Source of the DNA: Auanema rhodensis
Taxonomy: Eukaryota > Animalia > Nematoda
Direction of reading: 5' to 3'
Length of the DNA stretch: 64,000 bases
NCBI GenBank assembly: GCA_964057225.1
Contig: OZ059897.1
Span: 6,696,001 to 6,760,000, forward strand
Shown here: positions 1 through 64,000 of the stretch, piece after piece
Layout of the letters: each line of letters opens with the position of its first letter
Position numbering within the stretch: position 1 is the stretch's first letter
The notes under the pieces: model-generated
What the model was told of the DNA's origin: nothing
The model's database searches: none
The model's input: only the letters and a program-made list of their open reading frames with translations
Made by a program: the position numbers and the translations under genes

Positions 1-3000
1 GTGGGATTTGAACCCACGCCCTCATACGAGGACCAGAACACCCAACTCTATACACAGAGTAAGAGATGATGAACAACTCTTGAGTCTGGCGCCTTAGACC
101 ACTCGGCCATCCGTGCTTCGAACACCGTCATTTGTGATCAATAGATGATCGTACCAAGTACAGATGAGCAAGAAAAAGTTGAAGAAAACCTTAAAAGGTA
201 TGCACGGAGTGGGATTTGAACCCACGCCCTCATACGAGGACCAGAACACCCAACTCTATACACAGAGTAAGAGATGATGAACAACTCTTGAGTCTGGCGC
301 CTTAGACCACTCGGCCATCCGTGCTTCGAACACCGTCATTTGTGATCAATAGATGATCGTACCAAGTACAGATGAGCAAGAAAAAGTTGAAGAAAACCTT
401 AAAAGGTATGCACGGAGTGGGATTTGAACCCACGCCCTCATACGAGGACCAGAACACCCAACTCTATACACAGAGTAAGAGATGATGAACAACTCTTGAG
501 TCTGGCGCCTTAGACCACTCGGCCATCCGTGCTTCGAACACCGTCATTTGTGATCAATAGATGATCGTACCAAGTACAGATGAGCAAGAAAAAGTTGAAG
601 AAAACCTTAAAAGGTATGCACGGAGTGGGATTTGAACCCACGCCCTCATACGAGGACCAGAACACCCAACTCTATACACAGAGTAAGAGATGATGAACAA
701 CTCTTGAGTCTGGCGCCTTAGAGCACTCGGCCATCCGTGCTTCGAACACCGTCATTTGTGATCAATAGATGATCGTACCAAGTACAGATGAGCAAGAAAA
801 AGTTGAAGAAAACCTTAAAAGGTATGCACGGAGTGGGATTTGAACCCACGCCCTCATACGAGGACCAGAACACCCAACTCTATACACAGAGTAAGAGATG
901 ATGAACAACTCTTGAGTCTGGCGCCTTAGACCACTCGGCCATCCGTGCTTCGAACACCGTCATTTGTGATCACTAGATGATCGTACCAAGTACAGATGAG
1001 CAAGAAAAAGTTGAAGAAAACCTTAAAAGGTATGCACGGAGTGGGATTTGAACCCACGCCCTCATACGAGGACCAGAACACCCAACTCTATACACAGAGT
1101 AAGAGATGATGAACAACTCTTGAGTCTGGCGCCTTAGAGCACTCGGCCATCCGTGCTTCGAACACCGTCATTTGTGATCAATAGATGATCGTACCAAGTA
1201 CAGATGAGCAAGAAAAAGTTGAAGAAAACCTTAAAAGATATGCACGAAGTGGGATTTGAACCCACGCCCTCATACGAGGACCAGAACACCCAACTCTATA
1301 CACAGAGTAAGAGATGATGAACAACTCTTGAGTCTGGCGCCTTAGACCACTCGGCCATCCGTGCTTCGAACACCGTCATTTGTGATCACTAGATGATCGT
1401 ACCAAGTACAGATGAGCAAGAAAAAGTTGAAGAAAACCTTAAAAGGTATGCACGGAGTGGGATTTGAACCCACGCCCTCATACGAGGACCAGAACACCCA
1501 ACTCTATACACAGAGTAAGAGATGATGAACAACTCTTGAGTCTGGCGCCTTAGAGCACTCGGCCATCCGTGCTTCGAACACCGTCATTTGTGATCAATAG
1601 ATGATCGTACCAAGTACAGATGAGCAAGAAAAAGTTGAAGAAAACCTTAAAAGATATGCACGGAGTGGGATTTGAACCCACGCCCTCATACGAGGACCAG
1701 AACACCCAACTCTATACACAGAGTAAGAGATGATGAACAACTCTTGAGTCTGGCGCCTTAGACCACTCGGCCATCCGTGCTTCGAACACCGTCATTTGTG
1801 ATCAATAGATGATCGTACCAAGTACAGATGAGCAAGAAAAAGTTGAAGAAAACCTTAAAAGGTATGCACGGAGTGGGATTTGAACCCACGCCCTCATACG
1901 AGGACCAGAACACCCAACTCTATACACAGAGTAAGAGATGATGAACAACTCTTGAGTCTGGCGCCTTAGACCACTCGGCCATCCGTGCTTCGAACACCGT
2001 CATTTGTGATCAATAGATGATCGTACCAAGTACAGATGAGCAAGAAAAAGTTGAAGAAAACCTTAAAAGGTATGCACGGAGTGGGATTTGAACCCACGCC
2101 CTCATACGAGGACCAGAACACCCAACTCTATACACAGAGTAAGAGATGATGAACAACTCTTGAGTCTGGCGCCTTAGAGCACTCGGCCATCCGTGCTTCG
2201 AACACCGTCATTTGTGATCAATAGATGATCGTACCAAGTACAGATGAGCAAGAAAAAGTTGAAGAAAACCTTAAAAGGTATGCACGGAGTGGGATTTGAA
2301 CCCACGCCCTCATACGAGGACCAGAACACCCAACTCTATACACAGAGTAAGAGATGATGAACAACTCTTGAGTCTGGCGCCTTAGAGCACTCGGCCATCC
2401 GTGCTTCGAACACCGTCATTTGTGATCACTAGATGATCGTACCAAGTACAGATGAGCAAGAAAAAGTTGAAGAAAACCTTAAAAGGTATGCACGGAGTGG
2501 GATTTGAACCCACGCCCTCATACGAGGACCAGAACACCCAACTCTATACACAGAGTAAGAGATGATGAACAACTCTTGAGTCTGGCGCCTTAGACCACTC
2601 GGCCATCCGTGCTTCGAACACCGTCATTTGTGATCAATAGATGATCGTACCAAGTACAGATGAGCAAGAAAAAGTTGAAGAAAACCTTAAAAGGTATGCA
2701 CGGAGTGGGATTTGAACCCACGCCCTCATACGAGGACCAGAACACCCAACTCTATACACAGAGTAAGAGATGATGAACAACTCTTGAGTCTGGCGCCTTA
2801 GACCACTCGGCCATCCGTGCTTCGAACACCGTCATTTGTGATCAATAGATGATCGTACCAAGTACAGATGAGCAAGAAAAAGTTGAAGAAAACCTTAAAA
2901 GGTATGCACGGAGTGGGATTTGAACCCACGCCCTCATACGAGGACCAGAACACCCAACTCTATACACAGAGTAAGAGATGATGAACAACTCTTGAGTCTG

Positions 3001-4614
3001 GCGCCTTAGACCACTCGGCCATCCGTGCTTCGAACACCGTCATTTGTGATCAATAGATGATCGTACCAAGTACAGATGAGCAAGAAAAAGTTGAAGAAAA
3101 CCTTAAAAGGTATGCACGGAGTGGGATTTGAACCCACGCCCTCATACGAGGACCAGAACACCCAACTCTATACACAGAGTAAGAGATGATGAACAACTCT
3201 TGAGTCTGGCGCCTTAGACCACTCGGCCATCCGTGCCTCGAACACCGTCATTTGTGATCAATAGATGATCGTACCAAGTACAGATGAGCAAGAAAAAGTT
3301 GAAGAAAACCTTAAAAGGTATGCACGGAGTGGGATTTGAACCCACGCCCTCATACGAGGACCAGAACACCCAACTCTATACACAGAGTAAGAGATGATGA
3401 ACAACTCTTGAGTCTGGCGCCTTAGACCACTCGGCCATCCGTGCTTCGAACACCGTCATTTGTGATCAATAGATGATCGTACCAAGTACAGATGAGCAAG
3501 AAAAAGTTGAAGAAAACCTTAAAAGGTATGCACGGAGTGGGATTTGAACCCACGCCCTCATACGAGGACCAGAACACCCAACTCTATACACAGAGTAAGA
3601 GATGATGAACAACTCTTGAGTCTGGCGCCTTAGACCACTCGGCCATCCGTGCTTCGAACACCGTCATTTGTGATCAATAGATGATCGTACCAAGTACAGA
3701 TGAGCAAGAAAAAGTTGAAGAAAACCTTAAAAGGTATGCACGGAGTGGGATTTGAACCCACGCCCTCATACGAGGACCAGAACACCCAACTCTATACACA
3801 GAGTAAGAGATGATGAACAACTCTTGAGTCTGGCGCCTTAGACCACTCGGCCATCCGTGCTTCGAACACCGTCATTTGTGATCAATAGATGATCGTACCA
3901 AGTACAGATGAGCAAGAAAAAGTTGAAGAAAACCTTAAAAGGTATGCACGGAGTGGGATTTGAACCCACGCCCTCATACGAGGACCAGAACACCCAACTC
4001 TATACACAGAGTAAGAGATGATGAACAACTCTTGAGTCTGGCGCCTTAGACCACTCGGCCATCCGTGCTTCGAACACCGTCATTTGTGATCAATAGATGA
4101 TCGTACCAAGTACAGATGAGCAAGAAAAAGTTGAAGAAAACCTTAAAAGGTATGCACGGAGTGGGATTTGAACCCACGCCCTCATACGAGGACCAGAACA
4201 CCCAACTCTATACACAGAGTAAGAGATGATGAACAACTCTTGAGTCTGGCGCCTTAGACCACTCGGCCATCCGTGCCTCGAACACCGTCATTTGTGATCA
4301 ATAGATGATCGTACCAAGTACAGATGAGCAAGAAAAAGTTGAAGAAAACCTTAAAAGGTATGCACGGAGTGGGATTTGAACCCACGCCCTCATACGAGGA
4401 CCAGAACACCCAACTCTATACACAGAGTAAGAGATGATGAACAACTCTTGAGTCTGGCGCCTTAGACCACTCGGCCATCCGTGCTTCGAACACCGTCATT
4501 TGTGATCAATAGATGATCGTACCAAGTACAGATGAGCAAGAAAAAGTTGAAGAAAACCTTAAAAGGTATGCACGGAGTGGGATTTGAACCCACGCCCTCA
4601 TACGAGGACCAGAA
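1..4614 (-). tRNA. Block of 21 complete tRNA-Leu(CAA) genes plus 2 partial copies (left of the gap)
   Basis: Copies at 201..324, 409..532, ... 4361..4484; partial copies at 1..116 (window edge) and 4569..4614 (cut by the gap). Confidence 0.95.
201..324 (-). tRNA. tRNA-Leu(CAA) with 40-nt intron (representative first complete copy)
   Basis: Reverse complement: GCACGGA TG GCC GAGTGGTCTAA GGC G CCAGA CT CAA G [AGTTGTTCATCATCTCTTACTCTGTGTATAGAGTTGGGTG] T TCTGG TCCTCGTATGAGGGC GTGGG TTCAAAT CCCAC TCCGTGC A. All stems pair; long variable arm; intron at the canonical 37/38 site; A and B boxes intact; T4 and T5 runs just downstream. Confidence 0.97.
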
Positions 4615-4814
4615 NNNNNNNNNNNNNNNNNNNNNNNNNNNNNNNNNNNNNNNNNNNNNNNNNNNNNNNNNNNNNNNNNNNNNNNNNNNNNNNNNNNNNN
4701 NNNNNNNNNNNNNNNNNNNNNNNNNNNNNNNNNNNNNNNNNNNNNNNNNNNNNNNNNNNNNNNNNNNNNNNNNNNNNNNNNNNNNNNNNNNNNNNNNNNN
4801 NNNNNNNNNNNNNN
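4615..4814. other. Assembly gap (200 N) inside the array
   Basis: Exactly 200 N, a round placeholder size, so the true array length is unknown. Confidence 0.99.
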
Positions 4815-4815
4815 A

Positions 4816-7800
4816 TGCACGGAGTGGGATTTGAACCCACGCCCTCATACGAGGACCAGAACACCCAACTCTATACACAGAGTAAGAGATGATGAACAAC
4901 TCTTGAGTCTGGCGCCTTAGACCACTCGGCCATCCGTGCTTCGAACACCGTCATTTGTGATCAATAGATGATCGTACCAAGTACAGATGAGCAAGAAAAA
5001 GTTGAAGAAAACTTTAAAAGGTATGCACGGAGTGGGATTTGAACCCACGCCCTCATACGAGGACCAGAACACCCAACTCTATACACAGAGTAAGAGATGA
5101 TGAACAACTCTTGAGTCTGGCGCCTTAGAGCACTCGGCCATCCGTGCTTCGAACACCGTCATTTGTGATCAATAGATGATCGTACCAAGTACAGATGAGC
5201 AAGAAAAAGTTGAAGAAAACCTTAAAAGGTATGCACGGAGTGGGATTTGAACCCACGCCCTCATACGAGGACCAGAACACCCAACTCTATACACAGAGTA
5301 AGAGATGATGAACAACTCTTGAGTCTGGCGCCTTAGACCACTCGGCCATCCGTGCTTCGAACACCGTCATTTGTGATCAATAGATGATCGTACCAAGTAC
5401 AGATGAGCAAGAAAAAGTTGAAGAAAACCTTAAAAGGTATGCACGGAGTGGGATTTGAACCCACGCCCTCATACGAGGACCAGAACACCCAACTCTATAC
5501 ACAGAGTAAGAGATGATGAACAACTCTTGAGTCTGGCGCCTTAGAGCACTCGGCCATCCGTGCTTCGAACACCGTCATTTGTGATCAATAGATGATCGTA
5601 CCAAGTACAGATGAGCAAGAAAAAGTTGAAAAAAACCTTAAAAGGTATGCACGGAGTGGGATTTGAACCCACGCCCTCATACGAGGACCAGAACACCCAA
5701 CTCTATACACAGAGTAAGAGATGATGAACAACTCTTGAGTCTGGCGCCTTAGACCACTCGGCCATCCGTGCTTCGAACACCGTCATTTGTGATCAATAGA
5801 TGATCGTACCAAGTACAGATGAGCAAGAAAAAGTTGAAGAAAACCTTAAAAGGTATGCACGGAGTGGGATTTGAACCCACGCCCTCATACGAGGACCAGA
5901 ACACCCAACTCTATACACAGAGTAAGAGATGATGAACAACTCTTGAGTCTGGCGCCTTAGACCACTCGGCCATCCGTGCTTCGAACACCGTCATTTGTGA
6001 TCAATAGATGATCGTACCAAGTACAGATGAGCAAGAAAAAGTTGAATAAAACCTTAAAAGGTATGCACGGAGTGGGATTTGAACCCACGCCCTCATACGA
6101 GGACCAGAACACCCAACTCTATACACAGAGTAAGAGATGATGAACAACTCTTGAGTCTGGCGCCTTAGACCACTCGGCCATCCGTGCTTCGAACACCGTC
6201 ATTTGTGATCAATAGATGATCGTACCAAGTACAGATGAGCAAGAAAAAGTTGAAGAAAACCTTAAAAGGTATGCACGGAGTGGGATTTGAACCCACGCCC
6301 TCATACGAGGACCAGAACACCCAACTCTATACACAGAGTAAGAGATGATGAACAACTCTTGAGTCTGGCGCCTTAGACCACTCGGCCATCCGTGCTTCGA
6401 ACACCGTCATTTGTGATCAATAGATGATCGTACCAAGTACAGATGAGCAAGAAAAAGTTGAAGAAAACCTTAAAAGGTATGCACGGAGTGGGATTTGAAC
6501 CCACGCCCTCATACGAGGACCAGAACACCCAACTCTATACACAGAGTAAGAGATGATGAACAACTCTTGAGTCTGGCGCCTTAGACCACTCGGCCATCCG
6601 TGCTTCGAACACCGTCATTTGTGATCAATAGATGATCGTACCAAGTACAGATGAGCAAGAAAAAGTTGAAGAAAACCTTAAAAGGTATGCACGGAGTGGG
6701 ATTTGAACCCACGCCCTCATACGAGGACCAGAACACCCAACTCTATACACAGAGTAAGAGATGATGAACAACTCTTGAGTCTGGCGCCTTAGACCACTCG
6801 GCCATCCGTGCTTCGAACACCGTCATTTGTGATCAATAGATGATCGTACCAAGTACAGATGAGCAAGAAAAAGTTGAATAAAACCTTAAAAGGTATGCAC
6901 GGAGTGGGATTTGAACCCACGCCCTCATACGAGGACCAGAACACCCAACTCTATACACAGAGTAAGAGATGATGAACAACTCTTGAGTCTGGCGCCTTAG
7001 AGCACTCGGCCATCCGTGCTTCGAACACCGTCATTTGTGATCAATAGATGATCGTACCAAGTACAGATGAGCAAGAAAAAGTTGAAGAAAACCTTAAAAG
7101 GTATGCACGGAGTGGGATTTGAACCCACGCCCTCATACGAGGACCAGAACACCCAACTCTATACACAGAGTAAGAGATGATGAACAACTCTTGAGTCTGG
7201 CGCCTTAGACCACTCGGCCATCCGTGCTTCGAACACCGTCATTTGTGATCAATAGATGATCGTACCAAGTACAGATGAGCAAGAAAAAGTTGAAGAAAAC
7301 CTTAAAAGGTATGCACGGAGTGGGATTTGAACCCACGCCCTCATACGAGGACCAGAACACCCAACTCTATACACAGAGTAAGAGATGATGAACAACTCTT
7401 GAGTCTGGCGCCTTAGACCACTCGGCCATCCGTGCTTCGAACACCGTCATTTGTGATCAATAGATGATCGTACCAAGTACAGATGAGCAAGAAAAAGTTG
7501 AAGAAAACTTTAAAAGGTATGAACGGAGTGGGATTTGAACCCACGCCCTCATACGAGGACCAGAACACCCAACTCTATACACAGAGTAAGAGATGATGAA
7601 CAACTCTTGAGTCTGGCGCCTTAGAGCACTCGGCCATCCGTGCTTCGAACACCGTCATTTGTGATCAATAGATGATCGTACCAAGTACAGATGAGCAAGA
7701 AAAAGTTGAATAAAACCTTAAAAGGTATGCACGGAGTGGGATTTGAACCCACGCCCTCATACGAGGACCAGAACACCCAACTCTATACACAGAGTAAGAG

Positions 7801-10800
7801 ATGATGAACAACTCTTGAGTCTGGCGCCTTAGACCACTCGGCCATCCGTGCTTCGAACACCGTCATTTGTGATCAATAGATGATCGTACCAAGTACAGAT
7901 GAGCAAGAAAAAGTTGAAGAAAACCTTAAAAGGTATGCACGGAGTGGGATTTGAACCCACGCCCTCATACGAGGACCAGAACACCCAACTCTATACACAG
8001 AGTAAGAGATGATGAACAACTCTTGAGTCTGGCGCCTTAGACCACTCGGCCATCCGTGCTTCGAACACCGTCATTTGTGATCAATAGATGATCGTACCAA
8101 GTACAGATGAGCAAGAAAAAGTTGAAGAAAACCTTAAAAGGTATGCACGGAGTGGGATTTGAACCCACGCCCTCATACGAGGACCAGAACACCCAACTCT
8201 ATACACAGAGTAAGAGATGATGAACAACTCTTGAGTCTGGCGCCTTAGACCACTCGGCCATCCGTGCTTCGAACACCGTCATTTGTGATCACTAGATGAT
8301 CGTACTAAGTACAGATGAGCAAGAAAAAGTTGAAGAAAACCTTAAAAGGTATGCACGGAGTGGGATTTGAACCCACGCCCTCATACGAGGACCAGAACAC
8401 CCAACTCTATGCACAGAGTAAGAGATGATGAACAACTCTTGAGTCTGGCGCCTTAGACCACTCGGCCATCCGTGCTTCGAACACCGTCATTTGTGATCAA
8501 TAGATGATCGTACCAAGTACAGATGAGCAAGAAAAAGTTGAAGAAAACCTTAAAAGGTATGCACGGAGTGGGATTTGAACCCACGCCCTCATACGAGGAC
8601 CAGAACACCCAACTCTATACACAGAGTAAGAGATGATGAACAACTCTTGAGTCTGGCGCCTTAGACCACTCGGCCATCCGTGCTTCGAACACCGTCATTT
8701 GTGATCAATAGATGATCGTACCAAGTACAGATGAGCAAGAAAAAGTTGAAGAAAACCTTAAAAGGTATGCACGGAGTGGGATTTGAACCCACGCCCTCAT
8801 ACGAGGACCAGAACACCCAACTCTATACACAGAGTAAGAGATGATGAACAACTCTTGAGTCTGGCGCCTTAGACCACTCGGCCATCCGTGCTTCGAACAC
8901 CGTCATTTGTGATCAATAGATGATCGTACGAAGTACAGATGAGCAAGAAAAAGTTGAAGAAAACCTTAAAAGGTATGCACGGAGTGGGATTTGAACCCAC
9001 GCCCTCATACGAGGACCAGAACACCCAACTCTATACACAGAGTAAGAGATGATGAACAACTCTTGAGTCTGGCGCCTTAGACCACTCGGCCATCCGTGCT
9101 TCGAACACCGTCATTTGTGATCACTAGATGATCGTACTAAGTACAGATGAGCAAGAAAAAGTTGAAGAAAACCTTAAAAGGTATGCACGGAGTGGGATTT
9201 GAACCCACGCCCTCATACGAGGACCAGAACACCCAACTCTATGCACAGAGTAAAAGATGATGAACAACTCTTGAGTCTGGCGCCTTAGACCACTCGGCCA
9301 TCCGTGCTTCGAACACCGTCATTTGTGATCAATAGATGATCGTACCAAGTACAGATGAGCAAGAAAAAGTTGAAGAAAACCTTAAAAGGTATGCACGGAG
9401 TGGGATTTGAACCCACGCCCTCATACGAGGACCAGAACACCCAACTCTATACACAGAGTAAGAGATGATGAACAACTCTTGAGTCTGGCGCCTTAGACCA
9501 CTCGGCCATCCGTGCTTCGAACACCGTCATTTGTGATCAATAGATGATCGTACCAAGTACAGATGAGCAAGAAAAAGTTGAAGAAAACCTTAAAAGGTAT
9601 GCACGGAGTGGGATTTGAACCCACGCCCTCATACGAGGACCAGAACACCCAACTCTATACACAGAGTAAGAGATGATGAACAACTCTTGAGTCTGGCGCC
9701 TTAGACCACTCGGCCATCCGTGCTTCGAACACCGTCATTTGTGATCAATAGATGATCGTACCAAGTACAGATGAGCAAGAAAAAGTTGAAGAAAACCTTA
9801 AAAGGTATGCACGGAGTGGGATTTGAACCCACGCCCTCATACGAGGACCAGAACACCCAACTCTATACACAGAGTAAGAGATGATGAACAACTCTTGAGT
9901 CTGGCGCCTTAGACCACTCGGCCATCCGTGCTTCGAACACCGTCATTTGTGATCAATAGATGATCGTACCAAGTACAGATGAGCAAGAAAAAGTTGAAGA
10001 AAACTTTAAAAGGTATGCACGGAGTGGGATTTGAACCCACGCCCTCATACGAGGACCAGAACACCCAACTCTATACACAGAGTAAGAGATGATGAACAAC
10101 TCTTGAGTCTGGCGCCTTAGAGCACTCGGCCATCCGTGCTTCGAACACCGTCATTTGTGATCAATAGATGATCGTACCAAGTACAGATGAGCAAGAAAAA
10201 GTTGAAGAAAACCTTAAAAGGTATGCACGGAGTGGGATTTGAACCCACGCCCTCATACGAGGACCAGAACACCCAACTCTATACACAGAGTAAGAGATGA
10301 TGAACAACTCTTGAGTCTGGCGCCTTAGACCACTCGGCCATCCGTGCTTCGAACACCGTCATTTGTGATCAATAGATGATCGTACCAAGTACAGATGAGC
10401 AAGAAAAAGTTGAAGAAAACCTTAAAAGGTATGCACGGAGTGGGATTTGAACCCACGCCCTCATACGAGGACCAGAACACCCAACTCTATACACAGAGTA
10501 AGAGATGATGAACAACTCTTGAGTCTGGCGCCTTAGACCACTCGGCCATCCGTGCTTCGAACACCGTCATTTGTGATCAATAGATGATCGTACCAAGTAC
10601 AGATGAGCAAGAAAAAGTTGAAGAAAACCTTAAAAGGTATGCACGGAGTGGGATTTGAACCCACGCCCTCATACGAGGACCAGAACACCCAACTCTATAC
10701 ACAGAGTAAGAGATGATGAACAACTCTTGAGTCTGGCGCCTTAGACCACTCGGCCATCCGTGCTTCGAACACCGTCATTTGTGATCAATAGATGATCGTA

Positions 10801-13800
10801 CCAAGTACAGATGAGCAAGAAAAAGTTGAAGAAAACCTTAAAAGGTATGCACGGAGTGGGATTTGAACCCACGCCCTCATACGAGGACCAGAACACCCAA
10901 CTCTATACACAGAGTAAGAGATGATGAACAACTCTTGAGTCTGGCGCCTTAGACCACTCGGCCATCCGTGCTTCGAACACCGTCATTTGTGATCAATAGA
11001 TGATCGTACCAAGTACAGATGAGCAAGAAAAAGTTGAAGAAAACCTTAAAAGGTATGCACGGAGTGGGATTTGAACCCACGCCCTCATACGAGGACCAGA
11101 ACACCCAACTCTATACACAGAGTAAGAGATGATGAACAACTCTTGAGTCTGGCGCCTTAGACCACTCGGCCATCCGTGCTTCGAACACCGTCATTTGTGA
11201 TCAATAGATGATCGTACCAAGTACAGATGAGCAAGAAAAAGTTGAAGAAAACCTTAAAAGGTATGCACGGAGTGGGATTTGAACCCACGCCCTCATACGA
11301 GGACCAGAACACCCAACTCTATACACAGAGTAAGAGATGATGAACAACTCTTGAGTCTGGCGCCTTAGACCACTCGGCCATCCGTGCTTCGAACACCGTC
11401 ATTTGTGATCAATAGATGATCGTACCAAGTACAGATGAGCAAGAAAAAGTTGAAGAAAACCTTAAAAGGTATGCACGGAGTGGGATTTGAACCCACGCCC
11501 TCATACGAGGACCAGAACACCCAACTCTATACACAGAGTAAGAGATGATGAACAACTCTTGAGTCTGGCGCCTTAGAGCACTCGGCCATCCGTGCTTCGA
11601 ACACCGTCATTTGTGATCAATAGATGATCGTACCAAGTACAGATGAGCAAGAAAAAGTTGAAGAAAACCTTAAAAGGTATGCACGGAGTGGGATTTGAAC
11701 CCACGCCCTCATACGAGGACCAGAACACCCAACTCTATACACAGAGTAAGAGATGATGAACAACTCTTGAGTCTGGCGCCTTAGACCACTCGGCCATCCG
11801 TGCTTCGAACACCGTCATTTGTGATCAATAGATGATCGTACCAAGTACAGATGAGCAAGAAAAAGTTGAAGAAAACCTTAAAAGGTATGCACGGAGTGGG
11901 ATTTGAACCCACGCCCTCATACGAGGACCAGAACACCCAACTCTATACACAGAGTAAGAGATGATGAACAACTCTTGAGTCTGGCGCTTTAGACCACTCG
12001 GCCATCCGTGCTTCGAACACCGTCATTTGTGATCAATAGATGATCGTACCAAGTACAGATGAGCAAGAAAAAGTTGAAGAAAACCTTAAAAGGTATGCAC
12101 GGAGTGGGATTTGAACCCACGCCCTCATACGAGGACCAGAACACCCAACTCTATACACAGAGTAAGAGATGATGAACAACTCTTGAGTCTGGCGCCTTAG
12201 ACCACTCGGCCATCCGTGCTTCGAACACCGTCATTTGTGATCAATAGATGATCGTACCAAGTACAGATGAGCAAGAAAAAGTTGAAGAAAACCTTAAAAG
12301 GTATGCACGGAGTGGGATTTGAACCCACGCCCTCATACGAGGACCAGAACACCCAACTCTTTACACAGAGTAAGAGATGATGAACAACTCTTGAGTCTGG
12401 CGCCTTAGACCACTCGGCCATCCGTGCTTCGAACACCGTCATTTGTGATCAATAGATGATCGTACCAAGTACAGATGAGCAAGAAAAAGTTGAAGAAAAC
12501 CTTAAAAGGTATGCACGGAGTGGGATTTGAACCCACGCCCTCATACGAGGACCAGAACACCCAACTCTATACACAGAGTAAGAGATGATGAACAACTCTT
12601 GAGTCTGGCGCCTTAGACCACTCGGCCATCCGTGCTTCGAACACCGTCATTTGTGATCAATAGATGATCGTACCAAGTACAGATGAGCAAGAAAAAGTTG
12701 AAGAAAACCTTAAAAGGTATGCACGGAGTGGGATTTGAACCCACGCCCTCATACGAGGACCAGAACACCCAACTCTATACACAGAGTAAGAGATGATGAA
12801 CAACTCTTGAGTCTGGCCCTTAGACCACTCGGCCATCCGTGCTTCGAACACCGTCATTTGTGATCAATAGATGATCGTACCAAGTACAGATGAGCAAGAA
12901 AAAGTTGAAGAAAACCTTAAAAGGTATGCACGGAGTGGGATTTGAACCCACGCCCTCATACGAGGACCAGAACACCCAACTCTATACACAGAGTAAGAGA
13001 TGATGAACAACTCTTGAGTCTGGCGCCTTAGACCACTCGGCCATCCGTGCTTCGAACACCGTCATTTGTGATCAATAGATGATCGTACCAAGTACAGATG
13101 AGCAAGAAAAAGTTGAAGAAAACCTTAAAAGGTATGCACGGAGTGGGATTTGAACCCACGCCCTCATACGAGGACCAGAACACCCAACTCTATACACAGA
13201 GTAAGAGATGATGAACAACTCTTGAGTCTGGCGCCTTAGACCACTCGGCCATCCGTGCTTCGAACACCGTCATTTGTGATCAATAGATGATCGTACCAAG
13301 TACAGATGAGCAAGAAAAAGTTGAAGAAAACCTTAAAAGGTATGCACGGAGTGGGATTTGAACCCACGCCCTCATACGAGGACCAGAACACCCAACTCTA
13401 TACACAGAGTAAGAGATGATGAACAACTCTTGAGTCTGGCGCCTTAGACCACTCGGCCATCCGTGCTTCGAACACCGTCATTTGTGATCAATAGATGATC
13501 GTACCAAGTACAGATGAGCAAGAAAAAGTTGAATAAAACCTTAAAAGGTATGCACGGAGTGGGATTTGAACCCACGCCCTCATACGAGGACCAGAACACC
13601 CAACTCTATACACAGAGTAAGAGATGATGAACAACTCTTGAGTCTGGCGCCTTAGACCACTCGGCCATCCGTGCTTCGAACACCGTCATTTGTGATCAAT
13701 AGATGATCGTACCAAGTACAGATGAGCAAGAAAAAGTTGAAGAAAACCTTAAAAGGTATGCACGGAGTGGGATTTGAACCCACGCCCTCATACGAGGACC

Positions 13801-16800
13801 AGAACACCCAACTCTATACACAGAGTAAGAGATGATGAACAACTCTTGAGTCTGGCGCCTTAGACCACTCGGCCATCCGTGCTTCGAACACCGTCATTTG
13901 TGATCAATAGATGATCGTACCAAGTACAGATGAGCAAGAAAAAGTTGAAGAAAACCTTAAAAGGTATGCACGGAGTGGGATTTGAACCCACGCCCTCATA
14001 CGAGGACCAGAACACCCAACTCTATACACAGAGTAAGAGATGATGAACAACTCTTGAGTCTGGCGCCTTAGACCACTCGGCCATCCGTGCTTCGAACACC
14101 GTCATTTGTGATCAATAGATGATCGTACCAAGTACAGATGAGCAAGAAAAAGTTGAAGAAAACCTTAAAAGGTATGCACGGAGTGGGATTTGAACCCACG
14201 CCCTCATACGAGGACCAGAACACCCAACTCTATACACAGAGTAAGAGATGATGAACAACTCTTGAGTCTGGCGCTTTAGACCACTCGGCCATCCGTGCTT
14301 CGAACACCGTCATTTGTGATCAATAGATGATCGTACCAAGTACAGATGAGCAAGAAAAAGTTGAAGAAAACCTTAAAAGGTATGCACGGAGTGGGATTTG
14401 AACCCACGCCCTCATACGAGGACCAGAACACCCAACTCTATACACAGAGTAAGAGATGATGAACAACTCTTGAGTCTGGCGCCTTAGACCACTCGGCCAT
14501 CCGTGCTTCGAACACCGTCATTTGTGATCAATAGATGATCGTACCAAGTACAGATGAGCAAGAAAAAGTTGAAGAAAACCTTAAAAGGTATGCACGGAGT
14601 GGGATTTGAACCCACGCCCTCATACGAGGACCAGAACACCCAACTCTTTACACAGAGTAAGAGATGATGAACAACTCTTGAGTCTGGCGCCTTAGACCAC
14701 TCGGCCATCCGTGCTTCGAACACCGTCATTTGTGATCAATAGATGATCGTACCAAGTACAGATGAGCAAGAAAAAGTTGAAGAAAACCTTAAAAGGTATG
14801 CACGGAGTGGGATTTGAACCCACGCCCTCATACGAGGACCAGAACACCCAACTCTATACACAGAGTAAGAGATGATGAACAACTCTTGAGTCTGGCGCCT
14901 TAGACCACTCGGCCATCCGTGCTTCGAACACCGTCATTTGTGATCAATAGATGATCGTACCAAGTACAGATGAGCAAGAAAAAGTTGAAGAAAACCTTAA
15001 AAGGTATGCACGGAGTGGGATTTGAACCCACGCCCTCATACGAGGACCAGAACACCCAACTCTATACACAGAGTAAGAGATGATGAACAACTCTTGAGTC
15101 TGGCCCTTAGACCACTCGGCCATCCGTGCTTCGAACACCGTCATTTGTGATCAATAGATGATCGTACCAAGTACAGATGAGCAAGAAAAAGTTGAAGAAA
15201 ACCTTAAAAGGTATGCACGGAGTGGGATTTGAACCCACGCCCTCATACGAGGACCAGAACACCCAACTCTATACACAGAGTAAGAGATGATGAACAACTC
15301 TTGAGTCTGGCGCCTTAGACCACTCGGCCATCCGTGCTTCGAACACCGTCATTTGTGATCAATAGATGATCGTACCAAGTACAGATGAGCAAGAAAAAGT
15401 TGAAGAAAACCTTAAAAGGTATGCACGGAGTGGGATTTGAACCCACGCCCTCATACGAGGACCAGAACACCCAACTCTATACACAGAGTAAGAGATGATG
15501 AACAACTCTTGAGTCTGGCGCCTTAGACCACTCGGCCATCCGTGCTTCGAACACCGTCATTTGTGATCAATAGATGATCGTACCAAGTACAGATGAGCAA
15601 GAAAAAGTTGAAGAAAACCTTAAAAGGTATGCACGGAGTGGGATTTGAACCCACGCCCTCATACGAGGACCAGAACACCCAACTCTATACACAGAGTAAG
15701 AGATGATGAACAACTCTTGAGTCTGGCGCCTTAGACCACTCGGCCATCCGTGCTTCGAACACCGTCATTTGTGATCAATAGATGATCGTACCAAGTACAG
15801 ATGAGCAAGAAAAAGTTGAATAAAACCTTAAAAGGTATGCACGGAGTGGGATTTGAACCCACGCCCTCATACGAGGACCAGAACACCCAACTCTATACAC
15901 AGAGTAAGAGATGATGAACAACTCTTGAGTCTGGCGCCTTAGACCACTCGGCCATCCGTGCTTCGAACACCGTCATTTGTGATCAATAGATGATCGTACC
16001 AAGTACAGATGAGCAAGAAAAAGTTGAAGAAAACCTTAAAAGGTATGCACGGAGTGGGATTTGAACCCACGCCCTCATACGAGGACCAGAACACCCAACT
16101 CTATACACAGAGTAAGAGATGATGAACAACTCTTGAGTCTGGCGCCTTAGACCACTCGGCCATCCGTGCTTCGAACACCGTCATTTGTGATCAATAGATG
16201 ATCGTACCAAGTACAGATGAGCAAGAAAAAGTTGAAGAAAACCTTAAAAGGTATGCACGGAGTGGGATTTGAACCCACGCCCTCATACGAGGACCAGAAC
16301 ACCCAACTCTATACACAGAGTAAGAGATGATGAACAACTCTTGAGTCTGGCGCCTTAGACCACTCGGCCATCCGTGCTTCGAACACCGTCATTTGTGATC
16401 AATAGATGATCGTACCAAGTACAGATGAGCAAGAAAAAGTTGAAGAAAACCTTAAAAGGTATGCACGGAGTGGGATTTGAACCCACGCCCTCATACGAGG
16501 ACCAGAACACCCAACTCTATACACAGAGTAAGAGATGATGAACAACTCTTGAGTCTGGCGCCTTAGACCACTCGGCCATCCGTGCTTCGAACACCGTCAT
16601 TTGTGATCAATAGATGATCGTACCAAGTACAGATGAGCAAGAAAAAGTTGAAGAAAACCTTAAAAGGTATGCACGGAGTGGGATTTGAACCCACGCCCTC
16701 ATACGAGGACCAGAACACCCAACTCTATACACAGAGTAAGAGATGATGAACAACTCTTGAGTCTGGCCCTTAGACCACTCGGCCATCCGTGCTTCGAACA

Positions 16801-17206
16801 CCGTCATTTGTGATCAATAGATGATCGTACCAAGTACAGATGAGCAAGAAAAAGTTGAAGAAAACCTTAAAAGGTATGCACGGAGTGGGATTTGAACCCA
16901 CGCCCTCATACGAGGACCAGAACACCCAACTCTATACACAGAGTAAGAGATGATGAACAACTCTTGAGTCTGGCCCTTAGACCACTCGGCCATCCGTGCT
17001 TCGAACACCGTCATTTGTGATCAATAGATGATCGTACCAAGTACAGATGAGCAAGAAAAAGTTGAAGAAAACCTTAAAAGGTATGCACGGAGTGGGATTT
17101 GAACCCACGCCCTCATACGAGGACCAGAACACCCAACTCTATACACAGAGTAAGAGATGATGAACAACTCTTGAGTCTGGCCCTTAGACCACTCGGCCAT
17201 CCGTGC
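4816..17206 (-). tRNA. Block of 60 complete tRNA-Leu(CAA) genes (right of the gap), some with damaging variants
   Basis: Copies from 4816..4939 to 17084..17206, same cloverleaf as the representative copy. Confidence 0.95.
16670..17206 (-). pseudogene. Three terminal tRNA-Leu(CAA) copies with a 1-bp D-stem deletion (probable pseudogenes)
   Basis: On +, 'tctggcgcctta' becomes 'tctggccctta', removing C25 of the D stem; units are 207 bp. The same lesion is in the copies at 12720 and 15007. Confidence 0.75.
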
Positions 17207-19494
17207 TTCGAACACCGTCATTTGTGATCAATAGATGATCGTACCAAGTACAGATGAGCAAGAAAAAGTTGAATAAAACCTTAAAAGGTATGCACGGTAT
17301 TATACTCGTAAAGGGACGCGAAAATCCAATTTTTTTCCAAATAACTAATCGCTTATAGCATCTTATCTATCGTTAAAATCTAGGAAGTTTCTTGTATATG
17401 TTTTCATTCTTCAAATAGTTTGTAACGTGCTCGCAAGATGTATCAAAATTCTTTTCATGATTTTTGCTCGTATTCGGTGAATAGTAGACAGTTATTCAAA
17501 AAAGTTTTAATTTATTTGTTCTTTTTTTGTCGTTTTGTTTTTCAATATTTACACTAAAATGTTTCAAACTTTTATGAATAAATAAGTTTGAAACATTTTT
17601 GAATTTGAATTGAACTGCTCAGAAGATAATGATGTGTTGATTTTTCTTATTTTTTTCACCTGAATTCCTGTACATGTTCATTTTGAATTAAGAAAAATTT
17701 TGAATTAAAAAATGCTTCTTATTTTTGTTATAAAAATCACAAAATTTATGAAGATTGTCAAAGAATTGTTGCATTTCGTAATTTAGCATCTCTCGCTCAA
17801 CCAACCAGTTCATCTGAAGAAGTGACCATGTAGGCAAAGCAAAGGCCGTTTCATCCATCCGATGCTGCTGTTCATTTCTCACTTCTGCCTCACTGTATAG
17901 GCTTAGGCATATGTAGTATGTCCTAGAAATTCTTTTTTCTTTCTTTCACTCCATTTTCTATTCATATTCATTATTTCATTTATTTGTTTCATTATTCATC
18001 GCTTGAGCTACTTTAGATGTCCCTTGTTCTAAATCATCTCTCATCATAACGATTAGCTTTTTTTGGCTTTTAGACCATCAACTTCAATCAGCTTTTGTTA
18101 AATTTCTATCATCATACAATGATTGTCTTTTCACTTAAATAGTCTGCATCTACTTTCTTTCATTGTTTTTGCTTCGCCTGTTTTTCTAAACCCTCAATCG
18201 GAAATCGTCAAGTAGTTTGCAATAATGGTTCTGAAGAAGCTAGATATTATTTTTTGAACTTGATAATTCATGCAAAAAAACGTCTTAATTGTTAAATTTT
18301 ATTTGAAATAACGACTTGAATTTATACATGTTGAAGAATTTTTAATTTTCTCTTTTTTTGTCATGCTAATCGTCACCTATCTAATCTAACCTACTTCTCT
18401 TTCACGGCTTCAGCTCATCTCCTTCAACGTCTTCGTACATCTTTTGTTGTTTAGCAATTTTTTTCCTCACATAGTTCATCATCTACCCGTTTTATGTTCA
18501 TTTTCTCCCAATTTCCTCACAAAATGCTCTCTGACCTCGTTTTTCCCTTCGTAGCGATTCTTAAACCTGTCAGAGAACAACTGATTCCGTTCTACTCGTT
18601 GTCCTCTTCGATTTGATTTTTAAAACCAACTTTCTCAAGAAAAAAGTGTGTTATATCCAACCTAAAAAACTTTTTCGTATCTTTGTTTGGAATATCCGAG
18701 AGCTTAAACGTTATGTATCAGCAGTTCGTTACCATGATGAGATCTTCGTCTTTATATTCATAACCATAACCTTTCATGTTTCTAGGTTTCTCTTTTTCTG
18801 ATCATTTGAATGAAATAAATGAATTTCGATTTCTTACAAAAACCACTCTTTAATCTAAATTGTCAAAGTAAATAATCCCAAGACCTATTCGGTGGGGGCA
18901 TTCTCGAACAAGTTATAATCAAGAAATTATAAACTAAAGCTTTCATGAACTGTGTGGGGGGTAATGGATTAAGAAACAACTTTCTGATCACATTTAGCGA
19001 TTTTTACATCTTATACCGATACTATCAATTGCTTTGTCTTCCAGCTGACATACCATTTTCGCATTTTCTTGTTCCATTAGCTCATCCAGTTAGGCTGAAT
19101 CAGTTATATATCTTGTCTTATCTGCACTTCCACATAGCCTTGATCTTTCATTTAAAATACATTAAAAATGATTTTGAAAAAAAAAAAGAATTAAGAAATC
19201 CATTCAGTCAATAGATTTGAAATAGGCTTATATTTTTTGACAACCAATCGCCTTTTGATACAATATGCAACAGGCCCTTCGTACCTAATTGGACTTATGT
19301 CACATTGTGACGGCATTATAGCCATCATCACCCCACAGACCTCAATTTAGTTTACGAATTGTTCTAAGTATTTGGATCGTTTAGTTTCTATTAAATCCTC
19401 TCCTTACCACTTGTCAGATTCTGCTTCTTACCTACTAATAACGTCTATGTTTCAGATATTTTTCTAAGTAACTCGCAATAATAATAAAAATAAA

Positions 19495-22123
19495 ATGCGG
19501 GACTTTGTCCCTTTCCTGGTTTTATCAACAGTTCAGTTAGTTTATACTCATATAGCTCTAACGTTTCCTGAAGTTCGATATCCTCCTTTGGATTTTCTTG
19601 ATACATCACGCACAATGGGGCCATGTGGTGTGCCAAAACCGAGAGACCGTAAGTGTAGACCAGTTTTCAATTCTAAATATCTTCTATTAGCCCATTATAC
19701 AAATTTAATTGTCGGCACAACATATAATTTCACTTGGAGAATGCAATATCCTCATCAAGTTTGTATTTAAGATTTACTTCCTATAGTAATGTGAGTTGTA
19801 GGGTGGTTATCGGTTACTTCTTCTTGATCCAACAGGTGAAATAGTTGAAAGTTTATCACCTATGAATGGTATTGAATTCACTGGAACGGAAGATGCAACG
19901 TAATACAAAACAAAATTTTCTAGTTTATTTGCTAAATTCTTTGTTCTAGTATTCAATCAGAAAGCATAAAGTTTTCTCGAGCTTGCCTTGAATGTACAGT
20001 GATTCTTGAACGTCAAGCTCTAGAATGGGGAAAGTCGTATCGCTTCCGAAGCTGTGCTGATGTCAATATACTTCAAGCAGCACCAGGTAATTCATTTCTC
20101 TTAAAACAACTTCTCTACAACAAGACTGAATTGGTCTTCTTCAGCTGAATCCGTTTGTAACGATCGAGGAACAATGGAGAATGGACAATGTCTATGTGAA
20201 AATGGTTATACGGGAGATATATGCCAATATCTAGGTAACAACAAGTGAAAATATCTAGAAAAAAAGAAAGGAAACCAGCGAAATGAACCGATTAACTCAA
20301 TTTTGACATTGAAAATGAAAGCCCACGTGTTTTTTACGTGAAATAACGTTTTGCAGCTCATTGTGAAAGGGATTCTGACTGTATGAACGGAGGAAAATGC
20401 GTGTCAGAATCAAATTCATTAATTTCCAAAACATGCTACTGTTCATATGGATATTTCGGAAAAAATTGTGACCAGAGTAAGTTGAAGACTGAAATTCTTC
20501 CATAACAAGTTTGAAAAAAAACTTTTCATTGTTAATTCCAGATTTCAATCGTCCGAATGATGCATGCTTTGCTTATGCAAATAGGGATGAAAAATCGTTT
20601 GACAAATATGAAATGTTCAATGAAAATTGCTACAACAAAGAATCTTTTAACGAAAAAGATTATATTTATTTTAGAAAAGTGAAAGTATGAAGTTTAATTT
20701 TATATTAACTTATTCTAAATTTGTTTTTAATTTTATTAGACTGATATCGAAATTATTCTGGATTTTGAATCAACATCATGGCTATCACTCGGCTGGAGAC
20801 CTGAAGGATTAGATACATCATGTCGATTATTTCCTGATTTAGAAGGTATTCTCTTTTTTCTTGTAGATAATATCGTTCCATGAAAACATTATTTCATAGA
20901 AATTTTAATCTTAATCTACCGTTTTATGAGCCTTTCTTTTTATTTTTCACCAAAAGAGGAAGAAAATCCAATTGTATCCCAAATAAAAACACAAAACTTC
21001 ATTAAATTTGATTTATATTTTTCTAACTTTTTAAGGGGTTCGTTCTAAACGTTCTCAATTTGATGCTCCACCCACTGTTTTCAACAATGTAAGAAGATAT
21101 AATCTTAATTATAATTTAGAAATCAATATTTTGTTCAGGATGAAGTTCCACCCATAGTAAATAGAGAAGATGATCTACCTCCAATTAGAGTTGCTCAAGA
21201 AGGTCCACGACCTAGAATGCCAGAGAACAATGGATTACGTATGTTTCGATATTTCAGAACTATCATCTCTTCAAATCATTATAGTGAAAAGTGCATTAGA
21301 TGCTCCATTGCACGCTATGGACTGCATTGATATCGTAGTCGGAGCAGTACGTGATGGTAGACTTCGTATCAATGATATGTATTCAAGAGACAGATCAACA
21401 CCTATTGACGATTTTTGGTAAAGGATTGGCTTGTGGGGTTTTAAATTATATTTTTCGTTTTCAGGTATGAGGGAGAGATATCCTTCCTCGCTGCATATGG
21501 TATTGAAGTCGATGGTCGAACGGTTGTTATGTTCCGTAGGTGGATGCAAGGTTTCTCTTCCTATGAATCATCCTCATATCTATAGATTGAAATTATAGAG
21601 ATTGAACCAACTGATCATCCATTGGGACCGGGAAAACAATTCGTTATTTGGGCTAAAGGTCAGATGCAAGGCTCCTATAGCCATGGAGCTTCTTCTGGGC
21701 TTGATGGAAAACATAGCAATCAAGAATTTTATGTTGACGATGTTTTAAAATATCATGGAAGTATGGTTTATTGCTTCAATTTATTTTGAATTAAATAGCT
21801 GCAGATCGCAATCGCGGAGTATATCCCCTGGATTTCACAGTTCCACCGGCTAAGTATCCAAAACCAGATGATGTAGCATTTGGAGTGCATACTGCCCAAG
21901 GTTGAATTTCAGCTTTTTTTGAGAAAAACAACAGAAAGAATACGATTCAGGGCACCCAAAACAAAGACCATTAGAAATGTCTTCAACTAGAACACAAGAA
22001 GCAACAACAGAAACACCTGCATCAGTCAAGCCAAAGATAGCCGACACTAATGAGCCTGACGGAGCATCACTTTTTTCATTTACGATACTCACATTATGCA
22101 TATCATTCTATTTATACGTATAA
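19495..22123 (+). CDS. Secreted, probably GPI-anchored protein: N-terminal His-brace (LPMO-like) domain + 2 EGF-like + DOMON domain (nahoda-like); multi-exon
   Basis: Spliced translation: signal peptide MRDFVPFLVLSTVQLVYT|HIALTFPEVRYPPLDFLDTSRTMGPCG...WRMQYPHQGGY...CLECTVILERQALEWGKSYRFRSCADVNI. EGF: CNDRGTMENGQCLCENGYTGDIC and CMNGGKC...CYCSYGYFGKNC. DOMON: WLSLGW...HAMDCIDIVVG...DMYSRDRSTP...VMFRR...VIWAKG...KYHG. Ser/Thr stalk and hydrophobic tail GASLFSFTILTLCISFYLYV*. Confidence 0.88.
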
Positions 22124-22175
22124 ATAAATAATTTATTTGTTAAATAAAAATTATCTCAATAGTTTCATTTGATTA

Positions 22176-23174
22176 TTACTTTGATTTAGAAAAGTCAACA
22201 CATTTGTAAGTACATGTACAATCACATCCACATCTGCCACTCCTCTTCTTATGAATTACACGTACAGGTTCTACTCCATTTGCACATTGTTCAATTCCAC
22301 ATTGACAATCACATTCTTCACAGTCTGCTAAAATAGAATTTTATGAAGATGACGAAGAAGATAATCCATACTATCAATAGCTATCAATGGAAATGCAACA
22401 GATTCAAAGGGACAGATTTCCGTCTTCCACAGCAAATCAACCAGTGTACGATTCTGATCATATTGATGCCAACATTGAACTCCACGATATAACTAAAGTA
22501 TTTAGATGAAAAGTATCAAGTATGAAAGACATCATTCTTACTAAATCTGATACAATTGAATGTGAAAAATCCTCTTTCGCATTGTTCAATTGGTCATGAA
22601 TACATCCTGTTGCATCTATGGTAACTGATGGCGCCGTGCAACAAATTGGATCCAGACTATAGTATCATAGAGTGTACGGTATTTTTGGTTCTGTTTTATT
22701 ATCTTACACAAGAGCTTGAGTTACATTTTCTAAGAGAAAAGCGTGGAAACCACCGAGAAAAGTATCACCAGTACAGCCTGAGATTCAAAAAAAGTCATGA
22801 AAAAACATTGGAAGTCGTACAAACCTTCAAGTAATCCTGTACATTTGGGTATGTTCTGTTGATGTGAACAAGTTGTTTCTTCTGGTAAAGCTATTTGCTC
22901 ACACTCAATTGTTAAAGATCCTAATACACTATAATGCGTTTTAGCTCGACGAATACCAGAAACTCTAAAACCTTTATGACACTCCAGAGCCTGCAATTAT
23001 ATGGAAAATCAAACAAAGTTTTTCGAATAAAGTTTATGAAACTTTTTTTTCAGTTTCTTGATTATCAACTTAATGAATTATTATTCGAAAACTTACATAA
23101 TCAACGTCGGCTAAAACTACTTCTGATAATGATAGAATAAGTAAGAGAGATAAAAGACGAAACCGATGAAGCAT
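22176..23174 (-). CDS. Secreted cysteine-rich protein of unknown function; multi-exon
   Basis: Exon 1 MLHRFRLLSLLLILSLSEVVLADVDY|gtaag (signal peptide). Later exons: ALECHKGFRVSGSLTIECEQ...KCTGLLEGLYDFQCFF; LDPICCTAPSVTIDATGC; YRGVQCWHQY...EICPF; DCEECDCQCGIEQCANG...GRCGCDCTCTYKCVDFSKSK*. Confidence 0.75.
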
Positions 23175-23734
23175 GATCTAGACTGCGAACATGTAGGCTT
23201 GCAAGGCCAGACGAAGGTGAAAACGAGACCAACAGGCTATTGGAAAACGAATGAAACGGGCTGTATTGTTCATTTTAGGATCAGATGAAATTAAAGGAAG
23301 AAAGACTGTGATTACCACAGAGGATAGAGAAAGCAAATTCAATGCAGTCAAGATAACGAGAGGGATAGATTGACAGAAGACAGTATAGAGATAGAGATAG
23401 AAGAAATATATCAGAGAATCAGTGTCGAACGATGAAGAACCGTTAGTCTATTGATATGACTCAGAATAGATTGGATTCAATTGTTGGACGCGTGATAGTT
23501 ACGCGACAATCCAGTAGGAGAGGACAAGTCTTTCGGCTTGGTCATCCTTTTGTATACACAACGTTGCCGACCGTAACAACTTTATGAGACAAGAGAAACA
23601 TTTTTGGAACAAGCTTAAGAATATATTCATTGATGACTCACTATATTTAAATTGAATAAAAGATAAAAATGGTTCATTAGTGCTTATTACACAATCAAAC
23701 TTTATGTATCAGGTCTTCTGGCTATTGAAGAGCG

Positions 23735-24184
23735 TCATGAAGCTTTAAGTGCATCTGACAGAAGAACAGCAAGCTTTCGTTGTTCTTTCCTCCATCTAAT
23801 TCGGCGATTTTGAAACCAAACTTTTATCTGCAACATATTAGCATAAGAAGGGAATCTTAGAAAAACTAAAAAAATTGTTATCAAGAGTACCTGAGATATT
23901 CCAATATGCAGTTGTTCTGCTAGGCGTTCGCGATCGCTTCCCACCAAGTATTGCTGTTTTTGGAATTCAGCTTCTAGCACAGCTAGCTGCCATGCCGTGA
24001 ATGTTGTTCGATTCCGGCGTTTAAGATCATGATCGCGATCTGATGATATTGACGACATGGGAGGTTCTGTTGTAGAAGCCACAAGTACAGATGAATAAAT
24101 AGGTGATGAGACAGAAAATGGTAGACAATATACCGTCCGGGAACTTGATAATTGTCCGCAAACCGACGTATTTTCCTCTATCAT
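23735..24184 (-). CDS. Homeobox transcription factor, Vax/Noto/Emx-like (ceh-7-like); one intron at 23828-23890; the start may be the internal Met near 24058
   Basis: RRNRTTFTAWQLAVLEAEFQKQQYLVGSDRERLAEQLHIGISQ|IKVWFQNRRIRWRK; TATAAA on the minus strand near 24220. Confidence 0.9.
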   Translation of the reverse strand: MIEENTSVCGQLSSSRTVYCLPFSVSSPIYSSVLVASTTEPPMSSISSDRDHDLKRRNRTTFTAWQLAVLEAEFQKQQYLVGSDRERLAEQLHIGISQVLLITIFLVFLRFPSYANMLQIKVWFQNRRIRWRKEQRKLAVLLSDALKAS

Positions 24185-26463
24185 CTGCCAGCTTTTTTAC
24201 ACAACATCAAGCTAGCTTTATAAGGCCATTAGGCCTAACGCTTTTGACCCAAACATAGCTGTCAATTGAACGACGACAATTGACAATTACAATGAGATAA
24301 ACACAACAATTAAAAAGGCAGAGAGGAGAAATTATATGACAGCAAATGAATGAAGATATGCTATCATTTCAATGCCAGAAGAAGAAAACTCGCCCATTTT
24401 TCACTCAAAAAAAAGCTAATTGCGCCACAATGTGCTGACTTTTATGAGATTCGTTCAAAAAAGAGACCACCAATTTCGATTCTTAAAAAAATAAGTTGGA
24501 ACAAACTATAGCTCAACCTAAATAAATACATGTGTATGGTTGGTTATTGAATAAAATAGATAAAACATGTTAAATAGATTATTAAAGATGAATATAATTA
24601 AAGTTTTGAACTTAATATTCAAAGAATTATCATAAAAATTCAAATTTTCCTCTGTTTATTTCGCATGATCATAAATCACAGAGCGGTTGTATCAAATACT
24701 GATGGGATAGTTTTGTTTTAAAAAGCAACATGAACCTTATTAAAAAACTTTTTTTTCCAAATAAGTATTTCCGCATGACAGTATTCCAATTAAAATTAAG
24801 AAATTTAAAAAGTATATTTAACCAACAAAAAAAAGTTATAATCTATGATCGATAATACATACTATATACATACATACTATATCTGCGTGTATGTATGTGT
24901 GTGTCTATCTCTCAAATTATAATGATATTATTATTATTTTAGACAATATATACATAGATATATATGTACATGTATTTATATATTGATCATGATCATGATT
25001 TTTCATTGTTTATTTGAATTTTTTTCATTCCACATTTTTTCTTTAATCAGTCAAAACTTTTTGCATTCTTAACCAAACAAGATATAGTTCTCTTGTTTCC
25101 AAAATTAAAAAGCATTTTATACAAAAAATCATAATAATTAAGAACCTATTATCGATTTTCACTCTTATGTTTCTAATAATATTTATTAATATTATGATTA
25201 ATAATCCTTTGATCAATGTTTAACTCGGTTTGCAATCATTTTCATACACAAGAAGCTTTGTTTTTCACATTTTTTCAATTTATTATTACATTGAATAAAT
25301 AACGAAGTCTTTTTTTAAAAATCTTTGAATTTGTCATCATAGTACATATTCTTTAATTCATAGAATATCTACCACCAGTTCTAACGGTATGATATCCAGT
25401 TTTGTCTGTGGTCTGTCCTCGTTCGAATATTTTGTTTCTCGATTTAAATGTATTCACTATAGTTATTTATACTTTTCAAGAAGATATTTTTTAAATATAG
25501 TTATGTATGTTTTAGTTTTGCACCTATATTTCCATCGCATGGCATTGTCTCTAATCATCATTCTCTTATCAACCGAATGTTATAGGCTTGTAATTTTCAC
25601 CGGAATACTTTACATTCAACTTATCTGAGTAAATTAAAACCCTTAATTTTGCATATTTTAGTCTTTCTAAGTTGATAAGATGACTATGTTAACTATACAA
25701 TCTAATAACTTCCCTTTGCCTCTTCGAAACAATTTTTTCACAGAAAATTGTATCTGTAAACCTTAAACAAACCTAAAAAACGTATACTGACTCAGCGAAG
25801 TTTCATTGTTGAAAAAACACGCTCAAACTGAATTCTCGAGATTTTTCCTATGATATATTCGTTCGTGTGCTAGATATTTTGAACATCTTCTTCTTAGTAT
25901 AAGCTTTTCCTTTCGTGTAATATCTGTCTAAATGCCACGTGTCAGTCATTATATGAATTTTATGATCCTACGATCTATCTTCACTTAATTTGCTTTTAAA
26001 CATTCCTAATTAATTTTAATTTTTCTATTTTTTTCTTCAAAAGGATCGAAAATCAAACACCGTTTCTTCTGGTATATCTAAATCACGTGTATGTATGAAA
26101 GAAGAAACATCTAGATTGCGAGAGACATAGAGTACAACTGGCAAAAGAAAGATCATTCAAAATGTTTCCAATTGACAATACACATAGAACACAGGTTACA
26201 AGAAAGCTTCCGTAAAGTTCTTTCCATTTAACAGCTTTTAACATTTTTCTTAAATCTTATTCTTCTATTCTTTATATTTTAAACCTTAAGTTTTGCTGTT
26301 TACTTACTGAACAGATGTACAGATGAACGTATTTGTTCGTTTAACTTGAGTTGTGTGAACCACTTCCAAGACGATGTCCTCCTATTTATCTTCTTCTCGC
26401 TCTTCTTATAATATTGATATTTTTGGAAATTTACTAATTTTTCAATGTATCTCCTACTTGTAT

Positions 26464-26467
<4 letters not shown>

Positions 26468-26494
<27 letters not shown>
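26468..26494. repeat. (TA)n microsatellite
   Basis: About 13 TA units read directly. Confidence 0.9.
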
Positions 26495-26902
26495 TTCCAA
26501 AATATCTTTAACAAATGGTATTCTAGTCTGTTCATCTTATCTTATTCTTTCCAACCATCTTCTTTTCCTATCTAATTTATTTGAGAAAGCAATTCGGAGC
26601 ATTCCAAGAATAAGACTTCACGCTAGAATTGAACTTTTGATTTCTTACTATAACACCTGTATTTCCATTTTAACTGAATTATTTGAATCAAGCAAATCTA
26701 TCTATATATATAGTATCCATATAAAGTTTTTCGAAACAAGACAACATTCATAAGAATTTTTTTAGAATTGAATATTTCGGGAGAACATATTGTAAGAAGA
26801 AGGTGAAGTGAAGATAGGAATAGCAGCGAAAGCTAAGAAATAACCATTAGAAGTGTCAATATTTGTATGTGACCAGCACAAAAGCTTGTTAAGTACTCAT
26901 AG

Positions 26903-28900
26903 ATGGGTTCGTTGTGTTGTCGGACGGCACCTGTGCACGATGAACCTACAACTTCGGTTGTTATGCCAAGGTGTAAGTCTTTTTTCAACTAAAAATGTAG
27001 TTTTATATCAACTAGATCATGTTCATAAAAGTTTATTAAACATTTTCCATTGAACATTCGAGTACTTGTACTGTTTGAGAACTGTTTTCAGCTCACACTA
27101 TTGAGCCAATTGGTCACTTATTAGTTTTCATCAACCCACATTCAGGACCTGGAAAAGGAGTTAAAACTTTCAAAAAACGGGTAACAACTGCTAACAGTTA
27201 ATGATTAAGCTAATGGTTGTATTTGTAGGTAGAAAATCTATTTGAAAAAAGCAATATATCATATGAACTTATTATAACAAGTAAGTTAAGGAAGAAAGCA
27301 AATTTGTATTTCAATGACTAATGTTTCAGATGGGTCGAATCATGCACGAAATGTTGTCTTAAATCATCCAACTATTCATAAGTTCAATGGAATTATAATC
27401 CTTTCAGGCGATGGTCTGGTATTTGAGGTATACTTGAAGCCACTAAATTCTCTATATCGTATTATATGACTATAGGTGGTTAATGGTCTTTCTGAAAGAT
27501 CAGATGCGATGAAAGTTGTCCCATCAATGCCAATAGGAATAATTCCATCTGGCTCTGGAAATGGGCTTTTATCTTCAGTCTTTATAGCAAAGGGGTATTT
27601 GATAGTATAATTGATGTAATCACAATTTCATATTGCAGATGGACTTTGAAAAATCCAGGCTTTTTGAAACAATCTATTGTTGTTGCTACAGGCACAAAAC
27701 CTGAAGCCCAACCTATTAATTTACTACATATTCAAACTGAGCGGCAAAACATAGCTGCATTTTTGAGCATAGGATGGGGTATTATGGCAGATATTGGTCA
27801 GTTTCTTAATTTCTTGAACTTTCATTGTTTAAACATCCTTAATCAATATTGAACTTCCTGCTTCAAAGTATATTTTGGCCTTCTTCACATTTATGATTTA
27901 CTTCTATTATTACGTTTCGTTGAACTTTTAACGTACAAAGCAGCCTCGAGTTACTTACATATCATGAGAATCAAGTTTTATGTTTTGACTCTCCAACAAG
28001 AGAAAAAATAAAGAGATAAAACAGGATTGGTATATTCTCGAGTTACACTTATTCTATTTTTGCAGATGTTGAAAGTGAACGGTTTCGAACAACACTGGGA
28101 TCAAATAGATTCATAGCTGGAGCATTAATTCGATGCTGGAGTAAATAGTTTTCATTTATTTTTGAGATTTACAATCATAATTGTTCCAGATTTAAGAACT
28201 TATCGTGGTCGTCTTAGCTATAAACCTTATGTAGCAACCTCTGAATTTGCTCAGAATCCGTTATTTGAAGTATATGGGGCTTCTCGCAGTGATATGGTGA
28301 AACTACTATAAAAATCCTGAATTCTAATTTAAAGATGTTTAAGCTTTCCGTTGACACGGACAATTCAATAAGATGTGAAACCCCTGAGAAAAGATCAAAG
28401 GATAATTTCTGGAGGGAAAGACATCTGGTTAAGATTCCTGATTTGGAAGATGAAGTTCCGGCCGATTGGATAACTTTGGAAGACGAATTTGTAGGCGTTT
28501 ATGCAGTAAGCTTGAGCCAAGATTTTTATATATTGAATTATTGCTTTAGATGAGTTTATCGCACATTTCGGCCGATGGCCCATATATGCCTCTAGCGAGG
28601 TTGGATGACGATCGAATTTACCTGACATATATTTTGAAAAAAGATATAAACAGCAAATTTGATATGTTCAAAATGTTGTCTGCTATAGAAACGGCTAAAC
28701 ATTTAGAATTAGGTTTTGTGAAGGTTTGCTTCAAGCCATCTGAGCCCTCTTTATATTATTCGTTTCAGTGCATCCCAGTCTCAGCATTGCGTTTAGAAGC
28801 TTTTGACCAAAGGTCGGTACTTGTAGTTGATGGGGAAGTAATATCAGCTCGAAAACTTCAAGCTGCACCTACAAATCTGAAAACTGCAGTTTTTACATGA
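26903..28900 (+). CDS. sphk-1: Sphingosine kinase; multi-exon
   Basis: Motifs LLVFINPHSGPGKG, ILSGDGLVFEVVNGL, GIIPSGSGNGL, FLSIGWGIMADI, RTYRGRLSY, VVDGE. The first exon (MGSLCC...) is inferred from phase compatibility. Confidence 0.92.
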
Positions 28901-29396
28901 TATTGCTAACTATCGTCGTATCGCATTGAACAAAACTTTACTTGTACATTACACATGTTTGTTATTTTAATATTGTTGACCTCAATTTACGGATGTAAAT
29001 ATATTATCATGTCTAGATAAATATTTTATTAACAATATTCACAGGTTTTAATAAATAGAACAATTTCAATTGTTTTATTTATATTGCATATCATTTTTTG
29101 GTGATAACTAGAAGCCTCTCTTTCTCAGTTGAGCTGAATTGGTCTCGCACAGAAAACGTCCGCCCTTCATGTTTCGGATTTCATCAGTGGTGTTCAAGAA
29201 GCTACATTGTAAATGTTATTCCTTTTAAATAAAATAAGTTTGTTATAACTCTTGCTTAAGATAAAAAAAAGAATAAATATAAAGAGTTAGAATAATAGTA
29301 TTTATTGAATTTATTAAAATTTTTTGTTTTTTATTATTCTATAGAAGTATATCAAAATCTTGTTCTCTCTACTTACTGTAGAATTAAGGCTGGCCT

Positions 29397-31761
29397 ATGT
29401 TAAGTAAAGCGGCTCGGGTTTCTCCGAGTAAAACGGTTCTAAATTCTATTCGGTCAAGATGGCAAGACAGCTACAAACAAGGGTTTATTCAGCCTGAATT
29501 AGGAGACCAAAAACCTACACATATTATTATTGGAGCGGGTTCTGCGGGATGTGTACTAGGTATGCTGTTATAAATTGTGATTTTTTTTAATTGTTAAAAT
29601 TTTTAGCTAATCGCCTTACTGAGAATCCAGATAATCGAGTTCTTTTAATAGAAGCAGGACCAAAGGATCACTGGTGGGATTGGCGCATTCATATGCCTGC
29701 AGCTCTGATGTATAATCTTTGTCATGACAAGTAGTAAAGTAATATTCTGTTTCGGTTTATTCATTCAAGTTTGTTTTTAGATATAATTGGTATTATCATA
29801 CAGTCGCACAAAAGAATGTCAACAATCGTGTCTTCTATTGGCCAAGAGGAAGGTAGACTTTCAAATTTTAACTGCATTCGTTCATACTGTTTTTTAAGAG
29901 TCTGGGGAGGAAGTTCTTCTTTGAATGCAATGTGTGCAGTTAGAGGACATGCCTTTGACTACGATCGATGGCAATCCGAGGGAGCTGAAAATTGGTCATA
30001 TGCTGATTGTTTACCTTACTTTAAAAAAGCAGAAACATACAATGGATCAGCAGTACGAAATTTATTTCTGACATATTGTGCTATGGCAGCGAGTTCAGAC
30101 ATCGCCGTACAGAGGAACGTCAGGTCCTCTACATGTTCAACAAGCCCCCGCCGATCATCCTCTTCATCAAGCGTTTCTTGACGCAGGGAAATATCACCCG
30201 ATTGGAACTACTCTTGATATGAATGGCGAGAAACAAGAAGGGTTAACTAAAATGGATATGACTATTCATAAGGGTGAAAGGTAAATAGTTTCATATAAGA
30301 TGCGTGTTTATTGAGACTTTGCAGATGGAGTTCCTCAAAAGCTTATTTACATCCAATTCTATCAAGAAAGAATTTATATACATCGTCAGGAATCATGTGT
30401 ACCAGAGTACTATTCAGCGGGAAAAAAGCTGTAGGTATAGAGTTTATTAGGTATGTGTTGTTGCATGGCTTTTGTAAATTTGAAGAAAACTTTCTTTTTA
30501 CATTATTAGTTTTTAACATTTTAGAAAAGTTAATTTCTATGGAACTGAAAATATTGATTCCTACAGTAGAGAAAAAATCTATTGCGAAGGCGATGTGATT
30601 TTGGCTGGAGGTAAAGTTTCTTTAATTTTCTGAATAAGCTCATGTATTCTAGGCGCAATTAACTCACCTCAGTTATTAATGCTCAGTGGAGTTGGTCCCC
30701 AAAATCATTTGCGTAGTTTGGAGATTCCTGTTGTTCATGACCTTCCTGGAGTGGGACAAAACCTTCAGGCATAGGAACCATAAGATTTGATTTTGAATTT
30801 TTTTCTAATTTTCAGGATCATTTGGAAATTTATGTACAACATAAATGTACGCAACCTATCACACTTTATAACCAAAGCTCTTGGAGGTTCCCGCACAATA
30901 TGATCCGCGTTGGACTGCGTAAGTTGTAAGAATTTTTTTCCTGTTACTTTTATCATTTGAAGAATGGTTTTCATCTAAAACTGGGTTAGGTGCTAGTAGT
31001 CACTTGGAAACTGGAGGATTTGCTCGATCCAACAATTCCGTTGCTCATCCTGATATTCAGTTCCATTTTCTTCCATCAACTGTTCACGATGATGGTAGAG
31101 CCAATGGAACAGGACATGGCTTCCAGGTGAATATTGTTGTACCTTGAATGCTTTCTAAACTTAATTTAGGTTCACGTTGGACCCATGCGTACAAAATCTG
31201 TTGGTCAACTGAAACTGCAACATAAAGATCCTAGAAGACATCCATTGCTTGATCCTAACTATATGAACCATGACGACGATTGGAAAGAATTCAGGTTTCA
31301 CAGAGTTTTTGCTTCAAAATACTTTTTTTTTGAAGAGCATCTATTCGGTTATCACGCGAACTCTTTGCGACTAAAGCGTTTGATCCATTCCGGGGAGAGG
31401 AAACAGCACCCGGTCCAAATACGAATTCTGATGCTGATATAGATAAATTTGTCAGGGAAAAAGCTGCTTCCGCTTATCACCCTTCTTGTACATGTAAAAT
31501 GGGTTCTTCTAATGATGAAATGGCTGTAGTTGATCCTAAAACTATGAATGTTCATGGACTTCAAAATCTAAAGGTTAGATATTTTTTTCTATTCTCAACT
31601 CTATAAATTGTGTTATTCAGGTTGTCGATGCCAGTGTTATGCCGTCCATTGTCAGTGGAAATTTGAACATTCCAACCATTATGTTAGCTGAAAAAGCTGC
31701 CGATATAATTCAGGGAAAAAAATTACCAGTTGAAAAATTACCTGTTTGGAAGCATAACTAG
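29397..31761 (+). CDS. chdh-1: Mitochondrial choline dehydrogenase (GMC oxidoreductase); multi-exon
   Basis: [98 protein letters not shown]; basic mitochondrial-type leader. Confidence 0.95.
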
Positions 31762-31976
31762 ATAGTTTCTAAGAAACAGAAAATCTGTTATAAAGTCATC
31801 TAGATTAGACGTGTATGTACGTATTAAATATTCTTGTGTTTTTTTGTATAAAGTTGGGGTTTAAGCATATTGCCATGTAAATTTTTATTTTCTGTCTTTT
31901 TCTTTAACATTGGGTTTAAGCCTCTGATACCTTTTATTACTAGCTGTACTTGTTATATTATTATATTTTCTGTAGG

Positions 31977-34252
31977 ATGTCACTACCAATCTTTGATCTT
32001 CAAGAAATTCCGGATAACAAGACCGGATGGGGCCCCATTACTCCTCCAGTTGGGTTGGATACCTCTGGACCTTTCCAACAATTCAATAAGGTAATTTTTC
32101 TTTGTTTTTTTTTCTATTATGTTTTCTTTTCATTTCTTTTTTTATTCTTACTGTGGTTTCAGGCCGATCGCATCGGAAGAGTAGCCGATTGGATTGGTGT
32201 TGATCGTTTCTTCAGAAGAGGAAATGAACGTTACAACGAACGTATCTATGGATCAGCAGCCAATGCCGGATCTCAATTCGACTATGTTCACGGTTTGGAT
32301 GAGAATAACTTCCAATTGGTTTGCTTTGAATTCCACGATCTTAGTTATCTAGAAAATATTGCAGGTTGATTCCTCAAAACCAGCTCAAAGAAGCACACAA
32401 AGAAACTTCAGAGCTCGCCAAGTTCAATTCAGAAAACTTTTGCAAAAAGAGCAAGAGAAGAGAGAGGCTAACCAAAATCAAAATGCCAAGACAAAGAAGA
32501 CAATCGCCAAGTATATCACAAAATTCCCTTTGTTTTCTATGTGATCGTTATAGGGAGCATCAGAGAGCTCTTAAGATGTGGCAAAAGAGAGGAGGAAACG
32601 CCAGAATGGGTCAACGTGGTGGTCCTGGAAACCGATACACTGGAGAAAGACCTAAGGTTAGATATTCCATAAACTAGTGATAAACAGTTTTTCTTCAGGA
32701 TCGTCTCCCATCAGTTCAAGTGCGTCCAGACTGGAAGGTTATCGAAGAAATGGATTTCCCAAGACTGTCTAAGCTCAGTCTCCCAAATGTTGGAAGTGGA
32801 CAGGATATTTCAGGACATCAATATGGCTCTCTCCATTTCTACGACTCTGTAAGGGCATAACACAATAACGAGAGTCATGACTTCCACTTTTCAGTCCGTT
32901 GATAGGGTATCTGTTAAGAACTCTATTCCTCTTCAAAGATGTGGTGGATCCTTCTACAATGTCACAACAACTGAAGATCCAGTTATTGAACAGATTGCTC
33001 AAGAGGGTATTGGAAACGTTTATGCCACTGACATCATTTTGGCTACATTGATGACTGCTTCGAGATCTGTAATAGCTTTAAATATTCTTAAATCTTTATC
33101 CATACTTTTTAAGGTCTATTCTTGGGATATTGTTGCTCACAGAGTTGGTGACAAGCTTTTCTTTGACAAGCGTGACACTGGAGGAATTTCTAACCCAGTT
33201 GATGCACTCACTGTATCTGAAACTAGCTGTGAACCGCCTGCATTCGAAGGAGCTGGAATCAATAATGCTAAAGTAGAAAAAGATAAATATTCATGAAGCT
33301 ATATCTTCTATTTTAGGATCTTGCTACGGAGGCTCTTTATATCAATCAAAACTTCCGCCGTCAAGTGAGTGCTTATGGCATCCCTATCCTCAACAAGTTA
33401 TTTCTTATAGGTCTTGCGTCGTGGTGAAGAAGGCTATAAATTGAACAAAGAACGTGCTCCATTTGAGGAAGAAGGGGGAGAATCTGGATGTGGATATAAG
33501 TGGGAAATAGTTTGAAATATTAATTTATCTTTGTTAAAATTAAGATACCGTAAGTTCACCCTTTCCGGTGGAGCTAATCAGAAGCCTATTGATGTTGTAT
33601 GTAGAACAGAATTGGATGGAGCTATGGTAAATTCTATGCACGTAAATACCAATATTTCCGATTTCTCAGGTTGGCCCCAATGGAGGAGTACAACTGATCA
33701 CCATCAAGGCTTTCAATGAGTGGGATAGTTCTCAATCTGGTGGTGTTGACTGGAGGTATATAATCAGTTTCACTGATGTTTCATTTAAAATTTTATTTAG
33801 ATCAAAGTTGGACGTCCAGAAGGGAGCTGTTCTATGTACTGAAATTAAGAACAACACATGCAAATTGGCTAAGTGGACCATCCAAGCTCTCCTTGCCAAC
33901 TCAGAATTCATTAAATTCGGATATGTATCTCGTCTCTCTGTTAGGAATAGTGCCCAACACGTTATCTTGGGTACTCAAAGTTATAGACCAGCTGAATTTG
34001 CCACAAATATCTCTCTCAACATGGATAATGGATGGGGAGTTCTTCGTTGCATTATTGACAGGTTTGTGTTGAATTATGTTTTCGCTGTTTGATATAACTC
34101 TTTATAGCTGCATGCGTCAACCTGCTGGAAAATATTTGTTGATGAAAGATCCTCAATCATCTGTTGTGCGTCTTTATGCTCTACCAGATGGAACTTTTGA
34201 AAGTGAAGCCGAATCTGATGACAATAACGGTGATGATTCCGAAGAAGATTAA
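31977..34252 (+). CDS. eif-3.D: Eukaryotic translation initiation factor 3 subunit D; multi-exon
   Basis: [84 protein letters not shown]; acidic tail. Confidence 0.96.
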
Positions 34253-34579
34253 ATTGTTGAATCGTAGTTTAAATGTTATATTTTTTCTGTTTCCTTTTCT
34301 GTTGGATGTTATAATTGGGCCTACTTTCCTGGTTGGATTGTGAAAGACAATAAAATATTGTTAACATTTTCCATATTGTTGTTTTATAAAAAAATCAACT
34401 AATTAAGGCATTTATTTTACGGCAAGCGTTTATTTATGTTACTCAAGAAATCGATTCTAATCTATACAAGAAACATAAAAAGCTAAGTAAAAAAAGTTAA
34501 ATCTCTTAAAAATCCCATTGCTAGCATAATTCACGCTTGTTTGAGGGCATTTATCTATATCTCTGTAAAAATCCTAAAT

Positions 34580-35709
34580 CTAAAACTTGGATGGTTCAGC
34601 TTCTGGCTTGGAAGTCATTCCAGTAAGAAGAGACTTGATTTCTCCAATAGCTTTAGCAGGATTGAGATGCTGCAACAGAAAAAAATCAAACAGTTCTAGG
34701 CCTGGATCAAACCTTGGGGCAGGTCTTGGAGCAGTTCATGATAGTGTGACACTTGAAAGCAGAGAAGGAGTCGTGCATGCGATGAAGACGCTCTGGAGCA
34801 TAATCGTCACGAGAATCAATGATCCATCTGAAGATTAGATATAGTATAACAGTACAAAATTCTGTTTTATCCAACCTGTAAGCTTGCATAAGAACAGCGG
34901 GTCCCAAGTACTTATCGGCATTCCACCAGTAAGATGGACAAGAAGTGGAACAACAGGCACATAAGATGCACTCATAGAGTCCATCCTAAAAATATTATAT
35001 AAATGATACAAAAACATTTCGATAAACTAACAAGTTTGTCTCTTTCGGCAATGCTCTGGTGAAGCTGCTTCTCTCCAAGATTGATTGGAGTCTTCTTTTG
35101 AATCCATGGTTGGATTGAAGCGTATTGTTGATAGAAAAGATTCATGTCTGGGACAAGATCCTGTAAATAAGATGATTAATTAATAAGATAGTTAATTTAA
35201 ATTATAGTTCAAAATCTACCTTGACAACAAACATGTGGGGAAGTGGATAGATCTTGGTACTTTTGCTGGTGTCTTCATCAATCTTGCAGATACAAGCCAA
35301 GGTGTTTTGACCACCGATGTTCATAGCACATGATCCGCAAATTCCTAAAAGCAATTTTCAAAATAAAGAAATAACTTGGTGAATCAACCTTCACGACAAC
35401 TTCTGCGGAAAGTAAGAGTAGGATCAACCTCATTCTTGATTTTAATTAAAGCATCAAGAATCATAGTTCCGCAATTATCAAGATCAACGTCGAACTTCTT
35501 GAAAATATTTTGTATTAATAAATATCAGACATAATTCCAAAAACCTGCATCTCTGGCTTAGCACCAGGCTTTTCAGGGTTGAATCTGTAGATTTCAAAGG
35601 TTTTAATCCTTTTTCCAGCCTTTTTTTCGGCAGCAGCAGCAGATGCAGCTCTGCTGGCAACAACCAAAGCTTCAGAAGCTCGTGCAAGAGTGTAGGTACG
35701 AGCAAGCAT
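34580..35709 (-). CDS. sdhb-1: Succinate dehydrogenase iron-sulfur subunit B; multi-exon
   Basis: [69 protein letters not shown]. Confidence 0.98.
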
Positions 35710-36309
35710 CTAAATATAGTAATATTACAACTATTTTAAGCGATAGAAACAAAATTCATAGCAACTGATACGCTGACAATTTATATAAAATATCAATCTT
35801 CTTCCCAACAAAGATGTTTATATCAAAAAATAGAACAAATATCTCAAGACATATAATTAATTATTTCTGCTTTAGATACTGTTAGAAAAACATTATGATA
35901 AACCATAGAATTGTATGAAGTTCTAACTTCTGTTGAGGATGGTGAACCAGGTTGCGCAAATACGACATGGTTGCTTGTAAATATAAAGCATACCAAATTT
36001 TAAAACTCGTTTTTTTTTGTAATTTTTCAAATGATCCACAGTTTTGTTATTGCAGAAATGTCATTAATTTAATAAGAATCAATTATTCAGCTAAAACATT
36101 ATTAAAATCAAAACGTATTCAAATTATTTTTTTAATTATGCTGAAAATAATTTTAACCAACGAAGTTTACATTAACGGCCTTTTCTATCCGCCCATTTAT
36201 TAAGATATACTATTCCTTCGTCTGTCACATTAATTTATTTTTTGTTAATCTGTTTTAATTATATTTACTTGGAGATGTTTGCGTTATATGATCCATATTC
36301 AGTTATGGT

Positions 36310-37479
36310 ATGTGGATCATAGCGTTGTTAACGTTAATATCCTATACTCATGCTTATGAAGGCGTTCCATTTAATGATGATCCCTGGGACGTTGATGGAC
36401 CATGTCAGATTTATATAGAGGTTCGAGATTCTGTTTTAACAAATGAAAAAAACTTTTTCTAGAGGTTTGCTAAAGCCCAAGCTGAAATGGTTCAATGTGC
36501 TTCCAACTGGTCTATACCTCCGAAAGTTTGCACTAATTGTTTTGAACATTACATAGCTTTCAAGCAATTGGAGTACGAAACTAAACATTTGGTTAGTGTT
36601 AGTATAGAATTCATTTATTCTTCAATTTTAGGATAATGTGACATCACTGGATAATCGTACTTGCTCACAAGTGATCTATGACAATTACCTTTTGTCATAC
36701 AGTTATGATATTAGTGATGCCTTAACTACTAGAATTTGGGATAATTCTCGTTGTGAATGTCAGTTCCAAATTTAGTTGTTTTATTACTGTTTTCTTTAGC
36801 CTGTCTTCATATAAATTGGAATTTTACAACTGCTGATAACAAAGTCCAATTTCTTAACAGGACTTTGGATTTCCAAAATCGTCTTTTCGACTGGAGAGAT
36901 TGTGTTGTTAATTTCACAGGCTGGGGAGAACTAGGTAAGTCTTTTTCATCTACGCATGAAATATGTTTTTTTTAGAATATGATGATATGCTTTCTTTGGG
37001 CAATGCAAGTGGTATTTGTGGTGTATGTAACAAGACTTTCGATGACTTGTTCGCTTATTATTGGGAAATCTACGCCAATCCAGGAATTGAATTTTGTGTT
37101 GACATTGAAACTACGGTAAATATTTCATCGTTTATTTTATATAATGAGTATATTTAAGATGAATGATACCTTACATCTTTGGAATGATGTGTGGAGCTGT
37201 GACGATAGAAAAGATAGAGAAAGAGACACTGGCTTAGTTATTTACACTATGCTTGTTCTGTTAATTTTGACTGCTCTATTCTATGCTGGAAGTTACATTC
37301 AAGGTGGCGGAGATTCAAGACATTTTATTCGATGTAATATTTATTTAATAGTAAATTTGGTTATAACAAAATTTTTAGACTCTAGACTAGATCCTCCCAG
37401 AGGACAACGCTCGCGTCTCATATCTACATCAGCTTCTGATAACTCTTTTCTACCTCATGTTCAGGAGAGATATTCTTGA
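36310..37479 (+). CDS. OSTM1-like type I membrane glycoprotein; multi-exon
   Basis: Signal peptide MWIIALLTLISYTHA. Cys pattern: MVQCASNWSIPPKVCTNC, IWDNSRCE, CGVCNKTFDDLFAYY, FCVDIETTMNDTLHLWNDVWSC. One TM helix and a short tail. Confidence 0.8.
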
Positions 37480-37677
37480 TTATATATTTTCAATTTTTGT
37501 TGAGTGTTGAAGCTGGTTCTTCTTCGGGTAGCTTGTTGCCAATCTGTGTTATTTTCGTATTAAATACATTTATTTTCTTGTTTTTTTTAGCATTTCAATT
37601 GGTTTGCCCCCAACATTATCTTATCTATTAACTTTTGTGTATTTCGCTTATAAGTACGTGTTCTAGTGGTAAAAACA

Positions 37678-38039
37678 ATGCCTGCCCATAACGAGGTAAA
37701 AAAAATTTTGTTCGCCCAACTTTCTATTTTTTTATTCTAGGAACCTTTGGAGGAAAACACTGACCAGCTCACCCAATACAGGGAACGTTGTGCTGACCAT
37801 GTAGCTGATTTGAAGGTAAGAGTAAAGAGTTTTTCTTCTTGCCTATTGATAGTATTGTAGGCTATTCTTGATGAATGCAACGACCGTGTCAACTCTAGAA
37901 CCGAGACTGAAGAGACCTGCCACCAGGAAATGACCGACTACGTTCATCATTTGGACGAGTGTGTAAGTAGACTTGTCTGAGTTCGCAAAATAATTTTTCT
38001 TTTCAGGCCATGCCAAAGGCTTTCAAGGCTTTGAAGTAA
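37678..38039 (+). CDS. Cytochrome b-c1 complex hinge protein (UQCRH/QCR6); 4 exons
   Basis: MPAHNE|EPLEENTDQLTQYRERCADHVADLK|AILDECNDRVNSRTETEETCHQEMTDYVHHLDEC|AMPKAFKALK*. Confidence 0.93.
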
Positions 38040-38297
38040 AAGATAGTAGTTATTCCTATGTTGTAATAGTAATTAGAATAAAAGTTTTTATAACTATTTT
38101 ATTATATAAATCAAATACAATCTAACACCATCAATATCACAGGCAGAGCATGAAATGAATAACATATCGCAATATAAACATTCCCTCTCATCACTTCAAA
38201 AATTATCTTTTTTGAATTCATGATATCACAGATGCTACGAGGACATAACCCAAAAGCTGAATTTATTTCTAAAGTTTACGTCGAGACAATATAAATA

Positions 38298-40661
38298 TTA
38301 TAATCTTCCGCAACGTTCCGATTCCCCTTCGCTGAGCATGTAAGCCGGTAAATATCTGAAATATATGTCTGAGTATGAGTATAGAGCGTCACAGGTTACG
38401 TTTCTTTTCCAGTATAAGAAGTTGTCTTCAGACTTGGGTTAGGAAAAGTGCTATCGCGGCCACCTAAGGATGTATATCCTTTATCATACAATGAGCAATA
38501 TGGAATGCACAATCCTCTTAAAGCTGTCCATACATCGCTATAATTCCAGTAGAGTATGGGGCAAACGCGAAGAACTCGTGGCCAATCGCTATCAGTCCAT
38601 TGAGTCGGTGATCTAAATACATTGTATTACTACAACGTACTGTTACAAACAATGATACTTCATATATTTTCCTTTTGGATCTGATATCCTGCTGCCCATA
38701 AAAACCGCAGTGATTTTCGGTTTCTGCTCTTTCAGCCTTTCTAAACCGATTTTAAGAGGCCCTGGCACTTCATGGACAATTATGTTATAACTAAAATGCC
38801 TCATTTGAACTTCAACTTTTCATTATGAAGCTCATACCTTTTCGCAGCATCAATTATGAACTGAGTAGCTTCAGGGAACTGATCATCACACATAATATGA
38901 AAACCTTGGATTTGAGCATTAGGACCATATTTTCTAAAAATTTTCTAATGCATTTTTTTCAAAGAAGACATTAAACGAACTTGTCTACTGCAACTCTCAA
39001 GAGATGAAGAAGGACTGTACAATCTTTTCCACCATTGAAAGACAAAGCAATTTCATCCAATCTACAAATATTACAATAGATTCTAACTTGTACAGACAGT
39101 TTTTACGAATATTCATCTACAATCTTTTCAACAATGCTGTTTGCGTCCGCCAGTTTGGCAATGAAGCTTTCACTTTGTCGAGAGCTAAATTCTTTCATTT
39201 TCCGAACAGTATCTAACCATGGTAATTCGTCATAGAAGACTTGGCTACCTGGAAACAAAAAAAAACACTAAAATTTCGAAAGGTAATCGCACTGTTTAAA
39301 ATGTGCTTAATTTCTTCGGTAGCTTCCTTTCCAACAGACATTTCGTCACACTCGATGATAAGTTTGGTTTTAAAATAGCTGCAAATGACAAAAATGAAAT
39401 TTCATTTGATCATGTATCATTGCCTATTCCCGATCACAGGATAAGAACCTATTTCAACAACTTTATCGTATTTTTCAGCAACAGCGTCCAAAGCTGATGA
39501 AAATCTGAATAAGAACAATCTCAGTATACAAAAAAAACTGCAAACAAACTTGAACTCATCCAATGAGGTATAAACTTCTTCGCAAAATCGAGGAGGATAA
39601 AGCTCAGGTGGGAATAGTTGACTCTTTAAAAAATGACTTAGTTTAACTAAAGCAAAAGGAAAACATTTAGAAGACAACAAAATTTGAAAATGGATTGGAA
39701 ATTAACTTGAAATTGTGCTCATAAGTTTGAACTATTTAGGACTGGATTTACCAACCTTCAAGGAATCAAAAGCTCTTTCAAAGAAGGCCGGAACACCTGG
39801 GAAAGCTATCACATTTTGTAAACGCACAACAGGAAAAGGAGAACGTTCACCAGTCTTTGGATTTATACCCCAGAGCAAATGTGACGTTGAAGGTATCTGA
39901 ATCATCCAATTTCGAAATGATAATGATAATTAATGATACATTACTAAGCTTTAAAGCAAATCCCTGGGAAGAAGAAGAACAATCATGAGTATAGTTATTG
40001 ATCGCTTCTAATATTTCCTTTGAAGTTTCCAATTCCAAATTAAAAGCTTTAGCGAGGCCTGCAATAGGAAACAAGATATATATTGATTTTTAAACATAGT
40101 CGTTCGATGAATCCTTTACCAAAGTACTACTCTTTACAAAATCATTTTAATTTTATGATAACACAACCGATCGACCTACATATCTAATCAAAATGAAACA
40201 GAAAATGTCATGTATTTGATTTGTTGTTGTTATTTATAAAAGTTTCATGTGATATATTATAAGTTTTGAATGTAAAGATTTTTTCTTCTGTTTTCAAGAA
40301 TTCTACGAACCTGAGTAAGTCTTATCATCATGTGTTGGCCCAACGCCTCCTGTACTAAAGACAATGTCGTACTTTTTGCTTAATTTCGCAACTTCTTCAC
40401 TTATATCATCCAAATCATCACCTATTATAGAAACCTACATGTTTAAGGTTTAACAAAACATATTATAAGCCTATTATTACTCTTTTCAATTGTACGCCGA
40501 TTTTATGGAGACGATCAGCGATGAACCCTGAGTTTGTGTCCTTGGTGGAACCTTTTAATATTTCATCACCAATTACTTCAAATAGATAATCATGATGAGC
40601 ACACAAGATAAAAATCACCTATAAGCGCAGCTGTCGTACGATTACGCATCAATTTGTGCAT
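38298..40661 (-). CDS. flad-1: FAD synthase (molybdopterin-binding-like + PAPS-reductase-like domains); multi-exon; 5' end uncertain
   Basis: [102 protein letters not shown]. Confidence 0.94.
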
Positions 40662-41130
40662 TAAACCAGATTTGAACTGGTATTTCCATATACCTTGCTA
40701 AAAAAGGAAACACTTGGAAAATAATTTATTTTAACAACAAGAATTGAACAGGACAGAATGGAACACAACGGTAACAATGTAAACTTTTAAGCGGTTGATA
40801 AAGGTAAACAACAATTCGGGCTTAAACCCTTAGTAAATGTAAAAGAAAAAAATTCAGGAAAAATCATTAACTAGTTGATCTTAGGGTCGTTTAAGCATAA
40901 TGACAGATCGTAATTATATTAGCATCGTAGGGGGAAATCTATTCCTCGTATATATTTCAATGTACACTGAATTAATTACATAAATTTTATGTCTACTTAG
41001 CAATCTACATAAAGCTATATATATGTATGGAATGAGTTATTATAACTAATAGGATTATATAAAATACATTGTAATAGTTTTGATATAAACTGATGATATA
41101 GGAATAGAAGAAATAAAAACGAACGAATTC

Positions 41131-43303
41131 TCATTCTCTACCTCGCTCATCATTTTTTCGATTTAAGCGAAGTTGACGGCGATTCAAATATGCGTTCGGA
41201 TCATGTTGTGCCGGTTCTTCTAAGTTGTAGACGTTGACCAATGGTCGAGTTTTTGGCATAGCTTGAACACAACTCAAAATACAATCAAAGCCAGATACAG
41301 ACACAAATTTTTCGTTGTATCCTCTACCATTTCGCATTGACAGAGCAGATATGTCTAGAATATTACCCGTGAAAGCATCTATCGTATAAAGTACGGGTTT
41401 CCAATGCTTGGTTCCTGAATTAAAATTAATTTCTTCATAAGAAAAGATAAGCAATTACTTAAATCGGTAGTTAAAAAGTACTCGACAGTTGCTATAATCA
41501 AGTCGTTATCAATTAATTCTAAAGTCGATACTTCCTTAAAAAAAATTAGATCTTTAATCGAAAATTAAAACTCTTACACAGTTTGGAAATTCAGCTTCAA
41601 GTAGTGGAGATATGAAGTACTTTTCAGCATCAGGATTTTTGAATGGATCCAACTTAACACTCCAGGTTGGAGTAAAACCGGAAGTCTGCCCTGGCAAGGG
41701 TGGAGGTCTTAAAATAAATGTAATATGAATTTCATCTAAGTAATGTATTATACCCGGATAAATCGTAACAGTTAATAGCATTTCTATAAGAAGTAAATAC
41801 TCTTAAAGAGTTATCAGTAGCAATAGAAAGTAGTTCATATTGAAGAAGAGCATCCGGAGGAGATATCAAAGGTCGGTGAGGTACAGTTTTATATTTCTTT
41901 AAATCCTTTTTTAATATTGAAAATAAATGAGCAATACTTACATAATGAAATTTATTAGGTATACTAATATCTCTGAAGCATAAAGAATTTGAAGGAACTT
42001 TGGAAAGGAACATTAATAATTGATCATTTAGAAAAATAGCATCGCTTTTAAGCATTTTATGAACTGAAACAATAAATAAAACAAATTCTATAAGCTTCAA
42101 CTTACACTTAAATATATGTACCGGTTTATATGATCTCGTCCATTTTAAATTTTCTGCGATTAGCGTCTCACCTTTGCTTAGAAAATTCTCATCAACTACA
42201 GGCGAACACTAAACATATAATGACAAATAAATAATAACAATTACCAATCTGCGAAAAACTTACGTTTGCGTATACTCTATCAAAGTTATATAATTCTGCT
42301 GTAGAGCCTCTGTGAAATATTAAACAGTTTCTGGTTAATTGAAGGTGATGCACATTATCAAAATGCTAAAAAGGGTAAACATTGCTCGAAATAACGATAG
42401 AAATCTTACTCTATCTTCTATTGTAAAACAACATTTCAACTTAATAGGATAATAACTGAATAGAGCTATTGATCCTTTCTTCGAAGCTGTCTTATAGCCA
42501 ACAGCGTAGAAGTCTATTCCATAGTTATTCCATTCTAATTTTCTTGAAAAAAAGAAGATTTTTCGTTAATTATTAAAGAAATAATTTACGAGTTAGTATA
42601 TGAAAAATTTTTAGGTAGACGATATTGTTTTACAATTTCCATAGTTTTATAATTATAGCACAAGACACGTCCTAGACTTGTCAGTACAATTAGAGAAAGA
42701 ATGGGCTCCGTCGGATTTTCTTCCTGAACCATAAAAATTATTAGCTGGAGCTGCTTTTGCCTTTACCGCAACGCGTATTGGATCAGTTAAATTTAATCGA
42801 CAAAGTATTTTTTCATCATCAGGAATACCCTTCAATTCACATAGCTTCACGGGAAGACCGAATTTATACATTTCCTTTTCATTGATGTCAATAATATCTT
42901 TTCTAAAAAGTTGAGACATAACAAATATTGTCTATCGTAACATACGGTTGATGATCTAGGAAAGATCTGACAGGAATCCCTTCGTTGAGCTTGAACTTTC
43001 TCAATTTCTTAAAATACAATACTGATCTATATGATATCCTAAGTAAATACACACTGAATTATAAAGTTGATTTCTAGTGTTGCGCATAAACTTAGAAGCG
43101 GGCATCATGCCTGTTTCTCTTCTCATAACAGTATTAAGTAACACTCCATATTTATTATTATTTCCAACTTTATGATAAGTAGACAAATCTGTGGCGAACT
43201 GAAAAATCACTTTTAATTTATCTTGAAAAAAAGCACAAACTTTATCAGTTCCTTTATATCCTAGTGTATACGTTTCACTGAAACAAGCAGGCTGCCCAGA
43301 CAT
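41131..43303 (-). CDS. Uncharacterised multi-exon protein (middle gene of a putative operon)
   Basis: A chain of minus-strand open frames (43001-43303, 42653-42919, 41732-42100, 41554-41781, 41131-41454) separated by short intron-like segments; the ATG is preceded by an AG acceptor; no family recognised. Confidence 0.7.
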
Positions 43304-43476
43304 CTATGTACAAAATAATATTTTTATATAGCCCTCCATAACTTTATGTACGACATTGTTGTTGGTAGTAACCAATATGAGACATAACAAAAATAATAAT
43401 TAAAACTACAGATTTTTTATGTCAACCGGGCAAACATCAAATAAAGTTTCATTTAAAGTAAAACCATGTATTATAG

Positions 43477-46400
43477 CTATACAGCATATGTCATTTCAAC
43501 AATATCCCGTGAAATATGTTTTCCAGTTTCAGCAACCACAGCATCCTTTATCTTATTTATAATGATGATAATGTTCCTGGATTTAGCCAACTGAAAACCT
43601 TCACTTGTTCAAACAGACGTTATTTAAATAGCAACATACGCTAATGACTTCAGAATCACCCCACATCAATGTGGCTATAGTTTGTAGAATACGAATGAGA
43701 GCCTGCTCAGAATAGCCACCAAAGGAATCAAACGTTTCCAGAACCTATACCATATATAGTTCAGAGTTCAAAATTTAAAGAAGAAAACGTACTTTAATGA
43801 TATGACGTAAGGTGTCCTCCCTGGGACCTAACTCAGATATAGTCTGAGATTGTTTCAGCATAAGATAAGACCAATTAGCTAAGGCTGAAGAGGCGGCAAT
43901 CTATAAATGGGCGTATCAGTAACAAAACTTTTGTATTGCAAACTTGTAGTGGTTCTCGCTTGGAAAGTAATTGAGAGGCAACAATCGGAATAAGAGTTCC
44001 CATATCACGTTGAAGTAAAGCTTCCCCATGAGCATGAGAGAAGGCGTTTGCTAAGGCACGGCAAATAAATATTTTAACGGCGTCAGAAGGATCACTAATC
44101 AGTATTGAAGTGAGTCTTTCAAGAATAGTAACACCTCGACCCTAAAATGAATTATAAAAAGTCTACAAAAAAAGGAGATCATACTTTTAAGTCACAAAAC
44201 TGAGCATTAAGATTATCATGAAGTAGAGCTACACGGAATAAATCACAGACAGGAGCAATATCATCAATAGACCACAACAAAGCTATAAAAATATATATAA
44301 AGGAAACTAATCAAAATATCACCTGTATCAAGAGCAGAAGTTAATGTCATAGTTAATTCCAAACCTCCTGGCTGAGCACCCATGAGTTGCTCTAATTCTT
44401 TCATCTATAAAACAAAGCATGCAAAAAATGAAAAACTTTTTAAAAGAAATTATAGCTACATAGAAACCAAAAGTGAAGGAAAATGGAAAATAATAGAAAA
44501 ACAAGTGAAAAATTATTTAAATCACCATTTCGAAAAACTACATTTAACATACCTGGTCGTCATTCAATTTGTATTGATCTTGCTTGTCATTCGTTTCTCT
44601 CAGCTTAACTATAGCTTTTTGGCTCAACTGCTCAACACCGAAGAAGAAGTAGGAAGGAATAGGCACATATTCTCCCATGGGTTTTTTCTTATCACGCAGC
44701 ATGCTTGCAATAGGCAGAACAGCTCCAGTTGACGATCCCGGAACATACCTAAATTCATATTTTGAAATGTATAATTAGTTAACAAACACAAACCTTCCTC
44801 CGCTAGTGTATGGATCACCAGAAGCGGGGGCTTGTCCCCCAGTAGAGCCAGGAATATAACGTCCGCCGCCAGTGAACGGGTCATAAAAGTCGGAAGAACC
44901 TTCCTGACCACTTCCTTGAGGGCAATACCTACCACCACCTAACAAAATTGAAATTTTCGAGAAAAAAAGAAAGAAAGAGACAAACCAGTGAAAGGATCAG
45001 TGTAATTACCAGCACTGGTCGTGTTGCTAGATGAATTTCCACCATTATTGCGAATAAGTGTTGATATCTACATTAAGTATATAAGCATTTGTTGAAAGAC
45101 AAGAGAGAAGAGAACCTTAGCCATAAATTTAATAGGAAGATTATATTTTTCACAGAATTGTTGAGCAACATAATCAGGATCATCTCCAGCGTTGTAAGCT
45201 AATTTAGTAGTTACCCCAGACTCTAGTGTGATTTCCATGGCGTAATCATACATCTATAAAATAGAAAAATTTTAATTTCTCTGACATATTCACTTACTTT
45301 TCCATCAACTTCTACACGCTGAGTTTCTTGAGGTTTCATTTTTTTAGCCTGGTATTCACGGGCTTCTGGTACATTAGCAACAATATAATCCGTAATTTCA
45401 TTCAAATAAGAAATTGGCAAACTATATTGCTAAAAAAACAGAAATATTAAAAAATATGATGTAAGAAGAATTGCCTGAATAAATTGTTCAGCTGCTAACA
45501 CGGGATCAGTATTCTTCTTATATTTCAATTCCATGTTTGGTGCCCCATCATCCAAAGCAACTTTGATTGTAATTTCATCCCTAGCTGCTCGTTCATCTCT
45601 CTCCCTTTCCGAAGCAACTCGTACGGCCAACTAAACAAATAAATAACATAATAAAGTTAGTATGTTTAGACTTACCTCACTGTCCACAAGTTCTAGCACT
45701 TCAGGCTTAGCCAGGCGAGATTGCGAATTAGTATATACATAAATACGACCATCACTAAAAACAAATATAAGGAAAGGAAGTAGAACTGAGAAATTACCTT
45801 CCAGAAACAGCAAAGTCATCATTGCTCAGTCCAATTACAGACCATGCTGTAACAGCAGGTATTCTTATTAATTGTTTGTTAGAGATACTAAATAAAATCA
45901 AAAAATTGAAAAAAACTTATAGCCAATTACTTTAAAAGATTATCTTTTTCTTCCTTTTGCCAAACTTCAATGTTACCCCCTTCTCCACAAGATACAATAA
46001 ATGAGCCAGCCATAGTCATACTAGATACAATATGATAATGAAGCATTAGATAACAAACTATACCTAAAAATAAATTCATCTACAAGAGATGAAAACGATC
46101 CGACACATGTCACTGTATCAAAATCCCATAAGCGAATAGTTGAATCATTAGCTGCCGATAAAAAGTATCTTTTATCAATAACTAATAAGGCTCTAACCAC
46201 ATCAGTATGGCCTAAACAATATATATACTACTGATTACAAAGGGTTGCTATGCCAACCAGTAAAAGTATTTACGACTTCATCATTATGCCATAGCTTCAC
46301 AGATTTATCAGCGCTTCCACTCAGATAAAAGCCAGGGGTTTCAGGCAATGTGGCCAAAGCCCAAATACTGAACGTGTGGCCTTTAAGATGATAAATCTAA

Positions 46401-46967
46401 AATACAATAGATATACAAAAAAAGGCTACATGTACATACAGAAGCTTCCGATTCTGGCATCTGTGCAATGGACCAAACAATTACATTGTTATCCCAAGAT
46501 CCACTTAGAAGAACGTGGTTTTTCTCGTCAACATAAAGACATGACACTAGAATTTCAGAAGGTTACGGCCCCTCTCGAAAAAAAACAACCATTTCCACTA
46601 TGCTCAACCAATGTAAGGATAGGTTCTTGACTTCCAGAAGTATATACAGCAATAGCCCCATCTCTACGACCAACAAAAAGTTTCCAATTACCATCACCTT
46701 CATAATAAGCTACAGAATTTACAATACTTGGTTGAGAGTAACAAATAGCCTCAGTGTATTCTCCTGCTCTATATAGTAATAAAATTATACGAATTTGGGC
46801 AAGACAACGAACTTTTTACTCCAAAATCTTACACAGTTATCTCTCCCACCAGAAATAATTACATTCGAGGAAGTGGCTCCTAAGCATTTAACATCAGATT
46901 TATGAGCAGCTATTAGCTTGCTCAATTGGAATGGAGGAGGTGTTGATGTATCCATTTCATCTTCCAT
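43477..46967 (-). CDS. ufd-3: Phospholipase A2-activating protein / Doa1 / UFD-3 (WD40-PFU-PUL); multi-exon
   Basis: FQLSKLIAAHKSDVKCL; WD repeats (LSGSWDN, GHTFSIWAL, GHTDVVRAL, FLSAANDSTIRLWD); PFU segments; DPFTGGG repeats; PUL region (PVCDLFRVALL, RILQTIATLM). Confidence 0.94.
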
Positions 46968-47909
46968 CTTTAGAATAAATCTGTAGAACAATTACTTTTG
47001 TTCAAATTTATATTAGATCAATTAGTAATTAAGATAACATATATTACTACATCAGAGAAATATTTAGAACACTAATATCATAAACGAAATCGTTCTCTCC
47101 GATTTTGAAAGATTTCTCATTAAAAGTCGCAATAGTTCGTAACTTTACCGTTTCGAAAAAATCAGAGGACAAGTTCAGCGAATAACTGTATTTTTAATTA
47201 TTTTTATCAGTTTTTTTGCAAGCTATTCTTAATTTTAAGTTTGAAGAAGCTTTTTGAGAATTATATTCTTGGAATTATTTATCTTTTATACTTTTTTTAA
47301 AATTAAAGGTGATGTCTATATATTAAGACCGCATGTATGAATTATGTTAATCTTTTAGAGATTTATGGTTTCAAACCAGCATGCTTTAAAAGTATACCTA
47401 ATTTGTCACAGAAAATATAAATTTCATAATAAAATTAATAACGGTTTTGTAGCATAAACAACTAAAAGAAACTAGTTGCAACTTGCCATTCTCATTACGT
47501 TATCTTATAGAGATGCCGAATATGAAATATTTTATTCCATGAGCTAGATTTGTTCATTTAACTTGATGCCTGCTTAATGATTCCCAGATTATACCACATT
47601 ATTCTGAGTACTAGAATACCTCTTTTATACTTTTTTCAACAGTATCCGTTCTCTGTCTAACAAATAAATTTTTACAAACATGTTAAATCATTTTACCAAC
47701 ATATCCCAGCTTGACTAATTTGCATATACCCATGTGTTTCAAAATACTTTAGTATTTCCTTTAAGCTGTACTTAAGTTTTAAAGACACTCAGTTATGGTT
47801 CATCATTGTTCTTCAGGTTCCATACTCTCAATTTATTTGATATTTGCTGGATACTTCATTCATCATAATACTAAATGTAAATGTAGTACGTTGATGAAAT
47901 GGAAAAGAT

Positions 47910-48925
47910 TCAACGAAAGAATCGGTCCTGGTTACAAATTACTTGACAAATCATCTCATGTTTCGCATATTGCATGGCTTTAACATCATCAACTGTCCAT
48001 CCACCAAATGGTTTAAAATGATCCAAGTTTTGGGGACTTGCTCCTTTAGTAGGAGCATCAGCCCACCTGTTGAAATTAAAAACTTAGAATATCTCCAAGA
48101 TAAAATACCATAAAGTAAGAGTCGCGTCATAGACAGACAAAGTTTTGTGATTAGCATTGTTTGTGATGGCATGCCAATCGTTGGCATTGGTGTAGATACC
48201 CAGATCATAACCCTAATTGGACATATGGTAATACAAGTTCAAGATTGAAATACTACCGTAGATCTAGCGGCTGTAATCACATCTTTTATGAAGTTGGTAT
48301 TATTAATGGGGTGTGCATTCCAATCATGGGGAGATGCAACCTGTGAATTATGGAATATTACATGTTTTGTGTTTAGCAAATTAATTACCAAAAGCCAGAA
48401 AAATGGCGCGTATTTCAAGCCACATTTTGGATCAATTAAACCATTTCGCATTTCATTAAAGTGTTGATATCCATTTTTCGGTCCTTTTGGGGCAGGTACC
48501 ATGTAGATCGATGGTGGAATACCTAGAAAATGTAAAATCCTACTAGATTTTTCATTTTCATTTGTCAGACATTGCAATTCGGTTGTGTCTCAATTTCGAA
48601 AATATGTAAACCGTACCGTGTATTAAATGATATGTGTTACAAACATTATAGTCGAACATTCCACCGTTAACTGAAGAATAAGCTCTTAACGTATATGGCA
48701 CGAATACAAAAGTTTCAGGTTTTAGAATACCTGATGAAGATAGTGTACAAATCAGGCTCCTTCAAAAGGCAATCCATCTGGCTTTGAGTAACTGGCTGCT
48801 TTATATCAAATGCTCGATATGCTGTGTTCTTAAATATGAAAAAAAAAACTAATAAGAGATCCAAACAGTCTCAATACCGCTGCGGCAACTCCGACCAGAA
48901 GGAATATTAACATATAAATCCTCAT
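47910..48925 (-). CDS. Protist-type (GH25-like) lysozyme, nematode lys family; multi-exon; secreted
   Basis: Signal peptide MRIYMLIFLLVGVAAA; AFDIKQPVTQSQMDCL; IYMVPAPKGPKNGYQHFNEM; WLLVASPHDW...NTNFI; GIYTNANDWHAIT; LWWAD; FKPFGGWT...MQYA. Confidence 0.85.
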
Positions 48926-49671
48926 CTTTTGGGAAAATTTTCTTGTGGAACTGAGAATGATTGCTAGAATGATGTTTCAGGAAGATATTATAAAAAATCA
49001 ATAAGCACACTTCTTTCACTCATGTAATTTTTGGGTCAAAAATCAAATTCCTTTTGGTATCTAAAAGATAAGTTATCACACATTTGTTATAGCTAAGGTA
49101 CCACGTCTACCTTCTGTTAGATTAATGCATCTGAATATCTTAAATTTAACAAACGAAACCGAGATAACAGGAAGTTGTCAGTTCAACATTATCAACGGAT
49201 TCTTATCTGTAAATAAGAACAAGCTTAAAATAATTATGTAAAACTTAATAAATAAATAAGCTTCTCCTAAGCTTTGCTTTACGAGGAAGCGAGTCTTTTT
49301 GCTCGATATATTACATATGCCTTGTAAATCAGTTGTATAACGAAATATCGTCAGTTAAGAAATATAAATTTGCATGAAGTTTTGTCATTGTTCTTTATTT
49401 ATTCATGTATTATACACAAGGGGATTAATTATGTATGTAGTAAGACACCATACTAAGGTAATGAGGATATATATGCAACACGAATGTTATGATATTTAAA
49501 AAGAAATAAGAGTTAAATAAGAACTAAAAATAAGATAAGAAAACGAGAAATTAAATTGAAAGATACGTAATAATAAGTTAAAACTATTGTTGATGATCTA
49601 AAACGAAATTATGCTTATTCTAAATATATACAGTAAAAATAGATAACCATAATATGGAACATGCTTTTCGG

Positions 49672-52527
49672 TTAATACCGTTCAGGATTCAGATGAACAG
49701 TTTCAGAAAGTGAGTGATTTTCACGAGAGTGATGAACCCGATTCGATCCTTCCATGGGTGCCATCGCGATCATTTCCTAAACAGTATAAGAATCACAACA
49801 ATAGAGAAAATAAGACTAACTCTGAACTCCTCATTAGAAAACTTGTTATCTGGATTCTCTCTGGAAAGTTCAGCATCTTCGGCACAGCAAAGGAAAAGGG
49901 AATCAATAGTCATTTCATAAACAGAGAAGAAACAGTTAGCGATCAAATAAGAGCATAAGAATATTAAAAGTATTGGGAACCAAGGATGAGAAAGAGTTGA
50001 CATATCCTGAAGTTGTAACATTAGATAATATTATTCCCTTATTGCTTACCATAGTAAATATTGCTAATGCTGAAGTTGAAGCTGCTACCATACATTTCGC
50101 TAAGAAAAGTACTGCTCCTCCAACAGAATTGATAGTGGCTACATCAATAGCATTGTCTAAGAGTATGTTAACAGCCTAGGAATAGTGGTTTTTAAACGGT
50201 ATTTGATTCATATACATACAACTTTCGCGGCAGGAAAAAAGCTCATTCCACTATATGCTATAACTGTGAAAGCATTATAGTTGATATAATCCAGACATCT
50301 TTCTATACAGCTTAAGATACAGATACAACAAGCTAGAAGACGACGTAAGATTGTGTTCTCCACTCCACGCATTCTTTAAACATTAAGATTTCAAAATAAG
50401 AATGTAAGAACAAACTTGGCGTAAATCCACATCAGGATATATCTTGGAACCCGGACAAGAGTTATAATGAAAGATCCAACTGCAGCGGATCCTAAATGAT
50501 AACGGAAGACATTCCACAACGAAGAGCATACAACAGTTCTATTTTCACCAGGCTGATTACGCTTGCTCAAATTTAAAATATAACTGAACATAGACAACAC
50601 AAGTACCAAACCTGTTGAAATACCACATGCTTACAGCACCAGCAATAAATAAACGTTGGCAAGCAAGAACAAATTCACACATCCAAACAAATCCTATAGC
50701 TTGATACAGAATCATCAATCTAATATCCATATATACTAAGTTATATTAAGAATAATTGCACCTAGTAGTTTCCGTCATATTATTCTCAATAATGGTAATG
50801 TTTCCACCGTGGCCATCATCAACTACTCGGCTAACAAGAGATCCTAGTATAGAACTGAAGTATAAAAAGCAAATGGAATAAACGTTTACCAGATGTCATA
50901 AGAACAAGAATCACAGTAAGTGAATATAAGGCGATTGTTAAAACTAGTAAAGCTGAAATAATAGGTTGGAAGAGCAAGCATGGCATTGACCACAAAGCCT
51001 AAATGAAATTAAAAGCGTTTATCACGGACTATAAGTTAGAACCTTGGAAGCTTTTTTGAACAAAACCACCATCTTCTGGCCTCTGGGCAATAGACACCAA
51101 ATTGTTACAACAATCAATGACTACAACATAGATGTAAAATAAGACTCATTAAAGTTTTAATTTAACTGTAATCACAGTACTTCCTATAGACAACCCAAGA
51201 ACTGTTCGTCTACTTTCATAGTCGAAAAGGAATAAATCTTTAAAATCAGTAGCATTTCCTCGAAATAAGACACCTAATTGTATCTGAAAATACCGAGAAT
51301 AAGCATATTATCGAACATTAATAAGGTTACCTCAGGAGTATACGTAGAAGCTAAGGATGTTTCATTTAACGGTATTGCTGTGTAAGTTAAGTAAGTTGAA
51401 TACCATAAAGCACTTGATATTCCTAATTATATCAATTAATACGGACAGCTTTCAGCAATAACTTACCTGTGAAAATGAAGAGAACTGATATATAAACAAA
51501 GTAGATAACAATACTTGCAACACCTCGAAGAATATACACCATAACGAAAGAAAATACTAGAAAATGATGAATAATAAATTGAAATTATATGAAAACGAAC
51601 TGAAAGCTACTCCACACATTTTAAAAACTAGATGAGCCGAAGATACCGTATCAGACAGATAGCTTCTAACAAAATCCAATTCGATGACCTAAATTTAAAT
51701 ACAGCTCAAAGTTGTAAAAAACAGAAATACCTTGTTAATTAATTCTTCTCCTATTGTTAATATATCTTCAGGAATGCATCTATTCATGATATCCACACTA
51801 TACAGACGGTAAATGTTACAATCAATTTAGAAAGTTCAAACCTTTTTGTTATAGGTAGCTTAGGACATACATCCACTTCGCTTTCATCAATTTCCCCATC
51901 GCTTGTAACCGTAGGGACACACAAAGGGTTATCATTATTTGATTGAAGTGCTAAAATATTTCAGTAGAATTCATAATTTAAAACAACTACTTTTTTTACT
52001 AGTAATAAGAGTTTTGGGACATTCTTTGACACACAACCAAATGGTATCCAAAGGTCTGGTAATATTCAAAGGAAACATAAATCTAAAATTTACAAATTAA
52101 ATTTGCACAGGGTAAAAGGAAACAAACTTTCTATCTTTCATGTTCCTCCCAGACAATACAAATTTATAAGGAGACGATGTTTCTTCATTATCTACATAAA
52201 CAGGAGTATTCAATCGCCCACAAGTATTTCCAAAGCTGTCAGACCCATAAATAATCCTATAGGGATCTCCATATTCAAAAGCATACCAAGTAGTTGTACC
52301 CTCAAAGATTTAGCAGTATACTATTAAATAAAAAAAAAGAACGTACTAAACCACAGCAAAAAAGGAAAAAGAAAAACAAGAAGTAGCTATCTGTACATGA
52401 TCTGTAACCTTTCTAAAAAATAAGAAAAAAGCCTCTTGAACTATTACAAAATAAAATATACGTTTAAAACAATATCTTGATATGTTGTATCTCCTGTTGA
52501 ACAACAGCAACGAAACAAGCAGCACAT
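49672..52527 (-). CDS. chtl-1: Choline transporter-like protein (SLC44/CTL family); multi-exon
   Basis: MCCLFRCCC N-terminus; RSCTD; GLTALEILVG region preceding the ectodomain; EFVLACQRLFIAGAVSMWYF; RYHLGSAAVGSFIITLV; YINYNAFTVIA; SVYEMTIDSLFLCCAED. Confidence 0.92.
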
Positions 52528-53912
52528 TTTTCCTTATTTCAAACAATTCAAATCCCTAATCACCTTGTCTAAAAAATTTCAAAAATATTCCGATTAGCTC
52601 ATGATAATTGATAAGCGACAAATCACGTATAAAAAACAGGCAGAACTATGGTCAATACTGTAAGACAAGAGGACGCGGTTTTAAGACAGCAACCTGGCAG
52701 AACATTGAAGATTTTATGTTTGTGTTTCTCATGAAATATCTTCGGATAATGGTTTTTCAACATTATTGTCTTAATCGATTTAATAAAGATAAATATATGA
52801 GCTGTAATCTTGATAAAAAAGTTTTTCTTACGAAATAATTGCAATACACAAAAAGCATTGTCAGAATATTAGATGATAAGAAATAGAAGAATCCTCTTTT
52901 TTTATTGACATTTCAATTTTCAAATTACAATTAAGCCATAGAGTACATTCCACTAGCCCACTTTCAGTTCATTTACTCGCGGTAGACTCTCTGATGCGGT
53001 TGTTCATGTAACTGTTTAATTTCTCCATTGCCAATAATTAAATAAAATTTAAAATCTAGAACATTTATATAAGCAGAAAACAATTTTGTTATTGGTTTCT
53101 TTTTTTTTAAGAACATAGTTGTACTTATTCTGGCAAATTTGAATAATATGGGTATCATATTTAAAATATAATTTGCTTGCCATGATTATGTCTGCCGACA
53201 ATGTTGTGTTTAACTTCTTAAACAAATTTACTGACTCTTGCATTAATGCAATCTTTGTTTATTTTTTCTTGAGAAATTATTGTCCTTTTCCCATCAGTGT
53301 TACAAATTTGTGCCTAAAAAGCTACAAAGTAAGAAATATTTTTCATCATTGGTCACCATGCTTGTATATACTACTAATCATAGAACAGTGCAAATGTGAG
53401 ATGAGTAATCCCCTTTTTAACGTCATAAGATAAAAGTTTTTTCTCGCATAAATTAATTAATATCTTATAAAAACCGTCGAATTTCATCAATTAAAACATT
53501 TGTTCCATTTCAGAACTATCATGAATTATTCTATTTGAGTTATTTCATTGTTTTCACATTGTAAGTGCAATTTTAATCTGACTATTTAAATGCTAATATA
53601 TGTTAAATTGTTGAAACAAAACAACTATGTAAGTACTCACGAAATAATCAAATACTATGAAAGCAGGCTTGTGCAGACTTATCAGTGAATAGTTTTATCC
53701 TATGCTTTTTTACTGAATTACAATGTTTTTTTGTTTGAAAAAATTCTGCAATGATTCATTTTGCTGACAGGCAAAAGCATTCATTAAAAAAATTTATTCT
53801 ATCATAGGAATGGAAATAATAATATATGTACATGATTAATAATACCCATAATATCTGAAGATTTTCAATTTCAAATAGATTTGTATCACGTAAACCATAA
53901 ATTCAGTAAAAG

Positions 53913-57140
<3,228 letters not shown>

Positions 57141-59238
57141 GACATCTACTGAAAATAAAATAAACTGAGTAGGTTGCAAGATGTATTTGACTTCAGAATG
57201 ATGTTGTATAAGAGTACACAAGAACAATATATGCAGGAAAAGAAAAAACACATGAGTAACATGTAAAGATGAATAAAATATTCTTTCATCGGTGAATGAT
57301 GCGGTGAAATGGTAGATTCTGAATAAATCTATTGCTTGACTTCCAATATAAATAGTGGGATAGTGGGAGAAGCTGCAGGGAAAAAGGTTTCAAATATTTT
57401 TCTGGCTTCAATGAGGATTTAGAAAAAGTGAGAAGGAGGTTCTCAGATACATAGCTGGAATATGTTGTTTTCATCGGCTTCGCCAAACTCTTTATGTAAT
57501 AAAAGCATAGGTAAGGATATTTTGAATCTTCGATGAGAGTATCTGAATAAACAAAAACATTAAAATCTGATAGATTGAACAGAGTCGATTAAGACTTCAA
57601 TTATCTCTTGAACTATTTCATTGAAAGTTGAGGAAGCACACCCCACAGGGAATAGCTGGGATTGCTTGAAATGAACGATGAAAACGACATTTTTTTTAGA
57701 TTAGCCTTACATAGTTGAAAAATCAAAAGCAAGACATATACATGTTAGAACTTCAGCCACCTCATCATAAGCTGGCGCATATAATTAAAACATTTAAACT
57801 GAACATCTTGGGATTTGGAAGAAGTTAAGAGAGACGCTAAAAAAAGAAATAAAAAGTCGACGGAGAGATTTAAAACGAAATTGTGGACATTCGTTTAGCT
57901 GTTCAGAGGATGAGGTATAGATGTTCAAACATCATCAACATTCTCGTCTATGTATGTAACATATAATAGAAACATGAGGACTAAATGCTGACACTAAAGA
58001 CTTGCCAAAATGAAATGACTTTAGGAAAAAGTGAGTTTTCAATCTTATCCAATTATTCAAGTAAACTGACTGTGATGTCGTGAATAGTGTCTACTGAATG
58101 CCCTTTACCAAATCATTCTCATTCGGCACTGTTAATTCAAACATAGGATGGAGGGAAATTTAAAATCTTTGAATTGTATTCACTAACATGGACAAGGAAA
58201 AATTACTTGAAAGCAAGGAAGAAGCATATTTGATCAACATTCTGGAGAAATTCTAGTGTAGGTCATCAAGCGGATACTGAGAAATGAAAATATTTTCAGA
58301 ATAGGAAAGTTGACGAGAATTATAAGGAAACAGACATGTTGATGATGATGATGATTAATATTGTGAAGTCACATTGTAGAAGAACATTTTTCGCTCATTC
58401 AAGATCAAAAATTTTCAGAATATTTAGTTGAATACGGCTATATGCACATGTATATCTATGCATGTGCATACCATTTGAAGAGAAAAAAATGAAGATGAAG
58501 AGAGAAAAAACAGAAAAAAATCAGTAACAACGTGACCAAATAGGAAAACATAATTATTTTAAAATTTTAAGGAAAGAAAGGCATAGGACGTCAAACGCAA
58601 GCAGTAATCTTACCAAACATTAAGAAGATATATCAATAGCTGAGATGGCTGAAACATAAGCTCTCATCTTTTTGAATATAATTTTGTTTTTCGTTCTTAC
58701 ATAGTAAAAGAAGAAAGAAGAAGAAGAAAAAAAAGAAAACAAATCATGAGCTTGTCGAAATGGAAAAAGAAGGTCCGAATACTATGTGCATATGCTTAGA
58801 CAAAGTCGGGAATGAAGTATGCTTGAGGTAAAAGATTTTCGAAAGGTACAACAGTTACAACAAGGATCAAGACGGGAAATAAAAAAAAATACAAAAGCTA
58901 ATGGAACACAAGAGGCTATATCAAATGCATAGTTAGTAGAGCATTTTCAAATAAATTTTTGATTTTTCTTGTTGCTACAACCATATCTCCATATTCTATT
59001 ATCCAGCTTTTCGATTTTTTTTCTCGAGAAAGCAGCAGCTTTCTCAACTAGCTTGTATCCATTCGAAATAACTTAGTTATTTATATGTTATTAAATAAAA
59101 AAAAACGCTTGGAATGGCATCATACTATGATACTACCAGACGAATCGACTATTCCCATTCGGTTAATCAGCTTACCAAGTTCAATGATAATGTAACAAAG
59201 ATCTGAACAGAAAGGATAAAAAACAATTCAATTTAATC

Positions 59239-59262
59239 GAAGAAGAAGAAGAAGAAGAAGAA
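59239..59262. repeat. (GAA)8 microsatellite
   Basis: Read directly. Confidence 0.9.
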
Positions 59263-62200
59263 GATGCTGTTTCTGAGTTAAACGTCATACTACAAAGAAG
59301 ACATGTTTCGAATTCAAGGAAGTAGTATGGCATGAAAATCCAACTTCAGGTTTCTGTTCAAAGACTTCAGTGGTTAAAATGTGTCCAAAATAAAGAAATT
59401 ACTTCACAATAAGTAATACACAAGATATCCCAGAGAGAGAAATGAGGTATGAAACAGTGAAAGTTGTATATACTGCCTCCAATTTCAATTGTGTCTAAAA
59501 TAGTTGTTGTGTATTAGGTCAATACAAGTTCAACAGCGAATCAAATGTCTCTGCTTGGGTGATAAGTGAAATTTAAAGTATATTCAGCTGCATAATGGAC
59601 AACAAATGTTGAATAGTAGACTTTTTTTTTGCAATTTTATCCAGTTTTTAATTGAAATTTCTGGAAATTCCAAGGATACTCTGTGTCTGAGTTCAGGCTA
59701 CGAGATCTTATTTTGAATGAGGTGGATGAGCAGAACGTTTGTATGTCTGGCAGTGCAATTGAAAATGGAAAAAAAATTTTTTCATTATAATGCATCGATT
59801 TATAATGAAAATTGTTATTATTAGTCTTTATGTATATAATAATATTATTTAATAATATTAATATAATTAAATTAAAATAGTTTTCAATGAGTATTTGTTA
59901 TAATACAAATAATTTATATTCAGTTAGGTATTATGAATAGATAATAGCCACATTTTTTCGTTTTAAATTAAGAATTTCAAATGAGGACATTCGTGTACAG
60001 CGAGCACATGATAAATCTAAATGACTCTTGGACTATTTGGACGAACAACCTAAATTTGTCATGAATCTGGCTTCACGAACATAGAAATATGTAGCTGATT
60101 AGATACTAAACTAGATATCTCAAGACGAACTCTTAATGAAATCTGTTTCTGACAGCGATTGACTCATAGAAGTAGCTGAGCGAAAAACCTTGTCATTGAA
60201 CTTTGAATACCGGGGAAAAGAAAGACGAAAAAAGAAAAGAAAAGAGAGAAATAAAAAGAGATAGGAAGAAATGGACTAATCTCAATCTATTTCTTTTAAT
60301 TCTGCTTCTGCTCTATTCCAGCCAACGATTTAACTTTTCAACAATGAATGGTTTTCGACGGATTTAAATGGAAGTATACAACGCAAGAACTTAGTAATTA
60401 TATGTTTATCCAATGAAGCAAAAACTATGTTTAACAGAACGTTCTAAGATAGTCGTAAGGCAGTTTTGAGTAGAAAAATAAGACGAGAAACATGCATTTT
60501 TTCCTGATTATCTTGGAAAGTTTGACTGACACTACAACGCAAATTACTAATTATTAATGGACACAAAGAGAATATAGAAAAGGAGGAAGTTTTTCAATGA
60601 ATATGATTTCTTGATAACTGGTTACATCTCTTTCTCTCTCTCTCGCTCTCTCTATTTCTCTCTCTATATTCTTAGAAATTACCAAAAATCTAAAAATATA
60701 GAGACGAATAATTGAATTATAATTATAGCATTGAATACAAGACGATATGATTTATGAGCAGGTAATCGGAACATTATAATTATGATAATATCAAACATGT
60801 TTTATTGGCTGAAGCAACATCTGCTAGAAGCTTTAAAGCTTGAAAATGAAAGTGGTAGGCGGTGAAAACTATTTTTCCGTCATGGAGGGATGAGAGTATA
60901 TACACAGACGTAAATGTAGATACTCTGTCTATGCATAGATTCAGAAATGATCATCGAACTTCATAAGGTTGTTGAAGAAAAATATTACAAATAGCCTCAA
61001 GCTATAGCAATCAAGCACTTTGAGATGAAATTGGTCTGAGATGGTAACTAGATCGTAATAATAAACACAGGAAGAAAAAGTTCAAAAAGACGAGAGATAG
61101 AGTGAAAGAAAGATGTAAAGCAAGAGAGAGAGAGAGAGAAAGAAAGAGAGAGAAAGATAGAGAGAGAGAGAGTTAAGGACAGAGCTATGTCTACTATTTT
61201 TATTTTTAGTAACTGATTCTTTTCAAGTAAAACTAACATCATAATTTTATATTTAAAATCTATACGTATAGAAACACAAAAGGTTTGAAATGACGACATG
61301 GAGCAATAAGTAAGTCATTGTATAATGATTTTAAATAAGACTAATGTGATGATGATGCTGGATGAAGAGGCACATTAGAAACGATGAGATGGTTCTTTTC
61401 ATTGATTTCTCTCTTTAATCTATATATCTGAATTTGAAAATACGTTTTTTACTTCGTAAAAGACACCCGAGCCGTCTCAAGATATGCTTAGATGCTTTCG
61501 TTTCTTCTTCAATACTCTATGATCTTAGTGAGTTCCTTCTTCGAGGGCAAAGAATCGTGGCAATATTCTCAGGATGTTTCCGATCAAAAGGAAATACAAA
61601 CATAGAGCTTGAGGTGATTTACTCAAAAAGTCGCTTATTCCTTTGCTATGTTTAAGATTGGTTGAAGATGTAACTGGAAGCCAGTATGCTTAGACCAAAA
61701 GCTCAAGAATTTTCACGAGTCCATAGGGGATGTACCTGGAGATCTATGCTCCCATTTTATGGGTTCGCAAATAAACTGAATTTATGTATCTTCTCGATAA
61801 GTCTATATACTTTTATGGAATTCACAAAGGAAAAAATGATTCAAGTTCAAAAGTTAAAGACAAAGTTCATAGTTTACTAGTAATTCTTATCTTCTTACTT
61901 CTTGAAATTCCTTTTTTTTCAATCAAGAGTTTGCAATTGTACGATAAAGTACTACTTCTAACTACTACTAGAGAGGGAAGAAAAGATCAAGGAATAGGGA
62001 AATAACTTCAATTCAAAGCACTGAAATAGAATGTAAAATGTACACAAAAAGAAAAAAAGATGAATAACACATTTTTACTTTGCTAGATTTGAGTGGGAAT
62101 CAGAAAGTACAGTACAAGAATAGATTGATAGAGAGAGAGGGAGAGAGTTAAAAGAGAGAGAGAAAGACAGAAAGCAAAGTATTGAAAGAGTGGGTGGTTG

Positions 62201-62456
62201 AGAGGGCGAGGGGGTGGAGAAAAACTAAAATAAGGTATTAACTATTTAATATTACAATTCTTAATATTATTAGTATTTATGTTTACAAGTGTTCAAGAGA
62301 TAAAACTATAATTTATGGTTTTGTAGTCTACTTCCTCTCGCTCTCATCAAAACAAATAAACACAAATACATAAATATTAGAATTAGTTTTTATAAGAAAT
62401 TAAAAATTGAAAGGAAAAAATAGAAAAGAAAAGAGTGGACTTGTGTGTATGAGGAT

Positions 62457-62460
<4 letters not shown>

Positions 62461-62500
<40 letters not shown>
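62461..62500. repeat. (GA)20 microsatellite
   Basis: Read directly; further GA/CT tracts near 60630, 61120, 62130 and 63560. Confidence 0.95.
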
Positions 62501-62502
<2 letters not shown>

Positions 62503-63558
62503 TGCCATATATAATATATATCTATATATACATATGCATGTTGTACATGTATGTATGTGTGTTGCCACAGAAAAAGAGGAAAAAAAGTTAAGTCATCAAA
62601 GTAATGAACAACATATGAAGTTGCTCAGACGAAAACACAAAGACAAATTTTGCTCTCAAAGTTTTATTTCATCGTATTATTCAAGAATACGTAGATATAA
62701 TAATTTGAATAAATATTATTTTCACTTTAAACTTGAATAACGATGATGAAGACGACATTGGTGATGAGATGATGAAGGTAGGGCAGAAAGACGACGATGA
62801 CGACGACGACAGCGACATCGCCGGCAACGAAGATGAAAAGAATTTGTCCTGAAGTTAGGCCACAACGAATGGTAATATTATTCTCTCGTACACACATATA
62901 CATATGTATTAATAAGTTTCTACATCTCATCTCCTTTTTTTCTATTTTTACTTCATAATTTCTATTTTCTAATAAAATCCTTATTAAAAAAAAACATCTA
63001 CACAACATAGTATATGTGAACAGTGAAGAATATAATATATAATATTCGTTATAGGCATACATACATGGATATACATATATGTGTATACATATTGCAGCTG
63101 AAGCTGGATCATAGAAGGTTAAGTTGACGATATATCCGCCGTTTTCGATTATAAATATATTTTTTTTCAAAACCAAAGTAAGTGGATGCCCCTAAAGACC
63201 TCTATTCAGGTGTTATTTTGAAAGCTCGCTTCCATATACATTTTGTTTGCGAGAGTTTAACTATCCCAACTAATTTCTCCAATTGTGACGGCTAAAATAC
63301 AAAGTTCGAAAATACAAAGTTGGAAAAAAGTTGATATATTCCATATGTTGATGATTACTACTTACAGAGCTGAAATGTGCTCTAGAGCTCCCCAAAAGGC
63401 TGAAAATCATAGGAAATTAAATTGGAAAATCAATAGTTGATCGGCTCGTTAATTTAATTAATTAGTTTCAGTTCTTTAGTATTGGGACTATAGTGTCTAT
63501 AATACTATAATAGAGATAGATAAGACAATTAGGATGATGTCACTGAGGTTGACAGATC

Positions 63559-63580
63559 GAGAGAGAGAGAGAGAGAGAGA
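63559..63580. repeat. (GA)11 microsatellite
   Basis: Read directly. Confidence 0.9.
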
Positions 63581-64000
63581 CAGAGAGGGGAATATCTTTA
63601 AAAGTGAATTGAATGAATTGTCCTTTAAATGCTATTTCTTAGAAACATTAAATGAACTTAAAAAAGGTTAAATAATAAAAATCATTGTATAAATATATGA
63701 ATGTATTGAGAAAAATCTATCAGAAAACTTTAAAATAACATTTTCGTTCATTCCTTTGAGTTCGTGGGATCAAACTTCAACCTGAATTCAATGTTGACTA
63801 TGAATGATCAGAAAACATTATGTATTTATTTGATTTTCTTCAAGTTTTTCAAGAACTAAATAAAAAAAACAATTGCTTTTGCCTATAAGAGAAAAGCTAA
63901 TGCTGCTTCACGCTAAGGGCTTAATGATTTATGAGTTCTCTGTACTTTTCCGGCGAAAATCATGTATCCATGCATCACATATTGCCAGTTTATTTGTATT

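Follow-up and report, generated by a model that had tools for sequence, protein, structure and literature searches.

Introduction

In Caenorhabditis elegans, the genes for tRNA-Leu(CAA) are few in number and dispersed. Tandem tRNA arrays are already known in the nematode Auanema rhodense: a preprint of August 2026 (bioRxiv 10.64898/2026.08.27.747507) reports 19,554 tRNA loci, only 215 of which are pseudogenes, along with tandem tRNA blocks. In its text, tRNA arrays are named only among the germline-restricted repeats, at a density of less than 20%, and Leu is never mentioned. A strain-specific, X-linked cluster of tRNA genes in A. freiburgense (bioRxiv 10.1101/2023.05.16.540925) resembles the array described here in bringing together hundreds of genes (307), but is spread over 137 kb and is much sparser.

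Outside the genus, the arrays of Entamoeba (PMC2652664) offer a likeness in their homogeneous, head-to-tail tRNA genes, with a copy number that is unlinked to codon use. There, as many as 5 different tRNAs share a unit, the spacers are STRs, and the arrays are old, genus-wide and proposed to form chromosome ends, whereas the present array has one intron-containing gene per unit, a plain 84-bp spacer and an interstitial position beside genes. On chromosome 1 of Arabidopsis, an array of 27 triplets (PMC2886086) would share with ours an origin by unequal crossing-over, concerted evolution and, as argued for Arabidopsis, neutral drift in copy number; it differs in its three-gene unit, its total of 81 genes and its greater divergence. 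Another animal with tandem tRNA genes is the human, whose tRNA VNTR at 1q23.3 (PMC4041453) varies in copy number; its unit is 7.3 kb long, multi-tRNA and CTCF-bound, and is present in 9-43 copies.

Here we describe an array found at one end of a 64-kb stretch of DNA (‘the window’, by which we mean the whole of the stretch analysed), whose organism is most likely a DNA-eliminating rhabditid, as a first-pass annotation of the locus had supposed. The surprise voiced in that annotation is much reduced, because such arrays occur throughout the genome, this one being one of many, and are already published in outline; what we add is a dense array that apparently sits in retained DNA, together with alleles that can mark its copies. 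Compared with the eliminated tRNA arrays, as the preprint describes them, it stands apart in being 60% tRNA gene by length and apparently soma-retained.

A homotypic array of intron-containing tRNA-Leu(CAA) genes

Tandem Repeats Finder returned a single period-208 array at 1-17297 (83 copies, 96% matches, an N gap included). Parsed into units on the minus strand, it comprises 81 full tRNA-Leu(CAA) genes and, at 1-116, a 5' partial; units are 208 bp long in 76 cases and 207 bp in 5. The array runs off the left edge of the window, so that its left end lies outside. On these counts, and on those of ARAGORN and Rfam, the first-pass figure of at least 81 intron-containing copies with a 208-bp period holds, as do the A and B boxes, intron, T-runs and 84-bp spacer that it had listed for each unit.

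Within the unit, the A box occupies positions 8-18, the intron 39-78 and the B box 104-112. A representative consensus gene of 124 nt, identified by ARAGORN, Rfam and its fold, lies on the minus strand at 16462-16585, with its 5' exon at 16548-16585, A box at 16568-16578, intron at 16508-16547, 3' exon at 16462-16507 and B box at 16474-16482. The 84-bp spacer beyond it (16378-16461, minus strand) contains runs of T4, T4 and T5, starting 5 nt past the gene, that are putative Pol III terminators, as well as another 9-mer resembling a B box, whose span includes +1 of the following gene.

With introns enabled, ARAGORN identifies tRNA-Leu(CAA) and places an intron of 40 nt after position 38; its default mode, in which introns are ignored, finds no tRNA here. 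Rfam RF00005 scores intact copies at 51.9 bits and copies with a one-base deletion in the D-stem at 38.5 bits, and ARAGORN, Rfam and the exon fold agree on a cloverleaf with a CAA anticodon and a long variable arm. The intron sits one base 3' of the anticodon, which the fold and a comparison with C. elegans place at the canonical 37/38 position; the pre-tRNA fold has z = -4.3, and in this predicted precursor fold the 3' end of the intron pairs with the anticodon loop.

Comparison by eye with C. elegans LeuCAA1 (sequence from PMC4536317) found 79 of the 84 exon positions of the consensus to be identical. All five differences are structure-preserving, among them one compensatory change in the variable arm from an A:U to a C:G pair. 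Since the exons match so closely and differ only in ways that keep the structure, the consensus is, as judged from sequence, a conserved tRNA of working type. The C. elegans tRNA-Leu(CAA) genes also resemble the array in intron position and in the 3' end of the intron, which in that species is 32-38 nt long as against 40 nt here (PMC4536317).

Two other identities were considered and set aside. Three calls of ‘tRNA-Tyr’ made by ARAGORN at the array edge are misfolds of copies lacking C26 rather than Tyr genes. A tRNA-derived SINE, or a degenerate tRNA satellite, does not fit a repeat that keeps a full-length cloverleaf and its intron and has no copies in the 46.7-kb flank, where a search for degenerate units also found none. 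A pattern search of JGI metagenomes with the 38-nt 5' exon recovered no nematode arrays; its only two matches are genes without introns that sit among mixed tRNAs in clusters on giant-virus-like DNA.

Read in the sense of transcription, the array starts at its right edge (17291-17298), where unique DNA abuts just the final 7 nt of a tRNA gene. The three copies nearest to this edge (16670-17206, minus strand) each carry C26del, as seen by unit parsing and Rfam, and are probably defective.

Assembly and copy number

The assembly gap (200 N, at 4615-4814) is flanked by gene 5' ends that lie 455 bp apart, or 2x208+39, whereas a continuous array would need 161+208k bases in its place; being out of register by 39 bp, the 200 N must be a placeholder. 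Both sides of the gap show the same unit on the same strand, and have only 2 of the 16 variant alleles in common (G18C and T184G). Because the alleles mostly differ, we take the two sides to be different parts of the array rather than a false duplicate, and it is plausible that the array is continuous across the gap.

[quoted passage not shown] The ratio of spacer to flank contig depth is 377-407x in X1 and 317-337x in X6, values that serve as a rough proxy, good to an order of magnitude only, and not as a copy number. An RNA run (X11) yielded no contig on 17207-18106 and is uninformative.

The first-pass annotation had named read depth as the check on whether a few copies had been inflated by the assembler, and the outcome leaves this reading with practically no credibility. 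It could appeal to the internal gap, to the 48 copies that are identical, and to one exact repeat of a block of 10 units, which may be a local false duplication; in opposition stand the presence of 18 haplotypes, a short-read contig depth that in both studies is some 320-400x that of the flank and exceeds the number of copies assembled, and a variant spacer contig at 8% in X1 that matches the T184G allele carried by 5 of 81 copies in the window. A few-copy artefact is effectively refuted. With the array running off the left end and depth at this level, it is larger than the window shows, as had been claimed; the copy number is at least 81, and probably 200-400. X1, X6 and a third sample, X10, the last at low coverage, are not alike in depth ratio, in the frequencies of spacer variants or in the junctions of the array with unique DNA.

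The depth seen here would also arise if DNA that is eliminated held, elsewhere, a much larger copy of the array, with ~3,000 germline copies over ~650 kb.

Likely retention in the soma

One proposal of the first-pass annotation was that the array is a germline-restricted block, lost from body cells by programmed elimination. The setting lends this some appeal: according to the A. rhodense preprint (bioRxiv 10.64898/2026.08.27.747507), ~61% of the genome is eliminated, tRNA arrays are among the eliminated repeats, and the sites of elimination are palindromic and gain telomeres. Nor does the window reach the far end of the present array.

What can be seen of the locus points the other way. The elimination motif of O. 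tipulae has a GGC-N3-GCC core, to which that of A. rhodense is described as similar; a search of 1-19500 for a palindromic SFE with this O. tipulae core (GGC-N3/4-GCC) found none, the best palindromes near the right edge being AT-rich chance matches, and the window contains no telomere repeats. In both studies the junction contig continues unbroken at flank depth, with no telomeric (TTAGGC) loose ends on it, although contigs can drop such tips. Coverage in A. rhodense is given, in the same source, as ~29x for eliminated and 236x for retained DNA; at an eliminated coverage of ~12%, a figure that comes from a different library, the observed depth ratio would demand ~3,000 germline copies, or ~650 kb. 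Lastly, tRNA genes make up 60% of the array, as against the ‘always <20%’ that the preprint gives for eliminated ncRNA arrays. We therefore regard germline restriction as improbable, and think it very likely that the array is retained in the soma.

Retention would matter for how such arrays are understood, as the preprint traces the accumulation of repeats to poor surveillance of the DNA that is eliminated, an account that does not extend to hundreds of arrayed copies kept by the soma.

Variation among copies

Copies of the unit are strikingly alike: mean divergence from the consensus is 0.27%, 48 copies are identical to it, and there are 18 haplotypes in all. Consensus exons are found in 62 of 81 copies, and a 63rd undamaged copy carries C118T, which gives a G:U pair in the acceptor and is the C. 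elegans state; the earlier estimate of about 63 undamaged copies is thus borne out. Among the remainder, G18C (canonical G19, within the A box) is damaging and present in 11 of 81 copies, C26del in the D-stem is present in 5, the three edge copies among them, and the exon variant G24A in 2. Intron alleles include T65C and T67A.

The weight that had been placed on this intactness does not survive a closer look. Of the 16 alleles, exons hold 5, against an expected 6.5 (P = 0.32, from a test whose power is low at n=16 alleles), the intron 3 and the spacer 8, and random reassignment of the alleles predicts 64.9 +/- 6.0 exon-intact copies against the 62 observed; spacers, for their part, are intact in 61 of 80. 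The intactness of each copy is what neutrality predicts, and reflects recent copying rather than selection copy by copy. As exon variants are not depleted and damaging alleles have spread, we see no selection on individual copies.

Marked copies recur at a spacing of 11 units, four of them being shared in register between two blocks that make up a higher-order duplication at 11388-15961 on the minus strand (copies 7-17 and 18-28 when numbered leftwards from the edge); the permutation P of 0.03 is modest. This spacing offers modest support for multi-unit unequal exchange, of which it would be a signature, with a local duplication made in assembly as the alternative.

Codon demand, synteny and possible functions

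Across 1,920 conserved flanking codons, TTG occurs at 18 per 1000, equal to TTA and to CTT. There is no special demand for UUG, and the copy number is far above demand, as the first-pass annotation had asserted.

This bears directly on the idea of selection for many copies, with the array acting as a ‘dosage device’ for tRNA-Leu(CAA), for tRNA fragments or for circular intron RNA. By their anatomy most copies would seem transcribable, and C. elegans tRNA introns do give rise to circular tricRNAs (PMC4536317). Yet TTG is not enriched, defective alleles have spread and exons are unconstrained among copies, and in Entamoeba copy number shows no link to codon use (PMC2652664); selection for dosage is accordingly hard to credit.

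A different role would be architectural, with dense B boxes selected and the array maintained as a chromatin element: a TFIIIC, condensin or insulator platform, or a pairing landmark. There are two B-box-like sites to a unit, and the true B box is spared by all 16 alleles, although 16 alleles would miss a 9-bp box about half the time by chance. There are precedents for the thought, in that the human tRNA repeat at 1q23.3 has been proposed as a boundary element (PMC4041453) and exaptation of repeat blocks is the subject of speculation in the A. rhodense preprint (bioRxiv 10.64898/2026.08.27.747507). Variation between samples in junctions and variant frequencies sits poorly with a maintained element, as does the lack of any credible tRNA in ~4 kb at the corresponding place in A. 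melissensis, and we consider this role unlikely.

A homeobox ORF beside the array finds its best match in Auanema sp. JU1783 (A. melissensis), on a contig with the same gene order and ~70% nucleotide identity to the flank; similarity extends to 18386 by BLAST and by eye to ~17800, which is 500 bp from the array edge. The window therefore belongs to a different Auanema, almost certainly A. rhodense, and the preprint most likely describes this very genome; three equal DNA runs of 2019, a larger one and RNA runs of 2019 agree with the A. rhodensis data set of PMC6469403. Along the ~4 kb of the A. melissensis contig past the equivalent point there is no credible tRNA, and as far as that ~4 kb shows, the array would be lineage-specific at its present site. 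The first exon of this neighbour also matched two short contigs in other assemblies, which we take to be from parasitic nematodes; they are useless for synteny.

A model for the origin and upkeep of the array

Bringing these observations together, we consider it probable that the array grew in place from a working tRNA gene and is homogenised by unequal exchange, its surplus copies being neutral. We suggest that a spliceable nematode tRNA-Leu(CAA) gene gave rise, through repeated unequal exchange or slippage, to a homotypic tandem array of ~200-400 copies, within a gene-rich arm that is most likely kept by body cells. The same turnover would then keep the array homogeneous, in a form of concerted evolution such as is seen in rDNA and in the tRNA arrays of Arabidopsis and Entamoeba. 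Some subset of copies is probably transcribed by Pol III and supplies tRNA-Leu(CAA); selection would act on the consensus by way of these transcribed copies, leaving individual copies free to drift. The surplus in copy number would be largely neutral, and would express a lineage-wide tendency in Auanema to array its tRNA genes.

A bolder version, which we hold to be doubtful, is that the working tRNA set of Auanema has been reorganised into rDNA-like, soma-retained arrays of single isotypes, the present one supplying most or all tRNA-Leu(CAA), with its output set by silencing of most copies and with a possible further part as a TFIIIC/condensin landmark. Were this so, tRNA supply in an animal would be set by dosage compensation at the level of the array, and not by gene number.

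The exon variants G18C, C26del and G24A, and the intron variants T65C and T67A, are markers by which the copies used by Pol III could be told apart. They also open the question of how well the number of tRNA genes foretells the supply of tRNA where, as in this animal, the gene count is 30-40 times the usual.

Borders of the array and its repeat unit

In contigs assembled from two of the sequencing runs (X1 and X6), spacer position 17210 of the tRNA-Leu(CAA) array is joined to unique DNA, and this junction is a second edge of the array; it represents either the far end of the array or else the border of the gene reported within it. Contigs from a third, low-coverage run (X10) carry three further array/unique junctions, each single-copy, at spacer positions 17236, 17237 and 17241, which suggests insertions that are specific to that sample, with a target duplication of 5-6 bp.

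At the assembly gap, the left contig ends at position 4614, exactly at the 3' splice site of the intron in a partial tRNA copy; this coincidence is probably due to chance. Within the repeat itself, an extra B-box-like 9-mer (16584-16592, minus strand, and at the equivalent place in all units) is formed by the final 7 bases of the spacer and the initial 2 bases of the tRNA gene, such that each 208 bp unit has two B-box-like sites; the additional site at the spacer/gene border may have arisen by chance.

Flanking sequence and related loci

Gene order across 19495-34900 (DOMON-domain gene, 228-aa gene, homeobox, diacylglycerol-kinase-like, eIF3d and Fe-S protein) is the same in the syntenic contig of A. 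melissensis, and two non-coding elements upstream of the DOMON-domain gene, at 17798-17822 and 18523-18606, are conserved between the two species. Further along, a 9-bp palindromic core at 45704-45712 resembles the motif that marks breaks in programmed DNA elimination (GGC-N3-GCC); its arms are weak (4/10), and it sits in gene-rich surroundings, 28 kb from the array.

Dense, mixed tRNA clusters are also found on two JGI metagenome contigs (L004:3170-4830 and L005:93-998), resembling giant-virus DNA, and both contain an intron-less tRNA-Leu(CAA) whose bases 1-38 are identical to the nematode 5' exon.

Follow-up and report, generated by a model that had tools for sequence, protein, structure and literature searches.

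The gene at positions 19495 to 22123 of the 64,000-nucleotide stretch of Auanema rhodensis DNA analysed here (the window; all features given below lie on its plus strand) raises the question of whether an animal protein could hold a copper site of the LPMO type and a heme-binding DOMON domain in one chain. In a preliminary description made from the sequence, the protein was read as a candidate "self-sufficient" redox enzyme. Its LPMO-like domain was said to begin with His as the mature residue 1, to contain a second His and to be followed by two EGF repeats and a DOMON domain with a Met/His pair and a furin-like RSKR in an insertion; a GPI-type tail, a nahoda-like affiliation and an annotation restricted to EGF/DOMON were also suggested. 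The fusion of LPMO-like and DOMON domains was confirmed in our study and the individual features were borne out, as given at each of them below; the interpretation was supported in part. The protein joins a miniature LPMO histidine-brace domain to a DOMON domain with heme-type residues, a design found animal-wide, and may carry its own electron relay.

In regard to the gene itself, its structure is established and it is transcribed. According to reading frames and splice sites, the coding sequence runs from the ATG at 19495 to the stop codon at 22121-22123 and comprises 1719 nt, or 572 codons plus stop (572 aa), in 15 exons (19495-19648, 19691-19758, 19802-19899, 19950-20086, 20145-20234, 20357-20476, 20542-20684, 20740-20845, 21036-21088, 21139-21238, 21285-21417, 21465-21550, 21599-21760, 21805-21900 and 21951-22123). 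All 14 introns are of the GT..AG type, and in four runs (X1-X4) belonging to one study the spliced transcript contigs match every one of them exactly, including the 21760->21805 acceptor. A different acceptor for exon 14, at 21799, was rejected because it disagrees with the Auanema orthologue and with the spliced contigs. Protein P0101 of Auanema sp. JU1783 aligns colinearly with exons 1-14, at 82% identity. Profiles made from family homologues also match the exons colinearly, exons 1-4 with positions 1-131 of profile A1 (E 1.4e-6 to 1.3e-18) and exons 7, 8, 11, 12 and 13 with positions 3-210 of profile A2 (E 1.4e-10 to 2.5e-23), and the gene is therefore not a product of chance.

The first 18 codons (19495-19548) encode a hydrophobic prepeptide, MRDFVPFLVLSTVQLVYT, whose positions -3 and -1 are Val and Thr, respectively. 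The following CAT codon (19549-19551) encodes His19 of the precursor, placed after ...VQLVYT, which would become His1 of the mature protein and is the proposed N-terminal ligand of the brace. Conservation was counted over 74 homologues, with domain ranges anchored by phmmer, and in 67 of them His directly follows the signal peptide. In the 63 homologues with a Met start, it is preceded by a prepeptide of 9-35 aa that follows the -3/-1 rule, with A/G/S/C/T at -1 in 61/63 and V/A/S/T/I/C/G at -3 in 62/63, and on the strength of this conservation cleavage is predicted directly before His1. The LPMO-like domain extends over exons 1-4 (19549-20086 with introns, about 134 aa), as delimited by profile A1, by Pfam LPMO_10 and BIM1-like matches of the homologues and by the model of an orthologue. 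It contains the proposed second brace ligand, mature His55 in YPHQGG (CAT, 19753-19755), conserved in 65/74 homologues, and the proposed axial residue in Y-R-F-R-SCADVNI, equivalent to mature Phe121 (TTC, 20044-20046) and present in 68/74. Pro7 (74/74) and Arg10 (73/74) are even more constant, and Tyr53, two positions ahead of the second His, is found in 51/74.

No Pfam family matched the N-domain exons when these were scanned one by one, and PF03067 matched nowhere in a six-frame scan of the Auanema rhodensis genome. The exons are too short for such detection, so that neither result means absence, and whole domains of orthologues were scanned instead. Among the 74 isolated N-domains, LPMO_10 (PF03067) matched 42 at E up to 1 (best 6.1e-7), the Haemonchus domain with 25.8 bits exceeding the gathering cut-off of 23, and BIM1-like (PF20238) matched 23 (best E 4.3e-6). 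Profile A1 found nothing among PDB sequences, hence there is no residue-level alignment to solved LPMOs. The fold was compared by means of an AlphaFold model of the N-domain of the Haemonchus orthologue (about 70% identical to the Auanema rhodensis protein; pLDDT 93.6, pTM 0.88). The top 50 Foldseek matches of this model were all LPMOs, which rules out a Reeler-type or other beta-sandwich, and the 50 matches listed by VIA-align (Z 9.1-13.5) were all LPMOs or LPMO-like proteins. The best of them was the insect AA15 protein TdAA15A (PDB 5msz), with Z 13.5, rmsd 2.8, 132/132 residues aligned and 20% identity. Residue 1 of the model falls on residue 1 of TdAA15A and on residue 28 of CBP21, each the first residue of its chain, which brings His1 onto the N-terminal His of solved LPMOs. 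Pfam on orthologues and the modelled fold thus place the N-domain in the LPMO superfamily. The solved LPMO and LPMO-like structures that were matched come from microbes, entomopoxviruses, a fern and one insect.

The family resembles TdAA15A in being an animal protein with His straight after the signal peptide and a second His that follows a Trp-containing strand, and Pfam LPMO_10 is common to both. The AA15 active site is formed by His1, His91, an axial Tyr or Phe, and Ala two residues before the second His. In comparison, the N-domain of the family has 132 aa instead of 195, its second His stands at 55 instead of 91, and most of the L2/protrusion surface of TdAA15A is missing. Phe is proposed in the axial position, where TdAA15A has Tyr184, and Tyr stands two residues ahead of the second His in place of Ala89; unlike TdAA15A, the domain also continues into EGF-EGF-DOMON and a presumed membrane anchor. 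The stretch that separates the two His, at the place of the L2 loop in other LPMOs, is very short, which leaves little room for a flat polysaccharide-binding face. AA10 structures (CBP21, 2bem; 5aa7) align with the N-domain model from the first residue of each chain at Z 11.4-12.5. AA10 proteins have an axial Phe and a C-terminal strand motif of the F-x-x-x-x-D-V type, and AA10 and AA15 N-termini start with H-x5-P-x2-R; the AA10 axial Phe, the strand motif and this start recur in the family N-domain, and judging from the motif Phe121 may be equivalent to the axial Phe/Tyr of AA10/AA15. That activity is compatible with a small LPMO is shown by 5aa7, which according to its entry title is a chitin-active LPMO domain of 15.5 kDa. 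The matched AA10 structures are those of bacterial and entomopoxvirus proteins with 10-20% identity, and their entry titles mention neither DOMON nor EGF.

The LPMO-like domain is followed by two EGF repeats, the first in exon 5 (20145-20234; Pfam EGF_Teneurin 1.6e-7, EGF_2 1.9e-5) and the second in exon 6 (20357-20476; Pfam EGF 2.9e-5), and the pair is conserved in the family. The DOMON domain occupies exons 7-14 (20542-21900), with a disordered insert of about 50 aa in exons 9-10, and was delimited by profile A2 together with Pfam and the model of orthologues. Exon 11 matches Pfam DOMON weakly (2.9e-4); of five orthologues scanned with PF03351, four scored above its cut-off of 32.7, with 34.3-44.4 bits. 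A DOMON fold was also obtained when the Auanema orthologue of 82% identity was modelled (pLDDT 82.4). The proposed axial ligands of the heme are the Met of LHAMDC (ATG, 21317-21319), kept in 74/74 homologues, and the His of KYHG (CAT, 21754-21756), kept in 69/74. They are 90-122 residues apart, 94 in the commonest compact form, and the corresponding spacing is 93 in fly CG8399 (Met286/His379) and 84 in plant HYP1 (M90/H174) (PMC10691727, PMC10784544). In VIA-align comparisons, the DOMON of dopamine beta-hydroxylase (DBH) was the best match by Z (13.5), and the heme-b DOMONs of CDH, PDH, EBDH and Nxr cytochrome subunits followed with Z 10.4-11.8; DBH binds no heme and is without such Met/His ligands (PMC4846438; PMC10691727). 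Matches to CBM9 fell to Z 7.0-7.6, which together with the conserved Met/His pair makes a sugar-binding DOMON of the CBM9 type less likely. Among PDB sequences profile A2 found only a chance match (E 0.68) and none to any solved DOMON, hence there is no residue-level alignment to DOMON cytochromes. A complex prediction of DOMON with heme against the LPMO-like domain, run without alignments, scored 0.08, which speaks neither for nor against contact.

At the start of the DOMON insert, the dibasic furin/kexin-type motif RSKR can be read at 21041-21052. The nematode insert measures 50-90 aa, carries the RxKR site and lies just before the Met. The pattern R-x-K/R-R occurs at the equivalent place in 24/74 homologues, namely in ascarid, filarial, strongylid, Steinernema and several rhabditid nematodes and in a tick, and is suggestive of cleavage by a convertase. 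Behind the DOMON domain, a Ser/Thr/Pro-rich linker with candidate omega-site residues (21951-22069, ending in ..KIADTNEPDGAS) leads into a hydrophobic tail of 17 residues, LFSFTILTLCISFYLYV (22070-22120), with a mean Kyte-Doolittle value of 1.98 and no charged residue behind it. This end of the protein, ..KIADTNEPDGAS + LFSFTILTLCISFYLYV, is similar in nearly all full-length nematode orthologues, and low-complexity linkers of this kind are found in orthologues as well. A signal for GPI attachment is built from small omega residues, a short polar spacer and 15-20 hydrophobic residues at the very end, and the tail is a candidate for one. Tick P0147 and bee nahoda P0190, both examined whole, run far past the DOMON domain, and the bee protein has, as judged by eye, an apparent hydrophobic membrane span and a long tail.

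The gene belongs to a family known as nahoda in insects, C34C6.3 in C. elegans and Bm2559 in Brugia, whose orthologues are 50-82% identical and share the domain order. The bee orthologues carry the name nahoda, which agrees with the affiliation guessed at the outset, and the homologues are indeed annotated as EGF/DOMON only. The family was found in three phyla, in nematodes, arthropods and holothurians, and a paralogue in the Auanema rhodensis genome retains all five key residues. In the literature searched, no functional studies of nahoda, C34C6.3 or Bm2559 were found. A 2019 paper mentions in passing a branch of an LPMO tree with DOMON/EGF and LPMO_10 sequences, and in an extracellular interactome the Ig protein ZIG-8 was identified as a binding partner of C34C6.3 (bioRxiv 10.1101/2024.07.08.602367). 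Bm2559 and C34C6.3 are listed under a promoter motif enriched among genes that, in a series covering the L3-L4 moult, differ between L3 and L3 day 6 (PMC7337397). The moulting gene described as "DOMON protein" in Trichinella (PMC6757440) is a different gene or belongs to a different species, its primer having no match in the 64-kb window. A feature-cluster search gave leads only, with scores below 0.9, to clusters with LPMO_10 or BIM1-like and to clusters named SCE4755 family polysaccharide monooxygenase.

Six Caenorhabditis species depart from the conserved pattern, with H1, D18, R21, H55, G57, G58, R110, A112, E114 and Y119 all replaced together. In the other 68 sequences, these ten positions are 87-100% conserved, Asp18 in 68/68. 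The second His is thus lost along with His1, and Asp18 along with the brace. The DOMON His is replaced by Gln only in C. elegans, C. briggsae, C. japonica and C. remanei, that is, within Caenorhabditis lineages already without the brace. As read from the sequences, both brace His and the eight further N-domain positions were lost first and the DOMON His of the elegans group later. The correlated loss took place in one lineage and counts as a single series of evolutionary events. Outside this lineage, Auanema JU1783 and Meloidogyne enterolobii also seem to have lost the brace, perhaps independently. Caenorhabditis has kept its orthologues, which are about 50% identical to the Auanema rhodensis exons, and C. 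elegans C34C6.3 has neither the two brace His nor the DOMON His. Since the protein is retained without the sites, part of its function needs no copper.

The explanation that we favour, with a probability of roughly 0.55, is a secreted, membrane-tethered protein of the nahoda/C34C6.3 family with two probable redox centres. Our data establish the gene model, its transcription, both folds and the conservation and correlated loss of the key residues, whereas copper, heme, electron transfer, substrate, GPI anchoring and convertase cleavage at RSKR are inferred. The N-terminal domain of 130 aa would be a stripped-down LPMO fold, in which His1, through its amino group and side chain, and His55 would bind one copper ion in a histidine brace after signal cleavage, with Phe121 in the axial position and Asp18, Arg21, Arg110, Glu114 and Tyr119 as the surrounding shell. 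The two EGF repeats would serve as a spacer, and the DOMON domain would hold a b-type heme via the Met of LHAMDC and the His of KYHG, as in cellobiose dehydrogenase, AIR12 and CYBDOM/SDR2. An external donor, either ascorbate or a membrane cytochrome b561/CYBDOM, could reduce the heme, which would turn the Cu(II) of its own molecule or of a membrane neighbour into Cu(I). The reduced copper site could then activate O2/H2O2 to oxidise some part of the apical extracellular matrix, or pass Cu(I) on. As for the "self-sufficient" enzyme of the preliminary description, a possible relay (heme) and a possible acceptor (Cu) do occur in the chain; the term is nevertheless overstated because the chain contains no primary reductant domain, that is, no dehydrogenase or transmembrane cytochrome supplying electrons.

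Several known proteins can be compared with this arrangement. The CDH cytochrome reduces LPMO copper. The heme-b DOMON cytochromes (CDH AA8, AIR12, CYBDOM/SDR2/CG8399) have the same fold and a Met/His pair at similar spacing (PMC10691727, PMC10784544), and AIR12 is GPI-anchored, as the nematode protein may be. In contrast to them, the family has the presumed Cu acceptor in the same chain and has no electron source. Dopamine beta-hydroxylase and tyramine beta-hydroxylase likewise combine DOMON and a copper oxygenase domain in one secreted chain, but the copper domains of DBH are of the PHM type and that of the family is of the LPMO type; the DBH DOMON has neither heme ligands nor an open pocket (PMC4846438). 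Several points stand against the favoured explanation: the heme-less DBH DOMON is the best structural match of the DOMON domain, the L2 segment is very short, the family occurs in holothurians, Caenorhabditis retains the protein without the sites, the correlated loss is confined to one lineage, and the chain is without an electron source. A wider proposal, in which the nahoda/C34C6.3 family would be a widespread animal class of membrane-anchored LPMO-type copper enzymes with a built-in heme-b relay, electrons passing outward via the DOMON heme to the distal copper, can be put forward only tentatively.

What the copper site would act on leads to several alternatives. In the first, the protein would be a true matrix-active LPMO, whose copper site cleaves chitin or another glycan of the cuticle, pharynx lining or eggshell in moulting or development, with the DOMON domain as a tethered reductant. 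C. elegans makes chitin and yet has no such site, and to our knowledge chitin is not known from holothurians, where the family is present; the short L2 region and the small surface are a further difficulty. In its favour are the closest structures, which are chitin-active AA15 and AA10 proteins, the H-x5-P-x2-R start, Glu114 as a candidate second-sphere residue, the listing of Bm2559 and C34C6.3 under the moult-series promoter motif (PMC7337397) and the axial Phe, which is typical of chitin-active AA10 and TdAA15B (PMC5823890). Taken together, we regard this alternative as rather doubtful.

It is also conceivable, if still somewhat less probable, that the protein handles copper in the manner of X325/Bim1, the brace, perhaps with Asp18 as third ligand, capturing surface Cu(II) and the DOMON heme reducing it to Cu(I) for a CTR1-type importer, with no polysaccharide oxidised. 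Fungal X325/Bim1 proteins are small and have a GPI anchor behind a Ser/Thr-rich linker, and we know of no proven polysaccharide activity among them. Small size, Ser/Thr linker and GPI-type tail are common to them and to the family, and LaX325 (6ibi), with a small LPMO-like fold as in the family, was aligned at Z 11.3; its solved structure is fungal and the entry title mentions no cytochrome partner. The 23/74 BIM1-like matches, the presence in holothurians and the invariant Asp18 that disappears with the brace point in the same direction, as does the reductase activity of other DOMON cytochromes, ferric in animal CG8399/SDR2 and, by description, ferric/cupric in plant HYP1 (PMC10691727, PMC10784544). 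However, LaX325 is less similar to the N-domain (118 residues aligned, 11% identity) than AA15/AA10 (Z 13.5 and 20% identity), LPMO_10 matches outnumber BIM1-like ones (42/74 against 23/74), and Asp18 is no more than a candidate third ligand. That both folds are only binding modules of a non-redox surface protein for adhesion or signalling, the conserved His and Met being structural or binding something other than Cu and heme, is improbable despite the persistence of Caenorhabditis orthologues without the three His, the binding of ZIG-8 (bioRxiv 10.1101/2024.07.08.602367), the proximity by Z to the heme-less DBH DOMON and the EGF repeats typical of adhesion proteins, since a His exactly at the signal cleavage site in 67/74 sequences of three phyla has no obvious cause but a brace-type site, ten N-domain positions were lost en bloc in one lineage, and the Met (74/74) and His (69/74) keep the spacing of heme DOMONs.

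Returning to the family as a whole, nematodes, arthropods and holothurians have proteins, annotated merely as EGF/DOMON, that would display an LPMO-fold domain with an intact brace signature at the cell surface. Nematodes are absent from the taxa of the AA15 survey, in which the word does not appear (PMC5823890), and, if the wider proposal given above holds, LPMO-like proteins would be recorded from nematodes and echinoderms for the first time. No earlier case of a natural cytochrome-LPMO fusion was found in the literature searched, and the family would then be the first. A chain with DOMON heme-b ligands would allow the open question of how LPMO copper becomes reduced in vivo to be tested in genetically tractable animals, where C. 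elegans represents a natural brace-less version and Pristionchus, with the P. pacificus orthologue PRIPAC_90265, an intact one, thus a built-in control. Related to this, Caenorhabditis would offer a natural series of step-by-step site losses. Finally, a role of the protein in moulting, in the formation of the eggshell or in the uptake of copper, if it has one, would make its orthologues exposed targets on the surface of filarial, strongylid and plant-parasitic nematodes.

The gene at 19495-22123 on the forward strand was modelled manually on the basis of its reading frames and GT..AG splice sites, which gave 15 exons separated by short, nematode-style introns, with 1719 coding bases for a protein of 572 amino acids. 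In a public-run search, about half of the sampled words from the gene were present in four runs of a single study, presumably RNA, as expected for spliced RNA. When contigs from these runs were aligned to the window, one contig per run reproduced 14 of 14 introns at the modelled positions with GT..AG ends, and no sequence differences from the window gene were seen in the spliced contigs of the four runs. The junction 21760->21805, found in these contigs, settles the choice between two candidate acceptors. Because the spliced contigs reproduce all 14 introns exactly, the gene is genuine and transcribed, and together with the hand-built model they show the coordinates of the preliminary description, 19495-22123, to be exact. 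Just 3′ of the stop codon, 22114-22200 is repeated sequence that was passed over when the contigs were aligned, which leaves the transcript's 3′ end unplaced. A Cys-rich open frame (..ADCEECDCQCGIEQCANGVEPVRVIHKKRSGRCGCDCTCTYKC..) at 22179-22340 on the reverse strand, probably the terminal exon of an adjacent gene, converges on the studied gene, with the stops about 55 bp apart. An unrelated neighbour, an apparently intron-split open frame at 23735-24184 on the reverse strand, carries a homeodomain signature (RRNRTTFTAWQLAVLEAEF ... KVWFQNRRIRWRKEQ).

Exon 4 alone was searched against a representative protein library, and its matches led to full-length database homologues that served as proxies; Pfam scans, folds and conservation were obtained on these, and the window was linked to them exon by exon. 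The family profile of the N-terminal domain (positions 1-131) matches window exons 1-4 colinearly (E 1.4e-6 to 1.3e-18), and the family DOMON profile (positions 3-210) matches exons 7, 8, 11, 12 and 13 in the same manner (E 1.4e-10 to 2.5e-23). Exons 1-14 are colinear with the protein of Auanema sp. JU1783 at 82% identity; the corresponding values are 63% for Haemonchus contortus, 57% for Pristionchus fissidentatus and 50% for C. elegans. With the Pristionchus protein as query, a word search found 95 homologues, distributed among nematodes (rhabditids, strongylids, filariae, ascarids, Strongyloides, tylenchids, Plectus and Romanomermis) and in ticks, a millipede, bees, salmon louse and holothurians. 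Almost every one carries the name "EGF-like" or "DOMON domain-containing", in agreement with the earlier remark that such proteins are usually annotated only in this way, and the bee members are called "DOMON-like domain-containing protein nahoda", which bears out the guess of nahoda-like homology. The C. elegans member is C34C6.3, a ZIG-8 binder in an extracellular interactome (bioRxiv 10.1101/2024.07.08.602367). The pair Bm2559/C34C6.3 is listed for a promoter motif over-represented in genes that distinguish L3 day 6 from L3 within the Brugia L3-L4 moult series (PMC7337397). No functional study of the nahoda/C34C6.3 family was found in the literature searched.

Some 5.8 Mb away, the contig holds another gene of this architecture, a divergent second copy on the minus strand at approximately 2827-8664 within 12536000-12545999. 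Its HSPs with the protein of Auanema sp. JU1783 show 26-55% identity, or about 40% over the DOMON. This copy retains AYS followed by HVRLTYPAAR, with His after a signal peptide, as well as ..IPH and GGIR, FFYSCADVNI, two EGF repeats, NAMECTD and FFKYHGKNQRG, so both brace histidines and the DOMON Met and His are intact.

In the window translation, His19 of the precursor directly follows MRDFVPFLVLSTVQLVYT. Among 63 homologues with a Met start, the equivalent His is preceded by a prepeptide 9-35 residues long, 20 on average, with A, G, S, C or T at position -1 in 61 and V/A/S/T/I/C/G at position -3 in 62. Conservation of a His at the predicted cleavage site across three phyla is consistent with the requirement of an N-terminal histidine ligand and with the proposed cleavage leaving His as residue 1. 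In the alignment of 74 N-terminal domains, His1 is conserved in 67 sequences, Pro7 in 74, Arg10 in 73, His55 in 65, Phe121 in 68 and four Cys in 72-74. Pfam LPMO_10 was matched by 42 of the 74 isolated domains and BIM1-like by 23, and the Haemonchus domain exceeds the LPMO_10 gathering cut-off. Its AlphaFold model (pLDDT 93.6, pTM 0.88) was compared with the PDB by Foldseek, where the best 50 matches were all LPMOs (AA10, AA16, AA11, AA9, AA15 and fusolin), as the LPMO-like reading had anticipated. In VIA-align the top match was insect AA15 (5msz; Z 13.5, rmsd 2.8, 132/132 residues aligned, 20% identity), followed by AA10s (Z up to 12.5), AA16 and AA11 (11.6) and X325 (11.3). Each of these alignments starts with residue 1 of the model placed on the N-terminal residue of the solved chain (for example residue 1 of TdAA15A and residue 28 of CBP21), which is the copper-binding His in these enzymes. 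The orthologue model predicts an LPMO fold, and the conserved residues give the domain a brace signature. Compared with known LPMOs, the domain is unusually small and lacks most of the L2 surface, since the second His lies at 55 instead of 91 as in TdAA15A (PMC5823890). The proposed axial Phe, equivalent by motif position, is as in chitin-active AA10s and TdAA15B (PMC5823890).

The DOMON domain exceeded the Pfam cut-off in four of five orthologues scanned. A model of this region from the Auanema orthologue (pLDDT 82.4, residues 85-135 disordered) gave the DBH DOMON as best VIA-align match (Z 13.5), followed by the heme-b parts of ethylbenzene dehydrogenase, nitrite oxidoreductase, pyranose dehydrogenase and cellobiose dehydrogenase (Z 10.4-11.8), below which Z falls to 7.6 (CBM9). 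DBH binds no heme and lacks a Met/His ligand pair (PMC4846438; PMC10691727). The candidate heme ligands, Met of LHPMDC and His of KYHG, are present in 74/74 and 69/74 sequences of the DOMON alignment. Their spacing is 90-122 residues; the commonest compact form has 94, compared with 93 in fly CG8399 (Met286/His379; PMC10691727) and 84 in plant HYP1 (M90/H174; PMC10784544), where the Met/His pair was proposed to ligate b-heme by comparison with cellobiose dehydrogenase. A profile search found no usable match to the family DOMON profile among PDB sequences. Heme binding is likely rather than established.

From the conserved Cys (SCRLFP) to the Met there are 19-21 residues in non-nematode members and 50-90 in many nematodes. 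This insert starts with R-x-K/R-R in 24 of 74 homologues (ascarids, filariae, strongylids, Steinernema, several rhabditids and a tick), and the furin-like RSKR described for the window is present at 21041-21052 on the forward strand. A convertase cut there would keep the sandwich halves joined, perhaps by a disulfide of the two conserved Cys, and could uncover the pocket on its Met side. At its C-terminus the window protein has a linker rich in Ser/Thr and then, as its last element, a hydrophobic tail of 17 residues, an ending shared by nearly all full-length nematode orthologues, which suggests a GPI signal, in line with the tail first proposed. In contrast, the tick (607 aa) and Xylocopa nahoda (1077 aa) proteins extend well past the DOMON. 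By eye, both carry an extra Cys-containing region, possibly a second DOMON-like domain, and Xylocopa nahoda has a hydrophobic stretch resembling a membrane span, beyond which lies a long tail.

His1 is absent in six of six Caenorhabditis orthologues of the alignment, with N, G, S or A instead, and His55 is also absent. A column scan revealed ten positions replaced together in the six species (H1, D18, R21, H55, G57, G58, R110, A112, E114 and Y119), each with 87-100% conservation among the remaining 68 sequences, while the fold-defining Cys, Trp49 and Phe121 are retained. We read the brace and its shell as one functional site apparently given up as a unit. The decay is stepwise: C. auriculariae keeps His1, but its residue 55 is Ser; C. 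bovis and C. angaria have lost both brace histidines and keep the DOMON His; in C. elegans, C. briggsae, C. japonica and C. remanei the DOMON His is also replaced by Gln, with Met still kept. The DOMON His is lost only where the brace is already gone, which would fit functional coupling of the heme and copper sides, suggestive rather than statistically proven because the losses fall in one lineage. The window protein keeps all of these residues.

Changed sites were also observed elsewhere. The closest orthologue, from Auanema sp. JU1783, has Asn for His1 (..FGEC followed by NIALTFPEAR), where the window has CAT (His), and keeps His55, Phe121 and the DOMON Met and His; this is either an independent recent brace loss or a sequence or annotation error. 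In plant-parasitic tylenchids the copper site is partly changed, Meloidogyne enterolobii carrying Lys at position 55 together with Glu at 121, and the cyst nematodes Globodera and Heterodera having Glu at 121 but keeping both histidines.

Counted from the membrane, the order of anchor, linker, DOMON, two EGF repeats and candidate copper domain is that expected for an outward electron path, in which electrons would pass from a membrane or extracellular donor to the DOMON heme and then to the N-domain copper. Calling the protein "self-sufficient" was too strong, because nothing in the chain could generate electrons. Two roles for the reduced copper are about equally probable. It could oxidize matrix glycans in the LPMO manner, as argued for by the closest structural relatives (insect AA15 first, AA10s next), the proposed axial Phe and the Brugia orthologue in the moult-series listing. 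Alternatively, the protein could handle copper in a Bim1-like way, with the heme as cupric reductase; the very short His1-to-His55 segment, the BIM1-like matches, the occurrence of the family in holothurians, the loss of the site in chitin-making C. elegans and the GPI/linker design point in this direction. A purely adhesive role may apply to the brace-less Caenorhabditis proteins, but does not account for a cleavage-site His in other species.

Both domains are members of known superfamilies. Their fusion was glimpsed earlier in one passing sentence and is otherwise undescribed. The same holds for the minimal LPMO-like domain and the shell residues particular to it, for its distribution across animals, nematodes among them, and for the stepwise loss of the sites in Caenorhabditis. 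The finding concerns the whole family, of which the window gene is an intact, expressed member.
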